A DNA stretch of 64,000 nt from Candidatus Uhrbacteria bacterium GW2011_GWE2_46_68 (GTDB lineage Bacteria > Patescibacteriota > Patescibacteriia > UBA9934 > GWF2-40-263), in NCBI GenBank assembly GCA_001002765.1, contig LCMS01000005.1:2562-66561 (forward strand), read 5' to 3'. The position numbers and the translations under genes were made by a program. The notes below the pieces were generated by a model. It was given only the letters and a program-made list of their open reading frames with translations. It had not been told where the DNA came from and made no database searches. Of the stretch, positions 1-64,000 are shown in pieces. Positions within the stretch are counted from its first letter, which is position 1; every line of letters starts with the position of its first letter.

Positions 1-897
1 AAAACACAAAGAACCCAAGAAAAAAGAAATAGATTTGAAGGAAGCCATCGAATATGCCGAAGCGCATTATCATCTCAAAGAGCAATATGATTCCCAAGTC
101 GAGTTTCTTGAGGACGTGGGGATTTTAGAAAGCGGAGCCATCCCAGGCATAGATGGTAACACCTATCCCATTCCCACTTTGGAACAAATCGCCATGCGTC
201 TGTTTGAACGCCGTGAGACTCTCCACACCAAACACGATCAAGGCTTTACTAAACTCCTCCTTGTTCCCTTTAGGATCACCCATCCTTTGATCTTAATACT
301 GATCATCCTCTCTTTGCATGGGAAGACTATCAAGGAGGAGATATGGGGGATTTCCCAAACCTTGTCTATTATCCACAGTCTTTTGATCTGAAAGAGCATC
401 AAGGAAAGACAAAAATACAGATTCTTAAAGCCAACGAGCGGTTCCCCGGTTGGACTGTTCATCTTCTCCAGCCCTCTGACCCAACAGATTCACATTCTCT
501 AGGTTTTGCTTCTATTCCTCGAAAAGGAGAAGGAACAACCCACGGAAAAAGAATTCCTCGTCCTTCTTTGGAAGTAAATAAAACTCTTAATGAACATCTT
601 TCTACTCTCCAGAAATCCAAAGATGATCCAGACTCTCCTTACTTTCAGGAATTCGGATTAACTCCTGAAGATTGGATTTTGGCTTTTATGATCCATCTTA
701 AGGAAACAGAACAACCCATGGATGATTGGACAAACGGCAGGGAAAGCATGACAGGTCTCATTGGATCTTTTTTTCAATCTGTTGTTTTTGTACCTTGTGC
801 ATCTTGGTATAAAGAGGGTCTTCAGGTGGATTTGCGTATAAATGGTTCTCGTGGCCGGGATAAACGCATTGGTGTGCGATCTTCGGTGATTATTTGA
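1..897 (+). pseudogene. Frameshifted, window-truncated copy of the ~440-aa paralogous family (see 58418..59740). ORFs 35..391 and 343..897 are in different frames and together align to one family member; a ~60-bp deletion after the conserved GFTKLLLVPF segment causes the shift.
   Basis: Translation of 35..391 matches the central family segment (YAEAHYHLKEQYDSQVEFLEDVGILESGAIPGIDGNTYPIPTLEQIAMRLFERRETLHTKHDQGFTKLLLVPF). Translation of 343..897 matches the C-terminal half (NLVYYPQSF, GWTVHLLQPSDP, SPYFQEFGLTPEDWILAFMIHL, RSSVII). Frame switch and stop seen directly in the sequence. Confidence 0.55.
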
Positions 898-1013
898 TTT
901 TTTTATTTTTGGTGAGTTTTTTTCAATAAAATCAACTGTGGCTGATTGACGTTTGCCAAAGGGATATGTTATCTTAGCCGCGCTGATTTTTAATTTTTCC
1001 TTGATTTTTTGGT

Positions 1014-1439
1014 ATGCCAACCGTTCAACAACTTATTCGAAAACCTCGTAAGCGTACAAAGGTGAAGAGCAAATCACCAGCCTTGCAATATTCGATGGAC
1101 ACACTTCATCGCAAGCGTACGATTTTGAAAAAAGGAAGCTCTTTTAAGCGTGGGGTGTGTGTGAAAGTGACCACCATGACACCAAAGAAGCCAAACTCTG
1201 CGATCCGCAAGATTGCTCGTGTACGTTTAAGTAACGGAACCGAGGTGACGGCATATATCCCAGGGGAGGGGCATAATCTTCAAGAACACTCCATCGTGAT
1301 GATTCGCGGTGGGCGTGTAAAGGATTTGCCTGGTGTGCGCTATCACATTGTTCGAGGCGTCTATGATACACAAGGGATTGATGCCCGTCGTCGCAGTCGC
1401 TCTCTTTACGGTTCCAAACGTCCTAAAGTTAAAAAATAA
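1014..1439 (+). CDS. rpsL: 30S ribosomal protein S12
   Basis: 141 aa; [20 protein letters not shown] motifs; carries a ~16-aa insertion ([19 protein letters not shown]) relative to E. coli S12. Confidence 0.95.
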
Positions 1440-1510
1440 TTTTTTTATAAATTGCTCGGTGGGAAGTACCTCGCACACGCAGGGAAGAAACTCATCGGCA
1501 CCAATACTTT

Positions 1511-1978
1511 ATGCGTGGAAAACAGGCTCCCAAGCGCGTAATCGCGCCAGATCCAAAGTTTGGCAATTTGTTTATTGCCAAATTTATTAATTACATCATG
1601 GTGGATGGAAAGAAATCGATAGCACAGCGCATCGTGTACGATGCCATTGATTTTATCAGCGAACGAACAAAACAGGATGCCATAGAGATCTTTGATCGAG
1701 CCATCAAAAATACCACTCCTTCTTTGGAGGTGAAAAGTCGTCGTGTGGGCGGTGCGAACTATCAAGTTCCTATGCCTGTGCGAGGAGAGCGTCGAGTTAT
1801 GCTTTCTTATCGTTGGCTTATTGCGGCCGCTCGCGCACGAAAAGGGAGGACTATGGCCGATCGATTGGCCAATGAACTTATTGCTGCAGCCAACAATGAA
1901 GGCGAAGCTATCAAAAAGAAGTTAGACGTGCAGCGTATGGCAGAAGCCAATCGTGCTTTTGCTCATTTTGCGCGTTAA
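1511..1978 (+). CDS. rpsG: 30S ribosomal protein S7
   Basis: 155 aa; typical S7 sequence; follows rpsL. Confidence 0.95.
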   Translation: MRGKQAPKRVIAPDPKFGNLFIAKFINYIMVDGKKSIAQRIVYDAIDFISERTKQDAIEIFDRAIKNTTPSLEVKSRRVGGANYQVPMPVRGERRVMLSYRWLIAAARARKGRTMADRLANELIAAANNEGEAIKKKLDVQRMAEANRAFAHFAR

Positions 1979-1987
1979 TCATTTTTT

Positions 1988-4075
1988 ATGTCACGCGAGT
2001 ATTCATTAGAAAAAACGCGCAATTTTGGAATTATTGCGCATATTGATGCGGGAAAAACAACCGTATCCGAACGCGTTCTTTTTTACACGGGGAAGAAACA
2101 TAAGATAGGTGAAGTGCATGAAGGAGAAGCGACCATGGATTGGATGGAGCAGGAGCAGGAACGTGGAATCACTATTACCGCTGCCGCTACGACATGTTTT
2201 TGGAAGGGGCATCGTATGAACTTGATTGATACTCCAGGACACATTGACTTCACAGTGGAAGTGAAACGTTCATTACGCGTGCTTGATGGTGCTGTTGTCA
2301 TTTTTGACGGTGTAGCGGGTGTAGAACCACAATCCGAGACAAACTGGCGCTACGCAGATGATTACCAAGTTCCTCGCATTTGTTTTATCAACAAGTTAGA
2401 CCGCACAGGGGCAGATTTTTTTAAGGATGTGGAATCCATTCATCGTCGTCTGACAAAAAATGCCTATCCCACACAACTTCCCATTGGGACCGAGAGTAAT
2501 TTCGTTGGTATTATTGATCTTATTGCACAGCGCGCGTTTATTTATAAAGACGAACTTGGTCGCGAGATCGAAGAGACTGATATCCCCGAAGAATATCGTG
2601 TGAAAGCAAAAGAATATCGAGATAAATTAATAGAAGCTATAGCGACAGCTGACGAATCTCTCATGGAGAAATATTTGGCCGGAGATGAATTGAGCTTGGA
2701 AGAATTGAAGCGTGGTTTGCGTAAGGCTGTGATTGCTGTGGATATTGTTCCTATCATGTGTGGATCAGCTTTGAAAAATAAAGGAGTACAGATGTTACTT
2801 GATGCAGTTGTAGATTATCTCCCAAATCCTTTAGATGTCCCTCCTCTCAAGTGTTCTGACCCTGAAGATTCTTCCATTTCTTTAGAGCGCAAAGCAGACG
2901 ACAATGAACCTTTTACCGCTTTGGCTTTTAAGATCGCTGCAGATCCTTATGTAGGGAAGCTCGTGTTTTTTCGCATTTATTCCGGGACATTGAAGGCAGG
3001 GTCTTATGTGCTTAATAGCACAACGGGCAATAGGGAGCGTGTTGGACGTATTGTACGTATGCACGCCAATAGCCGTGAGGAGGTCGAGGAAGTCTATGCG
3101 GGAGAAATAGCTGCGGCTGTGGGGTTAAAAGATACATTTACTGGTCATTCATTATGTGACCCTGATCATCCCGTTTTGCTTGAAGCCATTGTGTTTCCTG
3201 AACCAGTTATCTCTATTGCCATTGAACCAAAGACAAAGGCGGATCAAGAAAAAATGGGCGTCGCCTTGCAAAAACTTGCCGAAGAAGATCCTACATTCCG
3301 TGTTCGCACAGACGAGGAGACAAACCAGGTGATTATTTCAGGAATGGGAGAACTTCATTTGGATGTCATTGTCGATCGTATGCGTCGCGAGTTTAATGTG
3401 GAAGCAAATGTTGGTCAGCCACAGGTTTCTTATCGCGAGACGATTCTCGGTTCCGCAGAAGGAGAAGGGAAGTATATCCGTCAGACAGGTGGTCGTGGAC
3501 AATATGGTCATTGTTCTGTGAAGGTAGAAAAATTAGAAACAGGAAAAGGGTTTGAATTTGTTGAGGCTATCAAGGGCGGTGTGATCCCGAGAGAATATTT
3601 CAATCCAATCGAAAAAGGTATTCGTGAAGCAGCAGATCGCGGTGTGCTCGCTGGATATCCCATTTTGGACATAAAAGTAACGTTGATCGATGGAAGTTAT
3701 CACGAGGTGGATTCTTCTGAGGCAGCATTTAAGATTGCGGGTTCCATGGCTTTTCAAGATGCTGCCAAGAAGGCAAAACTCGTTTTGCTCGAGCCCATGA
3801 TGAAGGTGGACGTTGTTACTCCAGAGGATTTTATGGGTACGGTTGTGGGTGATTTAAATGCAAAGCGCGGGCAAATACAAGAGATGACCGATCGATCCGG
3901 CTCTAAAGCGATTGTGGCATTTGTTCCTCTTGCTGAAATGTTCGGATATGCAACACAACTTCGATCCATTACCCAGGGGCGTGCCAGTTATTCCATGGAA
4001 TTTGATCATTATGAACCTGTGCCTTCGAATGTTTCCAAAGCGATTATCGAGGCAAGAGGCGGCAAGAATTCATAG
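1988..4075 (+). CDS. fusA: Elongation factor G
   Basis: 695 aa; [10 protein letters not shown]1 motif, DTPGHIDF; canonical str operon position. Confidence 0.95.
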
Positions 4076-4097
4076 AAAAAACTGAGAGGTCGACCTC

Positions 4098-4652
4098 TCA
4101 GTTTTCTTTTTGTGGAACTTGATAAAGATAGATATCTCCTTCTTTTTGTTGTGGAATCCAATCAGGTAGACAGAACCCATTGGATACAATTCGTGCGCTT
4201 GGTTTCGCCTCCTTTAATATCTTTTCTTTTAGAAGTTTCATGGAAAGAGGAAGTTGGTAGAGAAAAATCACATCACAATTTTTTAAATCAGCTTTCCAAA
4301 ATGAACGACAGTAGATGGTAAGGCGGTTTTCTAATTTTTTCTTTTTCGCCATCCATCGCGAAAGGGAGACAAGTCCTCGGTGAATTTCGTATCCTTCCGC
4401 CTTTTTTGCACCAGCTTGAAGTGCGGCAAGAAGGATGCGTCCATCCCCAGATCCAAGATCAATGACATGATCTTGAGGAGTGATATGAGCAATTCTGATC
4501 ATTTGTTCTACGCGTTGCCAGTTAGTGGGAACAAAGGGACCACCTTTCAGAAAGATGGGGATAAGCATGGAAATAAACCACCAAGAAGCAAAAAGGCTAA
4601 GGAGTAGAACAAAAAATAAGAGGAAAATAGCCAGAAAAGAAATGATTTCCAT
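4098..4652 (-). CDS. Class I SAM-dependent methyltransferase with N-terminal transmembrane helix (start uncertain; ORF extends to 4676)
   Basis: VIDLGSGDGRILL glycine-rich SAM motif; hydrophobic N-terminus; lies antisense between fusA and tuf. Confidence 0.55.
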   Translation of the reverse strand: MEIISFLAIFLLFFVLLLSLFASWWFISMLIPIFLKGGPFVPTNWQRVEQMIRIAHITPQDHVIDLGSGDGRILLAALQAGAKKAEGYEIHRGLVSLSRWMAKKKKLENRLTIYCRSFWKADLKNCDVIFLYQLPLSMKLLKEKILKEAKPSARIVSNGFCLPDWIPQQKEGDIYLYQVPQKEN

Positions 4653-4726
4653 AAGAATGTAAAAATAGTATAACAAATTTTTTTATTTCTTGTGTGAAAC
4701 GAATTGTGATTGTGAATGAATTTTCC

Positions 4727-4754
4727 TTGACATAGGGGAATGCTTCGATAAAAT
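4727..4754 (+). promoter_or_regulatory. Putative sigma70-type promoter (TTGACA-16nt-TAAAAT) about 10 nt upstream of the 4764 ATG; the mRNA may be nearly leaderless.
   Basis: Direct sequence inspection of -35 and -10 hexamers and spacing. Confidence 0.3.
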
Positions 4755-4763
4755 GCGACTGTT

Positions 4764-5195
4764 ATGAATAGTTATATGAAAAAAATTTTTGAAATGATCC
4801 GAAAGACAGGAGATCGAGTCATTTTGGTTGATTTTAATAGTGAAGAAGCTTTTGTCTTGATGCCATTTGCCGATTATGAAGGACTTTTACAGGATTTAAA
4901 GATTCCAAAACAAAGCCTTATTTCCAAACAAGTGTTCGAACCAAGACAAGACGAGAAAGGAAGAAACGATATTTGGGAATCTATGAGGGAGGCTGGAAGT
5001 TCGTCAGAAACATGGGATTTATCACAAATGTCTCCTGCTGAGCTTGAGGAACTGGAGCGTCAATACCAAATGTTTTCACAAGCAAAGTCAAAAGATGAGG
5101 AGGACACAAAAAAAACAAAAGAACCCAGTATTTCTAATGAAAAAGATGTAGGAGACGGTGGGGAAGAACAGTTTTATCTTGAACCTATTGAATGA
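4764..5195 (+). CDS. Hypothetical acidic protein (143 aa)
   Basis: Intact ORF between fusA and tuf; charged, E/D/K-rich; no recognisable motif. Confidence 0.45.
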   Translation: MNSYMKKIFEMIRKTGDRVILVDFNSEEAFVLMPFADYEGLLQDLKIPKQSLISKQVFEPRQDEKGRNDIWESMREAGSSSETWDLSQMSPAELEELERQYQMFSQAKSKDEEDTKKTKEPSISNEKDVGDGGEEQFYLEPIE

Positions 5196-5217
5196 AAAAG
5201 GGGTGTGGGCGGAAACC

Positions 5218-5246
5218 TTGCAAGTTTATTGGGCTTTTGTTATACT
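5218..5246 (+). promoter_or_regulatory. Putative promoter for tuf (TTGCAA-17nt-TATACT)
   Basis: Hexamers and spacing read directly from sequence. Confidence 0.3.
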
Positions 5247-5316
5247 TTCCGGCATCAATTCAACAACAATAATTTTTATCTAAAATAAGAGCTAAAGAGG
5301 CTCTTTTGCTAAAAAT

Positions 5317-6510
5317 ATGGCTGAAGTTTTCGCGCGCACCAAACCGCACGTTAACGTGGGCACCATAGGCCACGTTGACCACGGAAAAACCACACTCACC
5401 GCTGCCATTCTTTCCACTTTGAATTCAAAGGGGATGAGTGCTCAGAAAAAGGGTGTTGACGATCTCGACAAAGCTCCAGAGTCAAAAGCACGTGGAATCA
5501 CGATAGCGACGGCTCATTGTGAGTATGAATCAGAAAAGCGCCATTATGCACACGTGGACTGTCCAGGACATGCTGATTACATTAAGAACATGATTACGGG
5601 TGCAGCTCAAATGGATGGTGCTATTTTGGTGGTTTCTGCTGCTGACGGTCCCATGCCTCAAACACGTGAGCACATTTTATTGGCTCACCAAGTAGGAGTT
5701 CCTACTATTGTGGTGTTTTTAAATAAAGTTGATCAAGTGGATGATCCTGAACTTATTGATTTGGTTGAAGAAGAAGTACGAGATTTGCTCAAAAAATATG
5801 AATATGACGGAGATAATACCCCCATCATTCGTGGTTCGGCATTAAAAGCATTGGAAAATCCAACAGATGAAGAGGCAACAAAACCTATCATGGAATTAGT
5901 GAAAAAGTTGGATGAGTATATTCCTGAGCCAAAGCGTGAGATGGACAAACCACTTCTTATGCCTATCGAGGATGTATTTTCCATCGAAGGACGAGGAACT
6001 GTGGTTACTGGTCGAATTGAACGTGGAGTCGTTAAAATTAACGGTGAAGTTGAAATTGTTGGTATTAAAGAGGAATCCCGAAAAACGATTGTTACTGGAA
6101 TTGAGATGTTTAACAAGAGTTTGAGTGAAGGACAAGCAGGGGATAACGCTGGAGTGTTATTGCGCGGCATTCGTAAGGAAGAAGTTGAGCGAGGAATGGT
6201 TTTGGCAGCCCCTGGCTCCATCACTCCTCATACTGAGTTTGAAGCAGAAGTCTACGCTCTTACCAAGGAAGAAGGCGGTCGTCATAAGCCATTTTTTAAA
6301 GGGTATAAGCCACAATTTTATATTCGTACAACAGATGTAACCGGAGAGGTAACTTTGCCAGAAGGTACCGAAATGGTGATGCCCGGTGATAGTGTGAAAC
6401 TCACGATCAAACTCATTCAGCCTGTCGCTTTGGAAGAAAAAATGTCTTTTGCTATTCGCGAAGGTGGTAAAACAGTAGGAGCTGGAGTGGTAACGAAAAT
6501 TATAAAGTAA
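5317..6510 (+). CDS. tuf: Elongation factor Tu
   Basis: 397 aa; [22 protein letters not shown] motifs. Confidence 0.97.
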
Positions 6511-6523
6511 GCAATAATAAAAG

Positions 6524-6555
6524 GAGGGGTTTTTAACCCCTCTTTGAGTTCTTTT
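6524..6555 (+). terminator. Stem-loop (GAGGGG-TTTTTAA-CCCCTC) followed by a T-rich tract between tuf and rpsJ; intrinsic terminator or attenuator
   Basis: Inverted repeat plus downstream TTTGAGTTCTTTT seen in sequence. Confidence 0.45.
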
Positions 6556-6562
6556 AAGACGT

Positions 6563-6889
6563 GTGACTACAACGAAAACAGAAGAAAAATTACATATCCG
6601 CATCAAGATCAGAGCACATGATCATAAGATTATCGATCAAGCGACTCAGACGATTTTGAAAACCGTGGAACGCTCTGGTGCAAAGATATTAGGACCAGTT
6701 CCCCTTCCAACGGAAAAGCGAAAATATACGGTGAACCGTTCCACCTTTGTTCATAAAGATTCTCGTGAACAATATGAAATACGAGTTCACAAGAGATTAA
6801 TTGACATTGTTGAACCTACAGAAAAGACAATTGATGCTCTATCAAGTCTTAATTTACCGGCAGGAGTAGACGTTGAAATCAAAACATAA
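6563..6889 (+). CDS. rpsJ: 30S ribosomal protein S10 (GTG start)
   Basis: 108 aa; typical S10 sequence ([14 protein letters not shown]...). Confidence 0.92.
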
Positions 6890-6893
6890 TTTT

Positions 6894-6946
6894 TTTTCAC
6901 CACCTATTTTTTCATGAAGAAGAGATGGAAAAATAGGTGGTGAAAA
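6894..6946 (+). promoter_or_regulatory. Perfect 18-bp-stem hairpin (TTTTCACCACCTATTTTT...AAAAATAGGTGGTGAAAA) immediately after rpsJ, at the start of a ~300-nt untranslated spacer that precedes rplC
   Basis: Inverted repeat seen directly; a second hairpin (TTTGCTTT-AAAAACAC-AAAGCAAA, about 7107-7131) with a T-run follows. Confidence 0.5.
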
Positions 6947-7186
6947 ATGGCATTTACGAAACGTGGAAGAAAGATCATGTCTCAAGTTTTTTAAGGAAAA
7001 CCTTCCAAAGATTTCAAAAATGCTGATAGGGAGCGTAAGAATTCTTTACACAAACATTTCCTTCAAAGAAAGAAGAGCAGATAATACTTTGAAGGCTAGA
7101 GGGTTTTGCTTTAAAAACACAAAGCAAATCCTTCTGGTTTTTTCTTTTTGTCAAGCATGTTCCCCAGAGGAACCAATACAAAATAT

Positions 7187-7813
7187 ATGCCTGTTTTTAT
7201 AGGAAAAAAGATAGAAATGACACAACATTTTCAAGAGAATGGTTCGGTTATTCCGGTAACTTTGCTGTCTGCAAAACCAAATGTGGTAACTTTTGTTAAG
7301 AAAAATGAGGCAGAAGATTTTATAGATGTGCAATTAGGCATCGAAGAGACAACTTATTTGAAGAAGCCACAAGCAGGGCATTTAAAAGGTCTTCCTCAGG
7401 TATCCATTTTACGTCAGTTCCGTGTTACTCATTTTGATCAAGAACGTGGAAATATTGTAGAAGCATCACAATTTCAGCCAGGAATGAAAATTGATGTTAT
7501 TGGGATATCAAAGGGGCGTGGTTTTGCTGGAGTTATGAAACGCCATCATTTTGCTGGACAACCAGCAAGTCATGGGCAAAAAGATCAAATGCGCATGCCG
7601 GGGTCTATCGCATCTCAACGCCAAGGACCTGTGGTCAAAGGACAACGTATGGCTGGTCATATGGGAACACAACAAGTCACAGTAAAGAATCTAGAAATTG
7701 TTTTTGTAAATGTAGAGAAGCAAGTCATTGCTGTGAAAGGAGCTGTTCCAGGCGCACGGGGAAGTGTTGTCGTTCTTAAAACACGAGAAGGGAAAAATGT
7801 ATGGCAAAAGTAA
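7187..7813 (+). CDS. rplC: 50S ribosomal protein L3 (ATG at 7187 preferred over the TTG at 7148)
   Basis: MPVFIGKKIEMTQ matches the conserved L3 N-terminus. Confidence 0.92.
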   Translation: MPVFIGKKIEMTQHFQENGSVIPVTLLSAKPNVVTFVKKNEAEDFIDVQLGIEETTYLKKPQAGHLKGLPQVSILRQFRVTHFDQERGNIVEASQFQPGMKIDVIGISKGRGFAGVMKRHHFAGQPASHGQKDQMRMPGSIASQRQGPVVKGQRMAGHMGTQQVTVKNLEIVFVNVEKQVIAVKGAVPGARGSVVVLKTREGKNVWQK

Positions 7814-8430
7814 CCGTTTTTCATCTCAACAGTGATCAAAAAAGTTCCGTCGAATTGGATAAGAATTTTTTTGATGTCAAAATAAACAAAGCTTTAATTC
7901 ATGAAGCAGTTGTTTACCAACAAGCAAAAAATCGTGTAGCGATTGCTCATACGAAAGACCGTGGAGAAGTGGCGGGAAGCGGTAAGAAACCGTGGAATCA
8001 GAAGGGAACAGGCCGTGCAAGGCACGGTTCACGACGCTCACCAATTTGGGTGGGTGGAGGAATTACGTTTGGCCCAACGAATGAAAGAAATTTTGCTGTT
8101 CGTATGAATAAAGCTTCTCGACGACAAGCATTAGGGATGGTTTTGACAGATAAAGTTTCTCAAAATCTTTTCATTATTATTGATTCATTTGAACACATGG
8201 GATCAAAGACAAAAGATGCAGTAAAGACATTGGAACAATTACCTTGTTTTGGAAAAAAGACGCTGGTTGTTTTAGATTCATCACAGGCAGCAATTGCTAA
8301 AACCATGCGAAATTTACCCTTGATTAAAACCATTCCTGTTCAGGCAATAAATATTGTAGATCTTTTGTCTAAAGAATTTGTGGTTATGGATACGGCAACC
8401 TTGCAAGCATTTACACATCTGCATAAATAA
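7801..8430 (+). CDS. rplD: 50S ribosomal protein L4
   Basis: 209 aa; typical L4; operon order. Confidence 0.93.
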   Translation: MAKVTVFHLNSDQKSSVELDKNFFDVKINKALIHEAVVYQQAKNRVAIAHTKDRGEVAGSGKKPWNQKGTGRARHGSRRSPIWVGGGITFGPTNERNFAVRMNKASRRQALGMVLTDKVSQNLFIIIDSFEHMGSKTKDAVKTLEQLPCFGKKTLVVLDSSQAAIAKTMRNLPLIKTIPVQAINIVDLLSKEFVVMDTATLQAFTHLHK

Positions 8431-8435
8431 AGGTT

Positions 8436-8840
8436 ATGGGTTTACTCAAACGAACTTTTACAAAAAAGCAAAAAGACGACGAAACAAAAGAAGATGAAAA
8501 AAAGGAAAAAGTTTCTGATGTAGTCGTTGGGAAAAAAGGAAAAAGAGGTTTTAGTATAGAAGCAGGAAACATTATTTTGCGTCCACTTGTCTCTGAAAAA
8601 GCTTCCATTCTTTCCTCTCTTAGTAAATATGTATTTGTAGTCCATGAAAATTCCACTCGTCTACAGGTAAGATCTTCCATCCGGAGCATGTACGGGGTAA
8701 CACCTGTTAGTGTGCGCATTCAAAATCAAAAAGGAAAATCTGTTCATGTTGGACGCCGACAAGGAAATAGGAAAAATTGGAAAAAAGCCATTGTGACTCT
8801 CCCCAAAGGAAAAACTATTAATGTATACGAAGGGGTATAA
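8436..8840 (+). CDS. rplW: 50S ribosomal protein L23 with a ~40-aa Lys/Glu/Asp-rich N-terminal extension
   Basis: The C-terminal ~95 aa align to L23 (LVSEKAS ... WKKAIVTL); an in-frame TTG before RPLVSEKAS would give a canonical-length protein. Confidence 0.85.
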   Translation: MGLLKRTFTKKQKDDETKEDEKKEKVSDVVVGKKGKRGFSIEAGNIILRPLVSEKASILSSLSKYVFVVHENSTRLQVRSSIRSMYGVTPVSVRIQNQKGKSVHVGRRQGNRKNWKKAIVTLPKGKTINVYEGV

Positions 8841-8852
8841 GAATGATGAGAT

Positions 8853-9707
8853 ATGTCAGTAAAACACTATAGACCTACAAGCGCGGGAAGACGCATCTCA
8901 AGTGTAGATACGTTTAGTGATATTACGAATGAAAAACCATTCAAGAAGCTTACGATTACTCGAAAGCAACATGCAGGACGCACAAACAGTGGAAAAATCT
9001 CTGTCCGTCATCAAGGGGGAGGGGCACGACGTCGCTTGCGTCTCGTAGATTTTTTACAAAACAAATACGATATCCCAGGAAAGATAGTGACCGTAGAATA
9101 TGATCCTAATCGTGGAGCAAGAATTGCCCTTCTTCAATTTCTTGATGGGGAAAAACGTTACGTTCTTGCCATAGATGGGATGAAAATTGGTGACATGATT
9201 ATATCTTCTTTGCAAAAAGGTGATGCACGTGTCGGGAATCGTTTTCCTTTGGAGATGATTCCAGTTGGTATGGAGGTTTGTAATGTGGAACTTACTCCAG
9301 GGAAAGGCGGACAGTGTGTACGAGGGGCAGGAGCTTCAGCGCAACTGATGGCGGTAGAAGGTTCATTTGCCGTTATTCGTCTTCCTTCAGGAGAGACACG
9401 TATGGTTCCAAAACAGTGCATGGCAACCATTGGAAAAGTTTCAAATGCAGATCATAGATTGATTCGGTGGGGGAAAGCGGGACGTATGCGCCATCGCGGT
9501 ATTCGTCCTACAGTTCGAGGGAAAGCCATGAATCCAGTCGATCATCCACACGGTGGTGGAGAAGGACGCAACTCAATCGGTTTGAAACATCCAAAGACGC
9601 CTTCTGGTAAACCAGCTTTTGGTGTAAAGACTCGTGGAAAAAAATCAACAGATAGTCGTATTCTGCAACGACGTCGTTCAGGACGCTTCGTTGGAGGAAG
9701 TAAATAA
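8853..9707 (+). CDS. rplB: 50S ribosomal protein L2
   Basis: 284 aa; VDHPHGGGEG motif. Confidence 0.96.
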   Translation: MSVKHYRPTSAGRRISSVDTFSDITNEKPFKKLTITRKQHAGRTNSGKISVRHQGGGARRRLRLVDFLQNKYDIPGKIVTVEYDPNRGARIALLQFLDGEKRYVLAIDGMKIGDMIISSLQKGDARVGNRFPLEMIPVGMEVCNVELTPGKGGQCVRGAGASAQLMAVEGSFAVIRLPSGETRMVPKQCMATIGKVSNADHRLIRWGKAGRMRHRGIRPTVRGKAMNPVDHPHGGGEGRNSIGLKHPKTPSGKPAFGVKTRGKKSTDSRILQRRRSGRFVGGSK

Positions 9708-9716
9708 GATAAAAGT

Positions 9717-10010
9717 ATGGCACGAAGTTTAAAAAAAGGACCTTACGTACACCCCAAGCTTTTAAAAAAGATTGGGAAATTAAAAGTGGGTGACCGAACG
9801 ATCATCAAGACATGGGCAAGAAGCTCCACGATTACACCGGAGATGGTGGGATTTACTTTCGGCGTTCACAATGGAAAGGATTTTATTCAAGTACGTGTGA
9901 TAGAAAATATGGTTGGACACAAGCTAGGCGAGTTTTCTCCTACGCGTAAATTTGTACGTCATGGAGGAAAATTGCAGAAGGAGGCAGAACAACAACCTGC
10001 TACTACGTAA
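9717..10010 (+). CDS. rpsS: 30S ribosomal protein S19
   Basis: 97 aa; [12 protein letters not shown]-terminus. Confidence 0.95.
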
Positions 10011-10022
10011 ACATGATATCGT

Positions 10023-10406
10023 ATGGAAGTCCAAGCAAAAGCTCGTTATCTACGAACATCCCCAAGAAAGATTCGTTATGTCATCGATGTAATTCGAGGC
10101 ATGCAAGTTGAGAAAGCTCAACAACAGCTTTCTTTTTCCAAAAAACAGGCGGCAGGATTAGTTTTAAAGTTATTAAATTCTGCTATCGCAAACGCAAGAC
10201 ATAATTTTCACATTGAAGATACTACGAGCTTATATATTAAACATATTACAGCAGACGGGGGTCCTATTTTGCATAGGTGGCGGGCACGGGCTTTTGGACG
10301 ATCCGCTCCTATTCGGAAGCGCACAACACACATAACGATTCTTTTAGACACTCGGGATACAGAGACTAAAATTAAAAAAGCATCTACTAAAAAAGTAAAA
10401 GCATAA
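10023..10406 (+). CDS. rplV: 50S ribosomal protein L22
   Basis: 127 aa; MEVQAKARYLRTSPRK. Confidence 0.93.
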   Translation: MEVQAKARYLRTSPRKIRYVIDVIRGMQVEKAQQQLSFSKKQAAGLVLKLLNSAIANARHNFHIEDTTSLYIKHITADGGPILHRWRARAFGRSAPIRKRTTHITILLDTRDTETKIKKASTKKVKA

Positions 10407-10448
10407 AAAGAAAAGTAGTTTTTTGAAGTTTTATTACGACAAGTTTTT

Positions 10449-11111
10449 ATGGGACATAAAGTCAATCCTAAAGCATTCCGAATTGGTGTTACCCGTGGTT
10501 GGGAAAGTGTTTGGTTTTCAAAAAATAATTATAGGACGTTTTTACAAGAAGACATTCAAATTCGAGAATACCTTCAAAAGAAATTAAAAGAAGCTTTGGT
10601 GGAACGTATAGAAGTAGAGCGATCAAGACAAGATATAAAAATCTGGGTTCATACTGCAAAACCAGGTGTGGTGATTGGGCGTGCAGGCTCAGGCATTGAA
10701 GAATTGACAAAGGAAATAAGAAACAGATTTTATCGCGGCAAAAAAGTTAGTATTCAAATGAATGTAAAAGAAGTCACACAACCAGGATTGTCTGCTCAGA
10801 TTGTTGCCCAACAAATGGCTTTTGACATTGAAAAGCGTATGCCATTTCGTCGCGTAATGAAAACAACAATCGAGCGCGTGTTAAAATCTCGTGCAGAAGG
10901 AATAAAAGTTACAATGTCAGGACGTCTGAATGGTGCAGAAATAGCACGTACAGAAACGATTGCAACAGGAAAAATTCCTTTGCAAAATCTTCGCGCAGAT
11001 ATTGATTACGCTCATGTGATGGCCCTGACTATTTATGGGGCGGTTGGAGTGAGAGTATGGATTAATCGTGGAGAAATTTTTGAAAAAACTCGTCAAGCGA
11101 GTCAAGAATAA
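10449..11111 (+). CDS. rpsC: 30S ribosomal protein S3
   Basis: 220 aa; MGHKVNPKAFRIG KH-domain N-terminus. Confidence 0.95.
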   Translation: MGHKVNPKAFRIGVTRGWESVWFSKNNYRTFLQEDIQIREYLQKKLKEALVERIEVERSRQDIKIWVHTAKPGVVIGRAGSGIEELTKEIRNRFYRGKKVSIQMNVKEVTQPGLSAQIVAQQMAFDIEKRMPFRRVMKTTIERVLKSRAEGIKVTMSGRLNGAEIARTETIATGKIPLQNLRADIDYAHVMALTIYGAVGVRVWINRGEIFEKTRQASQE

Positions 11112-11123
11112 AAGGAAGGTTTT

Positions 11124-11543
11124 ATGTTAATGCCGAAAAAAGTAAAACATCGTAAATGGCACAAAGGCCGTGCACGCAATAAGCGCATTGCTACACGAAC
11201 GACGACGATAGCTTTTGGTTCTTATGCGTTAAAAGCTCTTACAGGCGCGTGGGTCACTTCACGTCAGTTAGAAGCTGCGCGACGAGCCATGACTCGATCT
11301 GTAAAACGTGGTGGGAAAATATGGATCCGTGTTTTTCCTGACAAGCCTATTACAACAAAAGGTTCAGAAATGCCAATGGGAAAAGGTAAGGGCGCTGTAG
11401 ATCATTACGTTGTAATCGTAAAACCAGGAACGGTTTTGTTTGAAATGGATGGTATTGATGAGTCAAAAGCGCGGGAGGCTCTTTTATTGGCGGCTCATAA
11501 GTTGCCAGTAAAAGCTAAAATAGTGACGCGAGAAGTGCGTTAA
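11124..11543 (+). CDS. rplP: 50S ribosomal protein L16
   Basis: 139 aa; [11 protein letters not shown]. Confidence 0.95.
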
Positions 11544-11548
11544 AGTAT

Positions 11549-11743
11549 ATGAGTAAAAAAGAAATGCAGACAATGGATGTGGTGCAGTTACAGAAAGAAA
11601 TCCAAGATCGCCAAGCACAAAAAATGGATTTCCGTTTTCAAATTTCCTCTCATCAGTTATCTCGCGTGAGGCAGGTTCGTAAAGTCCGAAAAGAGATTGC
11701 TCAATTAAAGACCCTTTTAAGACAAAAGACTTTAGAGAAGTAA
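11549..11743 (+). CDS. rpmC: 50S ribosomal protein L29
   Basis: 64 aa; operon position and coiled-coil composition. Confidence 0.85.
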
Positions 11744-11744
11744 T

Positions 11745-12002
11745 ATGTCCAAGTCTTCCACAAAACAACATCAACTCCAACGAAAGTTCACAGGGAAGGT
11801 TGTATCTGCAAAATCACAAAAGACCATTGTCGTACAGGTTGATCGTACACTGACACACCCTCTGTATGGGAAACAGTATGTCCGCAGTCTTCGTTATAAA
11901 GTTCATGATGAAAAAGGTCAGTATCACGAAGGGGATTTGGTGACGTTTAAAGAATGTCGACCTTTATCAAAAGATAAGCGATGGCGCGTTTTATACGCCT
12001 AA
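11745..12002 (+). CDS. rpsQ: 30S ribosomal protein S17
   Basis: 85 aa; [18 protein letters not shown]. Confidence 0.93.
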
Positions 12003-12011
12003 AAAGGTTTT

Positions 12012-12383
12012 ATGGTACAACACCGAACAATGATTCATGTTGCTGATAACACGGGAGCAAAAAAATTACAGGTGATCCGTATTCATGGAGGATATCGCAA
12101 ACATTACGCAATTTTAGGTGATATTGTCACTGCAGTTGTTAAAGAAGCCGTTCCACATAGTGCAACAAAGAAAAGTGATATCGTAAAGGCAGTTATGGTG
12201 CGTACGAAAAAAGAATCACGAAGAAAAGACGGAACGTATATTCGATTTGATGAAAATGCAGCTGTTATCATTGATTCAAAAACAAAAGAACCAAAAGGGA
12301 CGCGTATTTTTGGCCCTGTTCCACGAGAGTTGCGAGGAAAAGGGTTTACAAAAATTATTTCTTTAGCACCTGAGGTTTTGTAA
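12012..12383 (+). CDS. rplN: 50S ribosomal protein L14
   Basis: 123 aa; [12 protein letters not shown]. Confidence 0.96.
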
Positions 12384-12394
12384 TCCACCATCGT

Positions 12395-12721
12395 ATGAAG
12401 ATTAAAATAGGTGATCATGTACGTGTCACAACCGGAAAAAACAAAGGAAAGGACGGGAAGGTTCAACAAGTTTTCCCCCCCTCACAACGTCTTATTGTGG
12501 AGGGTGTGAACAAGACGATCAAGCATCTTCGTAAACAACGTGGAGGCCAAAGAGGTCAAAAGATAGAATATTTTGCCCCCATTCATCTTTCAAATGTCCG
12601 TTTGATTTCACCAAAATCTGGCGTGGAAGGACGTGTGGGTTTTAAAAAGATTCACACGGAAGGTTTAGTGAAAAAGGTTCGTCAGATTTGTAAAAAAGGA
12701 ACACGTGAAGATATCGAATAA
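12395..12721 (+). CDS. rplX: 50S ribosomal protein L24
   Basis: 108 aa; KIKIGDHVRVTTGKNKGK KOW motif. Confidence 0.93.
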   Translation: MKIKIGDHVRVTTGKNKGKDGKVQQVFPPSQRLIVEGVNKTIKHLRKQRGGQRGQKIEYFAPIHLSNVRLISPKSGVEGRVGFKKIHTEGLVKKVRQICKKGTREDIE

Positions 12722-12725
12722 ATGT

Positions 12726-13265
12726 ATGTCATTTAAAGATTATTACAAAAAAGAAGTGGTTCCGAAATTACAGAAAGATTTTGATTATAAAAATATTCAC
12801 GCTGTCCCTACTATAAAGTACGTCACAGTGAATATTGGCCTTGGGGCAGGATTGAAAGACGCCAAATTTTTAGAAACAACAGAAAAAACGCTACGTCGTA
12901 TTACTGGGCAAAAACCAGTACAAACAAAGGCACGAAAGTCCATTTCAGGTTTTAAAATTCGTGGAGGAATGATAGTAGGAGGGAAGGTGACATTGCACGG
13001 GTTGCGTATGTGGGATTTTTTAGAAAAATTAATAAAAGTCACTTGTCCGCGTGTTCGTGATTTTCAAGGCCTTTCTGTGAGAAGTTTTGATGGCCAAGGG
13101 AATTATTCCATAGGTTTTAAAGAGCATATCGCTTTTCCTGAGATTCGAAGTGACGAAATCGAATTAATTCATGGATTACAAGTCACGGTCGGAACAAGTG
13201 CAAAAACCAATAAAGAAGCCGAAGCCCTTTTGCGGCATCTCGGATTTCCTTTGAAGCAAGTTTAA
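12726..13265 (+). CDS. rplE: 50S ribosomal protein L5 (ATG at 12726 preferred; the ORF opens at 12705)
   Basis: [15 protein letters not shown] matches the L5 N-terminus. Confidence 0.93.
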
Positions 13266-13272
13266 CGAACCT

Positions 13273-13458
13273 ATGGCTACAGAAAATCAAAAAGCAAAGT
13301 CTCGGATTTTTCGAAAATATGCAACACGACATGTTAATCGCTGTTGGCGTTGTGGACGTAATCACGGATTTATGAGAGATTTCGGATTATGTCGCATTTG
13401 TTTCCGTGAACTAGCTAATCGGGGAGAAATTCCCGGTGTTAGAAAATCAAGTTGGTAA
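13273..13458 (+). CDS. rpsN: 30S ribosomal protein S14 type Z (zinc-binding)
   Basis: 61 aa; CxxC...CxxC (CWRCGRNHG...CRIC). Confidence 0.93.
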
Positions 13459-13469
13459 TTAGAATTATT

Positions 13470-13865
13470 ATGATGACGGATCCTTTATCAGACATGCTCG
13501 CGCGTATTCGCAATGCATTGGATGCGCAAAAAATAACTGTAGCCGTACCTTACTCACGACTAAAATTTGGTGTGGCAAAAATTTTAGAAAAAGAAGGCTA
13601 TATTCAAAAGGCGGAAAAGTCTTCTGAATGGAAACATCCGACAATACAGATAACACTTTCCTACGAAGAAAATCATCAACCGGTGATCACACATTTGCGT
13701 CGTGTGAGCAAACCAGGCCATCGTGTATATGCGAAATCAACCGAGATGCCAAGAGTATTAACTGATTATGGTATTGCCATTCTTTCAACTTCCAATGGAC
13801 TGATGACAAATAAAGAGGCTCGGGTTCGTCGATTGGGAGGAGAGATAATTTGTGAAGTCGCCTAA
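13470..13865 (+). CDS. rpsH: 30S ribosomal protein S8
   Basis: MMTDPLSDMLARIRNA conserved N-terminus; upstream TTG at 13452 is a possible alternative start. Confidence 0.93.
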   Translation: MMTDPLSDMLARIRNALDAQKITVAVPYSRLKFGVAKILEKEGYIQKAEKSSEWKHPTIQITLSYEENHQPVITHLRRVSKPGHRVYAKSTEMPRVLTDYGIAILSTSNGLMTNKEARVRRLGGEIICEVA

Positions 13866-13877
13866 TTGTTTTGAAGT

Positions 13878-14438
13878 ATGTCACGCATTGGAAAGAAAAT
13901 CATTTTTATTCCTTCTGGAGTAAACATCACTCTTCCTGAAGATGGAGAGGTGACCGTTCAAGGGCCAAAAGGGGAGCTCAAGAATACCTTCCATTCTTGC
14001 ATCGTTTTTTCCTTTGAGGAAAAAGATGGGAAAAAAGGGATTACAACACATATCCTTCATGAAGATGATTTAAATGAACGGGCACAATGGGGAACGGCAC
14101 GCGCAATATTAGCAAATATGATAAAAGGAGTTACCGAAGGATTTGAGAGAAAGTTGGAGATAAATGGAGTCGGATATCGCGCTCAAGTATTAGAGAAAAA
14201 TATTGTTTTAAACGTAGGTTTTTCTCATCCGGTCCCTTTCGCTCTTCCAAAAGGAATTGAAGCTTCGGTTGAGGGAAATATTATCACTCTTCGTGGCATT
14301 GAAGCTCAACTCATTGGTGAAACCGCGGCACGTATCCGTAATATTCGCAAACCAGAACCCTATAAAGGAAAGGGAATAAAATATGTAGAAGAAGTCATTC
14401 GCCGTAAGGCTGGAAAAGCCGCAAAGGCGGGTGAATAA
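13878..14438 (+). CDS. rplF: 50S ribosomal protein L6
   Basis: 186 aa; [12 protein letters not shown]. Confidence 0.94.
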
Positions 14439-14442
14439 TCGT

Positions 14443-14805
14443 ATGGCGTATACTACGAAACAGAAGAAATTACATCAAACAATTCGTGCACGAAGAGTTC
14501 GTGCTCGTGTGAAGGGCACAACTGAACGCCCTCGTTTAACAGTAAAAAGAAGTTTGAAGCACATTTACGTACAAGTAATTGATGACACATTAAGAAAAAC
14601 GATCGTTTCCGCTTCAGATAAAGATTTTTCACAAATAAAAGGGAAACTTCCTACGGAAATTGCACGAGAGGTAGGAAAAATTATTGCTGAACGCGCAAAG
14701 AGTTTTGGGATACAATCGGTTGTTTTTGATCGAGGACCTTATTTATATCACGGACGTGTTGCCGCGATTGCTGAAGGAGCACGCGAGGCAGGATTAACGA
14801 TTTAA
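14443..14805 (+). CDS. rplR: 50S ribosomal protein L18 (ATG at 14443; GTG at 14431 is a possible alternative)
   Basis: [20 protein letters not shown] conserved L18 core. Confidence 0.92.
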
Positions 14806-14809
14806 TTAT

Positions 14810-15406
14810 ATGGAAGGACAAGGGAAAAATCAGAGCCCAAAAAAACAGTTTGGAAATGGACATGGAGGAAGACCACAACGTTCTGGCCGTCGAGGATCAC
14901 AAAAAGATCGTCCAGAGGCGAAAGAATTTGAACAAAAAATTCTAGATCTTTCTCGTGTGACACGTGTGACGGCAGGTGGAAAGCGTATGTCTTTTCGTTG
15001 TGCTCTTGTCATTGGTGATCGTAAGGGACGAGTGGGTTTTGGGATCGCAAAAGGTGGAGACGTTCAGGTTGCTATCGAGAAAGCATTTCGTCAGGCAAAA
15101 AAGTGTATCTTGCAAGTCCCGATTGTCAATGAAACTCTGCCCCATATGATTCGTATGAAGTATGGTTCTGCTTGTATTTTACTCAAACCAGCGCCTCGTG
15201 GAACAGGATTAAAGGCGGGAGGAGCTGTACGAGTTTTGTTGGAGCTGGGAGGGGTGGCAAATGCTGTGTCGAAAATTACCAATTCAAAAAATAAAGTGAA
15301 TATTGCAAAGGCGACAATCAATGCTCTCCGATCTTTGCAAGGAAAAGAAAGAAAACGACCTGTTGATCAAAAAGGAGCGGAACAAGATGCTTCAAAAACG
15401 AATTAA
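14810..15406 (+). CDS. rpsE: 30S ribosomal protein S5
   Basis: 198 aa; dsRBD plus S5 C-terminal domain. Confidence 0.95.
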   Translation: MEGQGKNQSPKKQFGNGHGGRPQRSGRRGSQKDRPEAKEFEQKILDLSRVTRVTAGGKRMSFRCALVIGDRKGRVGFGIAKGGDVQVAIEKAFRQAKKCILQVPIVNETLPHMIRMKYGSACILLKPAPRGTGLKAGGAVRVLLELGGVANAVSKITNSKNKVNIAKATINALRSLQGKERKRPVDQKGAEQDASKTN

Positions 15407-15412
15407 ACACGT

Positions 15413-15853
15413 ATGGCTTTATCTTTACATACCCTTCATCCAAAAAATGGATCTCGTAAATCTTCCGTGCGTATTGGACGTGGGCTTTCAAAAAAAGGAA
15501 CCTATTCCGGTCGCGGAGCAAAAGGTCAACGTTCTCGTTCCGGTGGAAAATCAGGTCTTCGTCTGAAGGGTCTGCGTGTGGTGATGCTCGGGACACCAAA
15601 ACAACGTGGATTCACCTCCCTTGCCCAACCTTTTCAAGTAGTGAATGTCGGGTCTTTATCAAAAGTTTTTATTGAAGGACAGATGGTGACCCCACGGACA
15701 TTAAAAGAAAAACAACTGATCTCTTCCCCCTCACGTCCTGTGAAGATTTTAGGAAAGGGCGAGATTACGATAAAAGTAATTGTGAAAGAGTGTCGTTTCT
15801 CCGCTGAAGCAAAGGCAAAAATAGAAAAAGCGGGCGGAACGGTTACTCCATAA
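15413..15853 (+). CDS. rplO: 50S ribosomal protein L15
   Basis: 146 aa; Gly/Arg-rich N-terminus; follows rpsE directly with no L30 gene. Confidence 0.93.
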   Translation: MALSLHTLHPKNGSRKSSVRIGRGLSKKGTYSGRGAKGQRSRSGGKSGLRLKGLRVVMLGTPKQRGFTSLAQPFQVVNVGSLSKVFIEGQMVTPRTLKEKQLISSPSRPVKILGKGEITIKVIVKECRFSAEAKAKIEKAGGTVTP

Positions 15854-15857
15854 TCGT

Positions 15858-17129
15858 ATGTCAACACTTCGACGTCTTTGGAGTATTCGGGACGTGCGGA
15901 ATAGTCTTCTTTTTGTTTTTGCTATTTTGGTTTTTTTTCGCATTGCTGCGCACATCCCTGTTCCAGGTATCGATTCCTCAGCCATGAGTTCTTTATTTAG
16001 CAACAATGCTTTTTTGGGATTATTGAATGTTTTTTCAGGTGGAACTTTGGAAAGTTTTTCTGTGGTCGCGTTGGGAGTGGCGCCTTATATCACCGCTTCC
16101 ATCATTTTTCAATTACTTGCCATGATTTTACCTCGTCTTGAGGAGATGCAAAAAGAAGAATCAGGACGACAAAAGATCAATCAATACACGCGGTATCTCA
16201 CTGTTCCTCTCGCTCTCATGCAGGCCTATAGCATGCTGCTTCTTTTACAGCGTCAAACAGGAGCATCGCTTTGGAGTGATAACAGTCTTTTTACGATTGT
16301 GTTGGCGATGATCAGCATGATGGCCGGCACCGTTTTTCTCATGTGGATGGGTGAACTCATTTCTGAAAGAAAAGTAGGAAATGGAACATCGATCATTATC
16401 TTTGCTGGAATTATTGCAGGACTCCCAGGATTTTTACGACAAGTTTTTGCCGTATACGATTACTCTCAACTCGTTACCCTTATCCTTTTTCTTCTCGTGA
16501 CGATCGTAACGATTGTGGGTGTTGTTATCATGAACGAAGCACAGCGTCACGTGCCCGTGCAATATGCACGTCAAGTGCGTGGATCCCGTTTGGCAGGGGG
16601 TGTAAGTTCACATATTCCTCTTCGATTGAATATGGGTGGAGTGATCCCAATCATTTTTGCCATTTCTTTTATTTTGATCCCCACCACATTTGCTCAATTC
16701 TTTGTGAACGCTCGTACAGAGTGGTTGCAGACTGTAGCCATCTGGCTTACCCAAGTTTTTCAGAACCAACTCGTCTATGGCGTCACCTATTTTATCCTTG
16801 TTTTCGCTTTTTCTTATTTCTATACAGCGGTTATTTTTCATCCAGATCGCATGGCCGAGAATTTGCAAAAACACGGAGGATTTATTCCTGGTATTCGTCC
16901 GGGAAAAAATACAGCTGATTATCTTAAAGATGTGGCAAACCGTCTCTTACTTGCAGGAGCCACCTTTATTTCGGTTATCGCCGTTCTCCCTCTTGTCGTC
17001 CAACAATTTACAGGGACATCGAATATGGTGATTGGGGGAACGTCCGTTCTCATCGTTGTCTCCGTCGTTGTGGATTGTGTCAAACAAGTAGAATCCCAGC
17101 TGACCATGCACGAATACGAAATTTCCTAA
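15858..17129 (+). CDS. secY: Preprotein translocase subunit SecY
   Basis: 423 aa; 10 TM segments; conserved SecY motifs. Confidence 0.96.
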   Translation: MSTLRRLWSIRDVRNSLLFVFAILVFFRIAAHIPVPGIDSSAMSSLFSNNAFLGLLNVFSGGTLESFSVVALGVAPYITASIIFQLLAMILPRLEEMQKEESGRQKINQYTRYLTVPLALMQAYSMLLLLQRQTGASLWSDNSLFTIVLAMISMMAGTVFLMWMGELISERKVGNGTSIIIFAGIIAGLPGFLRQVFAVYDYSQLVTLILFLLVTIVTIVGVVIMNEAQRHVPVQYARQVRGSRLAGGVSSHIPLRLNMGGVIPIIFAISFILIPTTFAQFFVNARTEWLQTVAIWLTQVFQNQLVYGVTYFILVFAFSYFYTAVIFHPDRMAENLQKHGGFIPGIRPGKNTADYLKDVANRLLLAGATFISVIAVLPLVVQQFTGTSNMVIGGTSVLIVVSVVVDCVKQVESQLTMHEYEIS

Positions 17130-17200
17130 TTCGCTTCCGTTTCCAAAAAAAAGGTGGGATAATAAACCTACCTTTTTTCTTTTCTATGATTTTCTCTTCA

Positions 17201-17830
17201 ATGAAAATACTCTTTCTCGGGCCGCAAGGAAGCGGCAAGGGCACCCAAGCAAAACTTTTAGCTGCATCTCTTCGTCTCCCCATGTTTTCTATGGGACAAT
17301 TGCTTCGAGATGAAGTTGCTGCCAAAACCGATTTAGGCTCGCAGATCAACGAAATTTTATTATCAGGAGAACTGGTTCCTGCTTCGGTGACCGCGGAAGT
17401 ATTACAAATGCGTTTAGCGAAACCCGATGCGCAACAAGGGTATATTTTGGATGGATTTCCACGCAACGAAGAACAATATCAGTCGTTTACTTTTGAGCAA
17501 CCCACTCACGTATTTGTGATTATGATTCCAGAGGAGGAAACCTATCGTCGACTAGGAGATCGTCTTACCTGTTCAGTTTGCGGGTATGTCACAAGCACGA
17601 AGCTTGGTTTCAAAAAAGAAGACCCCTGCCCATTGCATGATGGGGGATTATTGATTCAACGAACGGATGATACTCCGGAGGCCATTACAAAACGTCTTGA
17701 GATTTATGAACAAGACACGCAACCTGTGATTCGATCCTATCGTCGTCAAGGAATTGTCTATGAAATTGACGGGGTTGGATCGGTTGAGGAAGTTCATCAG
17801 CGTATTTTAGATGCTCTCCGTACCTCATGA
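17201..17830 (+). CDS. adk: Adenylate kinase (start placed at MKILFLGPQGSGKGTQ; the ORF opens upstream at 17075, overlapping secY)
   Basis: P-loop GPQGSGKGTQ, zinc-lid CxxC...C, canonical position after secY. Confidence 0.9.
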   Translation: MKILFLGPQGSGKGTQAKLLAASLRLPMFSMGQLLRDEVAAKTDLGSQINEILLSGELVPASVTAEVLQMRLAKPDAQQGYILDGFPRNEEQYQSFTFEQPTHVFVIMIPEEETYRRLGDRLTCSVCGYVTSTKLGFKKEDPCPLHDGGLLIQRTDDTPEAITKRLEIYEQDTQPVIRSYRRQGIVYEIDGVGSVEEVHQRILDALRTS

Positions 17831-17836
17831 TTTTTT

Positions 17837-18613
17837 ATGGCTCTCATTAAAACAACAGAAGAAATAGATCGGATGCGTCGAGGAGGTTTTATTCTTTCAC
17901 AAACCATGAAGGAAGTGATTTCTATTGTTCAGCCTGGACTTTTTTTCAAAGATCTTGACATGGTTGCAAAAAATTTTTTGACAAAGATGGGGGCGACCCC
18001 TTCTTTTCAAGGATATCAATCTTCTCCCGAAGATATTCCATTTCCCAGCGCTCTTTGCGTTTCCATCAATGAAGAGGTGGTTCATGGTTTAGGGAATCGA
18101 GAGCGCAGACTTCAAGAGGGGGATGTTGTTGGATTGGATTTAGGATGTTGGTTTGAAGGGATGTGTACAGATATGGCCGTGACGGTCGGGGTCGGAAAAA
18201 TCAGTCATCAAGCCGAGCAATTGATACGCGTTACACAAGAGGCACTTTTTCACGGAGTGTCTGCTGCGCGTGCAGGCCAACAACTTTCTTGTATCAGTCA
18301 GGCTATCGAATCCGCTATTCGTCCTTATGGGTATGGTATTGTGGAAGCATTAGGCGGGCATGGAGTTGGACATGATGTTCATGAGCCTCCTTACATTCCC
18401 AATTTTACAAATCATCATTATAAAGATGTCACACTCACCACCGGAATGTGTCTCGCTTTAGAACCTATGGTGGGGCTTGGATCTTGTCATGTCCGCACAG
18501 CAGAAGACGGATGGGCTGTGTTAATGGAAGATTGCCAAATCAGTGCCCATGCAGAAGTGACGATCGTGATCCAAGAAGAGTATGCGGAAATTTTGACACC
18601 TTTTCCTCTATGA
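17837..18613 (+). CDS. map: Methionine aminopeptidase type I
   Basis: 258 aa; pita-bread fold motifs (VHGLGN..., HGVGHDVHE). Confidence 0.93.
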   Translation: MALIKTTEEIDRMRRGGFILSQTMKEVISIVQPGLFFKDLDMVAKNFLTKMGATPSFQGYQSSPEDIPFPSALCVSINEEVVHGLGNRERRLQEGDVVGLDLGCWFEGMCTDMAVTVGVGKISHQAEQLIRVTQEALFHGVSAARAGQQLSCISQAIESAIRPYGYGIVEALGGHGVGHDVHEPPYIPNFTNHHYKDVTLTTGMCLALEPMVGLGSCHVRTAEDGWAVLMEDCQISAHAEVTIVIQEEYAEILTPFPL

Positions 18614-19011
18614 GAGTTTTAGGGATTGATTACGGAGATAAAAAAATAGGACTGGCCTTTGGAGACACTGACGTTCGTGTGGCCGTTCCCTTAGATGTTA
18701 TTTCTAATCATGTTGAAGAAATTATATCTTGTCTTCAAAAAAAAATTGAAACGGAAAGTATTGATATGGTTGTGGTGGGTGTTCCCCTTTCTCAAGGGGG
18801 TCATCACGGAACCGAACAGTTAGAAAAAACAAAACGATTTATCACACGCTTGCGGGACGTTTTGACAATTCCCGTGTACGAAGAAGACGAATCTTTTACG
18901 ACAGCGGAAAGCATTCGTCTGCAGCGCGAGGAAGGAGCAGAAGCTGCCGAAGATGCCCTTGCCGCCATGCTTATCACTCAAGCATTTCTCAATCATTCTC
19001 AAGAGTCATGA
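18610..19011 (+). CDS. ruvX: Putative Holliday-junction resolvase / pre-16S rRNA nuclease YqgF (RuvX); ATG overlaps the map stop as ATGA
   Basis: MRVLGIDYGDKKIGLAFGD N-terminus typical of YqgF/RuvC-like RNase H fold; the longer ORF from 18448 is in a different frame from map and has no homology upstream of this Met. Confidence 0.8.
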   Translation: MRVLGIDYGDKKIGLAFGDTDVRVAVPLDVISNHVEEIISCLQKKIETESIDMVVVGVPLSQGGHHGTEQLEKTKRFITRLRDVLTIPVYEEDESFTTAESIRLQREEGAEAAEDALAAMLITQAFLNHSQES

Positions 19012-19778
19012 GTACTCTTTTTTCCACAACCGGCATCATTCTTTCTTGTCGGGATCATAAAGAAGTCGATCGTTGGTACGCCATGTACACGAAAGATTAT
19101 GGCAAGATAGAGTTTCTTGCCCGTGGGGGACAAAAAGTTTTAGCAAAACTTACACCTCATTTGGAAACACTTGGGGAAGTGCATACGCTTCTGGTCCAAG
19201 GAAGGCAATACCCAACACTCACCGGGGTGGAGCGCAAGCGAGCTTTTTTAGGAGCGCAATCCGATTATCAAAAAATGGTTCTCGCGCAAAACGCCATGAG
19301 TCTTATGGATATGGGGACGCGACCTCATGAAGCCGACCCCGTCCTTTATGACGTTCTTCACCAATGGCTTTCGTTTCTTGATACAGCCCCTTCTCTTTCA
19401 CCCGAACGTTCCGCTTATCTTTTGGGAAGTTTTTCTTTGAAACTTTTGGCGCTTTTGGGATATCGTCCCGAGCTGCATCAGTGTCTTCGTTGTCGACAAT
19501 CCGTTCGTCCAAAAGAATTTTATTGGCATGCGCTTAAGGGGGGAATCGTCTGTGTTTCTTGCAGGAAACAAGATTCTGATCAGTATTTTGCCGCGCGTCC
19601 CATGGAAGAAACCACTCTCAAACTCATTCGATTTGCCATGGGGGAGTCGTTTTCCGATCAATTACGCCCGCCGCTACCAGGGGAAACGCTTCTGGCATTC
19701 CATGAAGCGATAGAGGCTCTCATCATTTCTCATTTTCCCATTATCCCTGTCAATTCTCTCCGCGCTTCTTGTCAGTAA
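19008..19778 (+). CDS. recO: DNA repair protein RecO
   Basis: 256 aa; N-terminal OB region plus CLRC...CVSC zinc-finger spacing typical of RecO. Confidence 0.75.
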   Translation: MSTLFSTTGIILSCRDHKEVDRWYAMYTKDYGKIEFLARGGQKVLAKLTPHLETLGEVHTLLVQGRQYPTLTGVERKRAFLGAQSDYQKMVLAQNAMSLMDMGTRPHEADPVLYDVLHQWLSFLDTAPSLSPERSAYLLGSFSLKLLALLGYRPELHQCLRCRQSVRPKEFYWHALKGGIVCVSCRKQDSDQYFAARPMEETTLKLIRFAMGESFSDQLRPPLPGETLLAFHEAIEALIISHFPIIPVNSLRASCQ

Positions 19779-19785
19779 ACGAAAA

Positions 19786-19815
19786 AACCACCCTTTCATA
19801 TCAGGGTGGTTTGCG
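19786..19815. terminator. Bidirectional intrinsic terminator (A-run, ACCACCCT/AGGGTGGT stem, T-run) between convergent recO and the WD40 gene
   Basis: Inverted repeat flanked by A- and T-tracts, seen directly. Confidence 0.55.
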
Positions 19816-19828
19816 TTTACATTCCTCG

Positions 19829-20824
19829 CTAGATAAGCAAGGCTTCCTCTTCTTCACTGAGCGTTCCAAGTTGGCATTTTCCGAAATCCAGAATTCCAAA
19901 ACCAGGATAGTGTTCGCCGTGAGCCACTCCATACACGACCACGTATCTTCCATTTGGAGAGCAAACGATGCTGCTGATTTGAGAGAATTTTTGGATGCTT
20001 TTTATGATCTTGCGCGTGAGAAGATCTATCACACGAAGCACTTTTTGCGTTCCCACAAGGAGAAATCTTCCACAACTCGTAAAGGCAATTACCTGGATGG
20101 AAAAGTTACGATGAAGGCCTAATTTGATCGTGTGAGATTTTTTTTCTTTCAGATCCATGACCGTCAATTCCGCATCTCCGCTTTTGAAGGCAAGCGTCCG
20201 ACCGTTGGGAGAAAGGGCGATCGTTTCGGTGTCCCAATCATTTCTCGTAGCGCAAAGTTGTTTTTCTCTCCACCAATTCCAGATCAAGCGCTTGTTTACG
20301 GAAACAGTGCCATCTCCTTTGAAGCAAAGGAAGCTTTCACCATTTTGAGCCATCAATGTTCCTCTCACAATTCCGCGGTATCGTAGATGTGCGGATCGTT
20401 TTTTTTCCTTCATTGAAACGACCCGCATGGATCCGTATCGAGAAACAATGAGAATCGATGTTCCATCTGGAAAGAAGCCAAAAGAAGCAATGTGATATTC
20501 ATGTGATATTGTCTCGAAGCATTCCAAGCCGCTTTCATCCCTTATCGTGCAAAAGAACACATTATTTTCGATCGCCATGGCAATGATTTGTGGGTCCCTG
20601 GGAGAAAAGGCTATGCAGATAATTTCCTGTTGTATGGGATAAAGGAATCTTTCCACAAAATTTCCATCACCGATTTTACGAATATGGACAAAGTTGCGCT
20701 CACCAGCAGTTCTCTCAATACCCGCGAGATATTGTCCGTTGCAGGAAAAAATAGGTCCTCGAACACATTCGATATAAAGGGAAAGTGTGGGGTCTGGAAT
20801 GACAAGAGGCGGAACTCCAGTCAT
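19829..20824 (-). CDS. WD40 / PD40-like beta-propeller repeat protein (331 aa)
   Basis: Repeated FSPDG / SPNGR blade motifs; no signal peptide; start ATG is preceded by AGGAGGGTTC, identical to the next gene. Confidence 0.75.
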   Translation of the reverse strand: MTGVPPLVIPDPTLSLYIECVRGPIFSCNGQYLAGIERTAGERNFVHIRKIGDGNFVERFLYPIQQEIICIAFSPRDPQIIAMAIENNVFFCTIRDESGLECFETISHEYHIASFGFFPDGTSILIVSRYGSMRVVSMKEKKRSAHLRYRGIVRGTLMAQNGESFLCFKGDGTVSVNKRLIWNWWREKQLCATRNDWDTETIALSPNGRTLAFKSGDAELTVMDLKEKKSHTIKLGLHRNFSIQVIAFTSCGRFLLVGTQKVLRVIDLLTRKIIKSIQKFSQISSIVCSPNGRYVVVYGVAHGEHYPGFGILDFGKCQLGTLSEEEEALLI

Positions 20825-20845
20825 GAACCCTCCTTATGTTTGAAA

Positions 20846-20903
20846 GAACAAAACCTTTCGGTGCGTGGCCGAGTTGTTCGGCTGCGCGCAGAAAGGGGCG
20901 AGA
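20846..20903 (-). promoter_or_regulatory. Copy A of the conserved ~55-nt intergenic stem-loop element (outer stem CCTTTCTGC/GCACCGAAAGG, inner variable hairpin, then TTTTGTTCTTTC in gene sense); putative attenuator, processing site or 5'-UTR RNA motif
   Basis: Three near-identical copies at 20846-20903, 21957-22013 and 24714-24771, with compensatory changes in the inner hairpin. Confidence 0.6.
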
Positions 20904-20934
20904 GTTTCGTATCTCACCCACGTAAAGGACAGGT

Positions 20935-21903
20935 TCAAATATAGATGGCAGCTTCTTCGGGGGACAGTGATCCGAGATTGGGACCATCAAAATCAAAGAC
21001 ACTGAGTGTGCATTGGTCTTTCACTGAAGGATCGTTGTGTGTATTGACAACAAGCCTGCTCCAATCTTGAGAGAAGCAGAATGAACATACAGATTGTACA
21101 AATCCTTCTATCCTTCCCTTTTCCTGCCAAGTATCTGTACTCCAGAACCTCAATGAACAATCTGATGATCCAGATGCAATCAGTTTTCCATCCGGAGAAA
21201 ACGCGACTCCATACACAATTGATCCGTGTTCAATAGATGCACACTGCTGCGCTGTTTCCACATCCCAGATTTTTACTGTGGTATCCTCTGATCCCGACGC
21301 CATCAGGTTTCCATCCGGAGAAAACGCAACAGTGTGAATGCGACTCTTGTGTCCAGTCAGTCTTTGTTTTACTTGTCTTGTGTGTATATCAATAATTATG
21401 ACCATGTCATCCGAGTATCCTATTGCCACGAACTGTCCGTTTGGAGAAAACACAGCGGATTCGACAGACCTTCCTCTTTTTATTTCTCCAATGTCCAGTA
21501 CTAATTCTTCTGTTAGGACATTCCAGATATAGGTTTGATATCCATCACCCGAACAAAAGACGCACGTTCCATCAGGAGAAAAAGCAACAATGCGACAGAG
21601 GGCTATCCTCTGTCCAAGAAGTTGAGGATCTCTATGAGGATCATTCAAAGAAAAAATCTTCGGCAGCGATTGATTTTCCCCAACAATCAAGAGGTTCCCA
21701 TTAGGAGAAAGCGCAAATGCCTCGACGGGAATAGAGAATATTCTTTGGTGACAACAGACTCCCGTTTCCCCATGCCAAAAGCGCATGAACTGATTTTCCC
21801 CCATAGACACAATTCGACGTCCATTGTTGGAAATTCTTACGGTGCGGACATAAGACTCATGACCGACAAAAAGTCTTTTCTGTTTGGGAACAGCAAAACT
21901 CAT
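20935..21903 (-). CDS. WD40-repeat protein (about 322 aa from the ATG at 21903; a TTG at 21927 extends the ORF)
   Basis: Canonical WD40 signatures (GH...WD, TGHKSRIHTVAFSPDGNLMASGSEDTTVKIWDV); same AGGAGGGTTC-ATG context as the previous gene. Confidence 0.8.
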   Translation of the reverse strand: MSFAVPKQKRLFVGHESYVRTVRISNNGRRIVSMGENQFMRFWHGETGVCCHQRIFSIPVEAFALSPNGNLLIVGENQSLPKIFSLNDPHRDPQLLGQRIALCRIVAFSPDGTCVFCSGDGYQTYIWNVLTEELVLDIGEIKRGRSVESAVFSPNGQFVAIGYSDDMVIIIDIHTRQVKQRLTGHKSRIHTVAFSPDGNLMASGSEDTTVKIWDVETAQQCASIEHGSIVYGVAFSPDGKLIASGSSDCSLRFWSTDTWQEKGRIEGFVQSVCSFCFSQDWSRLVVNTHNDPSVKDQCTLSVFDFDGPNLGSLSPEEAAIYI

Positions 21904-21956
21904 GAACCCTCCTTCCCACTTCGCCAAGGCTACGTGGGATGTATGTTTTTTTGAAT

Positions 21957-22013
21957 GAACGAAACCTTTCGGTGCTCTGCCGAGATTTTCAGCAGTGCGC
22001 AGAAAGGGGCGAG
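21957..22013 (-). promoter_or_regulatory. Copy B of the conserved intergenic stem-loop element
   Basis: See copy A; the inner hairpin here is CTGA...TCGG, with a G-U wobble replacing the CCGA/TCGG pairing. Confidence 0.6.
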
Positions 22014-22034
22014 GACGTATTCCTCACCCTTGAT

Positions 22035-24674
22035 TTACATGAGACGCACCGGTCGTGCCGGAGGTGTCTTTGGAATCTTTTCTCCTCTCAATACTCGCTC
22101 ACAGTGAGTGGCAATCGTTTCGTATCCTTGCGGGAGCCAGCGGCGCGAACTCGTGTACTTGATGGCCGCAAGGGTCATCTTGGCGATCTGCTCTTGGGAA
22201 GCCGCAGGGAGGAAATCCCCAACCGCCTGATCGAAATCCGCTTCGCTCACAATCTCGCGCCCATCCTCAAGTGATCGCTGGGCCGCCAGTCGCACAATGA
22301 CCTCGATATCCGCACCAGACCATCCGTCTGTTGTTGCAGCCAATCTGCCGAAATCCGTTACGTCACTCTCATATCCATATCGCCGCAGCATCACAGGGAA
22401 CAAGTCACGACGCGTGGCATCATCGGGCATAAGAAGGGGGATACGTTCATCCGTACGTCCGGAGCGAATGAGTGCAGCGTCCAGTCGATCAGGCCGGTTA
22501 CTGCAGCTGATGACAAAGATCTTGCCGCGAATCTTTGGATCGGAAAGAAACTCCATCCATCCGCGACGCAGACGCGCCGATACACCGGAATCACCTTGAA
22601 ACGCATCACGTCCACTGTCTTCTTCATCCACTTCATCTCGCAAGACAACAATCGGAGCCAGGCTCCGCATAGCCGCAAACGTTTCTTCCATCTTACGCTC
22701 GGTTTCACCCACCCACATGGTGCGCACATTGCGAATCTTCACAAACAAGACGCCGCATTCGTGCGCGAACGCCTCGGCGATTGCGGTCTTTCCCGTTCCA
22801 GGGGGACCGATCAGGAGGCATCCCATGGGCACACGACGCGCATCACCGCTTTGAATCCAATCACGTACATGGGCAAAAAAGCTCTTGATGTGATCGAGTC
22901 CGGCGATTCCTTCAAATCCGTAAGCAGGATCCACAATGTCCATGAGATGACCATAGGTTCGCCGCAAGATTTTGATGCGGGCGGAGAGCACTTCTCCTGT
23001 TGTGACCACACGTTCGTCTGCTCGGGCAGACAAGAAAATTTCGAGCAGGTCTCGATAGCCGAGTCCTTGGCACAGTCGTGCGATTTCCTCAATGCCTTCT
23101 TTGGGCTTTGGGAATCGGGAAGGCACATCACCCTGTCGAGCCATTTCTTTCTCAAGTCGTTTGATCCATTGTTGCTTGGCAACAATATCCGCGTTCGACG
23201 GATTTTCGAATTGCTTTTCGAGTTCGGCGATTTCCATTTCGATATCCTTGCGTTCCTTTGCAAGTTGCTTGTCGAGAACGACGCGCAAAGCATCGCATTT
23301 CGCTACAGACTCATCATAAGCCTGCCTTGCACATACCACAGATTCAGACGGAGGGAAATTGCGAACATCGGTCTCAATCACTGAAATCTCATCGGCAAGT
23401 GTCTTTGCCTCATGTGATCCATAGGTCAAAACGGCTTGTGAAGTGGATTCTTTGCCACCGGGTTTTGCCGAAGCTCGCCGTGTCACTGATCTGTCCGCAT
23501 TCATCTTGATTCGAATCGGTTCTCCTTCCGTGCTCATAAATACTTCACCCGGGCGATCTGCGCGTTCCAGGGAAATTTCCCCGTTAGAGTAGATTTCCCA
23601 TACACGCATAGGTCGTCCAGCGTTGGTGGAGAGCCATCCGCCCTTTTTGATGGTTTTCCAGTTTTGCGGAGTGATGGCACCAAATTGCAGGGAAGGATCT
23701 TGATCACGCCTAACCTTCAAATCGAGCAATGCCTTTTGCGTTTCATTTGTTTCTCGTGCAATACGCAGGGCATCTTTGGCATTTTCCGCATGGAGTGTCA
23801 CAAAGAGTGCATGGGATTTGGCAAGCGCATCTTGCATCTGTGGATTTGCACCCAGATCCTGATCCATACGCGCGAGAATTTCGCGGCGTTTACCCATCTC
23901 AATTCGCAGTCGAGATTCTTCTTTGGAAATGAGAGCGGCATGTTCCAACTGCGACTGCCTGATTTGTTTTGCCAGATCATCACTTTCCGTAATACGCGCA
24001 AGAAACATCTTGCGTTCAGCCTCGGACGGCCGAGCGACACGGATGACCTTGAAGGGAGCATCGTGTCGACGCAGACGTTCATCAACTGCTTGGATTGCCG
24101 GAGTGCTCATGAGAATACGATGTCCGGCTGATCGAAACACAGGAGATCCCGCGAGTTGGATCAATGCCAAGCTGATCGTTGCCGATACACCCGCCATGGC
24201 ATTTCCCTCCGAGGATGGACAGAGCGCATCTGCATCCGGGAGGATCAATAGACAGGGGACAGGGGGCTTCTCTTGCGGGCATAGGGCGAGGACTTGTTGG
24301 AGAATCGGCAGGGCGGCTTGCGGGTTCCGCGGAAGATCCTGCTGCTGCATCATCTGCCTGCGTTGTTTGGCAATGGGATCGTTTACGTCCTGTTGTGTGC
24401 CTTGTGTTTTTTCAAAGATTTTTACGAATCGTTTGTGATCATCTTCACGCGGAAACGTGAAGCCACGTGCCACATCAAAGACCACGACCATTTCACCGTT
24501 TGCAAAAGCATCACAGACCACATCTTCCCAACGAAGCAAGACATCCATGTGCTCAAGTTCGGCCAGACACGGTCTGGGGAACCCATCACCCACAGAACCT
24601 ATACACAAAACAGCGGTTGCACCGCAGCGGAAACTCCGTTGTACGTCTTCAAGCCAGGACAGTGGAGTGTCCAT
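22035..24674 (-). CDS. Large AAA+ ATPase (880 aa from ATG 24674; the ORF opens at 24800): C-terminal classical AAA domain (CDC48/FtsH-like), N-terminal ~560-aa uncharacterised region with coiled coils
   Basis: Walker A GPPGTGKT; Walker B VVLRDEVDE; sensor-1/arginine-finger region SCSNRPDRLDAALIRSGRTDERI; start MDTPLSWL preceded by GAGG Shine-Dalgarno; coding sequence is GC-rich relative to the rest of the window. Confidence 0.8.
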   Translation of the reverse strand: MDTPLSWLEDVQRSFRCGATAVLCIGSVGDGFPRPCLAELEHMDVLLRWEDVVCDAFANGEMVVVFDVARGFTFPREDDHKRFVKIFEKTQGTQQDVNDPIAKQRRQMMQQQDLPRNPQAALPILQQVLALCPQEKPPVPCLLILPDADALCPSSEGNAMAGVSATISLALIQLAGSPVFRSAGHRILMSTPAIQAVDERLRRHDAPFKVIRVARPSEAERKMFLARITESDDLAKQIRQSQLEHAALISKEESRLRIEMGKRREILARMDQDLGANPQMQDALAKSHALFVTLHAENAKDALRIARETNETQKALLDLKVRRDQDPSLQFGAITPQNWKTIKKGGWLSTNAGRPMRVWEIYSNGEISLERADRPGEVFMSTEGEPIRIKMNADRSVTRRASAKPGGKESTSQAVLTYGSHEAKTLADEISVIETDVRNFPPSESVVCARQAYDESVAKCDALRVVLDKQLAKERKDIEMEIAELEKQFENPSNADIVAKQQWIKRLEKEMARQGDVPSRFPKPKEGIEEIARLCQGLGYRDLLEIFLSARADERVVTTGEVLSARIKILRRTYGHLMDIVDPAYGFEGIAGLDHIKSFFAHVRDWIQSGDARRVPMGCLLIGPPGTGKTAIAEAFAHECGVLFVKIRNVRTMWVGETERKMEETFAAMRSLAPIVVLRDEVDEEDSGRDAFQGDSGVSARLRRGWMEFLSDPKIRGKIFVISCSNRPDRLDAALIRSGRTDERIPLLMPDDATRRDLFPVMLRRYGYESDVTDFGRLAATTDGWSGADIEVIVRLAAQRSLEDGREIVSEADFDQAVGDFLPAASQEQIAKMTLAAIKYTSSRRWLPQGYETIATHCERVLRGEKIPKTPPARPVRLM

Positions 24675-24713
24675 GAAAGACCTCGAGGTTAGGTTGTTGA
24701 GAGGAGTTGTAAA

Positions 24714-24771
24714 GAACAAAACCTTTCGGTGCACTTCCGAGTTTCCTCGGCAGCGCGCAGAAAGGGCGATG
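24714..24771 (-). promoter_or_regulatory. Copy C of the conserved intergenic stem-loop element (inner hairpin CCGAG-GAAA-CTCGG)
   Basis: See copy A. Confidence 0.6.
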
Positions 24772-25404
24772 TTAGCGTGACATCGCCGTGTGACCATCAA
24801 GCCCCATCAGGTTCAAGATAGCCAACGCTTTTGAGTAATCCGTAACCCCGGTTATTTGGACAGCTCGATTTTCATGCATTCTGACCTCGAGATGAGAACC
24901 GGAAAGATCATCCATACAGTACCGGTCGGTCAAAAGGTGAATCCTTTGGTTACCCGATCCTCGCAGAGGAAGACCTTCAGTGTGGTGACGGATTTGGAAC
25001 GGACCGTCGATCAACACATCAATATGTTGGAGCAGATTTTGTGTTCCCCTTGATGCACGTCGTCCTTCCAGGCGTCTGCGTGTATATCCTGACCAAGCCA
25101 AGGTGGATAGACCAAGGATGTGAACAGCCTCGCAGAGTTCGGACAAGACAATCGCCTGATCAAACGGTTCACCGCCGGAAATGCTGATCCCTTCAATTCC
25201 GTATTCTTCTTTGGCCTTTCGGATTTTTTGCAACATTCGCCACAGAGCGATATCAGCTTTTGGATCTTGATCCAGGTAGAAGGGGGAGATGCATCCCGGG
25301 CAGCGAATCCTGCAGCCACGCACCCATAGGCAGGCCCGAAGGCCCGGTCCCATGGCACGCGTTGCCGGTTCGAAGTGCCCAAGATTGATCGTCTTTTTTC
25401 CCAT
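24772..25404 (-). CDS. nrdG: Anaerobic ribonucleotide reductase activating protein-like radical-SAM enzyme (NrdG family)
   Basis: GPGLRACLWVRGCRIRCPGC (CxxxCxxC), GISISGGEP, WSGYT, VLIDGPF, LRGSGNQ are collinear with E. coli NrdG motifs; no nrdD is visible in the window. Confidence 0.75.
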   Translation of the reverse strand: MGKKTINLGHFEPATRAMGPGLRACLWVRGCRIRCPGCISPFYLDQDPKADIALWRMLQKIRKAKEEYGIEGISISGGEPFDQAIVLSELCEAVHILGLSTLAWSGYTRRRLEGRRASRGTQNLLQHIDVLIDGPFQIRHHTEGLPLRGSGNQRIHLLTDRYCMDDLSGSHLEVRMHENRAVQITGVTDYSKALAILNLMGLDGHTAMSR

Positions 25405-25409
25405 GGCGT

Positions 25410-25625
25410 CTAGTTCTTTGCTCGGGCAGGAGCGTTTGGAATCGCCTGCGGGATTCCGGGGTCTTCGGAGCGTTCGTCCATCTCTTCGATGCCGGCGCCT
25501 AAAAGATCCAAGATGACCTTCATTCGTTCTGCGACTGCACGGCAGCCGGGACCAGGAGGGATGTCCACATCCACATTGCTTCGACCGCTTTTGGGATCAA
25601 TGATGACCGTGATGCGGCGGCTCAT
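25410..25625 (-). CDS. Small hypothetical protein (71 aa) with strong GGAGG Shine-Dalgarno; stop-start coupled to the upstream 172-aa ORF (TGA-n-ATG); ends 5 nt before nrdG
   Basis: ORF 25410..25664 trimmed to the internal Met with the best RBS; function unknown. Confidence 0.4.
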   Translation of the reverse strand: MSRRITVIIDPKSGRSNVDVDIPPGPGCRAVAERMKVILDLLGAGIEEMDERSEDPGIPQAIPNAPARAKN

Positions 25626-25626
25626 A

Positions 25627-26145
25627 TCAGACCTCCTCACGCAGATTGGTGGAGAGGATGACAAGGCCGTTACTGGTCGTTTGCTCGGTTGGCGTTCCGC
25701 CGATCAGTTGGAGCATGGCCTTGTACGCTTCGATTCGGTAGGCATCTTCCAATACCTTGGTCATTTGCTCGAGCTTGTGTGATCCTCTTTCCATTGCGTA
25801 TCCGTTCCAAAACAGAAGCAAAGTTGTTCCATCAAGCGCAACACCCAGTTGAACATCTCCTGATTGGAGCACACCTACACAAGTTCCATTGGGAGGGGCG
25901 CCACTTGCTGTCTGATAACTGGTGCTGTTGTCGTGGGAATCCTTGATTCTGCAGTTGTTGATCTTTGCTGCCGCTCGAGCGATGGCGCGCTTGGCCACTT
26001 CTTTTCGGATTGTCGACCAGTTGAGTCCTCGCAATTGACGTGCGAGCGCAGGGTCGGTCCTTTCAAGTTTCCTAAGTACATCATCCACACTGTCGCCTTG
26101 ATGCGAGAGCGTTTTTTGATGAAGTACATTCCAGTGTTGGCTCAT
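25627..26145 (-). CDS. Hypothetical protein (172 aa), first gene of the GC-rich minus-strand cluster; GGAGG RBS
   Basis: Intact ORF with protein-like composition; no recognisable motif. Confidence 0.45.
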   Translation of the reverse strand: MSQHWNVLHQKTLSHQGDSVDDVLRKLERTDPALARQLRGLNWSTIRKEVAKRAIARAAAKINNCRIKDSHDNSTSYQTASGAPPNGTCVGVLQSGDVQLGVALDGTTLLLFWNGYAMERGSHKLEQMTKVLEDAYRIEAYKAMLQLIGGTPTEQTTSNGLVILSTNLREEV

Positions 26146-26386
26146 AAGACCTCCATATGTGGGGGTTTGGGGGGTAAAGAACTGCGTTCCGCCTATGAGG
26201 GAGAACGCAATTTTTTATCAAAAAATAGCCAAAAAGTCAACGATTCTGCCTGTCTTTTGTGCCCTTTTAGACCTCATCAAAATGAACAAGAGAAAAATCG
26301 TTATTTTTCCCCAGTTTTTTGAGATTTTTCATTGCCCGTTCCCTTGGTTTGCGATACCATAAGAACGTTATTCTTTACGTATTTTT

Positions 26387-27685
26387 ATGCCCAAATCATC
26401 GGTTTCCACGATCGGATCCTTTCTTGGTCAGACTGTGACGCTTTCCGGTTGGGCATATAATTTTCGCTCAAGCGGAAAGATTTTTTTCTTGCAGTTTCGC
26501 GATGGTACTGGTCGCATCCAGGTAGTCTATTCCAAATCCCAGTTGTCGGAGGATCAATGGGCGGCTTTGGAATCGTTAAAAATGGAGTCCTCGGTTACGA
26601 TTACAGGAGTAGTTAAACAAGACGATCGTGCTCCATCTGGTTATGAAATTGATGGCGCGGCGTTTTCTATTATTCAACTTGCTCCGGACGATTATCCTAT
26701 TTCCAAGAAAGATCATGGACCTGATTTTCTTTTGGATCATCGCCATTTGTGGTTGCGCTCCGAACGCCAATGGGCCATTCAACGCGTGCGCGATACGATC
26801 ATTCACGCTACCTATGACTTCATGCGCGAGGAAGGATTTATAAAATTCGATTCCCCGATTTTGACACCCAATGCCTGTGAGGGAACCACCGAGCTTTTTG
26901 AAATGGATTATTTTGAAGAAGCAAAGGCGTACCTCTCTCAATCAGGACAGCTTTATTTGGAAGCGGGGATCATGAGCTTTGGTCGCGTGTTTGATTTTGG
27001 TCCTGTGTTTCGTGCCGAGAAATCCAAGACACGTCGTCATTTGACCGAGTTTTGGATGATGGATGCGGAGGCCGCATTTGTGGAGCACGAAGAAAACATG
27101 CAAACACAAGAAGCCTTAGTCGTTCGCATTGTTCAAGATGTGCTTGCAAAAAATCGCGGAGAGTTGGCTTTGTTGGAACGGGATGTTTCCGCTTTGGAAA
27201 AAATACAAGCCCCGTTTGTTCATCTCACCCACAAAGATGCTGTCGTGAGACTGCGTGAGCTTGGAAGTGATATTGGAGAACGTGATGATTTGGGTGCGGA
27301 CGACGAGACTTTGTTGACGAAGCTTTATGATCGTCCGATTTTTGTGGAAAAATATCCTTCCGAGGTGAAAGCGTTTTATATGAAGCGAGATCCTGTGGAA
27401 ACAGATCGCGTGCTTGGAAATGATCTTTTGGCTCCGGAAGGATATGGAGAAATCATCGGCGGCAGTCAGCGCGAGGATGATTATGAAATTTTAAAACAAC
27501 GCATTATAGATCACGGATTACCTTTGGAACCTTTTGCTTGGTATCTTGATTTGCGCAAATACGGATCCGTTCCTCATGCAGGATTTGGGTATGGACTTGA
27601 GCGCATTGTCGGATGGATTTGCGGGACCCAACATATTCGCGAGACCATTCCATTTCCTCGCCTTATCAATCGTTTGACACCTTAA
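26387..27685 (+). CDS. asnS: Asparaginyl-tRNA synthetase
   Basis: 432 aa; N-terminal OB fold; class II motifs FRAEKSKTRRHLTEFWMMDAEAAF characteristic of AsnRS. Confidence 0.8.
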   Translation: MPKSSVSTIGSFLGQTVTLSGWAYNFRSSGKIFFLQFRDGTGRIQVVYSKSQLSEDQWAALESLKMESSVTITGVVKQDDRAPSGYEIDGAAFSIIQLAPDDYPISKKDHGPDFLLDHRHLWLRSERQWAIQRVRDTIIHATYDFMREEGFIKFDSPILTPNACEGTTELFEMDYFEEAKAYLSQSGQLYLEAGIMSFGRVFDFGPVFRAEKSKTRRHLTEFWMMDAEAAFVEHEENMQTQEALVVRIVQDVLAKNRGELALLERDVSALEKIQAPFVHLTHKDAVVRLRELGSDIGERDDLGADDETLLTKLYDRPIFVEKYPSEVKAFYMKRDPVETDRVLGNDLLAPEGYGEIIGGSQREDDYEILKQRIIDHGLPLEPFAWYLDLRKYGSVPHAGFGYGLERIVGWICGTQHIRETIPFPRLINRLTP

Positions 27686-27695
27686 GCGTATTGTT

Positions 27696-29009
27696 ATGAA
27701 AGAACGTTTTTTTGTCCGTGAACTCCCGGAACACTTAGGTCAAGAAGTCGTGGTTGCCGGTTGGTTGCATCGTCTGCGGGATCTCAATAAATTCGGATTT
27801 GCTATTCTTCGAGATCGTACCGGACTTGTGCAAGTGGTTTTGGATTCGACACAACTCGAGCAACTTAAAGGATTGCAACTGGAGACTGTGCTTAAAATCA
27901 CCGGAACGGTTGTGAAAAAACAAAGTAAGGATCCGCAGGCAGAAGAGGTGGAAGTGCAGGCAAAGATCATGGAAGTACTGTCTCCTGTCACTGATGTGCT
28001 TCCCATTGAAATCAACAAAGATGATGTGGAGGCACAGTTGGATTCTATTTTGGATCATCGTGTGACTACGCTTCGTAATCTCAAACAGCGTGCGATTTTT
28101 CGTGTGCAAGCAGCGTTGGTTCATGGATATCGCGCGTATATGGAGCGCCAAGGATTTACCGAGATTTTTTTTCCTGTTTTGGCCGGAGCGGCGAGCGAAG
28201 GTGGAGCAGAATTTTTTAAAGTGGATTATTACGGGCGTGAAGCCATGCTGACTCAGTCCGCACAGCTTTATAAACAAATGATGGTGGGAGTGTATGAGGG
28301 AGTGTATGGGCTTTCGTATTCGTTTCGTGCGGAAAAATTCGCCACTTCGCGGCACCTGACCGAGTTTAATCAATTTGAGTTTGAAGTGGGATTTGTTGAT
28401 GGGATGGAAGATATTATGGCGTATGCGGAAGCTTCATTGCGCGAAATGTTGGCAACCGTGGAGCGTGAAAATACATCTGAGCTCAAACTTTTGAACGTGA
28501 CTCTTCCTCCTTTGGGCGAACATTTTCCATGTGTGCGATTAAAAGAAGCTTTGCAGTTTTATAAAGAGGGGACTGGGATTGATGAGACAAAAGAACCCGA
28601 TCTTTCCCCTGCAGCGGAAAAATGGTTGTCTACCGTATGGGCGCCGCACACACATGGATCCGGATTTGTTTTTGTAACGCATTACCCAACATCCAAACGC
28701 CCGTTTTACACGGCGGTTGATCCGCAAAATTCCGAGGAGACCTTGAGTTTTGATTTGATTGGATTTGGTAGTGAAATTATTTCCGGAGGTTTGCGTGTGC
28801 ATCGGTACGATGAACAAGTGGCGCGATTGAAAGCGAAAGGATTAAATCCGGCCGATTTTGAAGATTATCTGGCCATGCACAAATACGGTATTCCTCCTGA
28901 GGGGGGATTTGGCATGGGGCTTCAGCGTTTGACACAAAATATTTTGGGATTAGCCAATATCAAGGAGGCGACGATTTTTCCTCGCGATGTCCAGCGCCTG
29001 CGGCCGTAA
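27696..29009 (+). CDS. aspS: Aspartyl-tRNA synthetase, archaeal/short type
   Basis: 437 aa; QSAQLYKQ and FRAEKFATSRHLTEF motifs; class II core; lacks the bacterial-type insertion domain. Confidence 0.7.
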   Translation: MKERFFVRELPEHLGQEVVVAGWLHRLRDLNKFGFAILRDRTGLVQVVLDSTQLEQLKGLQLETVLKITGTVVKKQSKDPQAEEVEVQAKIMEVLSPVTDVLPIEINKDDVEAQLDSILDHRVTTLRNLKQRAIFRVQAALVHGYRAYMERQGFTEIFFPVLAGAASEGGAEFFKVDYYGREAMLTQSAQLYKQMMVGVYEGVYGLSYSFRAEKFATSRHLTEFNQFEFEVGFVDGMEDIMAYAEASLREMLATVERENTSELKLLNVTLPPLGEHFPCVRLKEALQFYKEGTGIDETKEPDLSPAAEKWLSTVWAPHTHGSGFVFVTHYPTSKRPFYTAVDPQNSEETLSFDLIGFGSEIISGGLRVHRYDEQVARLKAKGLNPADFEDYLAMHKYGIPPEGGFGMGLQRLTQNILGLANIKEATIFPRDVQRLRP

Positions 29010-29018
29010 AAAAGCATT

Positions 29019-29714
29019 ATGGCTTTTGAAGTGAAACTTCCACAGTATTCCGGGCCCCTTCATGCCCTTCTTGATTTGATTACTCAGGAAAAACTTCCCA
29101 TTACCGAGGTTTCTTTGGCACAAGTTGCCGATACGTATGTCGCCTATGTGCAAGCGCAATCCGTTTCTCCCGAGGAGCTTGCGGATTTTCTCCTGATCGC
29201 GGCCAAGTTGCTCTATCTCAAGTCCCGTACCATTCTTCCCGATCTCCCCTGCGAAGCGGAAGAAGACCCTGGCGATTTAGTACGACAGTTAAAGATGTAT
29301 GAAGCATTTATCATCGCGTCCAAGGCTTTGGAAAAAATTTACCAATCTTCTTTACGTTCATTTGAACACATACGCATCCCATCCGTTATAGCATCGGATT
29401 TTTTTCCTCCTCCTTCGGTCACCTCATCAACCTTTATCCACGTCTACCAGCGATTACAAAAACGATTGGAACCCTGGTTGCGTTTGCGACGCGCTTCTTT
29501 GGAACGTATTGTTTCCGTTAAAGAACGCATTACTCATCTTCAAAATTTGTTGAAAGAGCGCGCGCGATTTTCTTTTGGAGACATGATGAAAGGTGCGACA
29601 AAAACCGATGTGGTCGTGAGCTTCCTTGCACTTTTGGAAATGCTGCGAGAGAAAACCGTTCACGTCACGCAACAGGATCCTTTTTGTGACATTGTGATTA
29701 AACGTTCGTCATAA
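29019..29714 (+). CDS. scpA: Segregation and condensation protein A
   Basis: 231 aa; typical ScpA N-terminus (LHALLDLI...), followed by scpB. Confidence 0.8.
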   Translation: MAFEVKLPQYSGPLHALLDLITQEKLPITEVSLAQVADTYVAYVQAQSVSPEELADFLLIAAKLLYLKSRTILPDLPCEAEEDPGDLVRQLKMYEAFIIASKALEKIYQSSLRSFEHIRIPSVIASDFFPPPSVTSSTFIHVYQRLQKRLEPWLRLRRASLERIVSVKERITHLQNLLKERARFSFGDMMKGATKTDVVVSFLALLEMLREKTVHVTQQDPFCDIVIKRSS

Positions 29715-29716
29715 AT

Positions 29717-30253
29717 ATGCTCACACGTACGATTGAGGCTCTCTTGTTTGCATCAGGAAAACCCATTGCTTTGACCACTCTTTCTAAACTTCTTCATATT
29801 TCCGCAGGAGAAGTGCAAGAAGCGCTCAAACAATTAAGTGAAATGCGCAATATTGATGCTTCAGGCATTCACATTTTGATACACGATGGAAAAGCACAGT
29901 ACGTGACTCATCCGCAAGAAGGGGAGATTGTGCAATCATTTTTGAAAGAAGAAGTGAGTGGGGAATTGACCCAACCTTCTTTGGAAACACTCACCATCAT
30001 TGCGTATCGCGGGCCGATCACCAAACCGGAAATAGAGCAGATTCGTGGTGTGAATTGTAGTTTGATTTTACGCAATCTTTTGATACGCGGACTTATCGAA
30101 GAAAAAGAAGACAAACAACGCTTACAAAACACCTACACCATTTCTTTTGATTTTCTTCGACATTTGGGAGCGGATCGTGTAGAAGAGTTGCCACAATATT
30201 CTGATCTGCATACCGATGAGGTTGTCGGACAATTGATCCAAGAAACTTTTTAG
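29717..30253 (+). CDS. scpB: Segregation and condensation protein B
   Basis: 178 aa; twin winged-helix; IIAYRGPITKPEIEQIRGV. Confidence 0.8.
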   Translation: MLTRTIEALLFASGKPIALTTLSKLLHISAGEVQEALKQLSEMRNIDASGIHILIHDGKAQYVTHPQEGEIVQSFLKEEVSGELTQPSLETLTIIAYRGPITKPEIEQIRGVNCSLILRNLLIRGLIEEKEDKQRLQNTYTISFDFLRHLGADRVEELPQYSDLHTDEVVGQLIQETF

Positions 30254-30257
30254 CCTT

Positions 30258-31232
30258 ATGATTTTTCGTTTGATTGCCCAAGTGATGCTTTCCACTGTAT
30301 TTTTTCACCTTCTTCCCTATGATGGAGAAGTCGTGGAAAAGTTAGCGATCAATGCGAAAGATTTTGATCGCACCCTATTTGCTGTGGAAGAATCTTTAGG
30401 CGGAGACGAACCGCATTTACCCAAGGCTCTTTTTGTTCACAATCCTCCCACTCGTGTACATCCGACCAGTGTGGGAGTTATCACCACGGCTGTGAGCGCA
30501 TTTGTTTTGGATCGCGCAACACGGACACCTCTTTTTGAAAAAAATATTGATGAATCACGTTCGATCGGGAGCATCACCAAACTCATGACCGCCTATGTTT
30601 TTTTGGAAACAACTCCTAGTCTCGATGCTCTGGTCACGATCGACATAAAAGATGTGCGTCTGGGAGGAACGCAACATTTGACCGTGGGGGATCCTGTCAC
30701 GATCCGCGATCTTCTCAAAGCGAGTTTGGTGGGAAGTGATAATTCCGCCACGGCCGCACTTGCGCGACTTTCCGGCACGACCGAAGGAGATTTTGTCGCA
30801 CGGATGAATGAGGTGGCTGCGGAAATCGGCATGGAACGCACCACATTTGCGGACACGACCGGACTGTCACAAGACAACCGTTCCATTGTGTCTGATTTGG
30901 CGCTCATGCTCGATCATATTTTGCAAAATGAAACGATCCGCACCATCACTCAGCAACCTTTTGTGACGATTGCGAGTACTTCAGGTTCTCTCTATACCGT
31001 GGAAAGTACGGACGATCTTCTTCATTCTTTTTTAAATCAACCTCCCTACGCTATCGTAGGAGGGAAGACCGGGTATTTGCCCGAGGCGGGGTATTGCCTT
31101 GGGACGATTTTTTCCGAAGATGGGGGGCATGAGATTATTGTGGTGGTTTTGGGATCTGAGACCGATCAAAGTCGTTTTCAAGATGTGAAATCTTTGGCCG
31201 CGTGGACGTATAAAGTATACGACTGGTTATGA
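30258..31232 (+). CDS. Serine-type D-Ala-D-Ala carboxypeptidase (peptidase S11 / PBP5-like)
   Basis: SITK (SxxK), SDNS (SxN), KTGY (KTG) motifs in the correct order and spacing. Confidence 0.8.
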   Translation: MIFRLIAQVMLSTVFFHLLPYDGEVVEKLAINAKDFDRTLFAVEESLGGDEPHLPKALFVHNPPTRVHPTSVGVITTAVSAFVLDRATRTPLFEKNIDESRSIGSITKLMTAYVFLETTPSLDALVTIDIKDVRLGGTQHLTVGDPVTIRDLLKASLVGSDNSATAALARLSGTTEGDFVARMNEVAAEIGMERTTFADTTGLSQDNRSIVSDLALMLDHILQNETIRTITQQPFVTIASTSGSLYTVESTDDLLHSFLNQPPYAIVGGKTGYLPEAGYCLGTIFSEDGGHEIIVVVLGSETDQSRFQDVKSLAAWTYKVYDWL

Positions 31233-31738
31233 TAGACATTCTTCTTTCTTGGGTTTCGGGCATTGCTGTTTATTCGCCTGATATGGCCACAGCTTTGTTA
31301 GCTGCTTTGCCGGTGACGGAATTGCGTTTATCCATTCCTCTTGGCATGCAGATTTTTGATTTGTCCCTTTCCCGATCTTTTATCGTTTCTATTGTAGGGA
31401 ATGCAGTTCCTGTTTTTATTCTTTTGTATGCGGCACCCCTCTTTGTTTTTTTCCGCCGCCATTGCAGATGGTTTGAACTTTGGTATGTAAAGACGGTTTT
31501 ACGTCTGGAGGAAAAACATCGGGCTTCTTATCAGCGTTACGGAGCTATTTTTCTTTTCATTTTTACAGCGATCCCCTTGCCAGGATCAGGAGTGTGGAGC
31601 GCATGCCTATTGGCGATTATTTTTGACATGAAACGTCGTGCGGCAATGCCGGCTATTTTGGGAGGTATGATCGCAGCCGGGGTGATTGTTTCTTTGATGC
31701 TTGGAGGCGTTCTTAAAGGGTTTTCTTTTTTATTATGA
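31229..31738 (+). CDS. Small integral membrane protein (169 aa, 4 predicted TM)
   Basis: Hydrophobic segments; overlaps neighbouring genes by 4 nt, suggesting an operon. Confidence 0.5.
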   Translation: MIDILLSWVSGIAVYSPDMATALLAALPVTELRLSIPLGMQIFDLSLSRSFIVSIVGNAVPVFILLYAAPLFVFFRRHCRWFELWYVKTVLRLEEKHRASYQRYGAIFLFIFTAIPLPGSGVWSACLLAIIFDMKRRAAMPAILGGMIAAGVIVSLMLGGVLKGFSFLL

Positions 31739-32898
31739 AAATCGCGGTAGATGCCATAAATATTTGTGATGTACACGGAGGGGAAGGGGCAGGGATTGAA
31801 CACTACACTCGCTCCATCCTTGCGCATTTGATTTGTGCATATCCGGAAGTCACTTTTATCTTAGCTGTTCCTGATCCGTTTACATCAGAGGTTGCCAAGT
31901 CTTTTGTCCCCGGGGCAAAAAATGTACGTTATCTACGGCCGTTTTTTTCCAAGGTACCTTTCTTTTCTCGTCACATTTTTCTTCCCTTATTGTTGCGTTG
32001 TTATTCTTCAGTTTTGTTTTGTCCCTCGGGTCAGATTCCTTTTGGATGGCTGGGGAGATCGGTTATCACCGTTCACGATTTGACGATTTTGGAACATCCC
32101 GAGTGGTTTGCCGATGTGGGCTCACAAGATTTTTCCACACACGTCGTAGTACCGAGGAGTATAAAAAGAGCGGATACCATCCTTGCTGTCTCACAAGCAA
32201 CACAATGTCAAATCGAACGGTTGTTTCCTCTTGCAACAGAAAAGATACAAGTCGTGCATGAGGGTGTGTGCTTGCCTTCAAATATTTCAAAGTCGATTGA
32301 GACCTTTCCTTACGATCGCGAGTACGTGCTTTTTCTTGGAACTTTGGAACCGCGCAAAAATCTCGTGACAGCGATAAAAGCGTTCGATGCCTTTCTCACC
32401 AATCACCCAGAACAAGCGACACATATTCGTTTTATTTTGGCAGGGAAATTCGGATGGGGAGCGGAACCTATCGAAGAAGCAGCCAATCGTGTGAATGCCA
32501 AATGGCAATTTGTAGAACCTCAAGGTGTGGTGCAAGCGCTTGGTATGGTAAGCGAAGAGGAGAAGTGGCGATTACTTTCTTGTGCTTCCGTTTTTCTTTT
32601 TCCTTCTTTGTACGAAGGGTTTGGATTGCCGATTTTGGAAGCCATGAGTGTGGGTACACCCGTGATTGCAACGACACAAGGTGCGTTGTCTGAAATTGGA
32701 GGCGATGCGGTTTTGTCCGTGGATCCGATGGATCAAGAACAAATATCTTTTGCAATCGCGCAATGTTTACTTGTTCCCGAGGGGGCAGAAGAATTACGGA
32801 AAGCGGGAAAGGAACAAGTAAAAAAATTCACTTGGGAGCGGACGGCAAAAGAAACCATGGAAGCAATTCAAAAGGCGGCGATAAAAAAGAAAACATAA
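31735..32898 (+). CDS. Glycosyltransferase family 4 (GT-B fold)
   Basis: EGFGLPILEAMSVGTPVIAT (E-x7-E motif region) is typical of GT4. Confidence 0.8.
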   Translation: MKIAVDAINICDVHGGEGAGIEHYTRSILAHLICAYPEVTFILAVPDPFTSEVAKSFVPGAKNVRYLRPFFSKVPFFSRHIFLPLLLRCYSSVLFCPSGQIPFGWLGRSVITVHDLTILEHPEWFADVGSQDFSTHVVVPRSIKRADTILAVSQATQCQIERLFPLATEKIQVVHEGVCLPSNISKSIETFPYDREYVLFLGTLEPRKNLVTAIKAFDAFLTNHPEQATHIRFILAGKFGWGAEPIEEAANRVNAKWQFVEPQGVVQALGMVSEEEKWRLLSCASVFLFPSLYEGFGLPILEAMSVGTPVIATTQGALSEIGGDAVLSVDPMDQEQISFAIAQCLLVPEGAEELRKAGKEQVKKFTWERTAKETMEAIQKAAIKKKT

Positions 32899-32901
32899 AA
32901 G

Positions 32902-32926
32902 CGCTCCGAGGGGAGCGCTTTTTGGA
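32902..32926. terminator. Bidirectional terminator AGCGCTCC-GAGG-GGAGCGCT plus TTTTT
   Basis: Perfect 8-bp inverted repeat between convergent genes. Confidence 0.6.
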
Positions 32927-32927
32927 A

Positions 32928-33422
32928 TCAGAGTTTTGTTTGAAGATAAGCGATAATGACCATTTGTGCCAGGAGCGAATAATAGAGCGGTACATCTCCG
33001 CGTTTGCGGATAAGAAGATCATGAAAGAAAAAATGCAGGCGATAGTTCCAGCGCAATAGACGAGAATGAGTAAGATCATAGAGACCGACCAATAGATCGG
33101 GAAGAATAGCGCCCACAATTCCCCAGGTAAAGGTGCGCATGCTTTCGATGTCGCGTGTATTGGCAAGGAGCAAGACAAAGAAAATAGCCACACAAGCATC
33201 CACCATGAGAAAGGCGGCAATTTCTTTACGCTTCTTTTTTTTGACGCGAAAATTTTCGGATAGTCGATTATCTCCATGAGGGACAATATCAACAAGATAA
33301 TGCGTGGCAAATCCCAAGGCAAAGGCTAAGAGGGGATTTCCTGTCATTTTTGCCAGTACTGCACCGATAAAGGTGTGGGTCGTGAGAGTCATAACTAGTA
33401 GACAGTATACCGCGTTTTTCAT
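32928..33422 (-). CDS. Membrane protein, possible metal-dependent membrane hydrolase (YdjM-like)
   Basis: 164 aa; multiple TM segments; conserved His/Asp positions; weak assignment. Confidence 0.4.
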   Translation of the reverse strand: MKNAVYCLLVMTLTTHTFIGAVLAKMTGNPLLAFALGFATHYLVDIVPHGDNRLSENFRVKKKKRKEIAAFLMVDACVAIFFVLLLANTRDIESMRTFTWGIVGAILPDLLVGLYDLTHSRLLRWNYRLHFFFHDLLIRKRGDVPLYYSLLAQMVIIAYLQTKL

Positions 33423-33474
33423 AACGAAAAAACCCCGCCGTGTGCGAGGTTTATATGCCTAGGGCATAGTATTG

Positions 33475-35244
33475 TTACTTTTCTCCGGAGGAATCCTTTG
33501 CCAAAAAGGAGAGAAGATCAAAGTCGGTCATGGTGACCACAGAGTCTTGCGTTTGAGTGAACGAAATGAGGACTTGTTCACCTTCACGTGAGATCGCCAG
33601 CTCTGGTGAGACACTGACCGTTCCTGTGAAAATCGTTCGATCTTCATCATTCAATGTGAGATAGAAAACGGTTTCCCCGTTTACGACCACAGGGGAGATG
33701 CGATGGATCGTTCCCGTGGCGATTTGATCCTCGCCCGTTGGGCTTGGATCAATCACACTTCCACTGTCTTGAAGCATCTTGCGATACTCCGCAAGAGCCG
33801 CATGTTTATCCGCGCCCAAAGCGACCATGCCATTGGACCCGCGTACGATCGCAATCTTTTGAATGATGCCATCTTGTGAAAGCACCGGGACAACCCAAGC
33901 GAGTTCCCCATAAATGTTGTAGGGGATCGGTTCCACACCGCGATAGCCTCGGAAGTTTGAAACCGCGGCATTGACCGCACGAATGACTCCCTGTTCATCC
34001 GGACCAGAGGCAGAATAGTAGTGGGTGAATCCTGTGCGGGAATCCATGAGCGCGATGCCAACCAAGGATTGATCCGTGGATTGAACGCTCGTAAACCCGG
34101 TAAACCAGGTGGCATTCCCCTGCGCGTCCCAGACGAGTTGGACATCCTTTTTTCTCAATGCATCTGAAGTCGGAACATTGACATCAAGGTTGGCGCCAAA
34201 GGGCAAACCATTCCAAAATCCATGAACATATTTGCCCCACCAAGTGAGGCGAGAAATTGCCAAGGAACATGGTACTTCACGATCAACCCAGGCGGGTACA
34301 TCTTTTCCGATTTTTTCTTCTACCTTTCCGGTTTCCGGATCGACAAGAAGGATGCCGTCCACACGGTCTCCGCTCCAGAAGATGGTCGGAGTGTAGAGAG
34401 TGGCCGTGAACCATGGATGACCTCCGTCGTCAATCTCAAAGGTGAAATCCGTGACGCCGTGGAATTGGTATCCTTGGGAGTACACATGACGCTCAAGATC
34501 GTGGCCAAAGTATGCACTTTCCATATAGGCCATTTGCAGACCTTCCACAATCTTTCCCGGGTCAGTGGGATTTTCCGCTGAGATCATGATATAGGCCGGT
34601 GAGGTCTGTGCCTTGCGCCAGCGCCAGAAACCGGAGAATTCGAGAGGGGCGACCCAGACCAGCTCATCTTGATACTTCTGGATGGTGTAATCACCAATCT
34701 CATATCTGCTTCCAAGGGAATCTCTTGATTGACCAAGGATTTTGTTTCCCTTCCACTGCGCATATTCCAGAGGAACGGTGCGGATATGGGCGGGGTCAAT
34801 GGCTGAAAAACTATCGGTCCATGTGCTTGTGGTGTTGATGTGATCGCTTACAAATGCACGCATTTCCTCATGCCTGAACATACCAGAGCTTAGGCCAAAG
34901 GTGAGGGTCAATAGGGTGCAGAAGGAGAGCATGGTCGCGATCGCGGATCGACTTGTTCTGGTATAGGTATACTTGCTATATCCCACGCGATCGTTTTCAA
35001 TTGCGTCCAATATGGCGCAGAAGATGAAATTGAAAACCATTGCCAATGAGATCAAAAGGATCAGGAAAGGGCCTCCCAGGGTCCCAACAAAATTCATAGG
35101 GATGAGGAGAATGATGGTGGTCCACAGCAGGGTTTGACCCAAGGTGAGCAGCGCCCACTTTTTGGCAAAGCCGCGTTGACCCAGGTCAAAGGGGAGCGAA
35201 CCGATGATGCCGATGAGAAGACCCAGAAGAACAGTGTTTGTCAT
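33475..35244 (-). CDS. Large membrane-anchored protein (about 590 aa from MTNTVLLG; the ORF opens at 35316) with N-terminal multi-TM region and large extracytoplasmic domain
   Basis: Hydrophobic N-terminal helices; no recognisable catalytic motifs; putative promoter TTGACT-16nt-TATTCT at about 35350-35385. Confidence 0.5.
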   Translation of the reverse strand: MTNTVLLGLLIGIIGSLPFDLGQRGFAKKWALLTLGQTLLWTTIILLIPMNFVGTLGGPFLILLISLAMVFNFIFCAILDAIENDRVGYSKYTYTRTSRSAIATMLSFCTLLTLTFGLSSGMFRHEEMRAFVSDHINTTSTWTDSFSAIDPAHIRTVPLEYAQWKGNKILGQSRDSLGSRYEIGDYTIQKYQDELVWVAPLEFSGFWRWRKAQTSPAYIMISAENPTDPGKIVEGLQMAYMESAYFGHDLERHVYSQGYQFHGVTDFTFEIDDGGHPWFTATLYTPTIFWSGDRVDGILLVDPETGKVEEKIGKDVPAWVDREVPCSLAISRLTWWGKYVHGFWNGLPFGANLDVNVPTSDALRKKDVQLVWDAQGNATWFTGFTSVQSTDQSLVGIALMDSRTGFTHYYSASGPDEQGVIRAVNAAVSNFRGYRGVEPIPYNIYGELAWVVPVLSQDGIIQKIAIVRGSNGMVALGADKHAALAEYRKMLQDSGSVIDPSPTGEDQIATGTIHRISPVVVNGETVFYLTLNDEDRTIFTGTVSVSPELAISREGEQVLISFTQTQDSVVTMTDFDLLSFLAKDSSGEK

Positions 35245-35450
35245 GGTTTCCTCGCTTGGAAGAGCAGAAGGCCCTCTGGTTTTGATGAGGGTGTTGGAGG
35301 TGAAAAGAACCGCCATTCTCCCAGACAGGAGAAGACGTTCTAGAATAGCAAAAATGACGGGAAAGTCAACGATTTCGTGGCAGAATAGGCGTTTTTTATT
35401 GGGTTTCCTTGGCTGCTTTAGGAAAAACTGCTACCATAATTCTCACAAAT

Positions 35451-35537
35451 GCCGGGATGGCGGAATTGGTATACGCGTTGGACTCAAAATCCAATGATGG
35501 CAACGTCGTGAGGGTTCGACTCCCTCTCCCGGCACCA
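35451..35537 (+). tRNA. tRNA-Leu (anticodon CAA), long variable arm, CCA encoded
   Basis: Acceptor GCCGGGA/TCCCGGC, anticodon loop CTCAAAA, T-arm GGGTTCGACTCCC. Confidence 0.85.
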
Positions 35538-35765
35538 AAACTGACTTGTTTGGAAGTGATTGCTTCGACTGTTGTTGAAGCTATGAAGGGCAGGCCATTT
35601 GGCTTGTTATGCGGATAGTCGGAGTGAAGAATGTCCTACTGAAGTTTCCGTCATTAGCGTGGACGAAAGGGGGCTCTGAAATTGTTTCTCCCTCAGAGCT
35701 TTCCATTACGGTCTCATCAGAGCAGAAAAAATGAAGATGAAGTATAAGATCGGGAATCAAAAAAT

Positions 35766-35795
35766 ACCGGCATACGCTGGTATTTTTGTTTGAGA
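35766..35795. terminator. Hairpin AATACCGGC-ATAC-GCTGGTATT flanked by A/T runs; terminator for gpmI (minus)
   Basis: Seen directly in sequence. Confidence 0.5.
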
Positions 35796-35798
35796 TTT

Positions 35799-37379
35799 TT
35801 AGAGCAAGTGTGTTCCTGTCATCTCTGGAGGGAGAGGGAGACCTGCTAACGTGAGAAGGGTGGGAGCGACATCAGAGAGAATACCAACAGGAGGAATCAG
35901 GGACAAGTCGGTTTGTGCAAGATCAGGATTTGGTTTGCCATCATAGGCGTCACCCGCCACGATAAAGGGAACCGGATACATATTATGTTCTTTATCGATC
36001 GCACCAGTGATAGGGTTTACAAGTTCCTCCGCATTTCCGTGATCCGCCAAGATACAAGCCGTGCCATGTTGTTTGAGAATTTCAGGAATGATTTTTGAAA
36101 GACACAGATCCACGGCTTCCACAGCTTTGACGGTTGCAGACAGATTCCCCGTATGTCCCACCATATCAGGATTGGCATAGTTGATCGCGTAAAAATCATG
36201 AGATCCAAGTGCCAAAGATTTGAGGATATGAGCCGTGACTTCAAAAGCTGACATCTCCGGTTTTTGATCATAAGAAGGAACAGAAGGAGAGGGGACGAGG
36301 ATCCGTTCTTCTCCTGCAAAGGATTGTTCCACCATACCGTTTAAGAAAAACGTGACATGGGCGTATTTTTCGGTTTCCGCGATATGGAGTTGAGTTAATC
36401 CTTCCTCACTAAAAATTTTCGCCAGAGGATTTTGGATGATCTCCACAGGGAACAAGACATCCACGGGTAAATTTTTTTCATATTCCGTAAACGTGATCAT
36501 CTTGAGATTGGAAAATGTTTTTGTACGGACATGTTTGAATGAGGGGGTGGCCAGAGCTTGTGTGAGTTCGCGCGCGCGATCCGCTCGGAAGTTAAAAAAG
36601 AGAATCGTATCACCATCTTCCACCGTTGCCAGCGGTTGTCCTTCATGGTCCACGATCACCACAGGTTCCATTTCTTCGTCAAACACCTGTTGGGCATAAG
36701 AATTTTTAATAGCATCTACAGGGTCCCGAGAGGTGAGAGAAGATTGTCCAAGAACAATGGCATCATAAGCTTTTTGAATCCGATCCCAAGAACGGTTGCG
36801 ATCCATACCAAAAAACCGTCCACCCACGCTGGCCACCTCACCCGCTTTTATCTTTTTACAGGAGCCAAGAAGATCTTCCATAAACTGTGCACCAATATCT
36901 TTGGCCGTATCTCGACCATCAGTAAACGCATGGATAAAAGTTTGTTTACCGATTTTTTCTTTTCGACAAAATTCCAGAAGCGCAAGGAGATGTGATTGAG
37001 AAGCGTGCACGCCGCCGTTTCCGATAAGACCAATCAAGTGCAATTTTTTTCCTGACTCGCGCACACGTCTCGCCGCTTCCAAAAGGAGTGGCATCTCAAA
37101 AAGACTTTTGTCCGCAATGGCTTTATCGATGCGTGGCAAACTTTGATATCGCAAAATGCCGGACCCGATGGTCGTATGTCCTACCTCAGAGTTTCCCACT
37201 TCCCCTTGCGGCAGACCGACATTCATACCAGACGCTTGCAAAAGCATGGTGGGGTATCGTTTGAGCAAACTGTCAAAAAAAGGTTTATGCGCGACGGAGA
37301 TCGCATTCGTTGGGGAAGGAGGAGCGATCCCGAATCCATCCAAAATAATGAGTGCAAGAGGACGTTTGATCGAAGGCAT
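35799..37379 (-). CDS. gpmI: 2,3-bisphosphoglycerate-independent phosphoglycerate mutase
   Basis: 526 aa; ILDGFG N-terminus; iPGM family motifs. Confidence 0.9.
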   Translation of the reverse strand: MPSIKRPLALIILDGFGIAPPSPTNAISVAHKPFFDSLLKRYPTMLLQASGMNVGLPQGEVGNSEVGHTTIGSGILRYQSLPRIDKAIADKSLFEMPLLLEAARRVRESGKKLHLIGLIGNGGVHASQSHLLALLEFCRKEKIGKQTFIHAFTDGRDTAKDIGAQFMEDLLGSCKKIKAGEVASVGGRFFGMDRNRSWDRIQKAYDAIVLGQSSLTSRDPVDAIKNSYAQQVFDEEMEPVVIVDHEGQPLATVEDGDTILFFNFRADRARELTQALATPSFKHVRTKTFSNLKMITFTEYEKNLPVDVLFPVEIIQNPLAKIFSEEGLTQLHIAETEKYAHVTFFLNGMVEQSFAGEERILVPSPSVPSYDQKPEMSAFEVTAHILKSLALGSHDFYAINYANPDMVGHTGNLSATVKAVEAVDLCLSKIIPEILKQHGTACILADHGNAEELVNPITGAIDKEHNMYPVPFIVAGDAYDGKPNPDLAQTDLSLIPPVGILSDVAPTLLTLAGLPLPPEMTGTHLL

Positions 37380-37385
37380 AAAAAA

Positions 37386-37619
37386 TTAGCAGGAGGCCTC
37401 CTCCATTATTTCTTTTATTTTTTTCGTCAGTTCCACAAGACTCGTGTGTAGTTGTTTTTGTTTGTAAGGATCCTGTTCTTGCTCAAGCTTTACGATATCC
37501 ATGTTATAGTTGTAGATGAGTGGAGTGATAAGTGGAAGGAGACAAGCCTTTTTTTCCTGATCTGTGATTGCGTATTCCTCAAAGAACATTTCAATGGATT
37601 TTTGTGTAAGCGCGCTCAT
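37386..37619 (-). CDS. Small hypothetical protein (about 78 aa; longer ORF to 37772 overlaps xth)
   Basis: ORF only; coiled-coil-like charged sequence. Confidence 0.3.
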   Translation of the reverse strand: MSALTQKSIEMFFEEYAITDQEKKACLLPLITPLIYNYNMDIVKLEQEQDPYKQKQLHTSLVELTKKIKEIMEEASC

Positions 37620-37671
37620 AGAATTTTGTGACAATAGAGTAATATAATGACTATAGTATACCTTTGTTTTT

Positions 37672-38448
37672 ATGAAAAAACGAACCTTGATTTCGTGGAA
37701 TGTGAATGGATTGCGGGCCGTGGAAAAGAAGGGATTTTTGGATTGGCTTGAAGAAGATAAACCAAACATCATCTGTTTACAGGAGACGAAAGCACATCCC
37801 GATCAGCTTCCCGAGCATTTAAGGGTCGTGCCTGGTTATCAATCTCATTTTTGTGCAGCAGAACGTAGGGGGTACAGCGGAGTGGCGATCTATTCCAAAG
37901 ATCAACCCGCAAGCATTGTGTGTGGTATGGGAGAGAAAAAGTTTGATGAGGAAGGGCGTGTGTTAGTGGCGGATTATGAAGATTTTGTTTTGTATAATAT
38001 TTATTTTCCAAACGGGGGATCAGGGGCAGAACGCTTGACGTTTAAGATGGAATTTTATGAATGGTTTTTGCGTAAGATGCGCGCGGAGATCAAAAAAGGA
38101 AAAAAGATTGTGGTGTGTGGGGATGTGAATACGGCTCATCGTGAGATTGATATTGCACGACCCAAAGAGAACACAAAGACATCTGGATTTTTATCCGAGG
38201 AGCGAGCGTGGGTGGATCGGTTTTTGGAAGCCGGGTTTGTGGATACATTTCGTCTTAAACATGCAGATCGTACAGGGCAATATACCTGGTGGGACATGAA
38301 GAGTCGTGCACGTGAGCGCAATATCGGTTGGCGCATTGATTATTTTTTTGTAAGCGAAAATCTGAAGCGTTATCTTCAAGATGCTTTTATTCTGCAAGAT
38401 GTCATGGGATCGGATCATTGTCCTGTGGGGATTATTCTTGGGAGTTAA
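37672..38448 (+). CDS. xth: Exodeoxyribonuclease III (AP endonuclease)
   Basis: 258 aa; SWNVNG, QETK, GDHCPV motifs of the EEP family. Confidence 0.9.
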
Positions 38449-38459
38449 AAATATTTTTT

Positions 38460-39539
38460 ATGACAAAGAAAATCATATGGGTCGGAATGGCACTTGTTTC
38501 TGTAGTAGGTGTTGTTGTAACTGCGAAGTTTTTCTGGCCACAAGAGGAAGACATTGTCATCATAGATCAAAGAGAAGTTTTGGATTTTCCCATCATTGAT
38601 ACACATGCGCATTTGTATTGGAATTCGCAAGACCAAGATGGGTATAGAAGTGCTTATGAGAAAGCGCGGGAAATGACGGAAGCACAGGGTGCGGTTTTTA
38701 CAATTTTGACACCCCATCCTTTCGCTGAGTTCATGAGAGGGGCTTATGATTTTGAAATGTTAGAAGAGGTTGGAGAAAATGAATTTGGTTTTTGTGGAGG
38801 AGGCGGAAGTTTAAATGTGATGATTGATGCGACAGATCCGGAAGAGGTCAATCAAGAAATTCTCGATCGTTTTGCACAAAGGGCTCATGAGATTGCACAA
38901 AGCGGAGCGTTGGCGTTTGGTGAGATGTCCGCGCTTCATCTTTCTTTGGGGGATACGCATATTTTTTCCGTTACTAATCCTGACCATTCTCTCTTTCTCT
39001 TGCTTTCAGATATTGCCGCAGAAGAGGGGATTCCCATTGATATTCATATGGAAGCGGTCGATGAGGATCAACCCACACCCGATGCTCTTTTAGAAGCTTC
39101 TTTGAAAAATCCTTCTAGCCTTGAAGAAAACATTTCGGCCTTTGAGCGTTTATTGGATCATAACAAAGAGGCGAATATTATTTGGGCACATGCGGGATGG
39201 GATCATACGGGGGATCGTACTGTGGATTTGATGGCGCGATTTTTTGCAGATCACCCCAATTTGTTCATGAGTTTGAAGATCGCGGAAGATAGCTTGGCAT
39301 CTATGCAGCCTCTTGATGAAGAGGGGATTTTGAAAGAAGAATGGAAAACGTTGTTTACAAATTATGCAGATCGGTTTGTCATTGGGAGTGATCAATTTTT
39401 TGGGAGCAAGCAGACACAGGACAAGTGGTCTTCCCTTGTTGCTTTGTTAGAACAGTTACCCCAAGACGTTGCCAAAAAGATCGCTTATCAAAATGCTCTC
39501 GTGTTGTTTTCTTTGGATGAGAGTGTGGTGGACGAGTGA
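38460..39539 (+). CDS. Membrane-anchored amidohydrolase-superfamily metal-dependent hydrolase (start at MTKKIIW; the ORF opens at 38418)
   Basis: IDTHAHL metal-binding motif; TIM-barrel hydrolase pattern; N-terminal TM anchor. Confidence 0.6.
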   Translation: MTKKIIWVGMALVSVVGVVVTAKFFWPQEEDIVIIDQREVLDFPIIDTHAHLYWNSQDQDGYRSAYEKAREMTEAQGAVFTILTPHPFAEFMRGAYDFEMLEEVGENEFGFCGGGGSLNVMIDATDPEEVNQEILDRFAQRAHEIAQSGALAFGEMSALHLSLGDTHIFSVTNPDHSLFLLLSDIAAEEGIPIDIHMEAVDEDQPTPDALLEASLKNPSSLEENISAFERLLDHNKEANIIWAHAGWDHTGDRTVDLMARFFADHPNLFMSLKIAEDSLASMQPLDEEGILKEEWKTLFTNYADRFVIGSDQFFGSKQTQDKWSSLVALLEQLPQDVAKKIAYQNALVLFSLDESVVDE

Positions 39540-39675
39540 GAATCAGCGGTTATAAAAATCACACATCGAACCCCGGGAATCGAGGTCGTGGGTTTTATCC
39601 AAAACAAAAGTCCCCCTTCGCCAAGGCTCCGGGGGACATCCCACATAGCTCCAGCTTTGCTGGAGCGACGTGGGA

Positions 39676-39752
39676 TGGTAGCTGGGGTGGGGATCGAACC
39701 CACGACCTCGGGCTTATGAGTCCCACGCTCTAGCCAACTGAGCTACCCAGCT
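39676..39752 (-). tRNA. tRNA-Met (anticodon CAT)
   Basis: Reverse complement gives AGCTGGG acceptor, D-arm GCTC/GAGC, loop CTCATAA, T-arm GTGGG-TTCGATC-CCCAC, CCA; the anticodon stem has one non-WC pair by my reading. Confidence 0.75.
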
Positions 39753-39867
39753 ATGTTTCTTGCGGCAAAATCGTAACATGACGATTCTCTTTTGACAAGC
39801 GTTTTATTGATGTTTTCCTAACAAAAAAGCACGTCCACAGGTGTGAAGCGTGCCCGTTAAAACACCC

Positions 39868-40422
39868 TTATTCTTTGAGGAGACGCGCGTGCATTTCCTC
39901 TATGACGGCGTCCGTGAACTGGAGACAAATATAGGTTCCCGTACCCATGCAAACAAGCAGACTCAAGAGCAAGACGATCACCAAGGCATAGAGACTTCGG
40001 ATCCCAAAGAGCATCCATATTTTTTTGTGATCAATCGGCATGACAGGAAAAGGCTTTGACCCCTCGAATCGGTGATCAGAGGTTTTGATACGCATAGGGA
40101 CCTCGGCATCAATGCGAATCATGCCAACAGATTTTTTGTTCCACAGGAGAGGGAAGGTGTGGATTCCTTCATTGAAGCCCGCATCCTTTGTCCTGATTTC
40201 AAATATCAGTTCTTCTTCGCGATTTTCTTCTTTTTTGAGAAAGAAATGTCGTACAAAGATATCGCGGTGCCGTTGGATCTCTAGGCACGAACTTGTATGT
40301 ACGTCTCCGTCTGTGATAATGATTTTGCACTGCCATATGCGTCCAGACGCGGTTCTCACATCCGTGATCGTGGTGGGGGAAAGTTCTGTAGTGTTCCCGT
40401 AAAGGTCCAGAAAAAAAGCCAT
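39868..40422 (-). CDS. Hypothetical protein with C-terminal TM segment
   Basis: ORF only; start chosen at MAFFLDLYG; no recognisable motif. Confidence 0.4.
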   Translation of the reverse strand: MAFFLDLYGNTTELSPTTITDVRTASGRIWQCKIIITDGDVHTSSCLEIQRHRDIFVRHFFLKKEENREEELIFEIRTKDAGFNEGIHTFPLLWNKKSVGMIRIDAEVPMRIKTSDHRFEGSKPFPVMPIDHKKIWMLFGIRSLYALVIVLLLSLLVCMGTGTYICLQFTDAVIEEMHARLLKE

Positions 40423-40580
40423 GACGTCTCCTATAAAGAGCAAAGGGAATAACACTGTAAGCAGGGGGAGAGGTAGACGTCAAGGTCACCTCCTCCTTGC
40501 TTTCTCTTTTTTCTTATGTTATTTTTGCCTTGTTCTTTCAACATTCTGGTGTTTTACGCCCATTTTCTCCGAGGTGACCC

Positions 40581-41135
40581 ATGCTCGCCGCTCTTCTTCG
40601 TGGAACCAAGCACCGCCTTTTTTCTCTCCTTCACATCCCCTATGTTCTTCTTGTCTTCGAGGAAGGATCAAACGTCGTCGTGTATGACATGGAGAAGGGG
40701 AAACAAGCTTTGCATATTTTTGTGAAAGAAGGTCGTTTGAGTGTGGAAGAGATGTTGGCTCTTGAGGTGCAAATGGAAAAGGAGGGGATTTTCGATCGCG
40801 TGGAAGACGTCCTTGAACAGGTGAAGCGATTCCCCGCGCAAAGAGATATCCCTTCTGATTTTTCCCTCAAACCCTGTGCCGACTGTTCTTCGGTGAAGCA
40901 TATGCATCTTGTGGATGATGAGGGAGATCAATGTTCACCGGAGATTCACACATTTGAAGAATGTTTTGAAGCGATCTGTCGATTGGTTCACGACAACAAG
41001 TTGCATATGTACGATGCTGTTTGCATTCTTCAGATCGCTGCCGCGCAAGTGGGGCATTCCCTCAAGATCACGAGTCGTGAACGTCTGGCACCGCGCAACG
41101 GAGGAGTGATAAACGGCGGACTCGCCGAAGGATAA
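40581..41135 (+). CDS. Hypothetical protein (184 aa)
   Basis: ORF only; no recognisable motif. Confidence 0.4.
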   Translation: MLAALLRGTKHRLFSLLHIPYVLLVFEEGSNVVVYDMEKGKQALHIFVKEGRLSVEEMLALEVQMEKEGIFDRVEDVLEQVKRFPAQRDIPSDFSLKPCADCSSVKHMHLVDDEGDQCSPEIHTFEECFEAICRLVHDNKLHMYDAVCILQIAAAQVGHSLKITSRERLAPRNGGVINGGLAEG

Positions 41136-41232
41136 GAGAGACAACGAAGCAGCCGCACGCACGGCTGTTTTTCTTTTTGTAATCTGGCACCTTAGCGTTG
41201 ATTTTGATAAACTAGAAGCAGCAAATTTTTTT

Positions 41233-41736
41233 ATGGAACCAACAACCACTTTTCGCGCCCATTCCTACGGAGACACGCTTCTTCATTGGGAGATTGATGA
41301 ATATCCTCGACACACACGTTCTCGGTTGTGGTTTATTTTGGTGATTGGGGTCGGAACGGCTTTGTTGTTGTATGCATTTTTGACAGCGAATCTGACGTTT
41401 GCTGTGGTGCTTCTTATGATTGGAATCATTATGTTGATTTCCGTCGTAAAGGAACCAAGCCGTTTGGATATCATCATTACTAATACTGGATTGATTGTCG
41501 GGGACACCTATTATGATTATCCTGCCATTAAAGATTTTTCCGTGGTGTATGATCCGCCTGATGTGAAGTATTTGTATGTGGATTTTCGTTCGACCTGGCA
41601 ACCGCTTGTCTCCATTCCTTTGGAGGATGTTGATCCCAATCAAGTCCGCGCACATTTGCTTCCGTACTGTGCCGAGAATTTGGAACGTATGGAAGAAGGA
41701 TTGACAGACGTGCTGCGTCGGATGTATAAACTGTAA
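41233..41736 (+). CDS. Hypothetical membrane protein (167 aa, 2 TM)
   Basis: Hydrophobic helices; no recognisable motif. Confidence 0.45.
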   Translation: MEPTTTFRAHSYGDTLLHWEIDEYPRHTRSRLWFILVIGVGTALLLYAFLTANLTFAVVLLMIGIIMLISVVKEPSRLDIIITNTGLIVGDTYYDYPAIKDFSVVYDPPDVKYLYVDFRSTWQPLVSIPLEDVDPNQVRAHLLPYCAENLERMEEGLTDVLRRMYKL

Positions 41737-41741
41737 GTCTT

Positions 41742-41818
41742 GCGCTCGTAGCTCAGTTGGATAGAGCATCAGCTTGCGGAGCTGAGGGTCGTAGGTTCAA
41801 GTCCTACCGAGCGCACCA
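41742..41818 (+). tRNA. tRNA-Arg (anticodon GCG by my reading of loop TTGCGGA)
   Basis: GCGCTCG acceptor, GTAGCTCAGTTGGATAGAGC D-arm typical of tRNA-Arg, T-arm GTAGG-TTCAAGT-CCTAC, CCA encoded. Confidence 0.75.
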
Positions 41819-41909
41819 TTCTTCAATATCCCATTGATGGCTGTACGAAGTTTGAGAGTTCCACCCCCACATCTCTGCCCCAAGCGGAGATTTTTGTTTT
41901 TAGATGCAA

Positions 41910-41969
41910 GGGGTCAGGTCTTTACTTTTTACCCGCTATCTCACCATTCAAGATTCAAGACCTGACCCC
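41910..41969 (+). repeat. 13-bp perfect inverted repeat GGGGTCAGGTCTT ... AAGACCTGACCCC with a 34-nt loop, 30 nt upstream of recG
   Basis: Seen directly. Confidence 0.5.
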
Positions 41970-42001
41970 GATTCAAAACCGCGGTATCATAGCGTCATAC
42001 T

Positions 42002-44056
42002 ATGGCCGCACATCTTTCAGATTCGATCGCTTCTTTGCCGGGGATCGGAACCCAAGGAGTTCGTATTCTTAAAACACTAGGGGTCGTGAGCCTGCGAGAT
42101 TTATTGTATTACGTGCCGTTTCGCTATGATGATTTTTCCACGATCAAATCCATTGCTTCTCTTCGAGTAGGGGACACAGTAACCGTAGAGGGGACGATCA
42201 AAACCATCAATTCTCGACGTTCGTGGAAACGGAAAAAACTTTCCTTGACCGAGGCTACGATCGAAGACGCCACAGGCACCCTTTCCGTTCTCTGGTTTAA
42301 TCAACCGTATTTGGAGGAAACGTTGAAGCCTAAAACAAAGGTGGCGCTTGCAGGAACGGTTGAATATCGACAAGGACTTATCCTTGTGAACCCTCTTCAC
42401 GAACCCGCGGGTCAGCATATTCATACGGGACGTATTGTTCCCATCTACGGACTCACCAAAGGTTTAGCTATGCGGCGTTTGCGCTCGGCCATGGAAAAAG
42501 CTTTGCCAGCTGCGCGAGAGTTTGTTGAATGGTTGCCGCGCGATGTACAGACATCGGAATCTCTTCCGGGGTTATCCGAAGCCATGAAAGCGATTCATTT
42601 TCCAGATACGCGAGATACTTTGGATGCGGCGGTCGCGCGGCTCAAATTTGACGAAGTTTTTCTTCATCAACTTTTATTTGCTGATGTGAGGAGAGAACGT
42701 CGGCGCCTTAAAGCAAAAGTTTTTTCTTTTGACCAAGTAAAGGCCAAAGATTTTCTCACGCGTTTACCGTTTACGCTTACACTCGGTCAGAAGAAAGCAG
42801 CCTGGGATATTTTGCGGGATCTTTCTCAAATACATCCCATGAATCGTTTGCTCGAAGGAGATGTGGGGTCAGGAAAAACCGTGGTGGCTGCCATGGCGAT
42901 TGCGCAGATTTTGGAAAAAAGAGGAAAGGTCGCCTATTTAGCACCTACGGAAATTTTGGCTTTGCAGCAACATACAACGCTTTGTCGACTTTTGGGCGAA
43001 GATCACGTGGGGCTTCTCACCCACGCCTATTGCCGATTGGGGACCGTCGATTTTAAAAGAGATGATTTTGAAAAGCAAATAAAAAAACAAAAAGGGTGTT
43101 GTGTGGTCGGGACTCATGCGCTTTTGGGAGATCGTCTTCCTCTTCCGTTTTTTGATTTGATTGTGATTGATGAACAACATCGCTTTGGTGTGGCACAACG
43201 CCACGCACTTTTGGAGCGTCAAAAAGATCATGCCCCCCATCTTCTTTCCATGACAGCAACACCGATTCCTCGTTCTCTTGCTCTCACGATTTACGGTGAT
43301 CTCGATGTCTCTTGTCTTACGGAGATGCCCAAAGGTCGCAAGCCTATTGCCACAGCGATTGTTTTGCAAGATCAACAAGAAGGCATGTGGAAACATCTTC
43401 GCGGACAAATCGAGAATGGGGAGAGGATATTTATTGTGTGTCCCCTCATAGATCCCTCCGATCGCCTTGGCGTTCAATCGGTAGAAGAAACATCGGTGCG
43501 TCTTAAAGCCGAAGTGTTTAAGGGGCTCCCCATAGATGTGCTTCACGGCAAAATGAAATTCGATGAAAAAGAAAAGGTTATGGAAGCGTTTCGTCAAGGG
43601 AAAGTTCAAGTGTTGATTGCGACAACGGTGGTGGAGGTTGGTGTGGATATTCCTGAAGCCACAGTCATGGTAGTTCTTGGAGCTGAGCGATTCGGACTCG
43701 CCCAACTTCATCAGTTGCGCGGGCGCGTGGGGCGCGGAGAAAAACAATCGTATTGTTATCTGCTCCCCGACACGCTATCCGACCGCAGTCGTGCGCGGCT
43801 GGAGGCCATGGTCAAAACGAATAATGGGTTTGAACTTGCACAAAAAGATTTGGAACTGCGCGGCCCGGGGGATTTGTTTGGAAGTCAACAATCAGGATTT
43901 CCCGATTATCAATTTGCAACTTCGGCCGACGAAGATTTGATGCAAAAAGCTCGGCACTGGGCCGAGCGTTTGATGGAAGAAGATCCCACTCTTTCTACAT
44001 ATCCTTTGATGCGCCAGAAGATGAAGGATGCGTTTGAGATCGTCCATTTGGAATAA
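42002..44056 (+). CDS. recG: ATP-dependent DNA helicase RecG
   Basis: 684 aa; wedge/OB N-terminus, helicase motifs GDVGSGKT, DEQHRFG, C-terminal TRG-like region. Confidence 0.92.
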   Translation: MAAHLSDSIASLPGIGTQGVRILKTLGVVSLRDLLYYVPFRYDDFSTIKSIASLRVGDTVTVEGTIKTINSRRSWKRKKLSLTEATIEDATGTLSVLWFNQPYLEETLKPKTKVALAGTVEYRQGLILVNPLHEPAGQHIHTGRIVPIYGLTKGLAMRRLRSAMEKALPAAREFVEWLPRDVQTSESLPGLSEAMKAIHFPDTRDTLDAAVARLKFDEVFLHQLLFADVRRERRRLKAKVFSFDQVKAKDFLTRLPFTLTLGQKKAAWDILRDLSQIHPMNRLLEGDVGSGKTVVAAMAIAQILEKRGKVAYLAPTEILALQQHTTLCRLLGEDHVGLLTHAYCRLGTVDFKRDDFEKQIKKQKGCCVVGTHALLGDRLPLPFFDLIVIDEQHRFGVAQRHALLERQKDHAPHLLSMTATPIPRSLALTIYGDLDVSCLTEMPKGRKPIATAIVLQDQQEGMWKHLRGQIENGERIFIVCPLIDPSDRLGVQSVEETSVRLKAEVFKGLPIDVLHGKMKFDEKEKVMEAFRQGKVQVLIATTVVEVGVDIPEATVMVVLGAERFGLAQLHQLRGRVGRGEKQSYCYLLPDTLSDRSRARLEAMVKTNNGFELAQKDLELRGPGDLFGSQQSGFPDYQFATSADEDLMQKARHWAERLMEEDPTLSTYPLMRQKMKDAFEIVHLE

Positions 44057-45365
44057 GTCCCACATGACCCACAGCTCGTATTTCTAAACCGGTTGCAGCC
44101 GGTTGTTTTTTATCAGGAATAACGGCATGAGTTATTCCAAGACGTCGCGCCTCCTCCAGGCGGCGATCCAAAAGAGGAATAGAGCGAACTTCTCCTCCGA
44201 GCCCCACTTCTCCCAAATAAACCGTTGGGTATGCATCTGTTTGATTGGTCGCTGCCTGTAAGATTGCGGTACATATGGCAAGATCTACGGCCGGTTCTTC
44301 CAACATCAATCCGCCGATTACATTCACAAACACATCTTGTTCCCCAAGTTTGAGTCCGGTGCGTTTTGCCAAAATGGCGCAAAGCATTTGCAGGCGATTG
44401 AGATCAAAACCCGATGCGCGTCGCGTGGGGTTTCCATACGCACAAGGAGACACAAGCGCTTGTACTTCGACCAAAAAAATTCTCGACCCTTCGACTGTAG
44501 CCGTAATGACTGATCCTGGAATCGCACGACGCTCTTCCAAGAATCGTGCGGAAGGATTTTCAACAACAATCAATCCTGTCTGTGTCATCTCAAAAATACC
44601 GACCTCATCCGTGCTGCCAAAGCGATTTTTTCGTGCACGCAAAATACGATACGCATGAACCGGATCGCCCTCGAGATACAAAACCGTATCTACAATATGC
44701 TCGAGCGTTTTTGGTCCTGCAACCGATCCGTCTTTGGTCACTTGTCCGACCAACAAGATAGGGATATTGGATCGTTTTGATGTTGCTAACAAGAGCGATG
44801 TGGCATAACGCACCAACGTAGGTGATCCGGCTTGTCCCTCGAGATCTTGAGAATCAAGAGTTTGTACCGAATCGACAATAACCAAAGCAGGATGTTCTTT
44901 TTCAATCGTGGCGACTAAAGTTTCTACGGGAAAGTTTTCAAGAAACTGTATGTGCTCAAGTGATTTACTGATTCGCGTAAATCTTGCCGCAAGCTGTGAG
45001 GCCGATTCCTCGCCCGAGATATAGAGCACGGTGGATTTTTGATGTGCAATGATTCCCGCAATCATAGCGACAAGAGTGGATTTGCCGATTCCCGGTTCGC
45101 CCGAGATAAGTGTCAGACTTCCTTTCACGATTCCTCCACCAAACACACGATCTAATTCTTGTATATCCGTACCAATGCGTTCATGTTCATTTTGCGAGGC
45201 AATATCAAACAAGCGCGTGCTGGCGTGCGCTTGGGCTTTGGAGGCAGATCGCTTTGGAAGGGAAGGGGATGCATCTTCCTCAATCACCGTTCCCCAAGAC
45301 CCGCACGTTCCGCATCGTCCGGCCCATTTGGGAGATTGTGCATCACAATGTGTGCAGTGGAACAT
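43995..45365 (-). CDS. radA: DNA repair protein RadA/Sms
   Basis: 456 aa; N-terminal C4 zinc finger (CxxC...CxxC), RecA-like GEPGIGKST, C-terminal Lon-protease-like domain; the 3' end overlaps the recG 3' end by about 60 nt. Confidence 0.92.
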   Translation of the reverse strand: MFHCTHCDAQSPKWAGRCGTCGSWGTVIEEDASPSLPKRSASKAQAHASTRLFDIASQNEHERIGTDIQELDRVFGGGIVKGSLTLISGEPGIGKSTLVAMIAGIIAHQKSTVLYISGEESASQLAARFTRISKSLEHIQFLENFPVETLVATIEKEHPALVIVDSVQTLDSQDLEGQAGSPTLVRYATSLLLATSKRSNIPILLVGQVTKDGSVAGPKTLEHIVDTVLYLEGDPVHAYRILRARKNRFGSTDEVGIFEMTQTGLIVVENPSARFLEERRAIPGSVITATVEGSRIFLVEVQALVSPCAYGNPTRRASGFDLNRLQMLCAILAKRTGLKLGEQDVFVNVIGGLMLEEPAVDLAICTAILQAATNQTDAYPTVYLGEVGLGGEVRSIPLLDRRLEEARRLGITHAVIPDKKQPAATGLEIRAVGHVGLIPNGRSQTHPSSSGASKDM

Positions 45366-45368
45366 AAT

Positions 45369-46658
45369 TTAGTGACAGGAGGAAGACATAGAGGGTTGTT
45401 CAAAATGCCAGGGTTCGCTTGCAAGGACACAGAATCCTTCCGCTTTCATAGCATCAATGAGCGCTTTTTGACAAGGATTTTCAAAACAATCTTCCAAATC
45501 TTTCAAACATTCTTTTTGAATAATACATTGGGTGACAACACCGTTATTAATTTCCGCACCCCACATATCCACAGCACTACCGGTTGTATGCGGACAATTT
45601 TTAGGATCCATATCTTTGAGAGGGCAAGCGCTCGGCGAACCTTCTTTAGCATTGCAAGTCGTAGACCCGGGAGGATTGATACAATATTTTTTAATGAGTT
45701 CTATTTGTTTTTCCACAGATCGGTATCCTGAAGTAAGAATCATGCCATACCCTTGCGATTGCAAATCTTTTGCCGCCTCCTCGATATTTTTTACCATAGG
45801 ATCGCAAACCTGTACGTTATTTCCATTTATATTGGATCCGGAAGGTATACCAAATGAGGTACAAGTTGTTCCTGAAACGCTTTCCTCGCTTTCTCCATAA
45901 GGCATAAGAGCATCGGCCGTAACTTCTTCTAATTCTAAGGCGCGAAAGAGGGTCAGTTCGGGATTCACCAGTTTGAGAAGAGACACGGCTCCAAAGAGAA
46001 GGGCAAGGCCCCAGACGACTTTGCGGATTCCACTGGTCGCATTTTTTGTGCGGCCACTTGATCCTGCCAAAAGATACATCACTCCGTGATACATAACGAC
46101 GATAATCGCCACCACGGTCATGGTTCCCAGAAAATAGTTATAGAGCATTTGGAGATAGTCACCCAAGTAAGTGATTTTAAGCACACCATTTTCCGAAAGA
46201 ATGGGAGAGAACTCAAAGTCCGGATCAAGTTGAACCACCAGCTCCGGCGCTACAAATTCATAAGTGGTGGTCGTCGTGGTGGTTGTCGCTGCCGCTTCCG
46301 GTGAATCATCCGGTCTTGGATAACGATCACAGATGGTTTCAGCATAACTCGCCCCACCCTCCGCATGAGAGCATCTGGTTGGATTGGAAGACCCTAGCGT
46401 ATCGGTGTATATACAGGATTTGAATATTTGGTCTCCAATGGTATGAGGATTCGAACAAGAGTCTTCGCAGTAAACAATAGAGGCTAAATTCGTTGGCCAG
46501 CAATATTGACTTTCAGTATCTGTCCCAATATCCGTCCAATACCAACAAAAACAATTATACGTATCTGCAAAAGCAGGAGGAGCCCAGAGAGAAAAACAAA
46601 CCGCAAACAAACAAGGGAGAATCAGTTTATGGATTGATTGCCAAAATTTCCTCCACAT
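45369..46658 (-). CDS. Secreted/membrane cell-wall peptidase: N-terminal signal peptide, Cys-rich domain, poly-Thr linker, TM helices, C-terminal peptidase M15 (VanY-like D,D-carboxypeptidase) domain
   Basis: SGYRS, HTTGSAVD, EPWHFE are the three M15 motifs; TTTTTTTT linker; start MWRKFWQ chosen (the ORF opens at 46730). Confidence 0.7.
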   Translation of the reverse strand: MWRKFWQSIHKLILPCLFAVCFSLWAPPAFADTYNCFCWYWTDIGTDTESQYCWPTNLASIVYCEDSCSNPHTIGDQIFKSCIYTDTLGSSNPTRCSHAEGGASYAETICDRYPRPDDSPEAAATTTTTTTTYEFVAPELVVQLDPDFEFSPILSENGVLKITYLGDYLQMLYNYFLGTMTVVAIIVVMYHGVMYLLAGSSGRTKNATSGIRKVVWGLALLFGAVSLLKLVNPELTLFRALELEEVTADALMPYGESEESVSGTTCTSFGIPSGSNINGNNVQVCDPMVKNIEEAAKDLQSQGYGMILTSGYRSVEKQIELIKKYCINPPGSTTCNAKEGSPSACPLKDMDPKNCPHTTGSAVDMWGAEINNGVVTQCIIQKECLKDLEDCFENPCQKALIDAMKAEGFCVLASEPWHFEQPSMSSSCH

Positions 46659-47289
46659 ACGATAAAAGTTGATCGGTCGAAAGCGCACCGGTGTAAGAAG
46701 TGTTGTTGATAAATAAGGTCGGCGAGGCAAGGAGATTCAATGCCTGGCCTTCCTCGTAGTCACGCTCCACAATCGGGAACGTGTCTTGGGTTTCCATACA
46801 AGAGGTAAAACGATCCACGTCCAATGAAACCGTATGTGCCACGGTCAAAAGATCATCAGCACTATCCAGGGTTGTTTGTTGCGCGAAAAGTGCATCAGCA
46901 TATTCCCAAAACTTTCCTTGACGATCCGCACAATGTGCAGCCACAGCCGCTTGAGTCGCCACAGAGGAAGCCTCGTATTGCGGCATATCTTTCCATACAA
47001 ACCGGATATCTTGCGGATAGGTTTTCATGACCGCTAAAACAGACTCGGCGAGTTGTTTACACGGATAACAGGTAAAATCCGCAAACATGATAAGAGTGAC
47101 CGTTGCTTCTACCGATCCCAAAGAAGGGTTGATAATCGTCACTGTCGGTTTTGTGAGAGTATTGCCATGCTCCTCCTGCTCTTGCAAATAGGCATCCAAA
47201 TCAAGCGGGCGAGATTGCACGTACAAAATCGAGAGCACGATTATCGTGAGCAAACCAAAGGTGGAAAACGCAAGCCATGTATGGGGCAT
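46627..47289 (-). CDS. DsbA-family thiol:disulfide oxidoreductase, membrane-anchored
   Basis: Thioredoxin-fold CYPC (CxxC) motif; N-terminal TM. Confidence 0.75.
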   Translation of the reverse strand: MPHTWLAFSTFGLLTIIVLSILYVQSRPLDLDAYLQEQEEHGNTLTKPTVTIINPSLGSVEATVTLIMFADFTCYPCKQLAESVLAVMKTYPQDIRFVWKDMPQYEASSVATQAAVAAHCADRQGKFWEYADALFAQQTTLDSADDLLTVAHTVSLDVDRFTSCMETQDTFPIVERDYEEGQALNLLASPTLFINNTSYTGALSTDQLLSYVEEILAINP

Positions 47290-47290
47290 A

Positions 47291-48574
47291 TTATTGCAGA
47301 CGAATCATTTGTAAACGTCCGGATTGCGCATCGGTAAAATAGAGAAGAGAACCGTCGCTGCTTAAAGAAAGATGTTCCATCGTCACCTCCTCGTTTGGAA
47401 TGGCCACAAGAGAAGATTGCCCGGAGGAAAGATTTAAGCGATATAAATTATCAGGCTCATCGTCGTAGAGACCGGGTTGTAAACCCGCATTGGGAGGAAG
47501 GGAAGTGGGTACGCCGCAATACACAATATCCTCGGAAGCAAAGACACATTTTTCCACCCAGGTATTGATCCCTAAACTTTGACGATCCTCACCCATACTC
47601 GACGAAGTGGCGCTCACAGACCAAAGGAGCGGACGATAATCACTGTAAGATCCGGAGACCGAGTAGAGCAGTTGTCTTCCCGAAGGTGACCAAAGAGAAT
47701 CAAAATTCATTCCCTCCACAGTGAGACCTTCAAAGTTTTCGCTGTTGCGTCCAAGAGGGATGATGGTTTGGCGATCAAGGCCGGTTGTGAGTGTAGTGTC
47801 TGCATCCGCAAAGCCGATGATCTGGGCATTGGGAGAGATATTAAGATCCACACGGTTCTCGTTGTCTCCCAAAGCACGGACGGTTTCCATTTGTGTGCCA
47901 TCTGTTTTACTGATGACAATCCAACGATTATCAGGATCAAGTGCAATGCTTTTTGCCGCGATTTCATCGGTTGTGGGAGAAAAATCAAAGTCTTCCCAGT
48001 GCGAAGGAAGAGTGACTTGAGTTTGTGAGACAAAGTCGTAGATCACATTGGAATCATCTGGAAATTCAATAACGACTTTGTCGGCCGTATCATTCCAAAC
48101 GACCGAGGAAGCCTCTGGAAAAGTTTTGGAAGAAAGAGCGACCACATTTCCGTTTGCACCGATTGTATAAAAACGATCATCTTGAGGATTATAGAAACAA
48201 GCTTCTGCTCCGCAAGAAGTGGGGGAGAGAATGGAACCGGACGTGAGTTCGGTGACTTGGGTCACTCCTCCGCTCGCGACCTCATCGGCTTGTTCCAATT
48301 TTCCTTCTGTGGGAGGAACAAAGACAGAAGGAGCGCCCGTTTGCGCAGAGGGAAGATTACCGCCCAGCGTTGTCACTTCTTCTTCATCTGCGGTTGTTTC
48401 GTCTCCAAAGAACGGTTTGAAGAATAAAAAATAAATGGCAGCTGCAATCGCGATCACCGAAGCGACAAAGAGCGCGATCAAAGCCACACGTTTTGTGCGA
48501 AGAGTAAGCATAGATAAGGTTATTGTAGCGAGAGCAAGAGAAGAAAGCCAGGAGAGAGGAAAGAAAATTTTCAA
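47291..48574 (-). CDS. Membrane-anchored extracytoplasmic beta-propeller (PD40/TolB-like repeats) protein
   Basis: N-terminal TM; WSPSG and LSLSSDGSLLYF repeat motifs. Confidence 0.55.
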   Translation of the reverse strand: MKIFFPLSWLSSLALATITLSMLTLRTKRVALIALFVASVIAIAAAIYFLFFKPFFGDETTADEEEVTTLGGNLPSAQTGAPSVFVPPTEGKLEQADEVASGGVTQVTELTSGSILSPTSCGAEACFYNPQDDRFYTIGANGNVVALSSKTFPEASSVVWNDTADKVVIEFPDDSNVIYDFVSQTQVTLPSHWEDFDFSPTTDEIAAKSIALDPDNRWIVISKTDGTQMETVRALGDNENRVDLNISPNAQIIGFADADTTLTTGLDRQTIIPLGRNSENFEGLTVEGMNFDSLWSPSGRQLLYSVSGSYSDYRPLLWSVSATSSSMGEDRQSLGINTWVEKCVFASEDIVYCGVPTSLPPNAGLQPGLYDDEPDNLYRLNLSSGQSSLVAIPNEEVTMEHLSLSSDGSLLYFTDAQSGRLQMIRLQ

Positions 48575-48665
48575 TTTTTGATGAAAGAAAGGAAATATTT
48601 ATTTTGGATATTGCCGAGAGATTCTTCCATTCAAAATGAAATGGTGAACATGAGAAATTTTTTCA

Positions 48666-49451
48666 TCATTGAAAGACACTGATTCCCATACCGAGGAAGT
48701 CGACGAAGGCTGCAAGAGGATGATCCGTAAGAGCCATAGCTCCCGCGACGATAATGATAAGAGCGGCCGCAGCCGTAAGCACAAGGATAACAAGGATGAT
48801 ATCTGCGGCAATAATGCCCATATCCACATATTCGTTTGGAAGCGGAAGCGGTAAAGGATCCCAACTGGGCTCGGAAATAAACGGGTCTTTTCCTTTCATG
48901 ATGTATTTGCCGTAGAAGAGTTCCAAGTTGAGATAAGCAAAGCTAAAGGCAAAAAATATCCAGTCGATCAAAAAAGCCACTCCGGACGATCCGATGTTCA
49001 GCGCACTCGAAATAAAGTCCACAAGATAAATTGCTCCTCGCCGCGCGCCGGTTTCAGCTTTTTTCTTTATCTCTTTTTGCAGCTTGGTTTGTTTGCGTTT
49101 TTCTTCGTTTTGCTTTTCTTCCTTATCATCGGTAAGCAAGGTTTTGGCGATCGTTGAAGCAAATTGCATACGACGTCCTTCCTCGTTTGACGTTTCTTCT
49201 TCCGTTTCTTCGGGAAGTCCGTCAGGATACAAGGGAATGGGAGAATGCTCGGAAGGTTCGTAGGGAATGGTTGTCGGTTTATTCTCTATGATGTAGGGGG
49301 CGGATGACGGAACAGTCGGCAAGGCTTCCATTTTTGGTTTTGCAAAACGCAACTGCGCCGCAGCGAGAAGTTCGGCGTGTTTTTTTTGTCGATCACGCAG
49401 ATATTGCGAGCGACGATTTTGTTCCGTGGGGGAGGCTCCTCCTACAGCCAT
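48666..49451 (-). CDS. Hypothetical membrane protein with charged coiled-coil N-terminal half
   Basis: ORF plus TM prediction only. Confidence 0.4.
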   Translation of the reverse strand: MAVGGASPTEQNRRSQYLRDRQKKHAELLAAAQLRFAKPKMEALPTVPSSAPYIIENKPTTIPYEPSEHSPIPLYPDGLPEETEEETSNEEGRRMQFASTIAKTLLTDDKEEKQNEEKRKQTKLQKEIKKKAETGARRGAIYLVDFISSALNIGSSGVAFLIDWIFFAFSFAYLNLELFYGKYIMKGKDPFISEPSWDPLPLPLPNEYVDMGIIAADIILVILVLTAAAALIIIVAGAMALTDHPLAAFVDFLGMGISVFQ

Positions 49452-49460
49452 AGAAAATGA

Positions 49461-51935
49461 TTAAGATGATTTTGTCAGAACAATGGATCCGCGTGCAACT
49501 TTTGCTTTGAGATAAAGCGGACGGGGAGATTGCAAAGCCATTTCTGCGATCGGATATTCCACCTTGGTCTGTATGGCTTGTCGAATGGCACGTGCACCAC
49601 TTCCAGGATCACAGGTTTTGATGACGATGTCCACAATCCCTTTGTCCCACGTGAAGACAATATTTTGATCGGCCAAACGTTTTGTCAGTGCGTTGAGTTG
49701 CTGATTTGTAATGTGTTTGAGGGTGTCCGGAGTCAGGGGACGGAAAATACAGACATGATCAAGACGATTTAACAGTTCGGGTCGCAGGCGATCTTTGAGT
49801 TCTTGCTGCAGATCCTCGGCCAGCTTTGTTTCCGCACCGCGCGCATCGGATTGAAACCCCATGGATCCTTGTTCGAATCGTTCAAGCCCGATGTTTGAGG
49901 TGAGAATCACCAAGGCATGGCGAAAACTGACACTGCGTCCGGTGGCATCCATAAGCTCTCCTTCTTCCAAAATTTGTAAAAGAATATTTTGCACATCACG
50001 ATGCGCTTTCTCAATCTCATCAAAAAGCAAAACCGTATGTGGGCGTTGTTTGATGCGATCCGTAAGTGCGGCAGACTCACGATACCCCACATAACCGGCG
50101 GGAGATCCCATGAGTTTGGAAACCGTAAAGCCTTCGGCGTACTCGGACATGTCAAAACGCACGATGGCTTTGGGGTCTTGAAAATACTGGTGCGCGATCG
50201 CTTTGGCCATTTCCGTTTTTCCCACCCCCGAAGGGCCTAAAAAAAGAAAGGATGCCAAAGGGCGACGAGGATCTTGCAATCCCATTTTGGCGTGTTGAAG
50301 TGCGCCGGAGATGGTGGTGATTGCCTCGGATTGTCCCAAAATGATTTCACCAAGTCGTGCAGAAAGTGTGCGCGCATTCGTATCAGAACCCAAAAGATCA
50401 TCAAGAGGAATACGTGTCATGCGCGAGACCACACGGAAAATATCTTCTTTTGAGATTGTTCCCAGTCGTTCTTTTGAGAGCAAGGGTAATTTGGAAACAA
50501 GATCGGCCAAGTGGTCTTCTTCTTCTTTGAGCATGGTGGCATCTTCATAGCGTTCTTCAAGCACGGCTTGTTTTTTTGCTTTTTTTGCTTCCTGCCATTT
50601 TTGTTCCAATTGTCGGCGTTGTCGCAGGGCGGGAGAAGAAGGAGTTTGCAAATGTGCGCGTGCGGACGCCTCGTCCACAAGATCAATCGCCTTGTCGGGC
50701 TGATGTTTGTGAGGGAAGTAACGATCGGAAAGTGTGGCAGCTGTTTCGATCGCCTCTTGTGTAATGGTAATGCGATGAAATTCCTCATAAGACGGCGCAA
50801 TGCCTTTGAGGATTGCTTTCGTGCGCGCAAGATCAGGTTCTTCCACGCGAACGATTTGAAATCGGCGCTCAAGCGCATGATCGCTTTCAAAACTTTTTTT
50901 GTATTCCGCAGGTGTGGTGGCGCCAATGCAGCGCAATTCCCCGCGAGCCAGCGCAGGTTTCAAAATACTTGCCGCGTCCATAGATCCACTCGCCGACCCG
51001 GCACCCACAAGATTATGAATTTCATCAATAAAGACGATAACCTCGGGATGCACTTTGGCTTCTTCAATGATTTGCTTGAGTCTTGATTCAAACTCTCCCC
51101 GATACATAGTGCCGGCAACCACATGGGCAAGATCAAGGGTAACGACCCGTTTTCCCAAAAGAGTGTCCGGAGCTTTTGCTTGCACAATATGATTGGCAAG
51201 TCCTTCCACGATCGCGGTTTTTCCCACCCCGGCCTCTCCAAGGAGGAGAGGATTGTTTTTGGTGCGGCGACAGAGAATTTCCATGACGCGTTCGATTTCT
51301 TCTCCACGTCCGATGACCGGATCGAGTTGATGTTGTTTTGCTTTCTCCGTCAGATCACGTCCAAAATAATCCAGAGCCGGAGTTTGACTTTCGTCCCGGT
51401 CAAAAGAATCTTCTTCCAACAAGGTTTCTCCTTCCACAATTTCTTGGGGAATTTCACGAGCGAGTTTGGAAAAGCGAGAAGTGCTTTTCATCATCATGGA
51501 TAATTGGCGGCGCAGACGGGTGAGGTTTACTTGTTCTTTTTCAAAAAAAGTGAGGACGTCTTTTGGTTCGGTTTGAAGGAGACCGGAGAGCAAATGCTCG
51601 GTTCCTATATACGAGTGACCAAAGGTATGGGCAAGGAGAATGGCTTTTTCCATGGCACGTTTAGAATCGTCGGAAAGTTCGAGCAAATGATTTTCTTTGT
51701 GTGCGGAAGAAGCGCGGCGTGCAAGAGGTGAAGCGATCCATGTTTTGAGACGATCAGAAGGAAGGTTGGCTTTTTGGAGCATGTCCGAAGCCAAAGAACC
51801 TTTTTGCGCACTCAAAGCCCACAGGAGGTGTCGTGCTTCAATTTTTCTCTGTTGCGTTTCGATCACAAACTGCAAAACGTCGGAGAGGGCGTTTTTAAGA
51901 TGTGTGGAAAATTTATCAATGATGTCAGGAGTCAT
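49461..51935 (-). CDS. clpC: Clp/Hsp100 family AAA+ chaperone (ClpC-like, two nucleotide-binding domains, N-terminal Clp-N repeats)
   Basis: 824 aa; two Walker A/B sets ([16 protein letters not shown]), the conserved Clp/Hsp100 segment [15 protein letters not shown]; short middle region fits ClpC over ClpB. Confidence 0.88.
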
Positions 51936-51946
51936 AATATCAAAGG

Positions 51947-53239
51947 TTAAATCATCACCGACGAGCGCATGCCATTGTTCCCATCCTGACTACGAGGATC
52001 GTTCCCGCCGAGGAGAGTCTGATGATCGTTATGGAACCAATACGCTCTTGGCACATGAATGGGAGAAAGAAAAAAAGCTCCTATGAGGTAAGAGATGCTC
52101 TCCATGCCATTTGCAACGTTATCCAGTGGTTTTCCTGTTTCTATAAGATGAATCATAAAGGCTATGATCCAATCTTCAGGAGTAAGCCCTGTTTCACCAT
52201 GATAGGGGGAGTTTTCATCTTTTTTGGAAGATTGAAGGAAAGAAAGATACTCAATGGGAGATTGACCTGCTTCAAGAGAAGGTCGAGGGACGAGGTCTCC
52301 TTGGGGTATTCCTCGGCCTTCTCTGGGAATGGAAGCAAAGCCTTTGGGAGTTTCTATGTTTTGTTCATCTGGGTTTGAAGGTTGGAGAAGATGAACAGTC
52401 CAACCAGGAAAAGAATCTTGATTGTCTTCTTGTTCTTTGAGTATCTGTGCCTTTGTCTTCCCCCCATGACCTTTTGTTGTAAAAGACTGTGGATAATAGA
52501 CAAGATTTGGAGAATCCCCCACATCTGCTCCTTGATATCCTGACCATACCCAAAGAGGTTCGTGCGTATAAAGATAAAAGGAAGGATTATTCTTCTTATA
52601 ATCGATAAGAAACTGTTTGAATGTTTCTCGGAGGCTATCAAGGCTCATGCCAAAGGGAACAAGAAGAAGTTTGGTAAAGCCTTGGTCGTGTTTAGTCTCG
52701 AGAGTCTCACGACGTTCAAACAGACGCATGGCGATTTGTTCCAAGGTGGGGATGGGATAAATCTTTCCATCTATGCCCAAGATAACTCCTTCTTTGAGGA
52801 TGCCTACTTGTTCAAGAAGGGAGACTTGAGAAGTGTATTGCTCACGAAGATTGTAAAGACGTTCAGCTTCTTGAAAATATTCGGGGAGTTTTTCTTCTTT
52901 TGGTTCCCCATTCTTAAGTAGATATTCAAAGCGTTCGAGAAGGAGAGCGAGTCGTTCAAGATCTGGGATGGAGAGTTTACAGGTCGCCTCACGCAGGAGG
53001 TCGGGCTTGCCAAGAGATTCTCTGGAAATCTCATGAGCTTTTGTAAAATCAATGATCTCTTGTCGCAGAGTTTCAAAATGCGCGCGATATTGTTCGGGCA
53101 AAGAATCACGGACACTTGAAACAGAATCCATGACGGCTTCGTGGAGAGTAGCGGATAAAGGAGGTTCAGAAGACAGAGTCCCCCTTCGTCCCGCCGTTGG
53201 CGGGACTTCGGGCCGTTTGAGAAAATTACAAGGAAGCAT
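51947..53239 (-). CDS. Member of the ~440-aa paralogous family (copy 2); lacks the GRWTPAFAGVAGGKGLGTPG insertion; its start overlaps the htpX stop; 12 nt upstream of clpC
   Basis: Collinear with 58418..59740 (LHEAVMDSVSSVRDSLPEQYRAHFETLRQEIIDFTKAH ... GFTKLLLVPFGMSLD ... NLVYYPQSF ... GWTVHLLQPSNP ... SPYHGETGLTPEDWIIAFMIHL ... RSSVMI). Confidence 0.75.
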   Translation of the reverse strand: MLPCNFLKRPEVPPTAGRRGTLSSEPPLSATLHEAVMDSVSSVRDSLPEQYRAHFETLRQEIIDFTKAHEISRESLGKPDLLREATCKLSIPDLERLALLLERFEYLLKNGEPKEEKLPEYFQEAERLYNLREQYTSQVSLLEQVGILKEGVILGIDGKIYPIPTLEQIAMRLFERRETLETKHDQGFTKLLLVPFGMSLDSLRETFKQFLIDYKKNNPSFYLYTHEPLWVWSGYQGADVGDSPNLVYYPQSFTTKGHGGKTKAQILKEQEDNQDSFPGWTVHLLQPSNPDEQNIETPKGFASIPREGRGIPQGDLVPRPSLEAGQSPIEYLSFLQSSKKDENSPYHGETGLTPEDWIIAFMIHLIETGKPLDNVANGMESISYLIGAFFLSPIHVPRAYWFHNDHQTLLGGNDPRSQDGNNGMRSSVMI

Positions 53240-54116
53240 CCATATGACGCAGGCGTTCGATACGTTTTTCAATCGGAGGATGAGTGCTGAACAAATGTTC
53301 AAATCGTTTGGTCACAAAAGGATCAAAGGGATTGGCAAGAAACAGATGAGCGGTTGCATGATTGGCTTTTTGTAAAGGGCGATCTTGAGTGGCGATTTTT
53401 TCCAAGGCTTGTGCCAGACCCTCCGGGTAACGTGTGAGAAGAGCGGCGGAAGCATCGGCCAGATATTCTCGTTTGCGACTGATCGCCAGTTTAATGAGCT
53501 CGGCAATCAAAGGAGAGAGGAGCGCCAGGACAATCCCAATGAGAAAAATCCAAACCGCGTTTTGTCCCTCTTGCCGTCTTCCACCAAAAAGATTTCCACG
53601 CAAAAGAATATCGGATAAAAGAAGAATGGCGCCGACCATAACAACAACCAAGGTCATGAAACGAATATCATAATTTTTAATATGAGAAAGTTCATGAGCC
53701 AAAACTCCTTCGAGTTCTTGTTTATCAAGAAGTTTGAGAAGGCCGGTGGTGACGGCAATCGCCGCATGGGCAGGATCGCGACCTGTGGCAAAGGCATTTC
53801 CCGCTTCATCGGGAATGATATAGATCGCAGGAGTGGCAAGGCCGCTTCCAATCGCCAGATTTTCCACCAAGCGATACAGCTCGGGCGCATCGGATTTTTG
53901 AATGGGTTTTGCCCCTGATGTCATGAGTGCCACTTTGTCTCCACTAAAATAACCGATCAATACAAGAATCGTCGCAAGGAGAGCGGCAAGGATAATGCCT
54001 CCTTCCGGAGATTCAAAAGCCGCTCCGAGCACCCAGCCCAGAGCGACCAAAAGAGTGGTACAGATAATGATAAGCAACCAAGAATCTCGTTTGTTGCGGG
54101 CAATGTCGGCGTACAT
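53226..54116 (-). CDS. htpX: Zinc metalloprotease HtpX (peptidase M48)
   Basis: 296 aa; HELSHIKNYD HExxH motif; TM topology. Confidence 0.9.
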   Translation of the reverse strand: MYADIARNKRDSWLLIIICTTLLVALGWVLGAAFESPEGGIILAALLATILVLIGYFSGDKVALMTSGAKPIQKSDAPELYRLVENLAIGSGLATPAIYIIPDEAGNAFATGRDPAHAAIAVTTGLLKLLDKQELEGVLAHELSHIKNYDIRFMTLVVVMVGAILLLSDILLRGNLFGGRRQEGQNAVWIFLIGIVLALLSPLIAELIKLAISRKREYLADASAALLTRYPEGLAQALEKIATQDRPLQKANHATAHLFLANPFDPFVTKRFEHLFSTHPPIEKRIERLRHMDASL

Positions 54117-54119
54117 GCA

Positions 54120-54671
54120 CTAGAACGTTACCTTTGGCGTTTGCTCAGCCTCGGAGGGGGCATCAAAGAATTCCTTTTTTTGAAAACCAAATGGGCCGGC
54201 AATCACATTGTTTGGAAAAGATTGCAAAGCCGTGTTGTAATCACGCGTCATGCCATTATAGAAGCGGCGAGACGCTTGGATTTTATCTTCGGCATCAGTG
54301 AGTTCTTGTTGGAGGTGCAAAAAATTTCCTGCGGCTTGGAGGGAAGGATAATTTTCCGCAACCGCAAAAAGAGATTTCAAGGATTGGGTGAGCATGTTTT
54401 CCGCTTGTGCATGATCGGTCATGGTTTGCGCATTCATGGCTGCGCTGCGTGCTTGAGTGACCTTGGTAAAAACAGAATCTTCATGCATAGCGTACGCCTT
54501 CACAGACTGCACAAGATTGGGAATAAGGTCATAGCGGCGCTTGAGTTGCACTTCGATATCGGACCACGCTTCTTCCACACGATTCCGCAGACGAATGAAA
54601 CGATTGTATGTTACAATAAGCCAACCGCACAGGATCACAAGCACGATCACGATCGCATAGATAATTTCCAT
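54120..54671 (-). CDS. lemA: LemA family protein
   Basis: 183 aa; N-terminal TM; conserved LemA core (RRYDLIPNLV ... ENYPSLQA). Confidence 0.88.
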   Translation of the reverse strand: MEIIYAIVIVLVILCGWLIVTYNRFIRLRNRVEEAWSDIEVQLKRRYDLIPNLVQSVKAYAMHEDSVFTKVTQARSAAMNAQTMTDHAQAENMLTQSLKSLFAVAENYPSLQAAGNFLHLQQELTDAEDKIQASRRFYNGMTRDYNTALQSFPNNVIAGPFGFQKKEFFDAPSEAEQTPKVTF

Positions 54672-54744
54672 AAAATAACGAAGAAAATTAGAGATTTTTC
54701 ACCTAAAATGGTACGGGATTTTCCCTTGAGCGTCAATCAAAATT

Positions 54745-56103
54745 ATGCAAGTTTCCCATGCGATTTTTAAGGCCTATGATATTCGTGGATTGGTAGGAAG
54801 TGAGATCACTCCAGAGTTGGCATATCATTTGGGTCGCGCGTACGTCACTTTTTTACGTGAACAATATTCCGACGAATCTCTTTCTGTTGTGGCAGGCCAT
54901 GATATGCGTCCTTCTTCTTTGGAATTGCAATCCGAACTCATCCGCGGTTTTGTGGATGGAGGCGCGCATGTTTTGGATATTGGTCTTGTTTCCACACCGG
55001 TTTTTTATTTTAGTGTGGGACATTTGAAAGCTCATGGAGGAATCACCGTGACAGCTTCTCATAACCCCGTCACATACAATGGATTTAAGTGCGTGCGGGA
55101 CATGGCGATTCCTGTGGGAGGAGACAGTGGATTTGCTCGTATCATTGAGTTGATCGAGTCCGAAGTCTATACACAGGGGGAGGGGAGTGTAGAAAAAATT
55201 TCCAATATCACAACCGTAGCGGTGGAGGCGCATAAGGCATTTGCCGGGGAAGGGGAGATACGACCCATGAAAATTGTGGCTGATCCCGGAAACGGCATGG
55301 GAGCCCAATATCTGGATGCGCTTTTCTCTCTTTTGCCTGTGGACGTTGTGCGTTTGTATTGGGATTTGGATGGCGCGTTTCCCAATCATGAATCCAATCC
55401 TCTCAAAGAAGAAACACTTAAAGATCTTCAAGCAAAAGTTGTGGCGGAAAAAGCTGATCTCGGTATTGCCACCGATGGGGATGGGGATCGCATCTTTTTT
55501 GTGGATGAAACAGGGAAAACCGTGGAGCCGGCGATCATTCGAGGAATACTGTCTCAAGTAATGTTGCGGCGTTTTCCTGGCGCTACGATTTGTTATGACG
55601 TGCGTCCGGGAAAAATCACTGAGGATATGATTGTGGAGGCAGGGGGCAAACCTTCGCGCACACCAGTGGGTCACTCCCTTATCAAAGCTCAAATGCGTCG
55701 AGAAGGAGCGGTGTTTGGTGGAGAATCTTCCGGTCACTTTTATTATAACTTTCCAACCGGGACATATGATGGGCCTGTCACATCTATTGTGCAGATTTTG
55801 CAAGAGATCACGCGGGCAGGGAAACCGTTTTCACAAATTGTCGCGCCTTTGCATCGTTACGCACATTCCGGAGAAATAAATTATCATGTGGAGGAGAAGA
55901 TCACGGCACTCGATCGGCTCAAAGCACAGTATGGAGATGGTAAACAAGACACACTCGATGGTCTAACCGTCACTTACCCCACCTATTGGTTTAATGTGCG
56001 ATCTTCAAATACCGAATCTCTTTTGCGACTCAATCTTGAAGCTATAGATCGATCTACCATGGAGACTAAGCGCGACGAAGTCGCCGCCATCATTCAACAA
56101 TAA
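54745..56103 (+). CDS. Phosphoglucomutase/phosphomannomutase (alpha-D-phosphohexomutase family)
   Basis: 452 aa; active-site TASHNP; four-domain architecture. Confidence 0.85.
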   Translation: MQVSHAIFKAYDIRGLVGSEITPELAYHLGRAYVTFLREQYSDESLSVVAGHDMRPSSLELQSELIRGFVDGGAHVLDIGLVSTPVFYFSVGHLKAHGGITVTASHNPVTYNGFKCVRDMAIPVGGDSGFARIIELIESEVYTQGEGSVEKISNITTVAVEAHKAFAGEGEIRPMKIVADPGNGMGAQYLDALFSLLPVDVVRLYWDLDGAFPNHESNPLKEETLKDLQAKVVAEKADLGIATDGDGDRIFFVDETGKTVEPAIIRGILSQVMLRRFPGATICYDVRPGKITEDMIVEAGGKPSRTPVGHSLIKAQMRREGAVFGGESSGHFYYNFPTGTYDGPVTSIVQILQEITRAGKPFSQIVAPLHRYAHSGEINYHVEEKITALDRLKAQYGDGKQDTLDGLTVTYPTYWFNVRSSNTESLLRLNLEAIDRSTMETKRDEVAAIIQQ

Positions 56104-56110
56104 TAATCGT

Positions 56111-57331
56111 ATGCCCATCATCACTGACCAAGAAAGAATCCATCATCTTTTAACACGAGGGGTGGAACACGTCTATCCTTCACGAGAGTTTTTGGAGGCA
56201 CGACTCAAAGAAGGAAAGCCGCTCACGCTTTACCTCGGCATTGATCCCACAGGACCCAATCTGCATATGGGGCATGCAATCGTGCTTCGCAAGATGCGCG
56301 AGTTTCAAGAGCTTGGGCACAAACTCATTTTGCTCATAGGGGATTTTACCGGCATGATCGGAGACCCTACGGATAAATCCGCTACGCGTGTACGATTGAC
56401 GCGGGAACAAGTTTTGGAAAACGCGAAAAATTATCAAGCGCAAGCATCCAAGCTTATTCTTCTTGAAGGAGAAAATGCCGCTGAGGTGAAATATAACAGC
56501 ACATGGCTTGGACAAATGACTTTTACTGATGTTGTAGAATTGGCTTCTCATTTTACTGTACAGCAATTACTCGAGCGCGATATGTTTCAAAAGCGTATGG
56601 AAGAGGGGCGCCCCATTCATTTGCATGAGTTCCTCTATCCCACTATGCAAGGCTATGACTGTGTAGCTATGAATGTGGACGGGGAAATCGGCGGAAATGA
56701 TCAGACGTTTAATATGCTCGCCGGTCGGGATTTGATGAAAGATTTGAAAGGACGGGAAAAGTTTGTGGTGACGATGAAATTACTCGTGGATCCAACCGGT
56801 AAAAAAATGGGCAAGAGCGAGGGAAACATGATTTGTCTTTGCGATAGTGCGGACGACATGTTTGGGAAGGTTATGAGTTGGACCGATGGCATGATTGTTC
56901 CCGGGTTTGAGCTCTGCACTTTTGAAACAGATAAGGAAATCCAGTCGATTGCCGTTCAACTTAAAGAAGGCATCAATCCGCGTGATCTTAAAGCGCAATT
57001 GGGACGCAAGGTCGCGGAGATTTATCACGGGGCAGAGGCGGCGCAAGCGGCATCTGATTGTTTTGACCAACTGTTTCGCGAGCACCAATCTCCCCGGGAG
57101 ATGCCGATCTTTGTCATCAATGGAGAGATGAATATCGTAGATCTTTTGGTGGCAAGCAAATCCGTTTCGTCAAAAACCGAAGCGCGCAGGCTTATTGATG
57201 GCAAAGGCATCAAGGTGGGGGATCGTGTGGTGGAAACATACGAGGAAACGGTCAACCCCACCAAAGAAGGAGTCATTCTTCAAAAAGGCAAACGTCATTT
57301 TGTCAAAATAGTTTTAACCCAAACCACATGA
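56111..57331 (+). CDS. tyrS: Tyrosyl-tRNA synthetase
   Basis: 406 aa; HMGH (HIGH), KMGKS (KMSKS), C-terminal S4 domain. Confidence 0.88.
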   Translation: MPIITDQERIHHLLTRGVEHVYPSREFLEARLKEGKPLTLYLGIDPTGPNLHMGHAIVLRKMREFQELGHKLILLIGDFTGMIGDPTDKSATRVRLTREQVLENAKNYQAQASKLILLEGENAAEVKYNSTWLGQMTFTDVVELASHFTVQQLLERDMFQKRMEEGRPIHLHEFLYPTMQGYDCVAMNVDGEIGGNDQTFNMLAGRDLMKDLKGREKFVVTMKLLVDPTGKKMGKSEGNMICLCDSADDMFGKVMSWTDGMIVPGFELCTFETDKEIQSIAVQLKEGINPRDLKAQLGRKVAEIYHGAEAAQAASDCFDQLFREHQSPREMPIFVINGEMNIVDLLVASKSVSSKTEARRLIDGKGIKVGDRVVETYEETVNPTKEGVILQKGKRHFVKIVLTQTT

Positions 57332-58416
57332 TTTGGACCATCATTCTTTTTATTGCGCTTCTTTCCCTTTTGGTTTTTGTCCATGAGCTCGGTCATTTTT
57401 GCGTAGCAAGACGCATGGGCATGAAGGTGGAGGAATTCGGATTTGGATTTCCTCCTCGGCTGTTTGGTATTCGTCCAAAACCTGAAGGAACGATTTACTC
57501 CATTAACTGTATTCCGATCGGCGGGTTTGTGCGCATTAAAGGGGAAGGAGGAGGAGAGACACAAGAGCCGGATAGTTTTGCTTCCAAAGCCGTGTGGAAA
57601 CGTTTTCTTGTTTTAGTGGCCGGTGTTGCCATGAACATCGCCCTTGCCGCGTTTTTGTTTATCATGGGATTTACTTTTGGGATTCCTTCCGTGATCACAG
57701 ATGATGTTCCTGCCTCGGCGCATATCATAGATGAGAAGATTCAGGTTTATTCCGTTTTATCTCAAAGTCCGGCCGAGATGGCAGGGATGGTACCAGGGGA
57801 CATTTTAATTTCGGTTGACGGTCAGGTTTTCGCCGAGTCCGAGGAGGTGCGCAATTATATTCAAACTCATGGAGACGAGGGGATTTTGATGACATGGAAG
57901 CAGACAAGCGGAGAGATAAAAACCGTAGCTATAACCGCAGCTGATCTTACTGAAATGGATTTTCATGGACTGGGAGTGGGGTTTGTGAAAACCGGTCTTG
58001 TTTCCTATCCTATTCATAAAGCGATTGTTCAAGGAATGGTTGCGACGGCAGCGTTAACATGGGATATCACAAAAGCGTTTGGGCAGATCATTAAAGATGT
58101 GGTGATTCATCAAAAAGTGGAAGCCGAACTTTCTGGACCTGTGGGGATTGCGGTGATGACCGGAGAGGTGGCGCAGATGGGATGGACATATTTGATTCAT
58201 TTTGCGGCCGTGCTTTCTTTGAATCTTGCCGTTATCAATATTTTGCCTTTCCCCGCGCTTGATGGAGGGCATGTAGTTTTTCTTTTGGTTGAAAAAATAC
58301 GTCGTAAGCCTGTGGGAGAATCCCTTCGTTCGCTCGCGAATAATCTCGGGTTTGCTTTTTTGATTATTCTTGCGGTCATCGTGACCTATCGTGATGTGAT
58401 CAACTTCGGAGCGTGA
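57328..58416 (+). CDS. rseP: RIP zinc metalloprotease RseP (site-2 protease, M50) with PDZ domain
   Basis: HELGHF, PDZ segment, LNLAVINILPFPALDGGHV motif. Confidence 0.88.
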   Translation: MIWTIILFIALLSLLVFVHELGHFCVARRMGMKVEEFGFGFPPRLFGIRPKPEGTIYSINCIPIGGFVRIKGEGGGETQEPDSFASKAVWKRFLVLVAGVAMNIALAAFLFIMGFTFGIPSVITDDVPASAHIIDEKIQVYSVLSQSPAEMAGMVPGDILISVDGQVFAESEEVRNYIQTHGDEGILMTWKQTSGEIKTVAITAADLTEMDFHGLGVGFVKTGLVSYPIHKAIVQGMVATAALTWDITKAFGQIIKDVVIHQKVEAELSGPVGIAVMTGEVAQMGWTYLIHFAAVLSLNLAVINILPFPALDGGHVVFLLVEKIRRKPVGESLRSLANNLGFAFLIILAVIVTYRDVINFGA

Positions 58417-58417
58417 T

Positions 58418-59740
58418 ATGTCTCTTTTTCGATCAAGTTTGGAATCCATCCCCTCTGCCACCCCCACGGAGGTGGGGGTCCAGCGCACTTCAGCAAATCT
58501 CCACGAAGCCATCATGGATTCGGTTTCAAGTGTTCGTGATTCTTTGCCCGAACAATATCGCGCACATTTTGAAACTTTGCGACAAGAGATTATTGATTTT
58601 ACAAAAGCTCATGGGATTTCCAGAGAATCTCTTGGCAAGCCCGACCTTCTGCGCGAGGCGACCAGCAAACTTTCCACTTCAGATCTTGAACGACTCGCTC
58701 TCCTTCTTGAGCGTTTTGAATATCTGCTTAAGAATGGGGAACCAAAAGAAGAAAAACTCCCCGAATATTTTCAAGAAGCTGAGCGTCTTTACAATCTTCG
58801 TGAGCAATACACTTCTCAAGTTTCCTTTCTTGAACAGTCTGGCATTCTCAAAGAAGGAGCTATCTTAGGCATAGATGGAAAGATTTATCCCATCCCCACC
58901 TTGGAACAAATCGCCATGCGTCTCTTTGAACGCCGTGAGACTCTCGAGACTAAACACGACCAAGGCTTTACCAAACTTCTTCTTGTTCCCTTTGGCATGA
59001 GCCTTGATAGCCTCCGAGAAACCCTCAAACAATTTCTCATCAAACATAAAGAGTTCCACTCCTCTTTTGATCTTAATGATCACCAACCTCTCTTGGCATG
59101 GTCAGAATATTACGGAGCAGACATAGGGAATTCTCCAAAGCTTGTTTATTATCCACAGTCTTTTACAAAAAAAGGTCATGGGGGGAAGACCAAGATGGAG
59201 ATACTTAAGGAACAAGCCAAAGGACGATGGACCCCTGCCTTTGCAGGGGTGGCAGGAGAGAAGGGATTGAGAACCCCCGGTTGGACGGTTCATCTTCTCC
59301 AACCTTCTAATCCTTCCAATCCACATTCCCCAGGCTTTGCTCCCATTCCCAGACAAGGCCAAGGAACACCCCAAGGAGACCTCATCCTTCGTCATCCTCT
59401 TGAAGCAAACAAAACCCCTATTGAATATCTTTCCATTCTTCAAAAAGCTCAAGAGGATGAAGACTCTCCCTATCATGGTGAAACAGGTATGACTCCCGAA
59501 GATTGGATCATGGCCTTTATGATTCACCTCACAGAAACAGGAAAACCTTTGGATAACTGGGAAAACGGGGGAGAAAGCAGGTCTTATCTTACAGGAGCTT
59601 TTTTTTCTTTCTCCATCTCCATCCTTGTGCCGGGCGCGGGCTGGAGCTGTGACAGTCGTCAGGTTCGCCTCGGATTGGGCGGTCATCGCTCTTCGCTGCA
59701 CGCCATGTTCAATGGAGTGCGGTCTTCGGTGGTGGTTTAA
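58418..59740 (+). CDS. Paralogous family protein, copy 3 (440 aa), function unknown
   Basis: Reference member; shares 50-80% identity blocks with copies at 1-897, 51947-53239, 60936-62252, 62265-63599. Confidence 0.8.
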   Translation: MSLFRSSLESIPSATPTEVGVQRTSANLHEAIMDSVSSVRDSLPEQYRAHFETLRQEIIDFTKAHGISRESLGKPDLLREATSKLSTSDLERLALLLERFEYLLKNGEPKEEKLPEYFQEAERLYNLREQYTSQVSFLEQSGILKEGAILGIDGKIYPIPTLEQIAMRLFERRETLETKHDQGFTKLLLVPFGMSLDSLRETLKQFLIKHKEFHSSFDLNDHQPLLAWSEYYGADIGNSPKLVYYPQSFTKKGHGGKTKMEILKEQAKGRWTPAFAGVAGEKGLRTPGWTVHLLQPSNPSNPHSPGFAPIPRQGQGTPQGDLILRHPLEANKTPIEYLSILQKAQEDEDSPYHGETGMTPEDWIMAFMIHLTETGKPLDNWENGGESRSYLTGAFFSFSISILVPGAGWSCDSRQVRLGLGGHRSSLHAMFNGVRSSVVV

Positions 59741-59841
59741 AACTACTCATTACCAAATCCTCGGATTGTCGATCAATATAAAACTCGCTAGACTGAAGGA
59801 GGTTTAGGAGATCATATTTTCATCAATAGAATCGATTATGT

Positions 59842-60897
59842 ATGCAAGAAACATTCACACAACTCATTGAACAATGCAAAGACGCGCTCAAAGCGGTGAG
59901 AGATCGGGCGGCATTGGAAGCGGTCGAGATAAAATTTTTAGGTCGTAAGGGTGAACTAGCTTCTCTTATGAAGCAACTTGCAACTCTTTCGGACGAAGAA
60001 AAGAAAATCGCCGGCAAAGTCGCCAATGAGACAAAAGAAAAAATAGAGCAGATGATCGCAAAGGCAAAAGAGAAAATCGCGCGTGAAGAAGAAAAGACGC
60101 GTGCCGATCGGGAATGGGTCGATGTGACCGCTCCGGGAGTGTTTCCCAATGAAGGGCATCTTCATCCTATAAGCCAAGCGATTCAGGAGATCACCGATGT
60201 GTTTGCACAAATCGGTTTTGTTTCCGTGCGCGCGCCCGAGATTGATTGGGACTGGTATGTGTTCGAGTCTCTCAATATGCCACCCGATCATCCTGCCCGC
60301 GATGATTGGGAAACGTTTTTTATCGCAGAGACCAAAGGACAAAAGGCGCGTGGAGAAAAAGGACGTTTAGTGCTGACTCCGCATACATCCAATGCCCAAG
60401 TGCGCGAAATGGAAAAAGGGAAGTTACCGATCCGCATGATCAATATCAATCGTACATATCGCCGACAATCCGATCCTTCCCATACTCCCATGTTCCATCA
60501 GTTTGAGGGATTGGTGATTGATGAAGGGATCACGATCGCGCATCTTAAAGGCGTGCTCGATTATTTTGCAAAATCTTTTTTTGGACCCGATCGTCAGATT
60601 CGTTTGCGTCCACATCATTTTCGATTCACCGAGCCGAGTTTTGAAGTGGATATTTCTTGCGGGGCGTGTGGAGGGAAAGGAGCGTGCCGCATCTGTAAAG
60701 CTGGGTGGTTGGAGCTTGGAGGAGCAGGGATGGTACACCCCAATGTGCTCAAGGCCGGGGGATTAGATCCGGAAAAAGTGTCCGGCTTTGCGTTTGGATG
60801 GGGAGTGGAGCGGACCTTGGTTATGAAAGAGGGAACAAAGATCGATGACATCCGCATTTTGTACAAGAACGACTTACGATTTATCAAACAGTTCTAA
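59842..60897 (+). CDS. pheS: Phenylalanyl-tRNA synthetase alpha subunit
   Basis: 351 aa; class II motifs (FRFTEPSFEVD, GWLELGGAGMVHP, FGWGVERT). Confidence 0.9.
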   Translation: MQETFTQLIEQCKDALKAVRDRAALEAVEIKFLGRKGELASLMKQLATLSDEEKKIAGKVANETKEKIEQMIAKAKEKIAREEEKTRADREWVDVTAPGVFPNEGHLHPISQAIQEITDVFAQIGFVSVRAPEIDWDWYVFESLNMPPDHPARDDWETFFIAETKGQKARGEKGRLVLTPHTSNAQVREMEKGKLPIRMININRTYRRQSDPSHTPMFHQFEGLVIDEGITIAHLKGVLDYFAKSFFGPDRQIRLRPHHFRFTEPSFEVDISCGACGGKGACRICKAGWLELGGAGMVHPNVLKAGGLDPEKVSGFAFGWGVERTLVMKEGTKIDDIRILYKNDLRFIKQF

Positions 60898-60935
60898 TAT
60901 CGATGAGAGGATTTTAGATACCATACTGTATTTTT

Positions 60936-62252
60936 ATGTCTCTTTTTCGACCAAGTTTAGAATCCTCTCCGTCTGCCACCCCTGCAGAAGCAGGGGCCCA
61001 GCGCACTTCAGCAAATCTCCACGAAGCCATCATGGATTCGGTTTCAAGTGTCCGTGATTCTTTGCCTGAACAATATCGCGTACATTTTGAAACTTTGCGA
61101 CAAGAGATTATTGATTTTACAAAAGCTCACGGGATTTCCAAAGACGCACTTTCCAATCCCAGCCTCCTTCGCGAGGTGACCTGTAAACTCTCCACTTCAG
61201 ACCTTGAACGACTCGCTCTCCTTCTTGAACGCTTTGAATATCTACTTAAGAATGGGGAACCGAAAAAAGAAGACTATACCGAAACCCTTGAGTATGCCGA
61301 AGAGTTTTATCATCTTCGTGAGCAATACACTTCTCAATTCAACCTTCTTAAAGAAGCGGGAATACTTAAAGAAGGAGTCATCCTAGGTATAGACGGTAAC
61401 ACCTATCCCATTCCCACCTTGGAACAAATCGCTTCTCGTCTCTTTGAACGCCGTGAGACTCTCGAGACTAAACACGACCAAGGCTTTACCAAACTTCTTC
61501 TTGTTCCCTTTGGCATGAGCCTTGATACTCTCCGAAAAACCCTCAAACAATTCCTTCTCAAGTACAAAAAAGATAATCCCTCCTTTGATCTCGATACCGA
61601 TGATCCTGTCTATGCATGGTCAAGCTATCAAGGAGCAGACATTGGGGATTCTCCAAACCTTGTTTATCACCCCAAGTCTTTTGACAAGGATGGACATGGA
61701 GGAAAGACAAAGACGCAGATACTCAAAGAACAAATAGAAGGACGATGGACCCCTGCCTTTGCAGGGGTGGCAGGAGGGAAGGGATTGGGAACCCCAGGTT
61801 GGACGGTTCACCTTCTCCAGCCTTCTGATCCTTCCAATTCACATTCCCTGGGCTTTGCTTCCATTCCCCGTGAAGGCCAAGGAACATCTCAAGGAGACGA
61901 GAACCCCCGCCCACCTTTTGAGGCAGGTAAAACCCCCAATGAATATCTTTCCATTCTTCAAAATGCTCAAAGCGATAAAGACTCTCCCTATCATGGTGAA
62001 ACAGGCATGACTCCCGAAGATTGGATCACAGCTTTTATGATTCATCTTTCGGAAACAGGAAAACCTCTTGATGATGTATGGAACCCCACAAACAAAGAAA
62101 GCATCTCTTACCTCACAGGAGCTTTTTTTCAATCCTGCATCGATGTGCCTTGCGTGTCTTGGCGCCGTGGTTCTCGTCTGGCTGACCTCTACGGGTCTGG
62201 TCCTCATGCTCGGGGTGAGAACTTTGGTTTGCTGTCTTCGGTGGTGGTTTAA
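60936..62252 (+). CDS. Paralogous family protein, copy 4 (438 aa)
   Basis: See copy 3; the first ~95 nt are identical to copy 5. Confidence 0.8.
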   Translation: MSLFRPSLESSPSATPAEAGAQRTSANLHEAIMDSVSSVRDSLPEQYRVHFETLRQEIIDFTKAHGISKDALSNPSLLREVTCKLSTSDLERLALLLERFEYLLKNGEPKKEDYTETLEYAEEFYHLREQYTSQFNLLKEAGILKEGVILGIDGNTYPIPTLEQIASRLFERRETLETKHDQGFTKLLLVPFGMSLDTLRKTLKQFLLKYKKDNPSFDLDTDDPVYAWSSYQGADIGDSPNLVYHPKSFDKDGHGGKTKTQILKEQIEGRWTPAFAGVAGGKGLGTPGWTVHLLQPSDPSNSHSLGFASIPREGQGTSQGDENPRPPFEAGKTPNEYLSILQNAQSDKDSPYHGETGMTPEDWITAFMIHLSETGKPLDDVWNPTNKESISYLTGAFFQSCIDVPCVSWRRGSRLADLYGSGPHARGENFGLLSSVVV

Positions 62253-62264
62253 CCTTTGATGTCT

Positions 62265-63599
62265 ATGTCTCTTTTTCGACCAAGTTTAGAATCCTCTCCG
62301 TCTGCCACCCCTGCAGAAGCAGGGGCCCAGCGCACTTCAGCAAATCTCCACGAAGCCATGATGGATTCGGTTTCAAGCGTTCGTGATTCTTTGCCTGAAC
62401 AATATCACGCACACTTTGAAACTCTGCGACAAGAGATTATTGATTTCACAAAAGTTCATGGGATTCCAAAAGAATCCCTTACCAAGCCCGACCTTCTGCG
62501 CGAGGTGACCTGCAAACTCTCCACTTCAGACCTTGAACGACTCGCCATTCTTCTCGAACGCTTTGAATATCTGCTTAAGAATGGGGAACCAAAGAAAGAA
62601 GAGATAGACCCTGCCAAAGCCATTGAGTATGTAGAGGAGCATTATCATCTTCGTAAACAATACGATTTTCAAGTAGAGCTTCTTGAGGAAGTAGGCATCC
62701 TCAAAGAAGGAGCGATCACGGGTATAAATGGTCATGATTATCCCGTTCCAACCCTCGAACAAATTGCCGTCCGTCTCTTTGAACGCCGCGAAGAACTTTC
62801 CACTAAACACGACCAAGGCTTTACCAAACTCCTCCTTGTTCCCTTTGGTATGAGCCTTGATACTCTCCAAGAAACCATCAAACAATTCCTTCTTAAGTAC
62901 AAGAAGGATCACCCATCTTTTGATCTCAATACCGATAACCCCCTCTGGGCATGGTCAAGCTATCAAGGAGCAGACACGGGGGATTCTCCAAACCTTGTCT
63001 ATTATCCACAGTCTTTTGATGAAAAGGATCATCAAGGAAAGACCAAGATGGAGATACTCAAAGAACAAACAGAAGGACGATGGACCCCTGCCTTTGCAGG
63101 GGTGGCAGGAGGGAAGGGATTGGGAACCCCAGGTTGGACCATTCATCTTCTCCAACCATCAAACCCGAACGAACAAGACATTGAAACTCCAAAAGGCTTT
63201 GCTCCCATTCCCCGACAAGGTAAAGGAAAACCACATCCCTCCCTTCGCGAAGGGAGGGACCGCCCTCCTCTTGAAGCAGGACAATCTTCCAATGAATATC
63301 TTTCCATTCTTCAAAAAGCTCAAGGTGATAAAGACTCTCCCTATTATGGTGAAACAGGCATGACTCCTGAAGACTGGATCATAGCCTTTATGATTCATCT
63401 TTCTGAAACAGGGAAGCCATTAGACAACTATGCAGATGGCACAGAAAGCATCCCCTACTTCACAGGATCTTTTTTCTCTTCCTCCACCTTTGTGCCTTTC
63501 GCGTATTGGCGCCGTGGCGATCGGCGGGTTTACTTCGGCGGGAGTGATCCTCGTGGTCGGGATGTGAACATTGGGGTGCGGTCTTCGGTGGTGGTTTAG
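62265..63599 (+). CDS. Paralogous family protein, copy 5 (start at the homologous MSLFRP; the ORF opens at 62256 with TTG)
   Basis: See copy 3. Confidence 0.8.
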   Translation: MSLFRPSLESSPSATPAEAGAQRTSANLHEAMMDSVSSVRDSLPEQYHAHFETLRQEIIDFTKVHGIPKESLTKPDLLREVTCKLSTSDLERLAILLERFEYLLKNGEPKKEEIDPAKAIEYVEEHYHLRKQYDFQVELLEEVGILKEGAITGINGHDYPVPTLEQIAVRLFERREELSTKHDQGFTKLLLVPFGMSLDTLQETIKQFLLKYKKDHPSFDLNTDNPLWAWSSYQGADTGDSPNLVYYPQSFDEKDHQGKTKMEILKEQTEGRWTPAFAGVAGGKGLGTPGWTIHLLQPSNPNEQDIETPKGFAPIPRQGKGKPHPSLREGRDRPPLEAGQSSNEYLSILQKAQGDKDSPYYGETGMTPEDWIIAFMIHLSETGKPLDNYADGTESIPYFTGSFFSSSTFVPFAYWRRGDRRVYFGGSDPRGRDVNIGVRSSVVV

Positions 63600-63758
63600 T
63601 CCTTGTCCTTTAATCTTTGTCCTTTTTTTATTCTTTATCTTTATCCTTCATCGTATAGTGTCTGGCTGTCATATGTGTGATGACTGATCACACATCAGGA
63701 AAAGATTTTTATCAGCGAATAGTCACCCGATTCAAGTCGGGCTGCCGAGCAATACCAA

Positions 63759-63822
63759 CCATCTTTCCCGCCTAAGGCGACGACGACGCAGCGTCGTCGT
63801 CGCGGCGCGATGGTTGGTATGA
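63759..63822. repeat. Nested perfect palindrome: outer ATACCAACCATC/GATGGTTGGTAT and inner CGACGACGACGC/GCGTCGTCGTCG
   Basis: Seen directly; lies in a ~400-nt non-coding stretch after copy 5. Confidence 0.6.
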
Positions 63823-63942
63823 AGCTTCAAGAACCACCACGAATCAAAAACGTCTCCCCAAAGCGAATGGGTAAACGTGTCTATGGACACATATTGTAAG
63901 GTTGCGACTTTACAAGACTACGGAAAGACGTTTTTGAAACAA

Positions 63943-64000
63943 TTCTCCACCAATGTGCCTTACGCGTATTGGAACCGTGACAATCGGCAGGTTAACTTCA
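63943..64000 (+). pseudogene. C-terminal remnant of a further family copy (FSTNVPYAYWNRDNRQVNF ~ FVPFAYWRRGDRRVYF), with no upstream body; truncated by the window end
   Basis: Translated similarity to the C-termini of copies 3-5; preceded by unrelated sequence. Confidence 0.35.

Follow-up and report, generated by a model that had tools for sequence, protein, structure and literature searches.

A family of ~440-residue hypothetical proteins in Candidatus Uhrbacteria as the very probable targets of a diversity-generating retroelement with an out-of-frame reverse transcriptase

The 64,000-nt stretch of Candidatus Uhrbacteria bacterium GW2011_GWE2_46_68 DNA analyzed here (the window) carries five copies of a gene for a ~440-aa protein, four of them intact and one broken, which together occupy about 6.2 kb, or 9.6% of the window (Table 1). 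The open reading frames predicted for the intact copies are real, and every conserved sequence block quoted in the original prediction was found in the copies. Pairwise identity among the intact copies is 67 to 74% (tblastn), with protein sequences 26 to 33% different; copy 2 is an exact match to KKU41235.1/UX57_C0005G0065. The frameshift reported for copy 1, which is cut at the window edge, was also observed: positions 2 to 280 are read in frame 2 and align with amino acids 105 to 197, and positions 274 to 894 are read in frame 1 and align with amino acids 215 to 444 (tblastn), with ~17 residues missing around the GMSLD helix. Copy 1 is probably a pseudogene. As had been noted, the 20-aa insertion GRWTPAFAGVAGGKGLGTPG is present in copies 3 to 5 and not in copies 1 and 2; it appears as a low-confidence loop in the structure model. 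The expected lack of a signal peptide or transmembrane (TM) segment also held, since the maximum Kyte-Doolittle mean over 19 residues was only 0.75 to 1.37 and no hydrophobic segment was present. The copies had no Pfam or NCBIfam match, and all database members of the family are named “hypothetical,” none of them with a Pfam domain.

Table 1. Features of the family and of the adjoining cassette (window coordinates).
Feature	Position	Strand	Description
Copy 1	1..897	+	5′ end lost at window edge; internal deletion and frameshift near 274–280
Copy 2	51947..53239	−	430 aa; ORF open to 53302; without the 20-aa loop; VR ~51948–52066, weakly adenine-biased
Copy 3	58418..59740	+	440 aa; VR ~59606–59739, adenine-biased, drifted, with small insertion
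Copy 4	60936..62252	+	438 aa; VR ~62133–62251, adenine-biased, drifted from cassette TR
Copy 5 (DGR variable protein)	62265..63599	+	444 aa; alternative starts 62256 and 62259; adjacent, cleanly matching target
VR of copy 5	63480..63598	+	Codons 406–444; 3′ end is IMH-like GTGCGGTCTTCGGTGGTGGTTTA
Spacer between copy 5 and TR	63600..63942	+	Structured RNA
Conserved RNA motif of CPR-type DGR cassettes	63707..63755	+	49 nt, two helices: outer 6-bp stem, GAAWAGYCAC, inner 7-bp hairpin
TR, 5′ half	63943..64000	+	Extends to window-equivalent ~64061 (L001 10895–11013); encodes Asn-rich FSTNVPYAYWNRDNRQVNFNRNDPRDRDENIGVRSSVKV

The original prediction spoke of seven loci in its title and listed six. 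Five of those listed are family genes; the sixth, taken for a C-terminal gene remnant, was misread and is the 5′ part of the template repeat (TR) of a diversity-generating retroelement (DGR). This supposed remnant was the key clue to the DGR. Half of the TR is inside the window; its other half, avd, and the reverse transcriptase (RT) gene were read from contig L001, whose sequence coincides exactly with that of the window from 53211 to the end. The cassette consists, in order, of copy 5 with its variable repeat (VR), a structured spacer, the TR, a minus-strand avd, the RT gene, and pheT. The Avd protein matched NF033474 (DivGenRetAVD; E = 2.7e-12, 46.9 bits, under the 80-bit equivalog cut-off) and, over its full length, PF22296 (bAvd; E = 4.4e-8). 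The RT gene is split by a frameshift; its halves matched RVT_1 positions 7 to 97 and 118 to 204. Once repaired, the 329-aa RT aligned end to end with CPR RTs of 310 to 335 aa and kept GIPIGNVTSQIFANIYL, YLRYGDDF, and the motifs IGNxTSQ and YGDD. All of its relatives are CPR RTs (45 to 57% identity), and they adjoin clean TR/VR pairs. The order VR, RNA motif, TR, avd (minus strand), and RT is common to about 29 loci. At one of the compared loci (L008), an Avd 65% identical is found at the corresponding position, and the target is a 768-aa family member fused to an AAA_5 domain. Family members also lie beside intact RTs at L017, with two clean targets (23/32 and 22/32 adenines changed; 1/86 other bases), and at L018, with one (21/32 adenines; 1/82 other bases).

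No ORF with similarity to the family was found in the spacer, whose RNA is structured (MFE of −110.5 kcal/mol versus −83.0 ± 4.7 for shuffled sequences; z = −5.8). The conserved motif within it was the sole CM hit in 157 kb (58.3 bits, E = 1.9e-15). It is found at 53 RT loci, every time on the RT strand and about 640 to 700 nt upstream of the RT, and was unmatched in Rfam. Its helices are supported by covariation: 94.7% of cells are paired, compared to at most 54% in slid registers, and double-sided changes occur in 11 of the 13 pairs.

The TR and the VR of copy 5 align without gaps over 119 nt. Eighteen of the 29 TR adenines are changed in the VR, as against 2 of the 90 other bases (Fisher P = 5.7e-12). 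A remote copy, L014:2140–3474, gave a similar result (15/29 adenines; 1/90 other bases), and these two are the only VRs that match the TR cleanly at non-adenine positions. In both, a 25-nt segment, CATTGGGGTGCGGTCTTCGGTG, is identical to the TR and is followed by GTGGTTTA in the VR and AAGGTTCA in the TR. The shared segment and the point of divergence are, as sequences, consistent with an IMH/IMH* pair; no conserved or GC-rich hairpin was found directly after the VR. The IMH-like 3′ end of copy 3 is the same as that of copy 5. The adenine bias is also seen in copy 4 (21/29 adenines and 13/90 other bases changed, P = 1.1e-8), copy 3 (22/29 and 19/90, P = 1.7e-7), and copy 2 (14/29 and 22/90, P = 0.016); in copy 1, the counts are 18/29 and 32/90. 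When 19 copies were pooled, 61% of adenine sites and 26% of non-adenine sites differed from the TR. For most paralogue VRs, 13 to 54% of non-adenine sites differ from the cassette TR, so that these VRs are not being overwritten by it.

The TR adenines are located at codon positions 1, 2, and 3 in 11, 16, and 1 cases, respectively. They make 19 codons variable, with a capacity of about 10^15.8 possible peptides, and the AAG codon at the end, where the IMH* boundary lies, is the only one that can give a stop. Across 64 family members, the entropy of a column rises with how many adenines stand at positions 1 and 2 of the TR codon, being 0.97 bits for none, 2.50 for one, and 2.93 for two (Spearman rho = 0.85, P = 6e-12); the remainder of the protein averages 0.84 bits. 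The variability described in the original prediction is thus real, but it is not a single mosaic or polymorphic pattern, as it has two separate causes: adenine-directed hypervariability over the last ~40 residues, and paralogue mosaicism with gene conversion elsewhere in the protein. Overall, these results make it very probable that the ~440-aa proteins are variable proteins, i.e., targets, of a CPR-type DGR. An expanded, mosaic, cytoplasmic-looking family was therefore correctly recognized, but its unrecognizable novelty does not stand; clear homology to a characterized family, which would speak against such novelty, was found in part. The “polymorphic” C terminus is accounted for by the retroelement rather than by ordinary divergence.

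The structure model predicts a disordered N terminus, a helical domain (~28 to 142), an alpha/beta middle part, and a C-terminal FGE-type C-type-lectin (CLec) fold whose last ~40 residues carry the VR. The resemblance to FGE in the model is at the fold level only: neither the whole proteins nor their C-terminal 100 aa matched Pfam FGE-sulfatase (PF03781), even at E ≤ 10, and profile searches against PDB sequences gave no match. There is no AAA domain in the window's copies; AAA_5 is present in distant homologues of the same core (P0174, P0186, P0223, P0236, and P0247). The lack of a signal peptide or TM segment and the fusion of the core to a MoxR/dynein-type AAA_5 ATPase in these distant relatives suggest that the proteins are likely cytoplasmic ligand-binding sensors or adaptors.

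By analogy with the established mechanism of the Bordetella phage BPP-1 DGR, RT-Avd would copy the TR RNA into cDNA, misincorporating nucleotides at random opposite adenines. This cDNA would replace a VR, guided by the identical IMH-like 3′ segment and by upstream homology, so that up to 19 codons on the binding face of the lectin fold could be rewritten (about 10^16 peptides) and the scaffold spared. The VRs of copy 5 and of the remote L014 copy may be the most recent products of such homing; the others would represent an older imprint of adenine mutagenesis with subsequent drift.

The RT reading frame is lost in a poly-G tract, which is G11 in four assemblies and G10 in the fifth and in the fragment P0287; there are 0 other differences between these alleles in 2523 nt. 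A simple repeat (SSR) is present at the corresponding site in 22 of 64 related RT genes, an enrichment over background with P of about 1e-38. Twelve of these 22 genes are in frame and 10 are shifted, compared to none shifted of the 42 genes without a repeat (Fisher P = 4e-6). All 10 shifted genes are otherwise intact, with both halves open, and offsets of both +1 and +2 occur. The repeats, which include poly-G, (GA)n, (CA)n, (CT)n, and (CAGA)n, fall in a fixed loop just before GIPIGN. The RT gene thus has the properties of an SSR phase-variable locus, i.e., an intragenic repeat of variable length that sets the reading frame of an otherwise intact ORF. We infer that the RT of the window's element is not decaying but has been set to OFF by a repeat-length switch. 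In the window lineage, every tract seen was of an OFF length (G10 or G11) and none of an ON length, and no other near-identical RT pairs with differing tract length were found. We tentatively propose, as a reading that falls somewhat short of probable, that the CPR DGR RT is a contingency gene through which targeted hypermutation is switched ON and OFF in the DNA itself by an SSR, that the window's element is OFF, with a repertoire of at least 19 cytoplasmic lectin-fold receptors held fixed until the tract slips to G9 or G12 and re-arms it, and that the 49-nt motif is an essential cis element of CPR-type DGR RNA.

It is possible, though unlikely, that the element is instead a dead fossil, with an RT inactivated by the frameshift, a family that now evolves only by duplication, gene conversion, and point mutation, and an adenine imprint that is historical. 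None of the five assemblies has the RT in frame, an intact near-identical RT is absent among ~15 billion proteins, and most VRs have drifted from the TR. No diversification of VRs between assemblies was seen, as they are identical in all near-identical database members, although these are consensus sequences in which minority variants are invisible. Over half of the candidate DGRs in the main survey were dropped as inactivated (Wu et al., PMC5758913). However, the fossil reading has to be set against an RT whose two halves are fully open with all catalytic motifs intact, a tract that is the only lesion and itself varies in length, the recurrence of the repeat at the same site in divergent RTs, and the near absence of non-adenine drift in two VRs.

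Another way to avoid a DNA-level switch is to suppose that the RT is made despite the frameshift, constitutively and at a low level, through slippage during transcription or programmed ribosomal frameshifting on the G-run or (GA)n repeat. Transcriptional slippage is known to occur at long homopolymers, the downstream ORFs stay intact in out-of-frame alleles, and both offsets are seen. We consider this improbable, as (GA)n, (CT)n, and (CAGA)n are typical DNA-slippage tracts and not ribosomal slippery sites, and in-frame alleles are no rarer than shifted ones.

The genome contains at least 19 paralogues, in tandem arrays amid housekeeping genes. Gene conversion among them is evident from blocks of 97 to 100% nucleotide identity alternating with blocks of 31 to 61%; the VR of copy 4 is preserved in P0001 and P0002 despite differences in other blocks, and chimeric database proteins exist, such as P0028, which joins copies 4 and 3. 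Conversion and chimeras would also be expected if the copies were ordinary fast-evolving paralogues under positive selection, with 63943–64000 a decayed gene fragment, yet this is effectively refuted: differences concentrate on the adenines of the “fragment,” which is rich in Asn codons with A at positions 1 and 2 and adjoins avd and the RT, and about 29 other loci are arranged alike, with mismatches cleanly confined to A. No more credible is an assembly artefact (collapsed or duplicated repeats, chimeric contigs), for although L001 1–162, a contig end inside copy 2, is wholly unlike the window and, with the P0028 chimera, indicates that metagenome assemblers do break or mis-join at paralogues, the copies differ in sequence and each has a distinct VR, L001 reproduces the 10.8-kb stretch 53211–64000 exactly, L001 to L004 (NCBI, JGI, and two ENA assemblies) share an identical cassette, and four more independent assemblies carry the locus without a single base difference.

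With the targets of a CPR-type DGR as the preferred reading, ~10% of the window and at least 19 “hypothetical” genes become interpretable as a retroelement-diversified, lectin-fold binding repertoire in a symbiont genome of the ~1-Mb class, and a predicted fold is assigned to a CPR DGR target class that comprises at least 767 representative clusters. CPR bacteria would then be investing heavily in recognition proteins that are variable and apparently intracellular and that are related to AAA-ATPase-fused sensors. The RNA motif offers a handle on how template RNA is assembled by CPR-type cassettes, in which avd is inverted between TR and RT. If true, the repeat-length switch in the RT would add a new level to the regulation of targeted hypermutation, and surveys that drop frameshifted RTs would under-count functional DGRs. 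The pattern is unreported in the literature searched, possibly because frameshifted DGRs were discarded in the survey (PMC5758913).

The closest known systems are the DGRs of CPR/Patescibacteria (Paul et al. 2017, Nat Microbiol; the “CPR set” with B3 architecture of Wu et al. 2018, PMC5758913). Shared features are a groundwater CPR host, a target whose VR is C-terminal and which lacks TM segments and recognizable domains, a lack typical of CPR DGR targets (PMC8144416), and an order and orientation of avd and TR unlike those of the Bordetella phage cassette. Distant family members combine an AAA ATPase with a C-terminal VR (cf. PMC10907252); CLec fused to an AAA ATPase is the commonest CPR target architecture according to the passage of PMC10907252 that cites Paul et al. 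(2017), and the CPR “UVR” target classes, of unknown fold, include one with Midasin/AAA matches (Wu et al. 2018, PMC5758913). The AAA-fused targets of Paul et al. may correspond to class UVR4 of Wu et al. The window's copies differ from AAA-type targets in having a ~110-aa helical N-domain in place of the ATPase, and the element differs from the surveyed ones in its RT, frameshifted in an SSR, since such loci were discarded (PMC5758913).

Like the BPP-1 DGR (Mtd, Avd, TR, and Brt), the element has adenine-specific changes from TR to VR, an AAY-rich TR that avoids stops, an identical IMH-like 3′ segment, and Avd plus RT. Unlike phage-borne BPP-1, it is cellular, avd is on the opposite strand between TR and RT, and no GC-rich hairpin directly follows the VR. 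Its conserved, structured RNA motif precedes the TR; in BPP-1, the spacer element is located downstream. Treponema denticola TvpA (PDB 2y3c) has the FGE-type CLec fold that the model predicts here, its VR is also C-terminal, and in Treponema, too, one DGR serves several non-adjacent targets, seven in all (PMC5758913). However, TvpA is a surface lipoprotein with 11% sequence identity to the window's proteins, which lack a signal peptide or lipobox, and the Treponema cassette has an HRDC accessory gene (PMC5758913) instead of Avd.

The CLec conflict-system sensors of multicellular bacteria (Kaur et al. 2020, PMC7159879; Dore et al. 2024, PMC10907252) resemble the family in their intracellular, DGR-diversified CLec/FGS domain, association or fusion with a MoxR-type AAA ATPase, multiple targets per genome, and duplication with recombination. 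No vWA, VMAP, NACHT, or effector domains were found in the family. The host differs in its tiny genome and in not being known to be multicellular, and the RT of the window's element belongs to a different clade; CPR RTs are mostly of clade 2 (PMC10907252; Roux et al. 2021, PMC8144416). Finally, the RT gene can be compared to the SSR contingency loci of Neisseria, Haemophilus, Campylobacter, and Helicobacter. The gated gene here is a mutagenic reverse transcriptase rather than a surface antigen or restriction-modification enzyme, and its switching is proposed from sequences that show only OFF lengths in the window lineage; in both cases, a poly-G or dinucleotide repeat lies at a fixed site within the gene, its length differs among otherwise identical sequences, and in-frame and out-of-frame alleles coexist with intact ORF halves.

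The stretch 63943–64000, taken for a C-terminal gene remnant in the original prediction, is instead the start of the template repeat (TR) of a diversity-generating retroelement (DGR) and shows adenine-specific differences from copy 5 of the variable protein family. Its translation, FSTNVPYAYWNRDNRQVNF, is Asn-rich precisely at the positions where the gene copies vary. The full 119-nt TR gives an ungapped alignment with the final 119 nt of copy 5, its variable repeat (VR), in which 18 of 29 adenines and 2 of the 90 remaining bases are changed (Fisher p 5.7e-12). Such adenine-directed change is what defines the TR/VR pair of a DGR. Adenines occupy codon positions 1, 2, and 3 of the TR 11, 16, and 1 times, respectively; the 19 variable codons allow a computed ~10^15.8 peptides, and a stop codon can arise only from the terminal AAG codon, at the IMH* boundary. 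Promoter and terminator sites scanned for around the TR were no more numerous than in shuffled controls.

L001, a contig that overlaps the window and runs past its end, can be read as the continuation of the window since the two are identical from 53211 to the window's end. The sole differences are the first 162 bases of L001 (window 53049–53210), an unrelated contig-end junction inside copy 2. Beyond the TR, L001 carries an accessory gene (avd), a reverse transcriptase (RT) gene, and pheT. As a rule, pheS and pheT are adjacent; since pheS is found here between copies 3 and 4, copies 4 and 5 and the cassette sit inside the pheS-pheT pair. Copy 3 lies directly upstream of pheS, and other family arrays are also wedged among housekeeping genes (e.g., hisS, pgk, rpmE/prfA, and ruvA). 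A separate region of the window, 22001–26000, has a G+C content of 0.52–0.53 versus 0.40–0.48 elsewhere in the window and holds only long, probably spurious ORFs, such as 22035–24800 (minus).

Features of the family copies and the DGR cassette (window coordinates unless L001 is named)
Feature	Position	Strand	Remarks
Copy 1	1–897		Cut by window edge and internally disrupted; frame 2 for 2–280, frame 1 for 274–894, ~17 residues lost
Copy 2	51947–53239	minus	Intact paralogue (ORF listing, tblastn)
Copy 3	58418–59740		Intact paralogue (ORF listing, tblastn)
pheS	59842–60897		Between copies 3 and 4
Copy 4	60936–62252		Intact paralogue (ORF listing, tblastn)
Copy 5	62265–63599		Intact paralogue (ORF listing, tblastn)
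RNA motif	63707–63755	plus	49 nt, two helices
Hairpin	63765–63823		CCAACCATC...GGCGACGACGACGCAGCGTCGTCGTCGC...GATGGTTGG
TR	63943 to window-equivalent ~64061		119 nt
Avd	L001, downstream of TR	minus	114 aa; NCBIfam DivGenRetAVD E 2.7e-12, Pfam bAvd E 4.4e-8
RT	L001, downstream of TR		Split in two ORFs jointly covering the RVT_1 profile
RT G-tract	L001 11888–11898 (window-equivalent 64936–64946)		Beyond the window
pheT	L001 12324–14723		Downstream of TR

Thus, the original prediction saw the family correctly and misread the decisive clue. Its four intact ~440-aa paralogues and its frameshifted first copy were recovered; every conserved block that it quoted was found in the copies, the 20-aa insertion was present in copies 3 to 5 only, and no segment of any copy reaches the hydrophobicity of a signal peptide or transmembrane helix. 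The window copies are 67–74% identical to copy 4 (tblastn), and the family takes up 9.6% of the window, against the ~10% claimed. The view that the family resembles no known one holds for Pfam and NCBIfam, where neither the whole proteins nor their C-terminal fragments produced anything above sub-threshold noise, but the TR/VR signature makes these proteins DGR targets. The exact proteins belong to Candidatus Uhrbacteria GW2011_GWE2_46_68 / GWF2_46_218 (locus tags UX57_C0005G0065 to G0074, all annotated "hypothetical"); no mention of these genome names was found in the literature searched. The cassette region is identical in three further assemblies besides L001, and the copies are therefore not the assembly artefacts that had been considered possible.

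The mosaic pattern described between blocks was evident in sliding-window nucleotide comparisons, where blocks of 97–100% identity alternate with blocks of 31–61% and the partners change. For copies 4 and 5, identity is 100% and 98% across codons 1–40 and drops to 55–61% across codons 301–340, while copies 3 and 2 share 97–100% identity in several blocks. Gene conversion accounts for the pattern outside the VR. Among database proteins, P0001 and P0002 retain the VR of copy 4 and differ in other blocks, and P0028 is a copy 4/copy 3 chimera. Some of these chimeras may be assembly errors; since assemblers break or mis-join at paralogues, as at the L001 junction and in P0001, P0002, and P0028, "variants" of the family in public records should be read with care.

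Adenine-directed diversification has left its imprint on the whole family. In a 64-member alignment, the entropy of columns in the last 39 residues tracks the number of adenines at TR codon positions 1 and 2, averaging 0.97 bits with no adenine, 2.50 with one, and 2.93 with two (Spearman rho 0.85, p 6e-12); outside these residues, the mean is 0.84 bits. At AAY codons of the TR, family members show the expected D/S/R/H/N/G/Y spectrum. Fourteen further copies were found in the same population, at four additional loci, where they form tandem arrays (two to four genes each) flanked by housekeeping genes. No Avd or RT of their own was detected at these four loci, and 93 kb around these other paralogue arrays contained no second DGR cassette. 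The resulting genome-wide copy number (at least 19) is a lower bound, since a scan of genome contigs gave only eight distant loci, the Uhrbacteria genome itself being absent. Of the 19 VRs, two are clean relative to the TR: that of copy 5 and that of a remote target, L014:2140–3474 (15 of 29 adenines and 1 of 90 other bases changed). Over its whole length, the remote protein shares just 72% identity with copy 5 and is therefore not its recent duplicate. Most other VRs show a strong adenine bias over 13–28% non-adenine drift (p 1e-3 to 1e-8), and four are too diverged for a call (Fisher p > 0.05). Between tandem copies lies a conserved spacer of 12 nt (window 62253–62264 and junctions in loci L013, L014, and L015), the order being stop codon, CCTTTGAT(A/G)TNT, and ATG, which implies that the arrays grew through duplication of a fixed unit.

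The spacer between copy 5 and the TR (63600–63942) folds far better than its shuffles (z −5.8). Its alignment with the equivalents in two metagenomic loci, L017 and L018, revealed a conserved two-helix motif between the target VR and the TR (L017:1258–1306; L018:7358–7409). A covariance model built on these three sequences found the motif at 50 other RT loci; in all 53, it lies on the RT strand, and its distance from the RT is nearly constant. In the alignment, which was itself fitted to the model and so calls for caution, 94.7% of motif cells are paired (shuffles, 75.8%; slid registers, ≤54%). Double-sided changes occur in 11 of the 13 pairs, and compensatory cells number 134 versus 40 ± 8 in shuffles. 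The invariance of one G-U pair speaks for an RNA structure and against a DNA cruciform. A single occurrence was found in 157 kb from this organism, and none after the remote target or any other paralogue, which places the motif on the TR side of the cassette. It matches no Rfam 15 family, and within the literature searched, this motif of CPR-type DGR cassettes is unreported. The spacer also contains a separate, near-perfect, long GC-rich hairpin, whose conservation in L017 and L018 is not obvious.

The reading frame of the RT is broken at a run of G residues within a variable loop, directly before GIPIGN; G9 or G12 would restore it. The tract is G11 in four assemblies and G10 in a fifth (L019 1450–1459, with 0 other differences over 2,523 nt), a difference to be read with homopolymer length errors of short-read assemblies in mind. 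The sole near-identical RT database entry, P0287 (12 members), has the G10 reading. No current diversification was seen, the VRs being invariant among near-identical database members and assemblies. Taken alone, an out-of-frame RT and invariant VRs look like a dead fossil, i.e., an inactivated DGR. However, 22 of 64 non-redundant related RT loci (L022–L098) carry a simple sequence repeat (SSR) ≤75 nt upstream of GIPIGN: poly-G of 8–11, (GA)n, (CA)n, or (CT)n, with (CAGA)n additionally in L093. The background repeat density in the same loci (12 per 331 kb) predicts 0.17 such loci (P about 1e-38). Repeat-bearing RTs are in frame in 12 cases and shifted in 10, while all 42 repeat-free RTs are in frame (Fisher p 4e-6). 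Every shifted allele is otherwise open in both halves, with 96–140 codons upstream (136–140 in all but one) and 140–145 downstream, lengths resembling those of in-frame alleles. Since SSRs are enriched at a fixed site and both halves of shifted alleles are open, we lean toward the RT of this element being under a repeat-length ON/OFF switch, presently OFF; a fossil appears unlikely, and RT expression through programmed slippage is improbable. The repeat pattern suggests phase-variable control of DGR activity, and the fixed-site SSR, unreported in RT genes within the literature searched, is together with the RNA motif the most interesting lead. In a paper that mentions both DGRs and phase variation, the latter term denotes surface phase variation of the Bordetella host, not RT control.

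Structure modelling, proposed with the original prediction, was productive, while the accompanying Foldseek search was not. An AF2 model from 64 close homologues was unusable (pLDDT 49), and one from 130 diverse sequences reached pLDDT 91.1 and pTM 0.86; Foldseek found no matches in PDB or BFVD. Single-sequence search of PDB sequences returned only matches with E>0.3. A weak match of the close-family profile to HP0242, a knotted helical protein (residues 76–126, E 6e-4), was treated as helical-repeat noise since the broader profile failed to reproduce it. Profile search of 1.84 billion representatives yielded 767 clusters, most aligning to residues ~115–438 only.

Family members (hmmsearch E 1e-85 to 1e-119) also occur as clean targets beside intact RTs 49–53% identical to the window-adjacent RT. 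L017 has two targets (23/32 and 22/32 adenines changed, versus 1/86 other bases) and L018 has one (21/32 versus 1/82). About 29 metagenomic loci with clean, adenine-only mismatches share a common order: VR, 45–134 nt, RNA motif, ~115–250 nt, TR, avd (minus), and RT. Distant superfamily members carry an N-terminal AAA_5 ATPase. In L008, from a distant Patescibacteria genome (JBBTVX010000002.1; 12256–13623 and 13347–13658) with no RT detected beside its avd, the target upstream of the TR is a 768-aa AAA_5-fused member. The TR there coincides with the 3′ terminus of another complete, family-like ORF that has lost its stop and reads into the antisense avd, which suggests that TRs derive from duplicated target genes. 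By analogy with the AAA-fused relatives and with DGR-diversified sensors in other bacteria, the family may serve as cytoplasmic recognition proteins. DGR targets in CPR (Patescibacteria) hosts mostly have no transmembrane segments or known domains (PMC8144416), and their most frequent architecture is described, in a passage citing Paul et al. 2017, as a C-type lectin fused to an AAA ATPase (PMC10907252). Several CPR VR classes of Wu et al. (UVR1-6) were given no fold there, although one has Midasin/AAA matches (PMC5758913).
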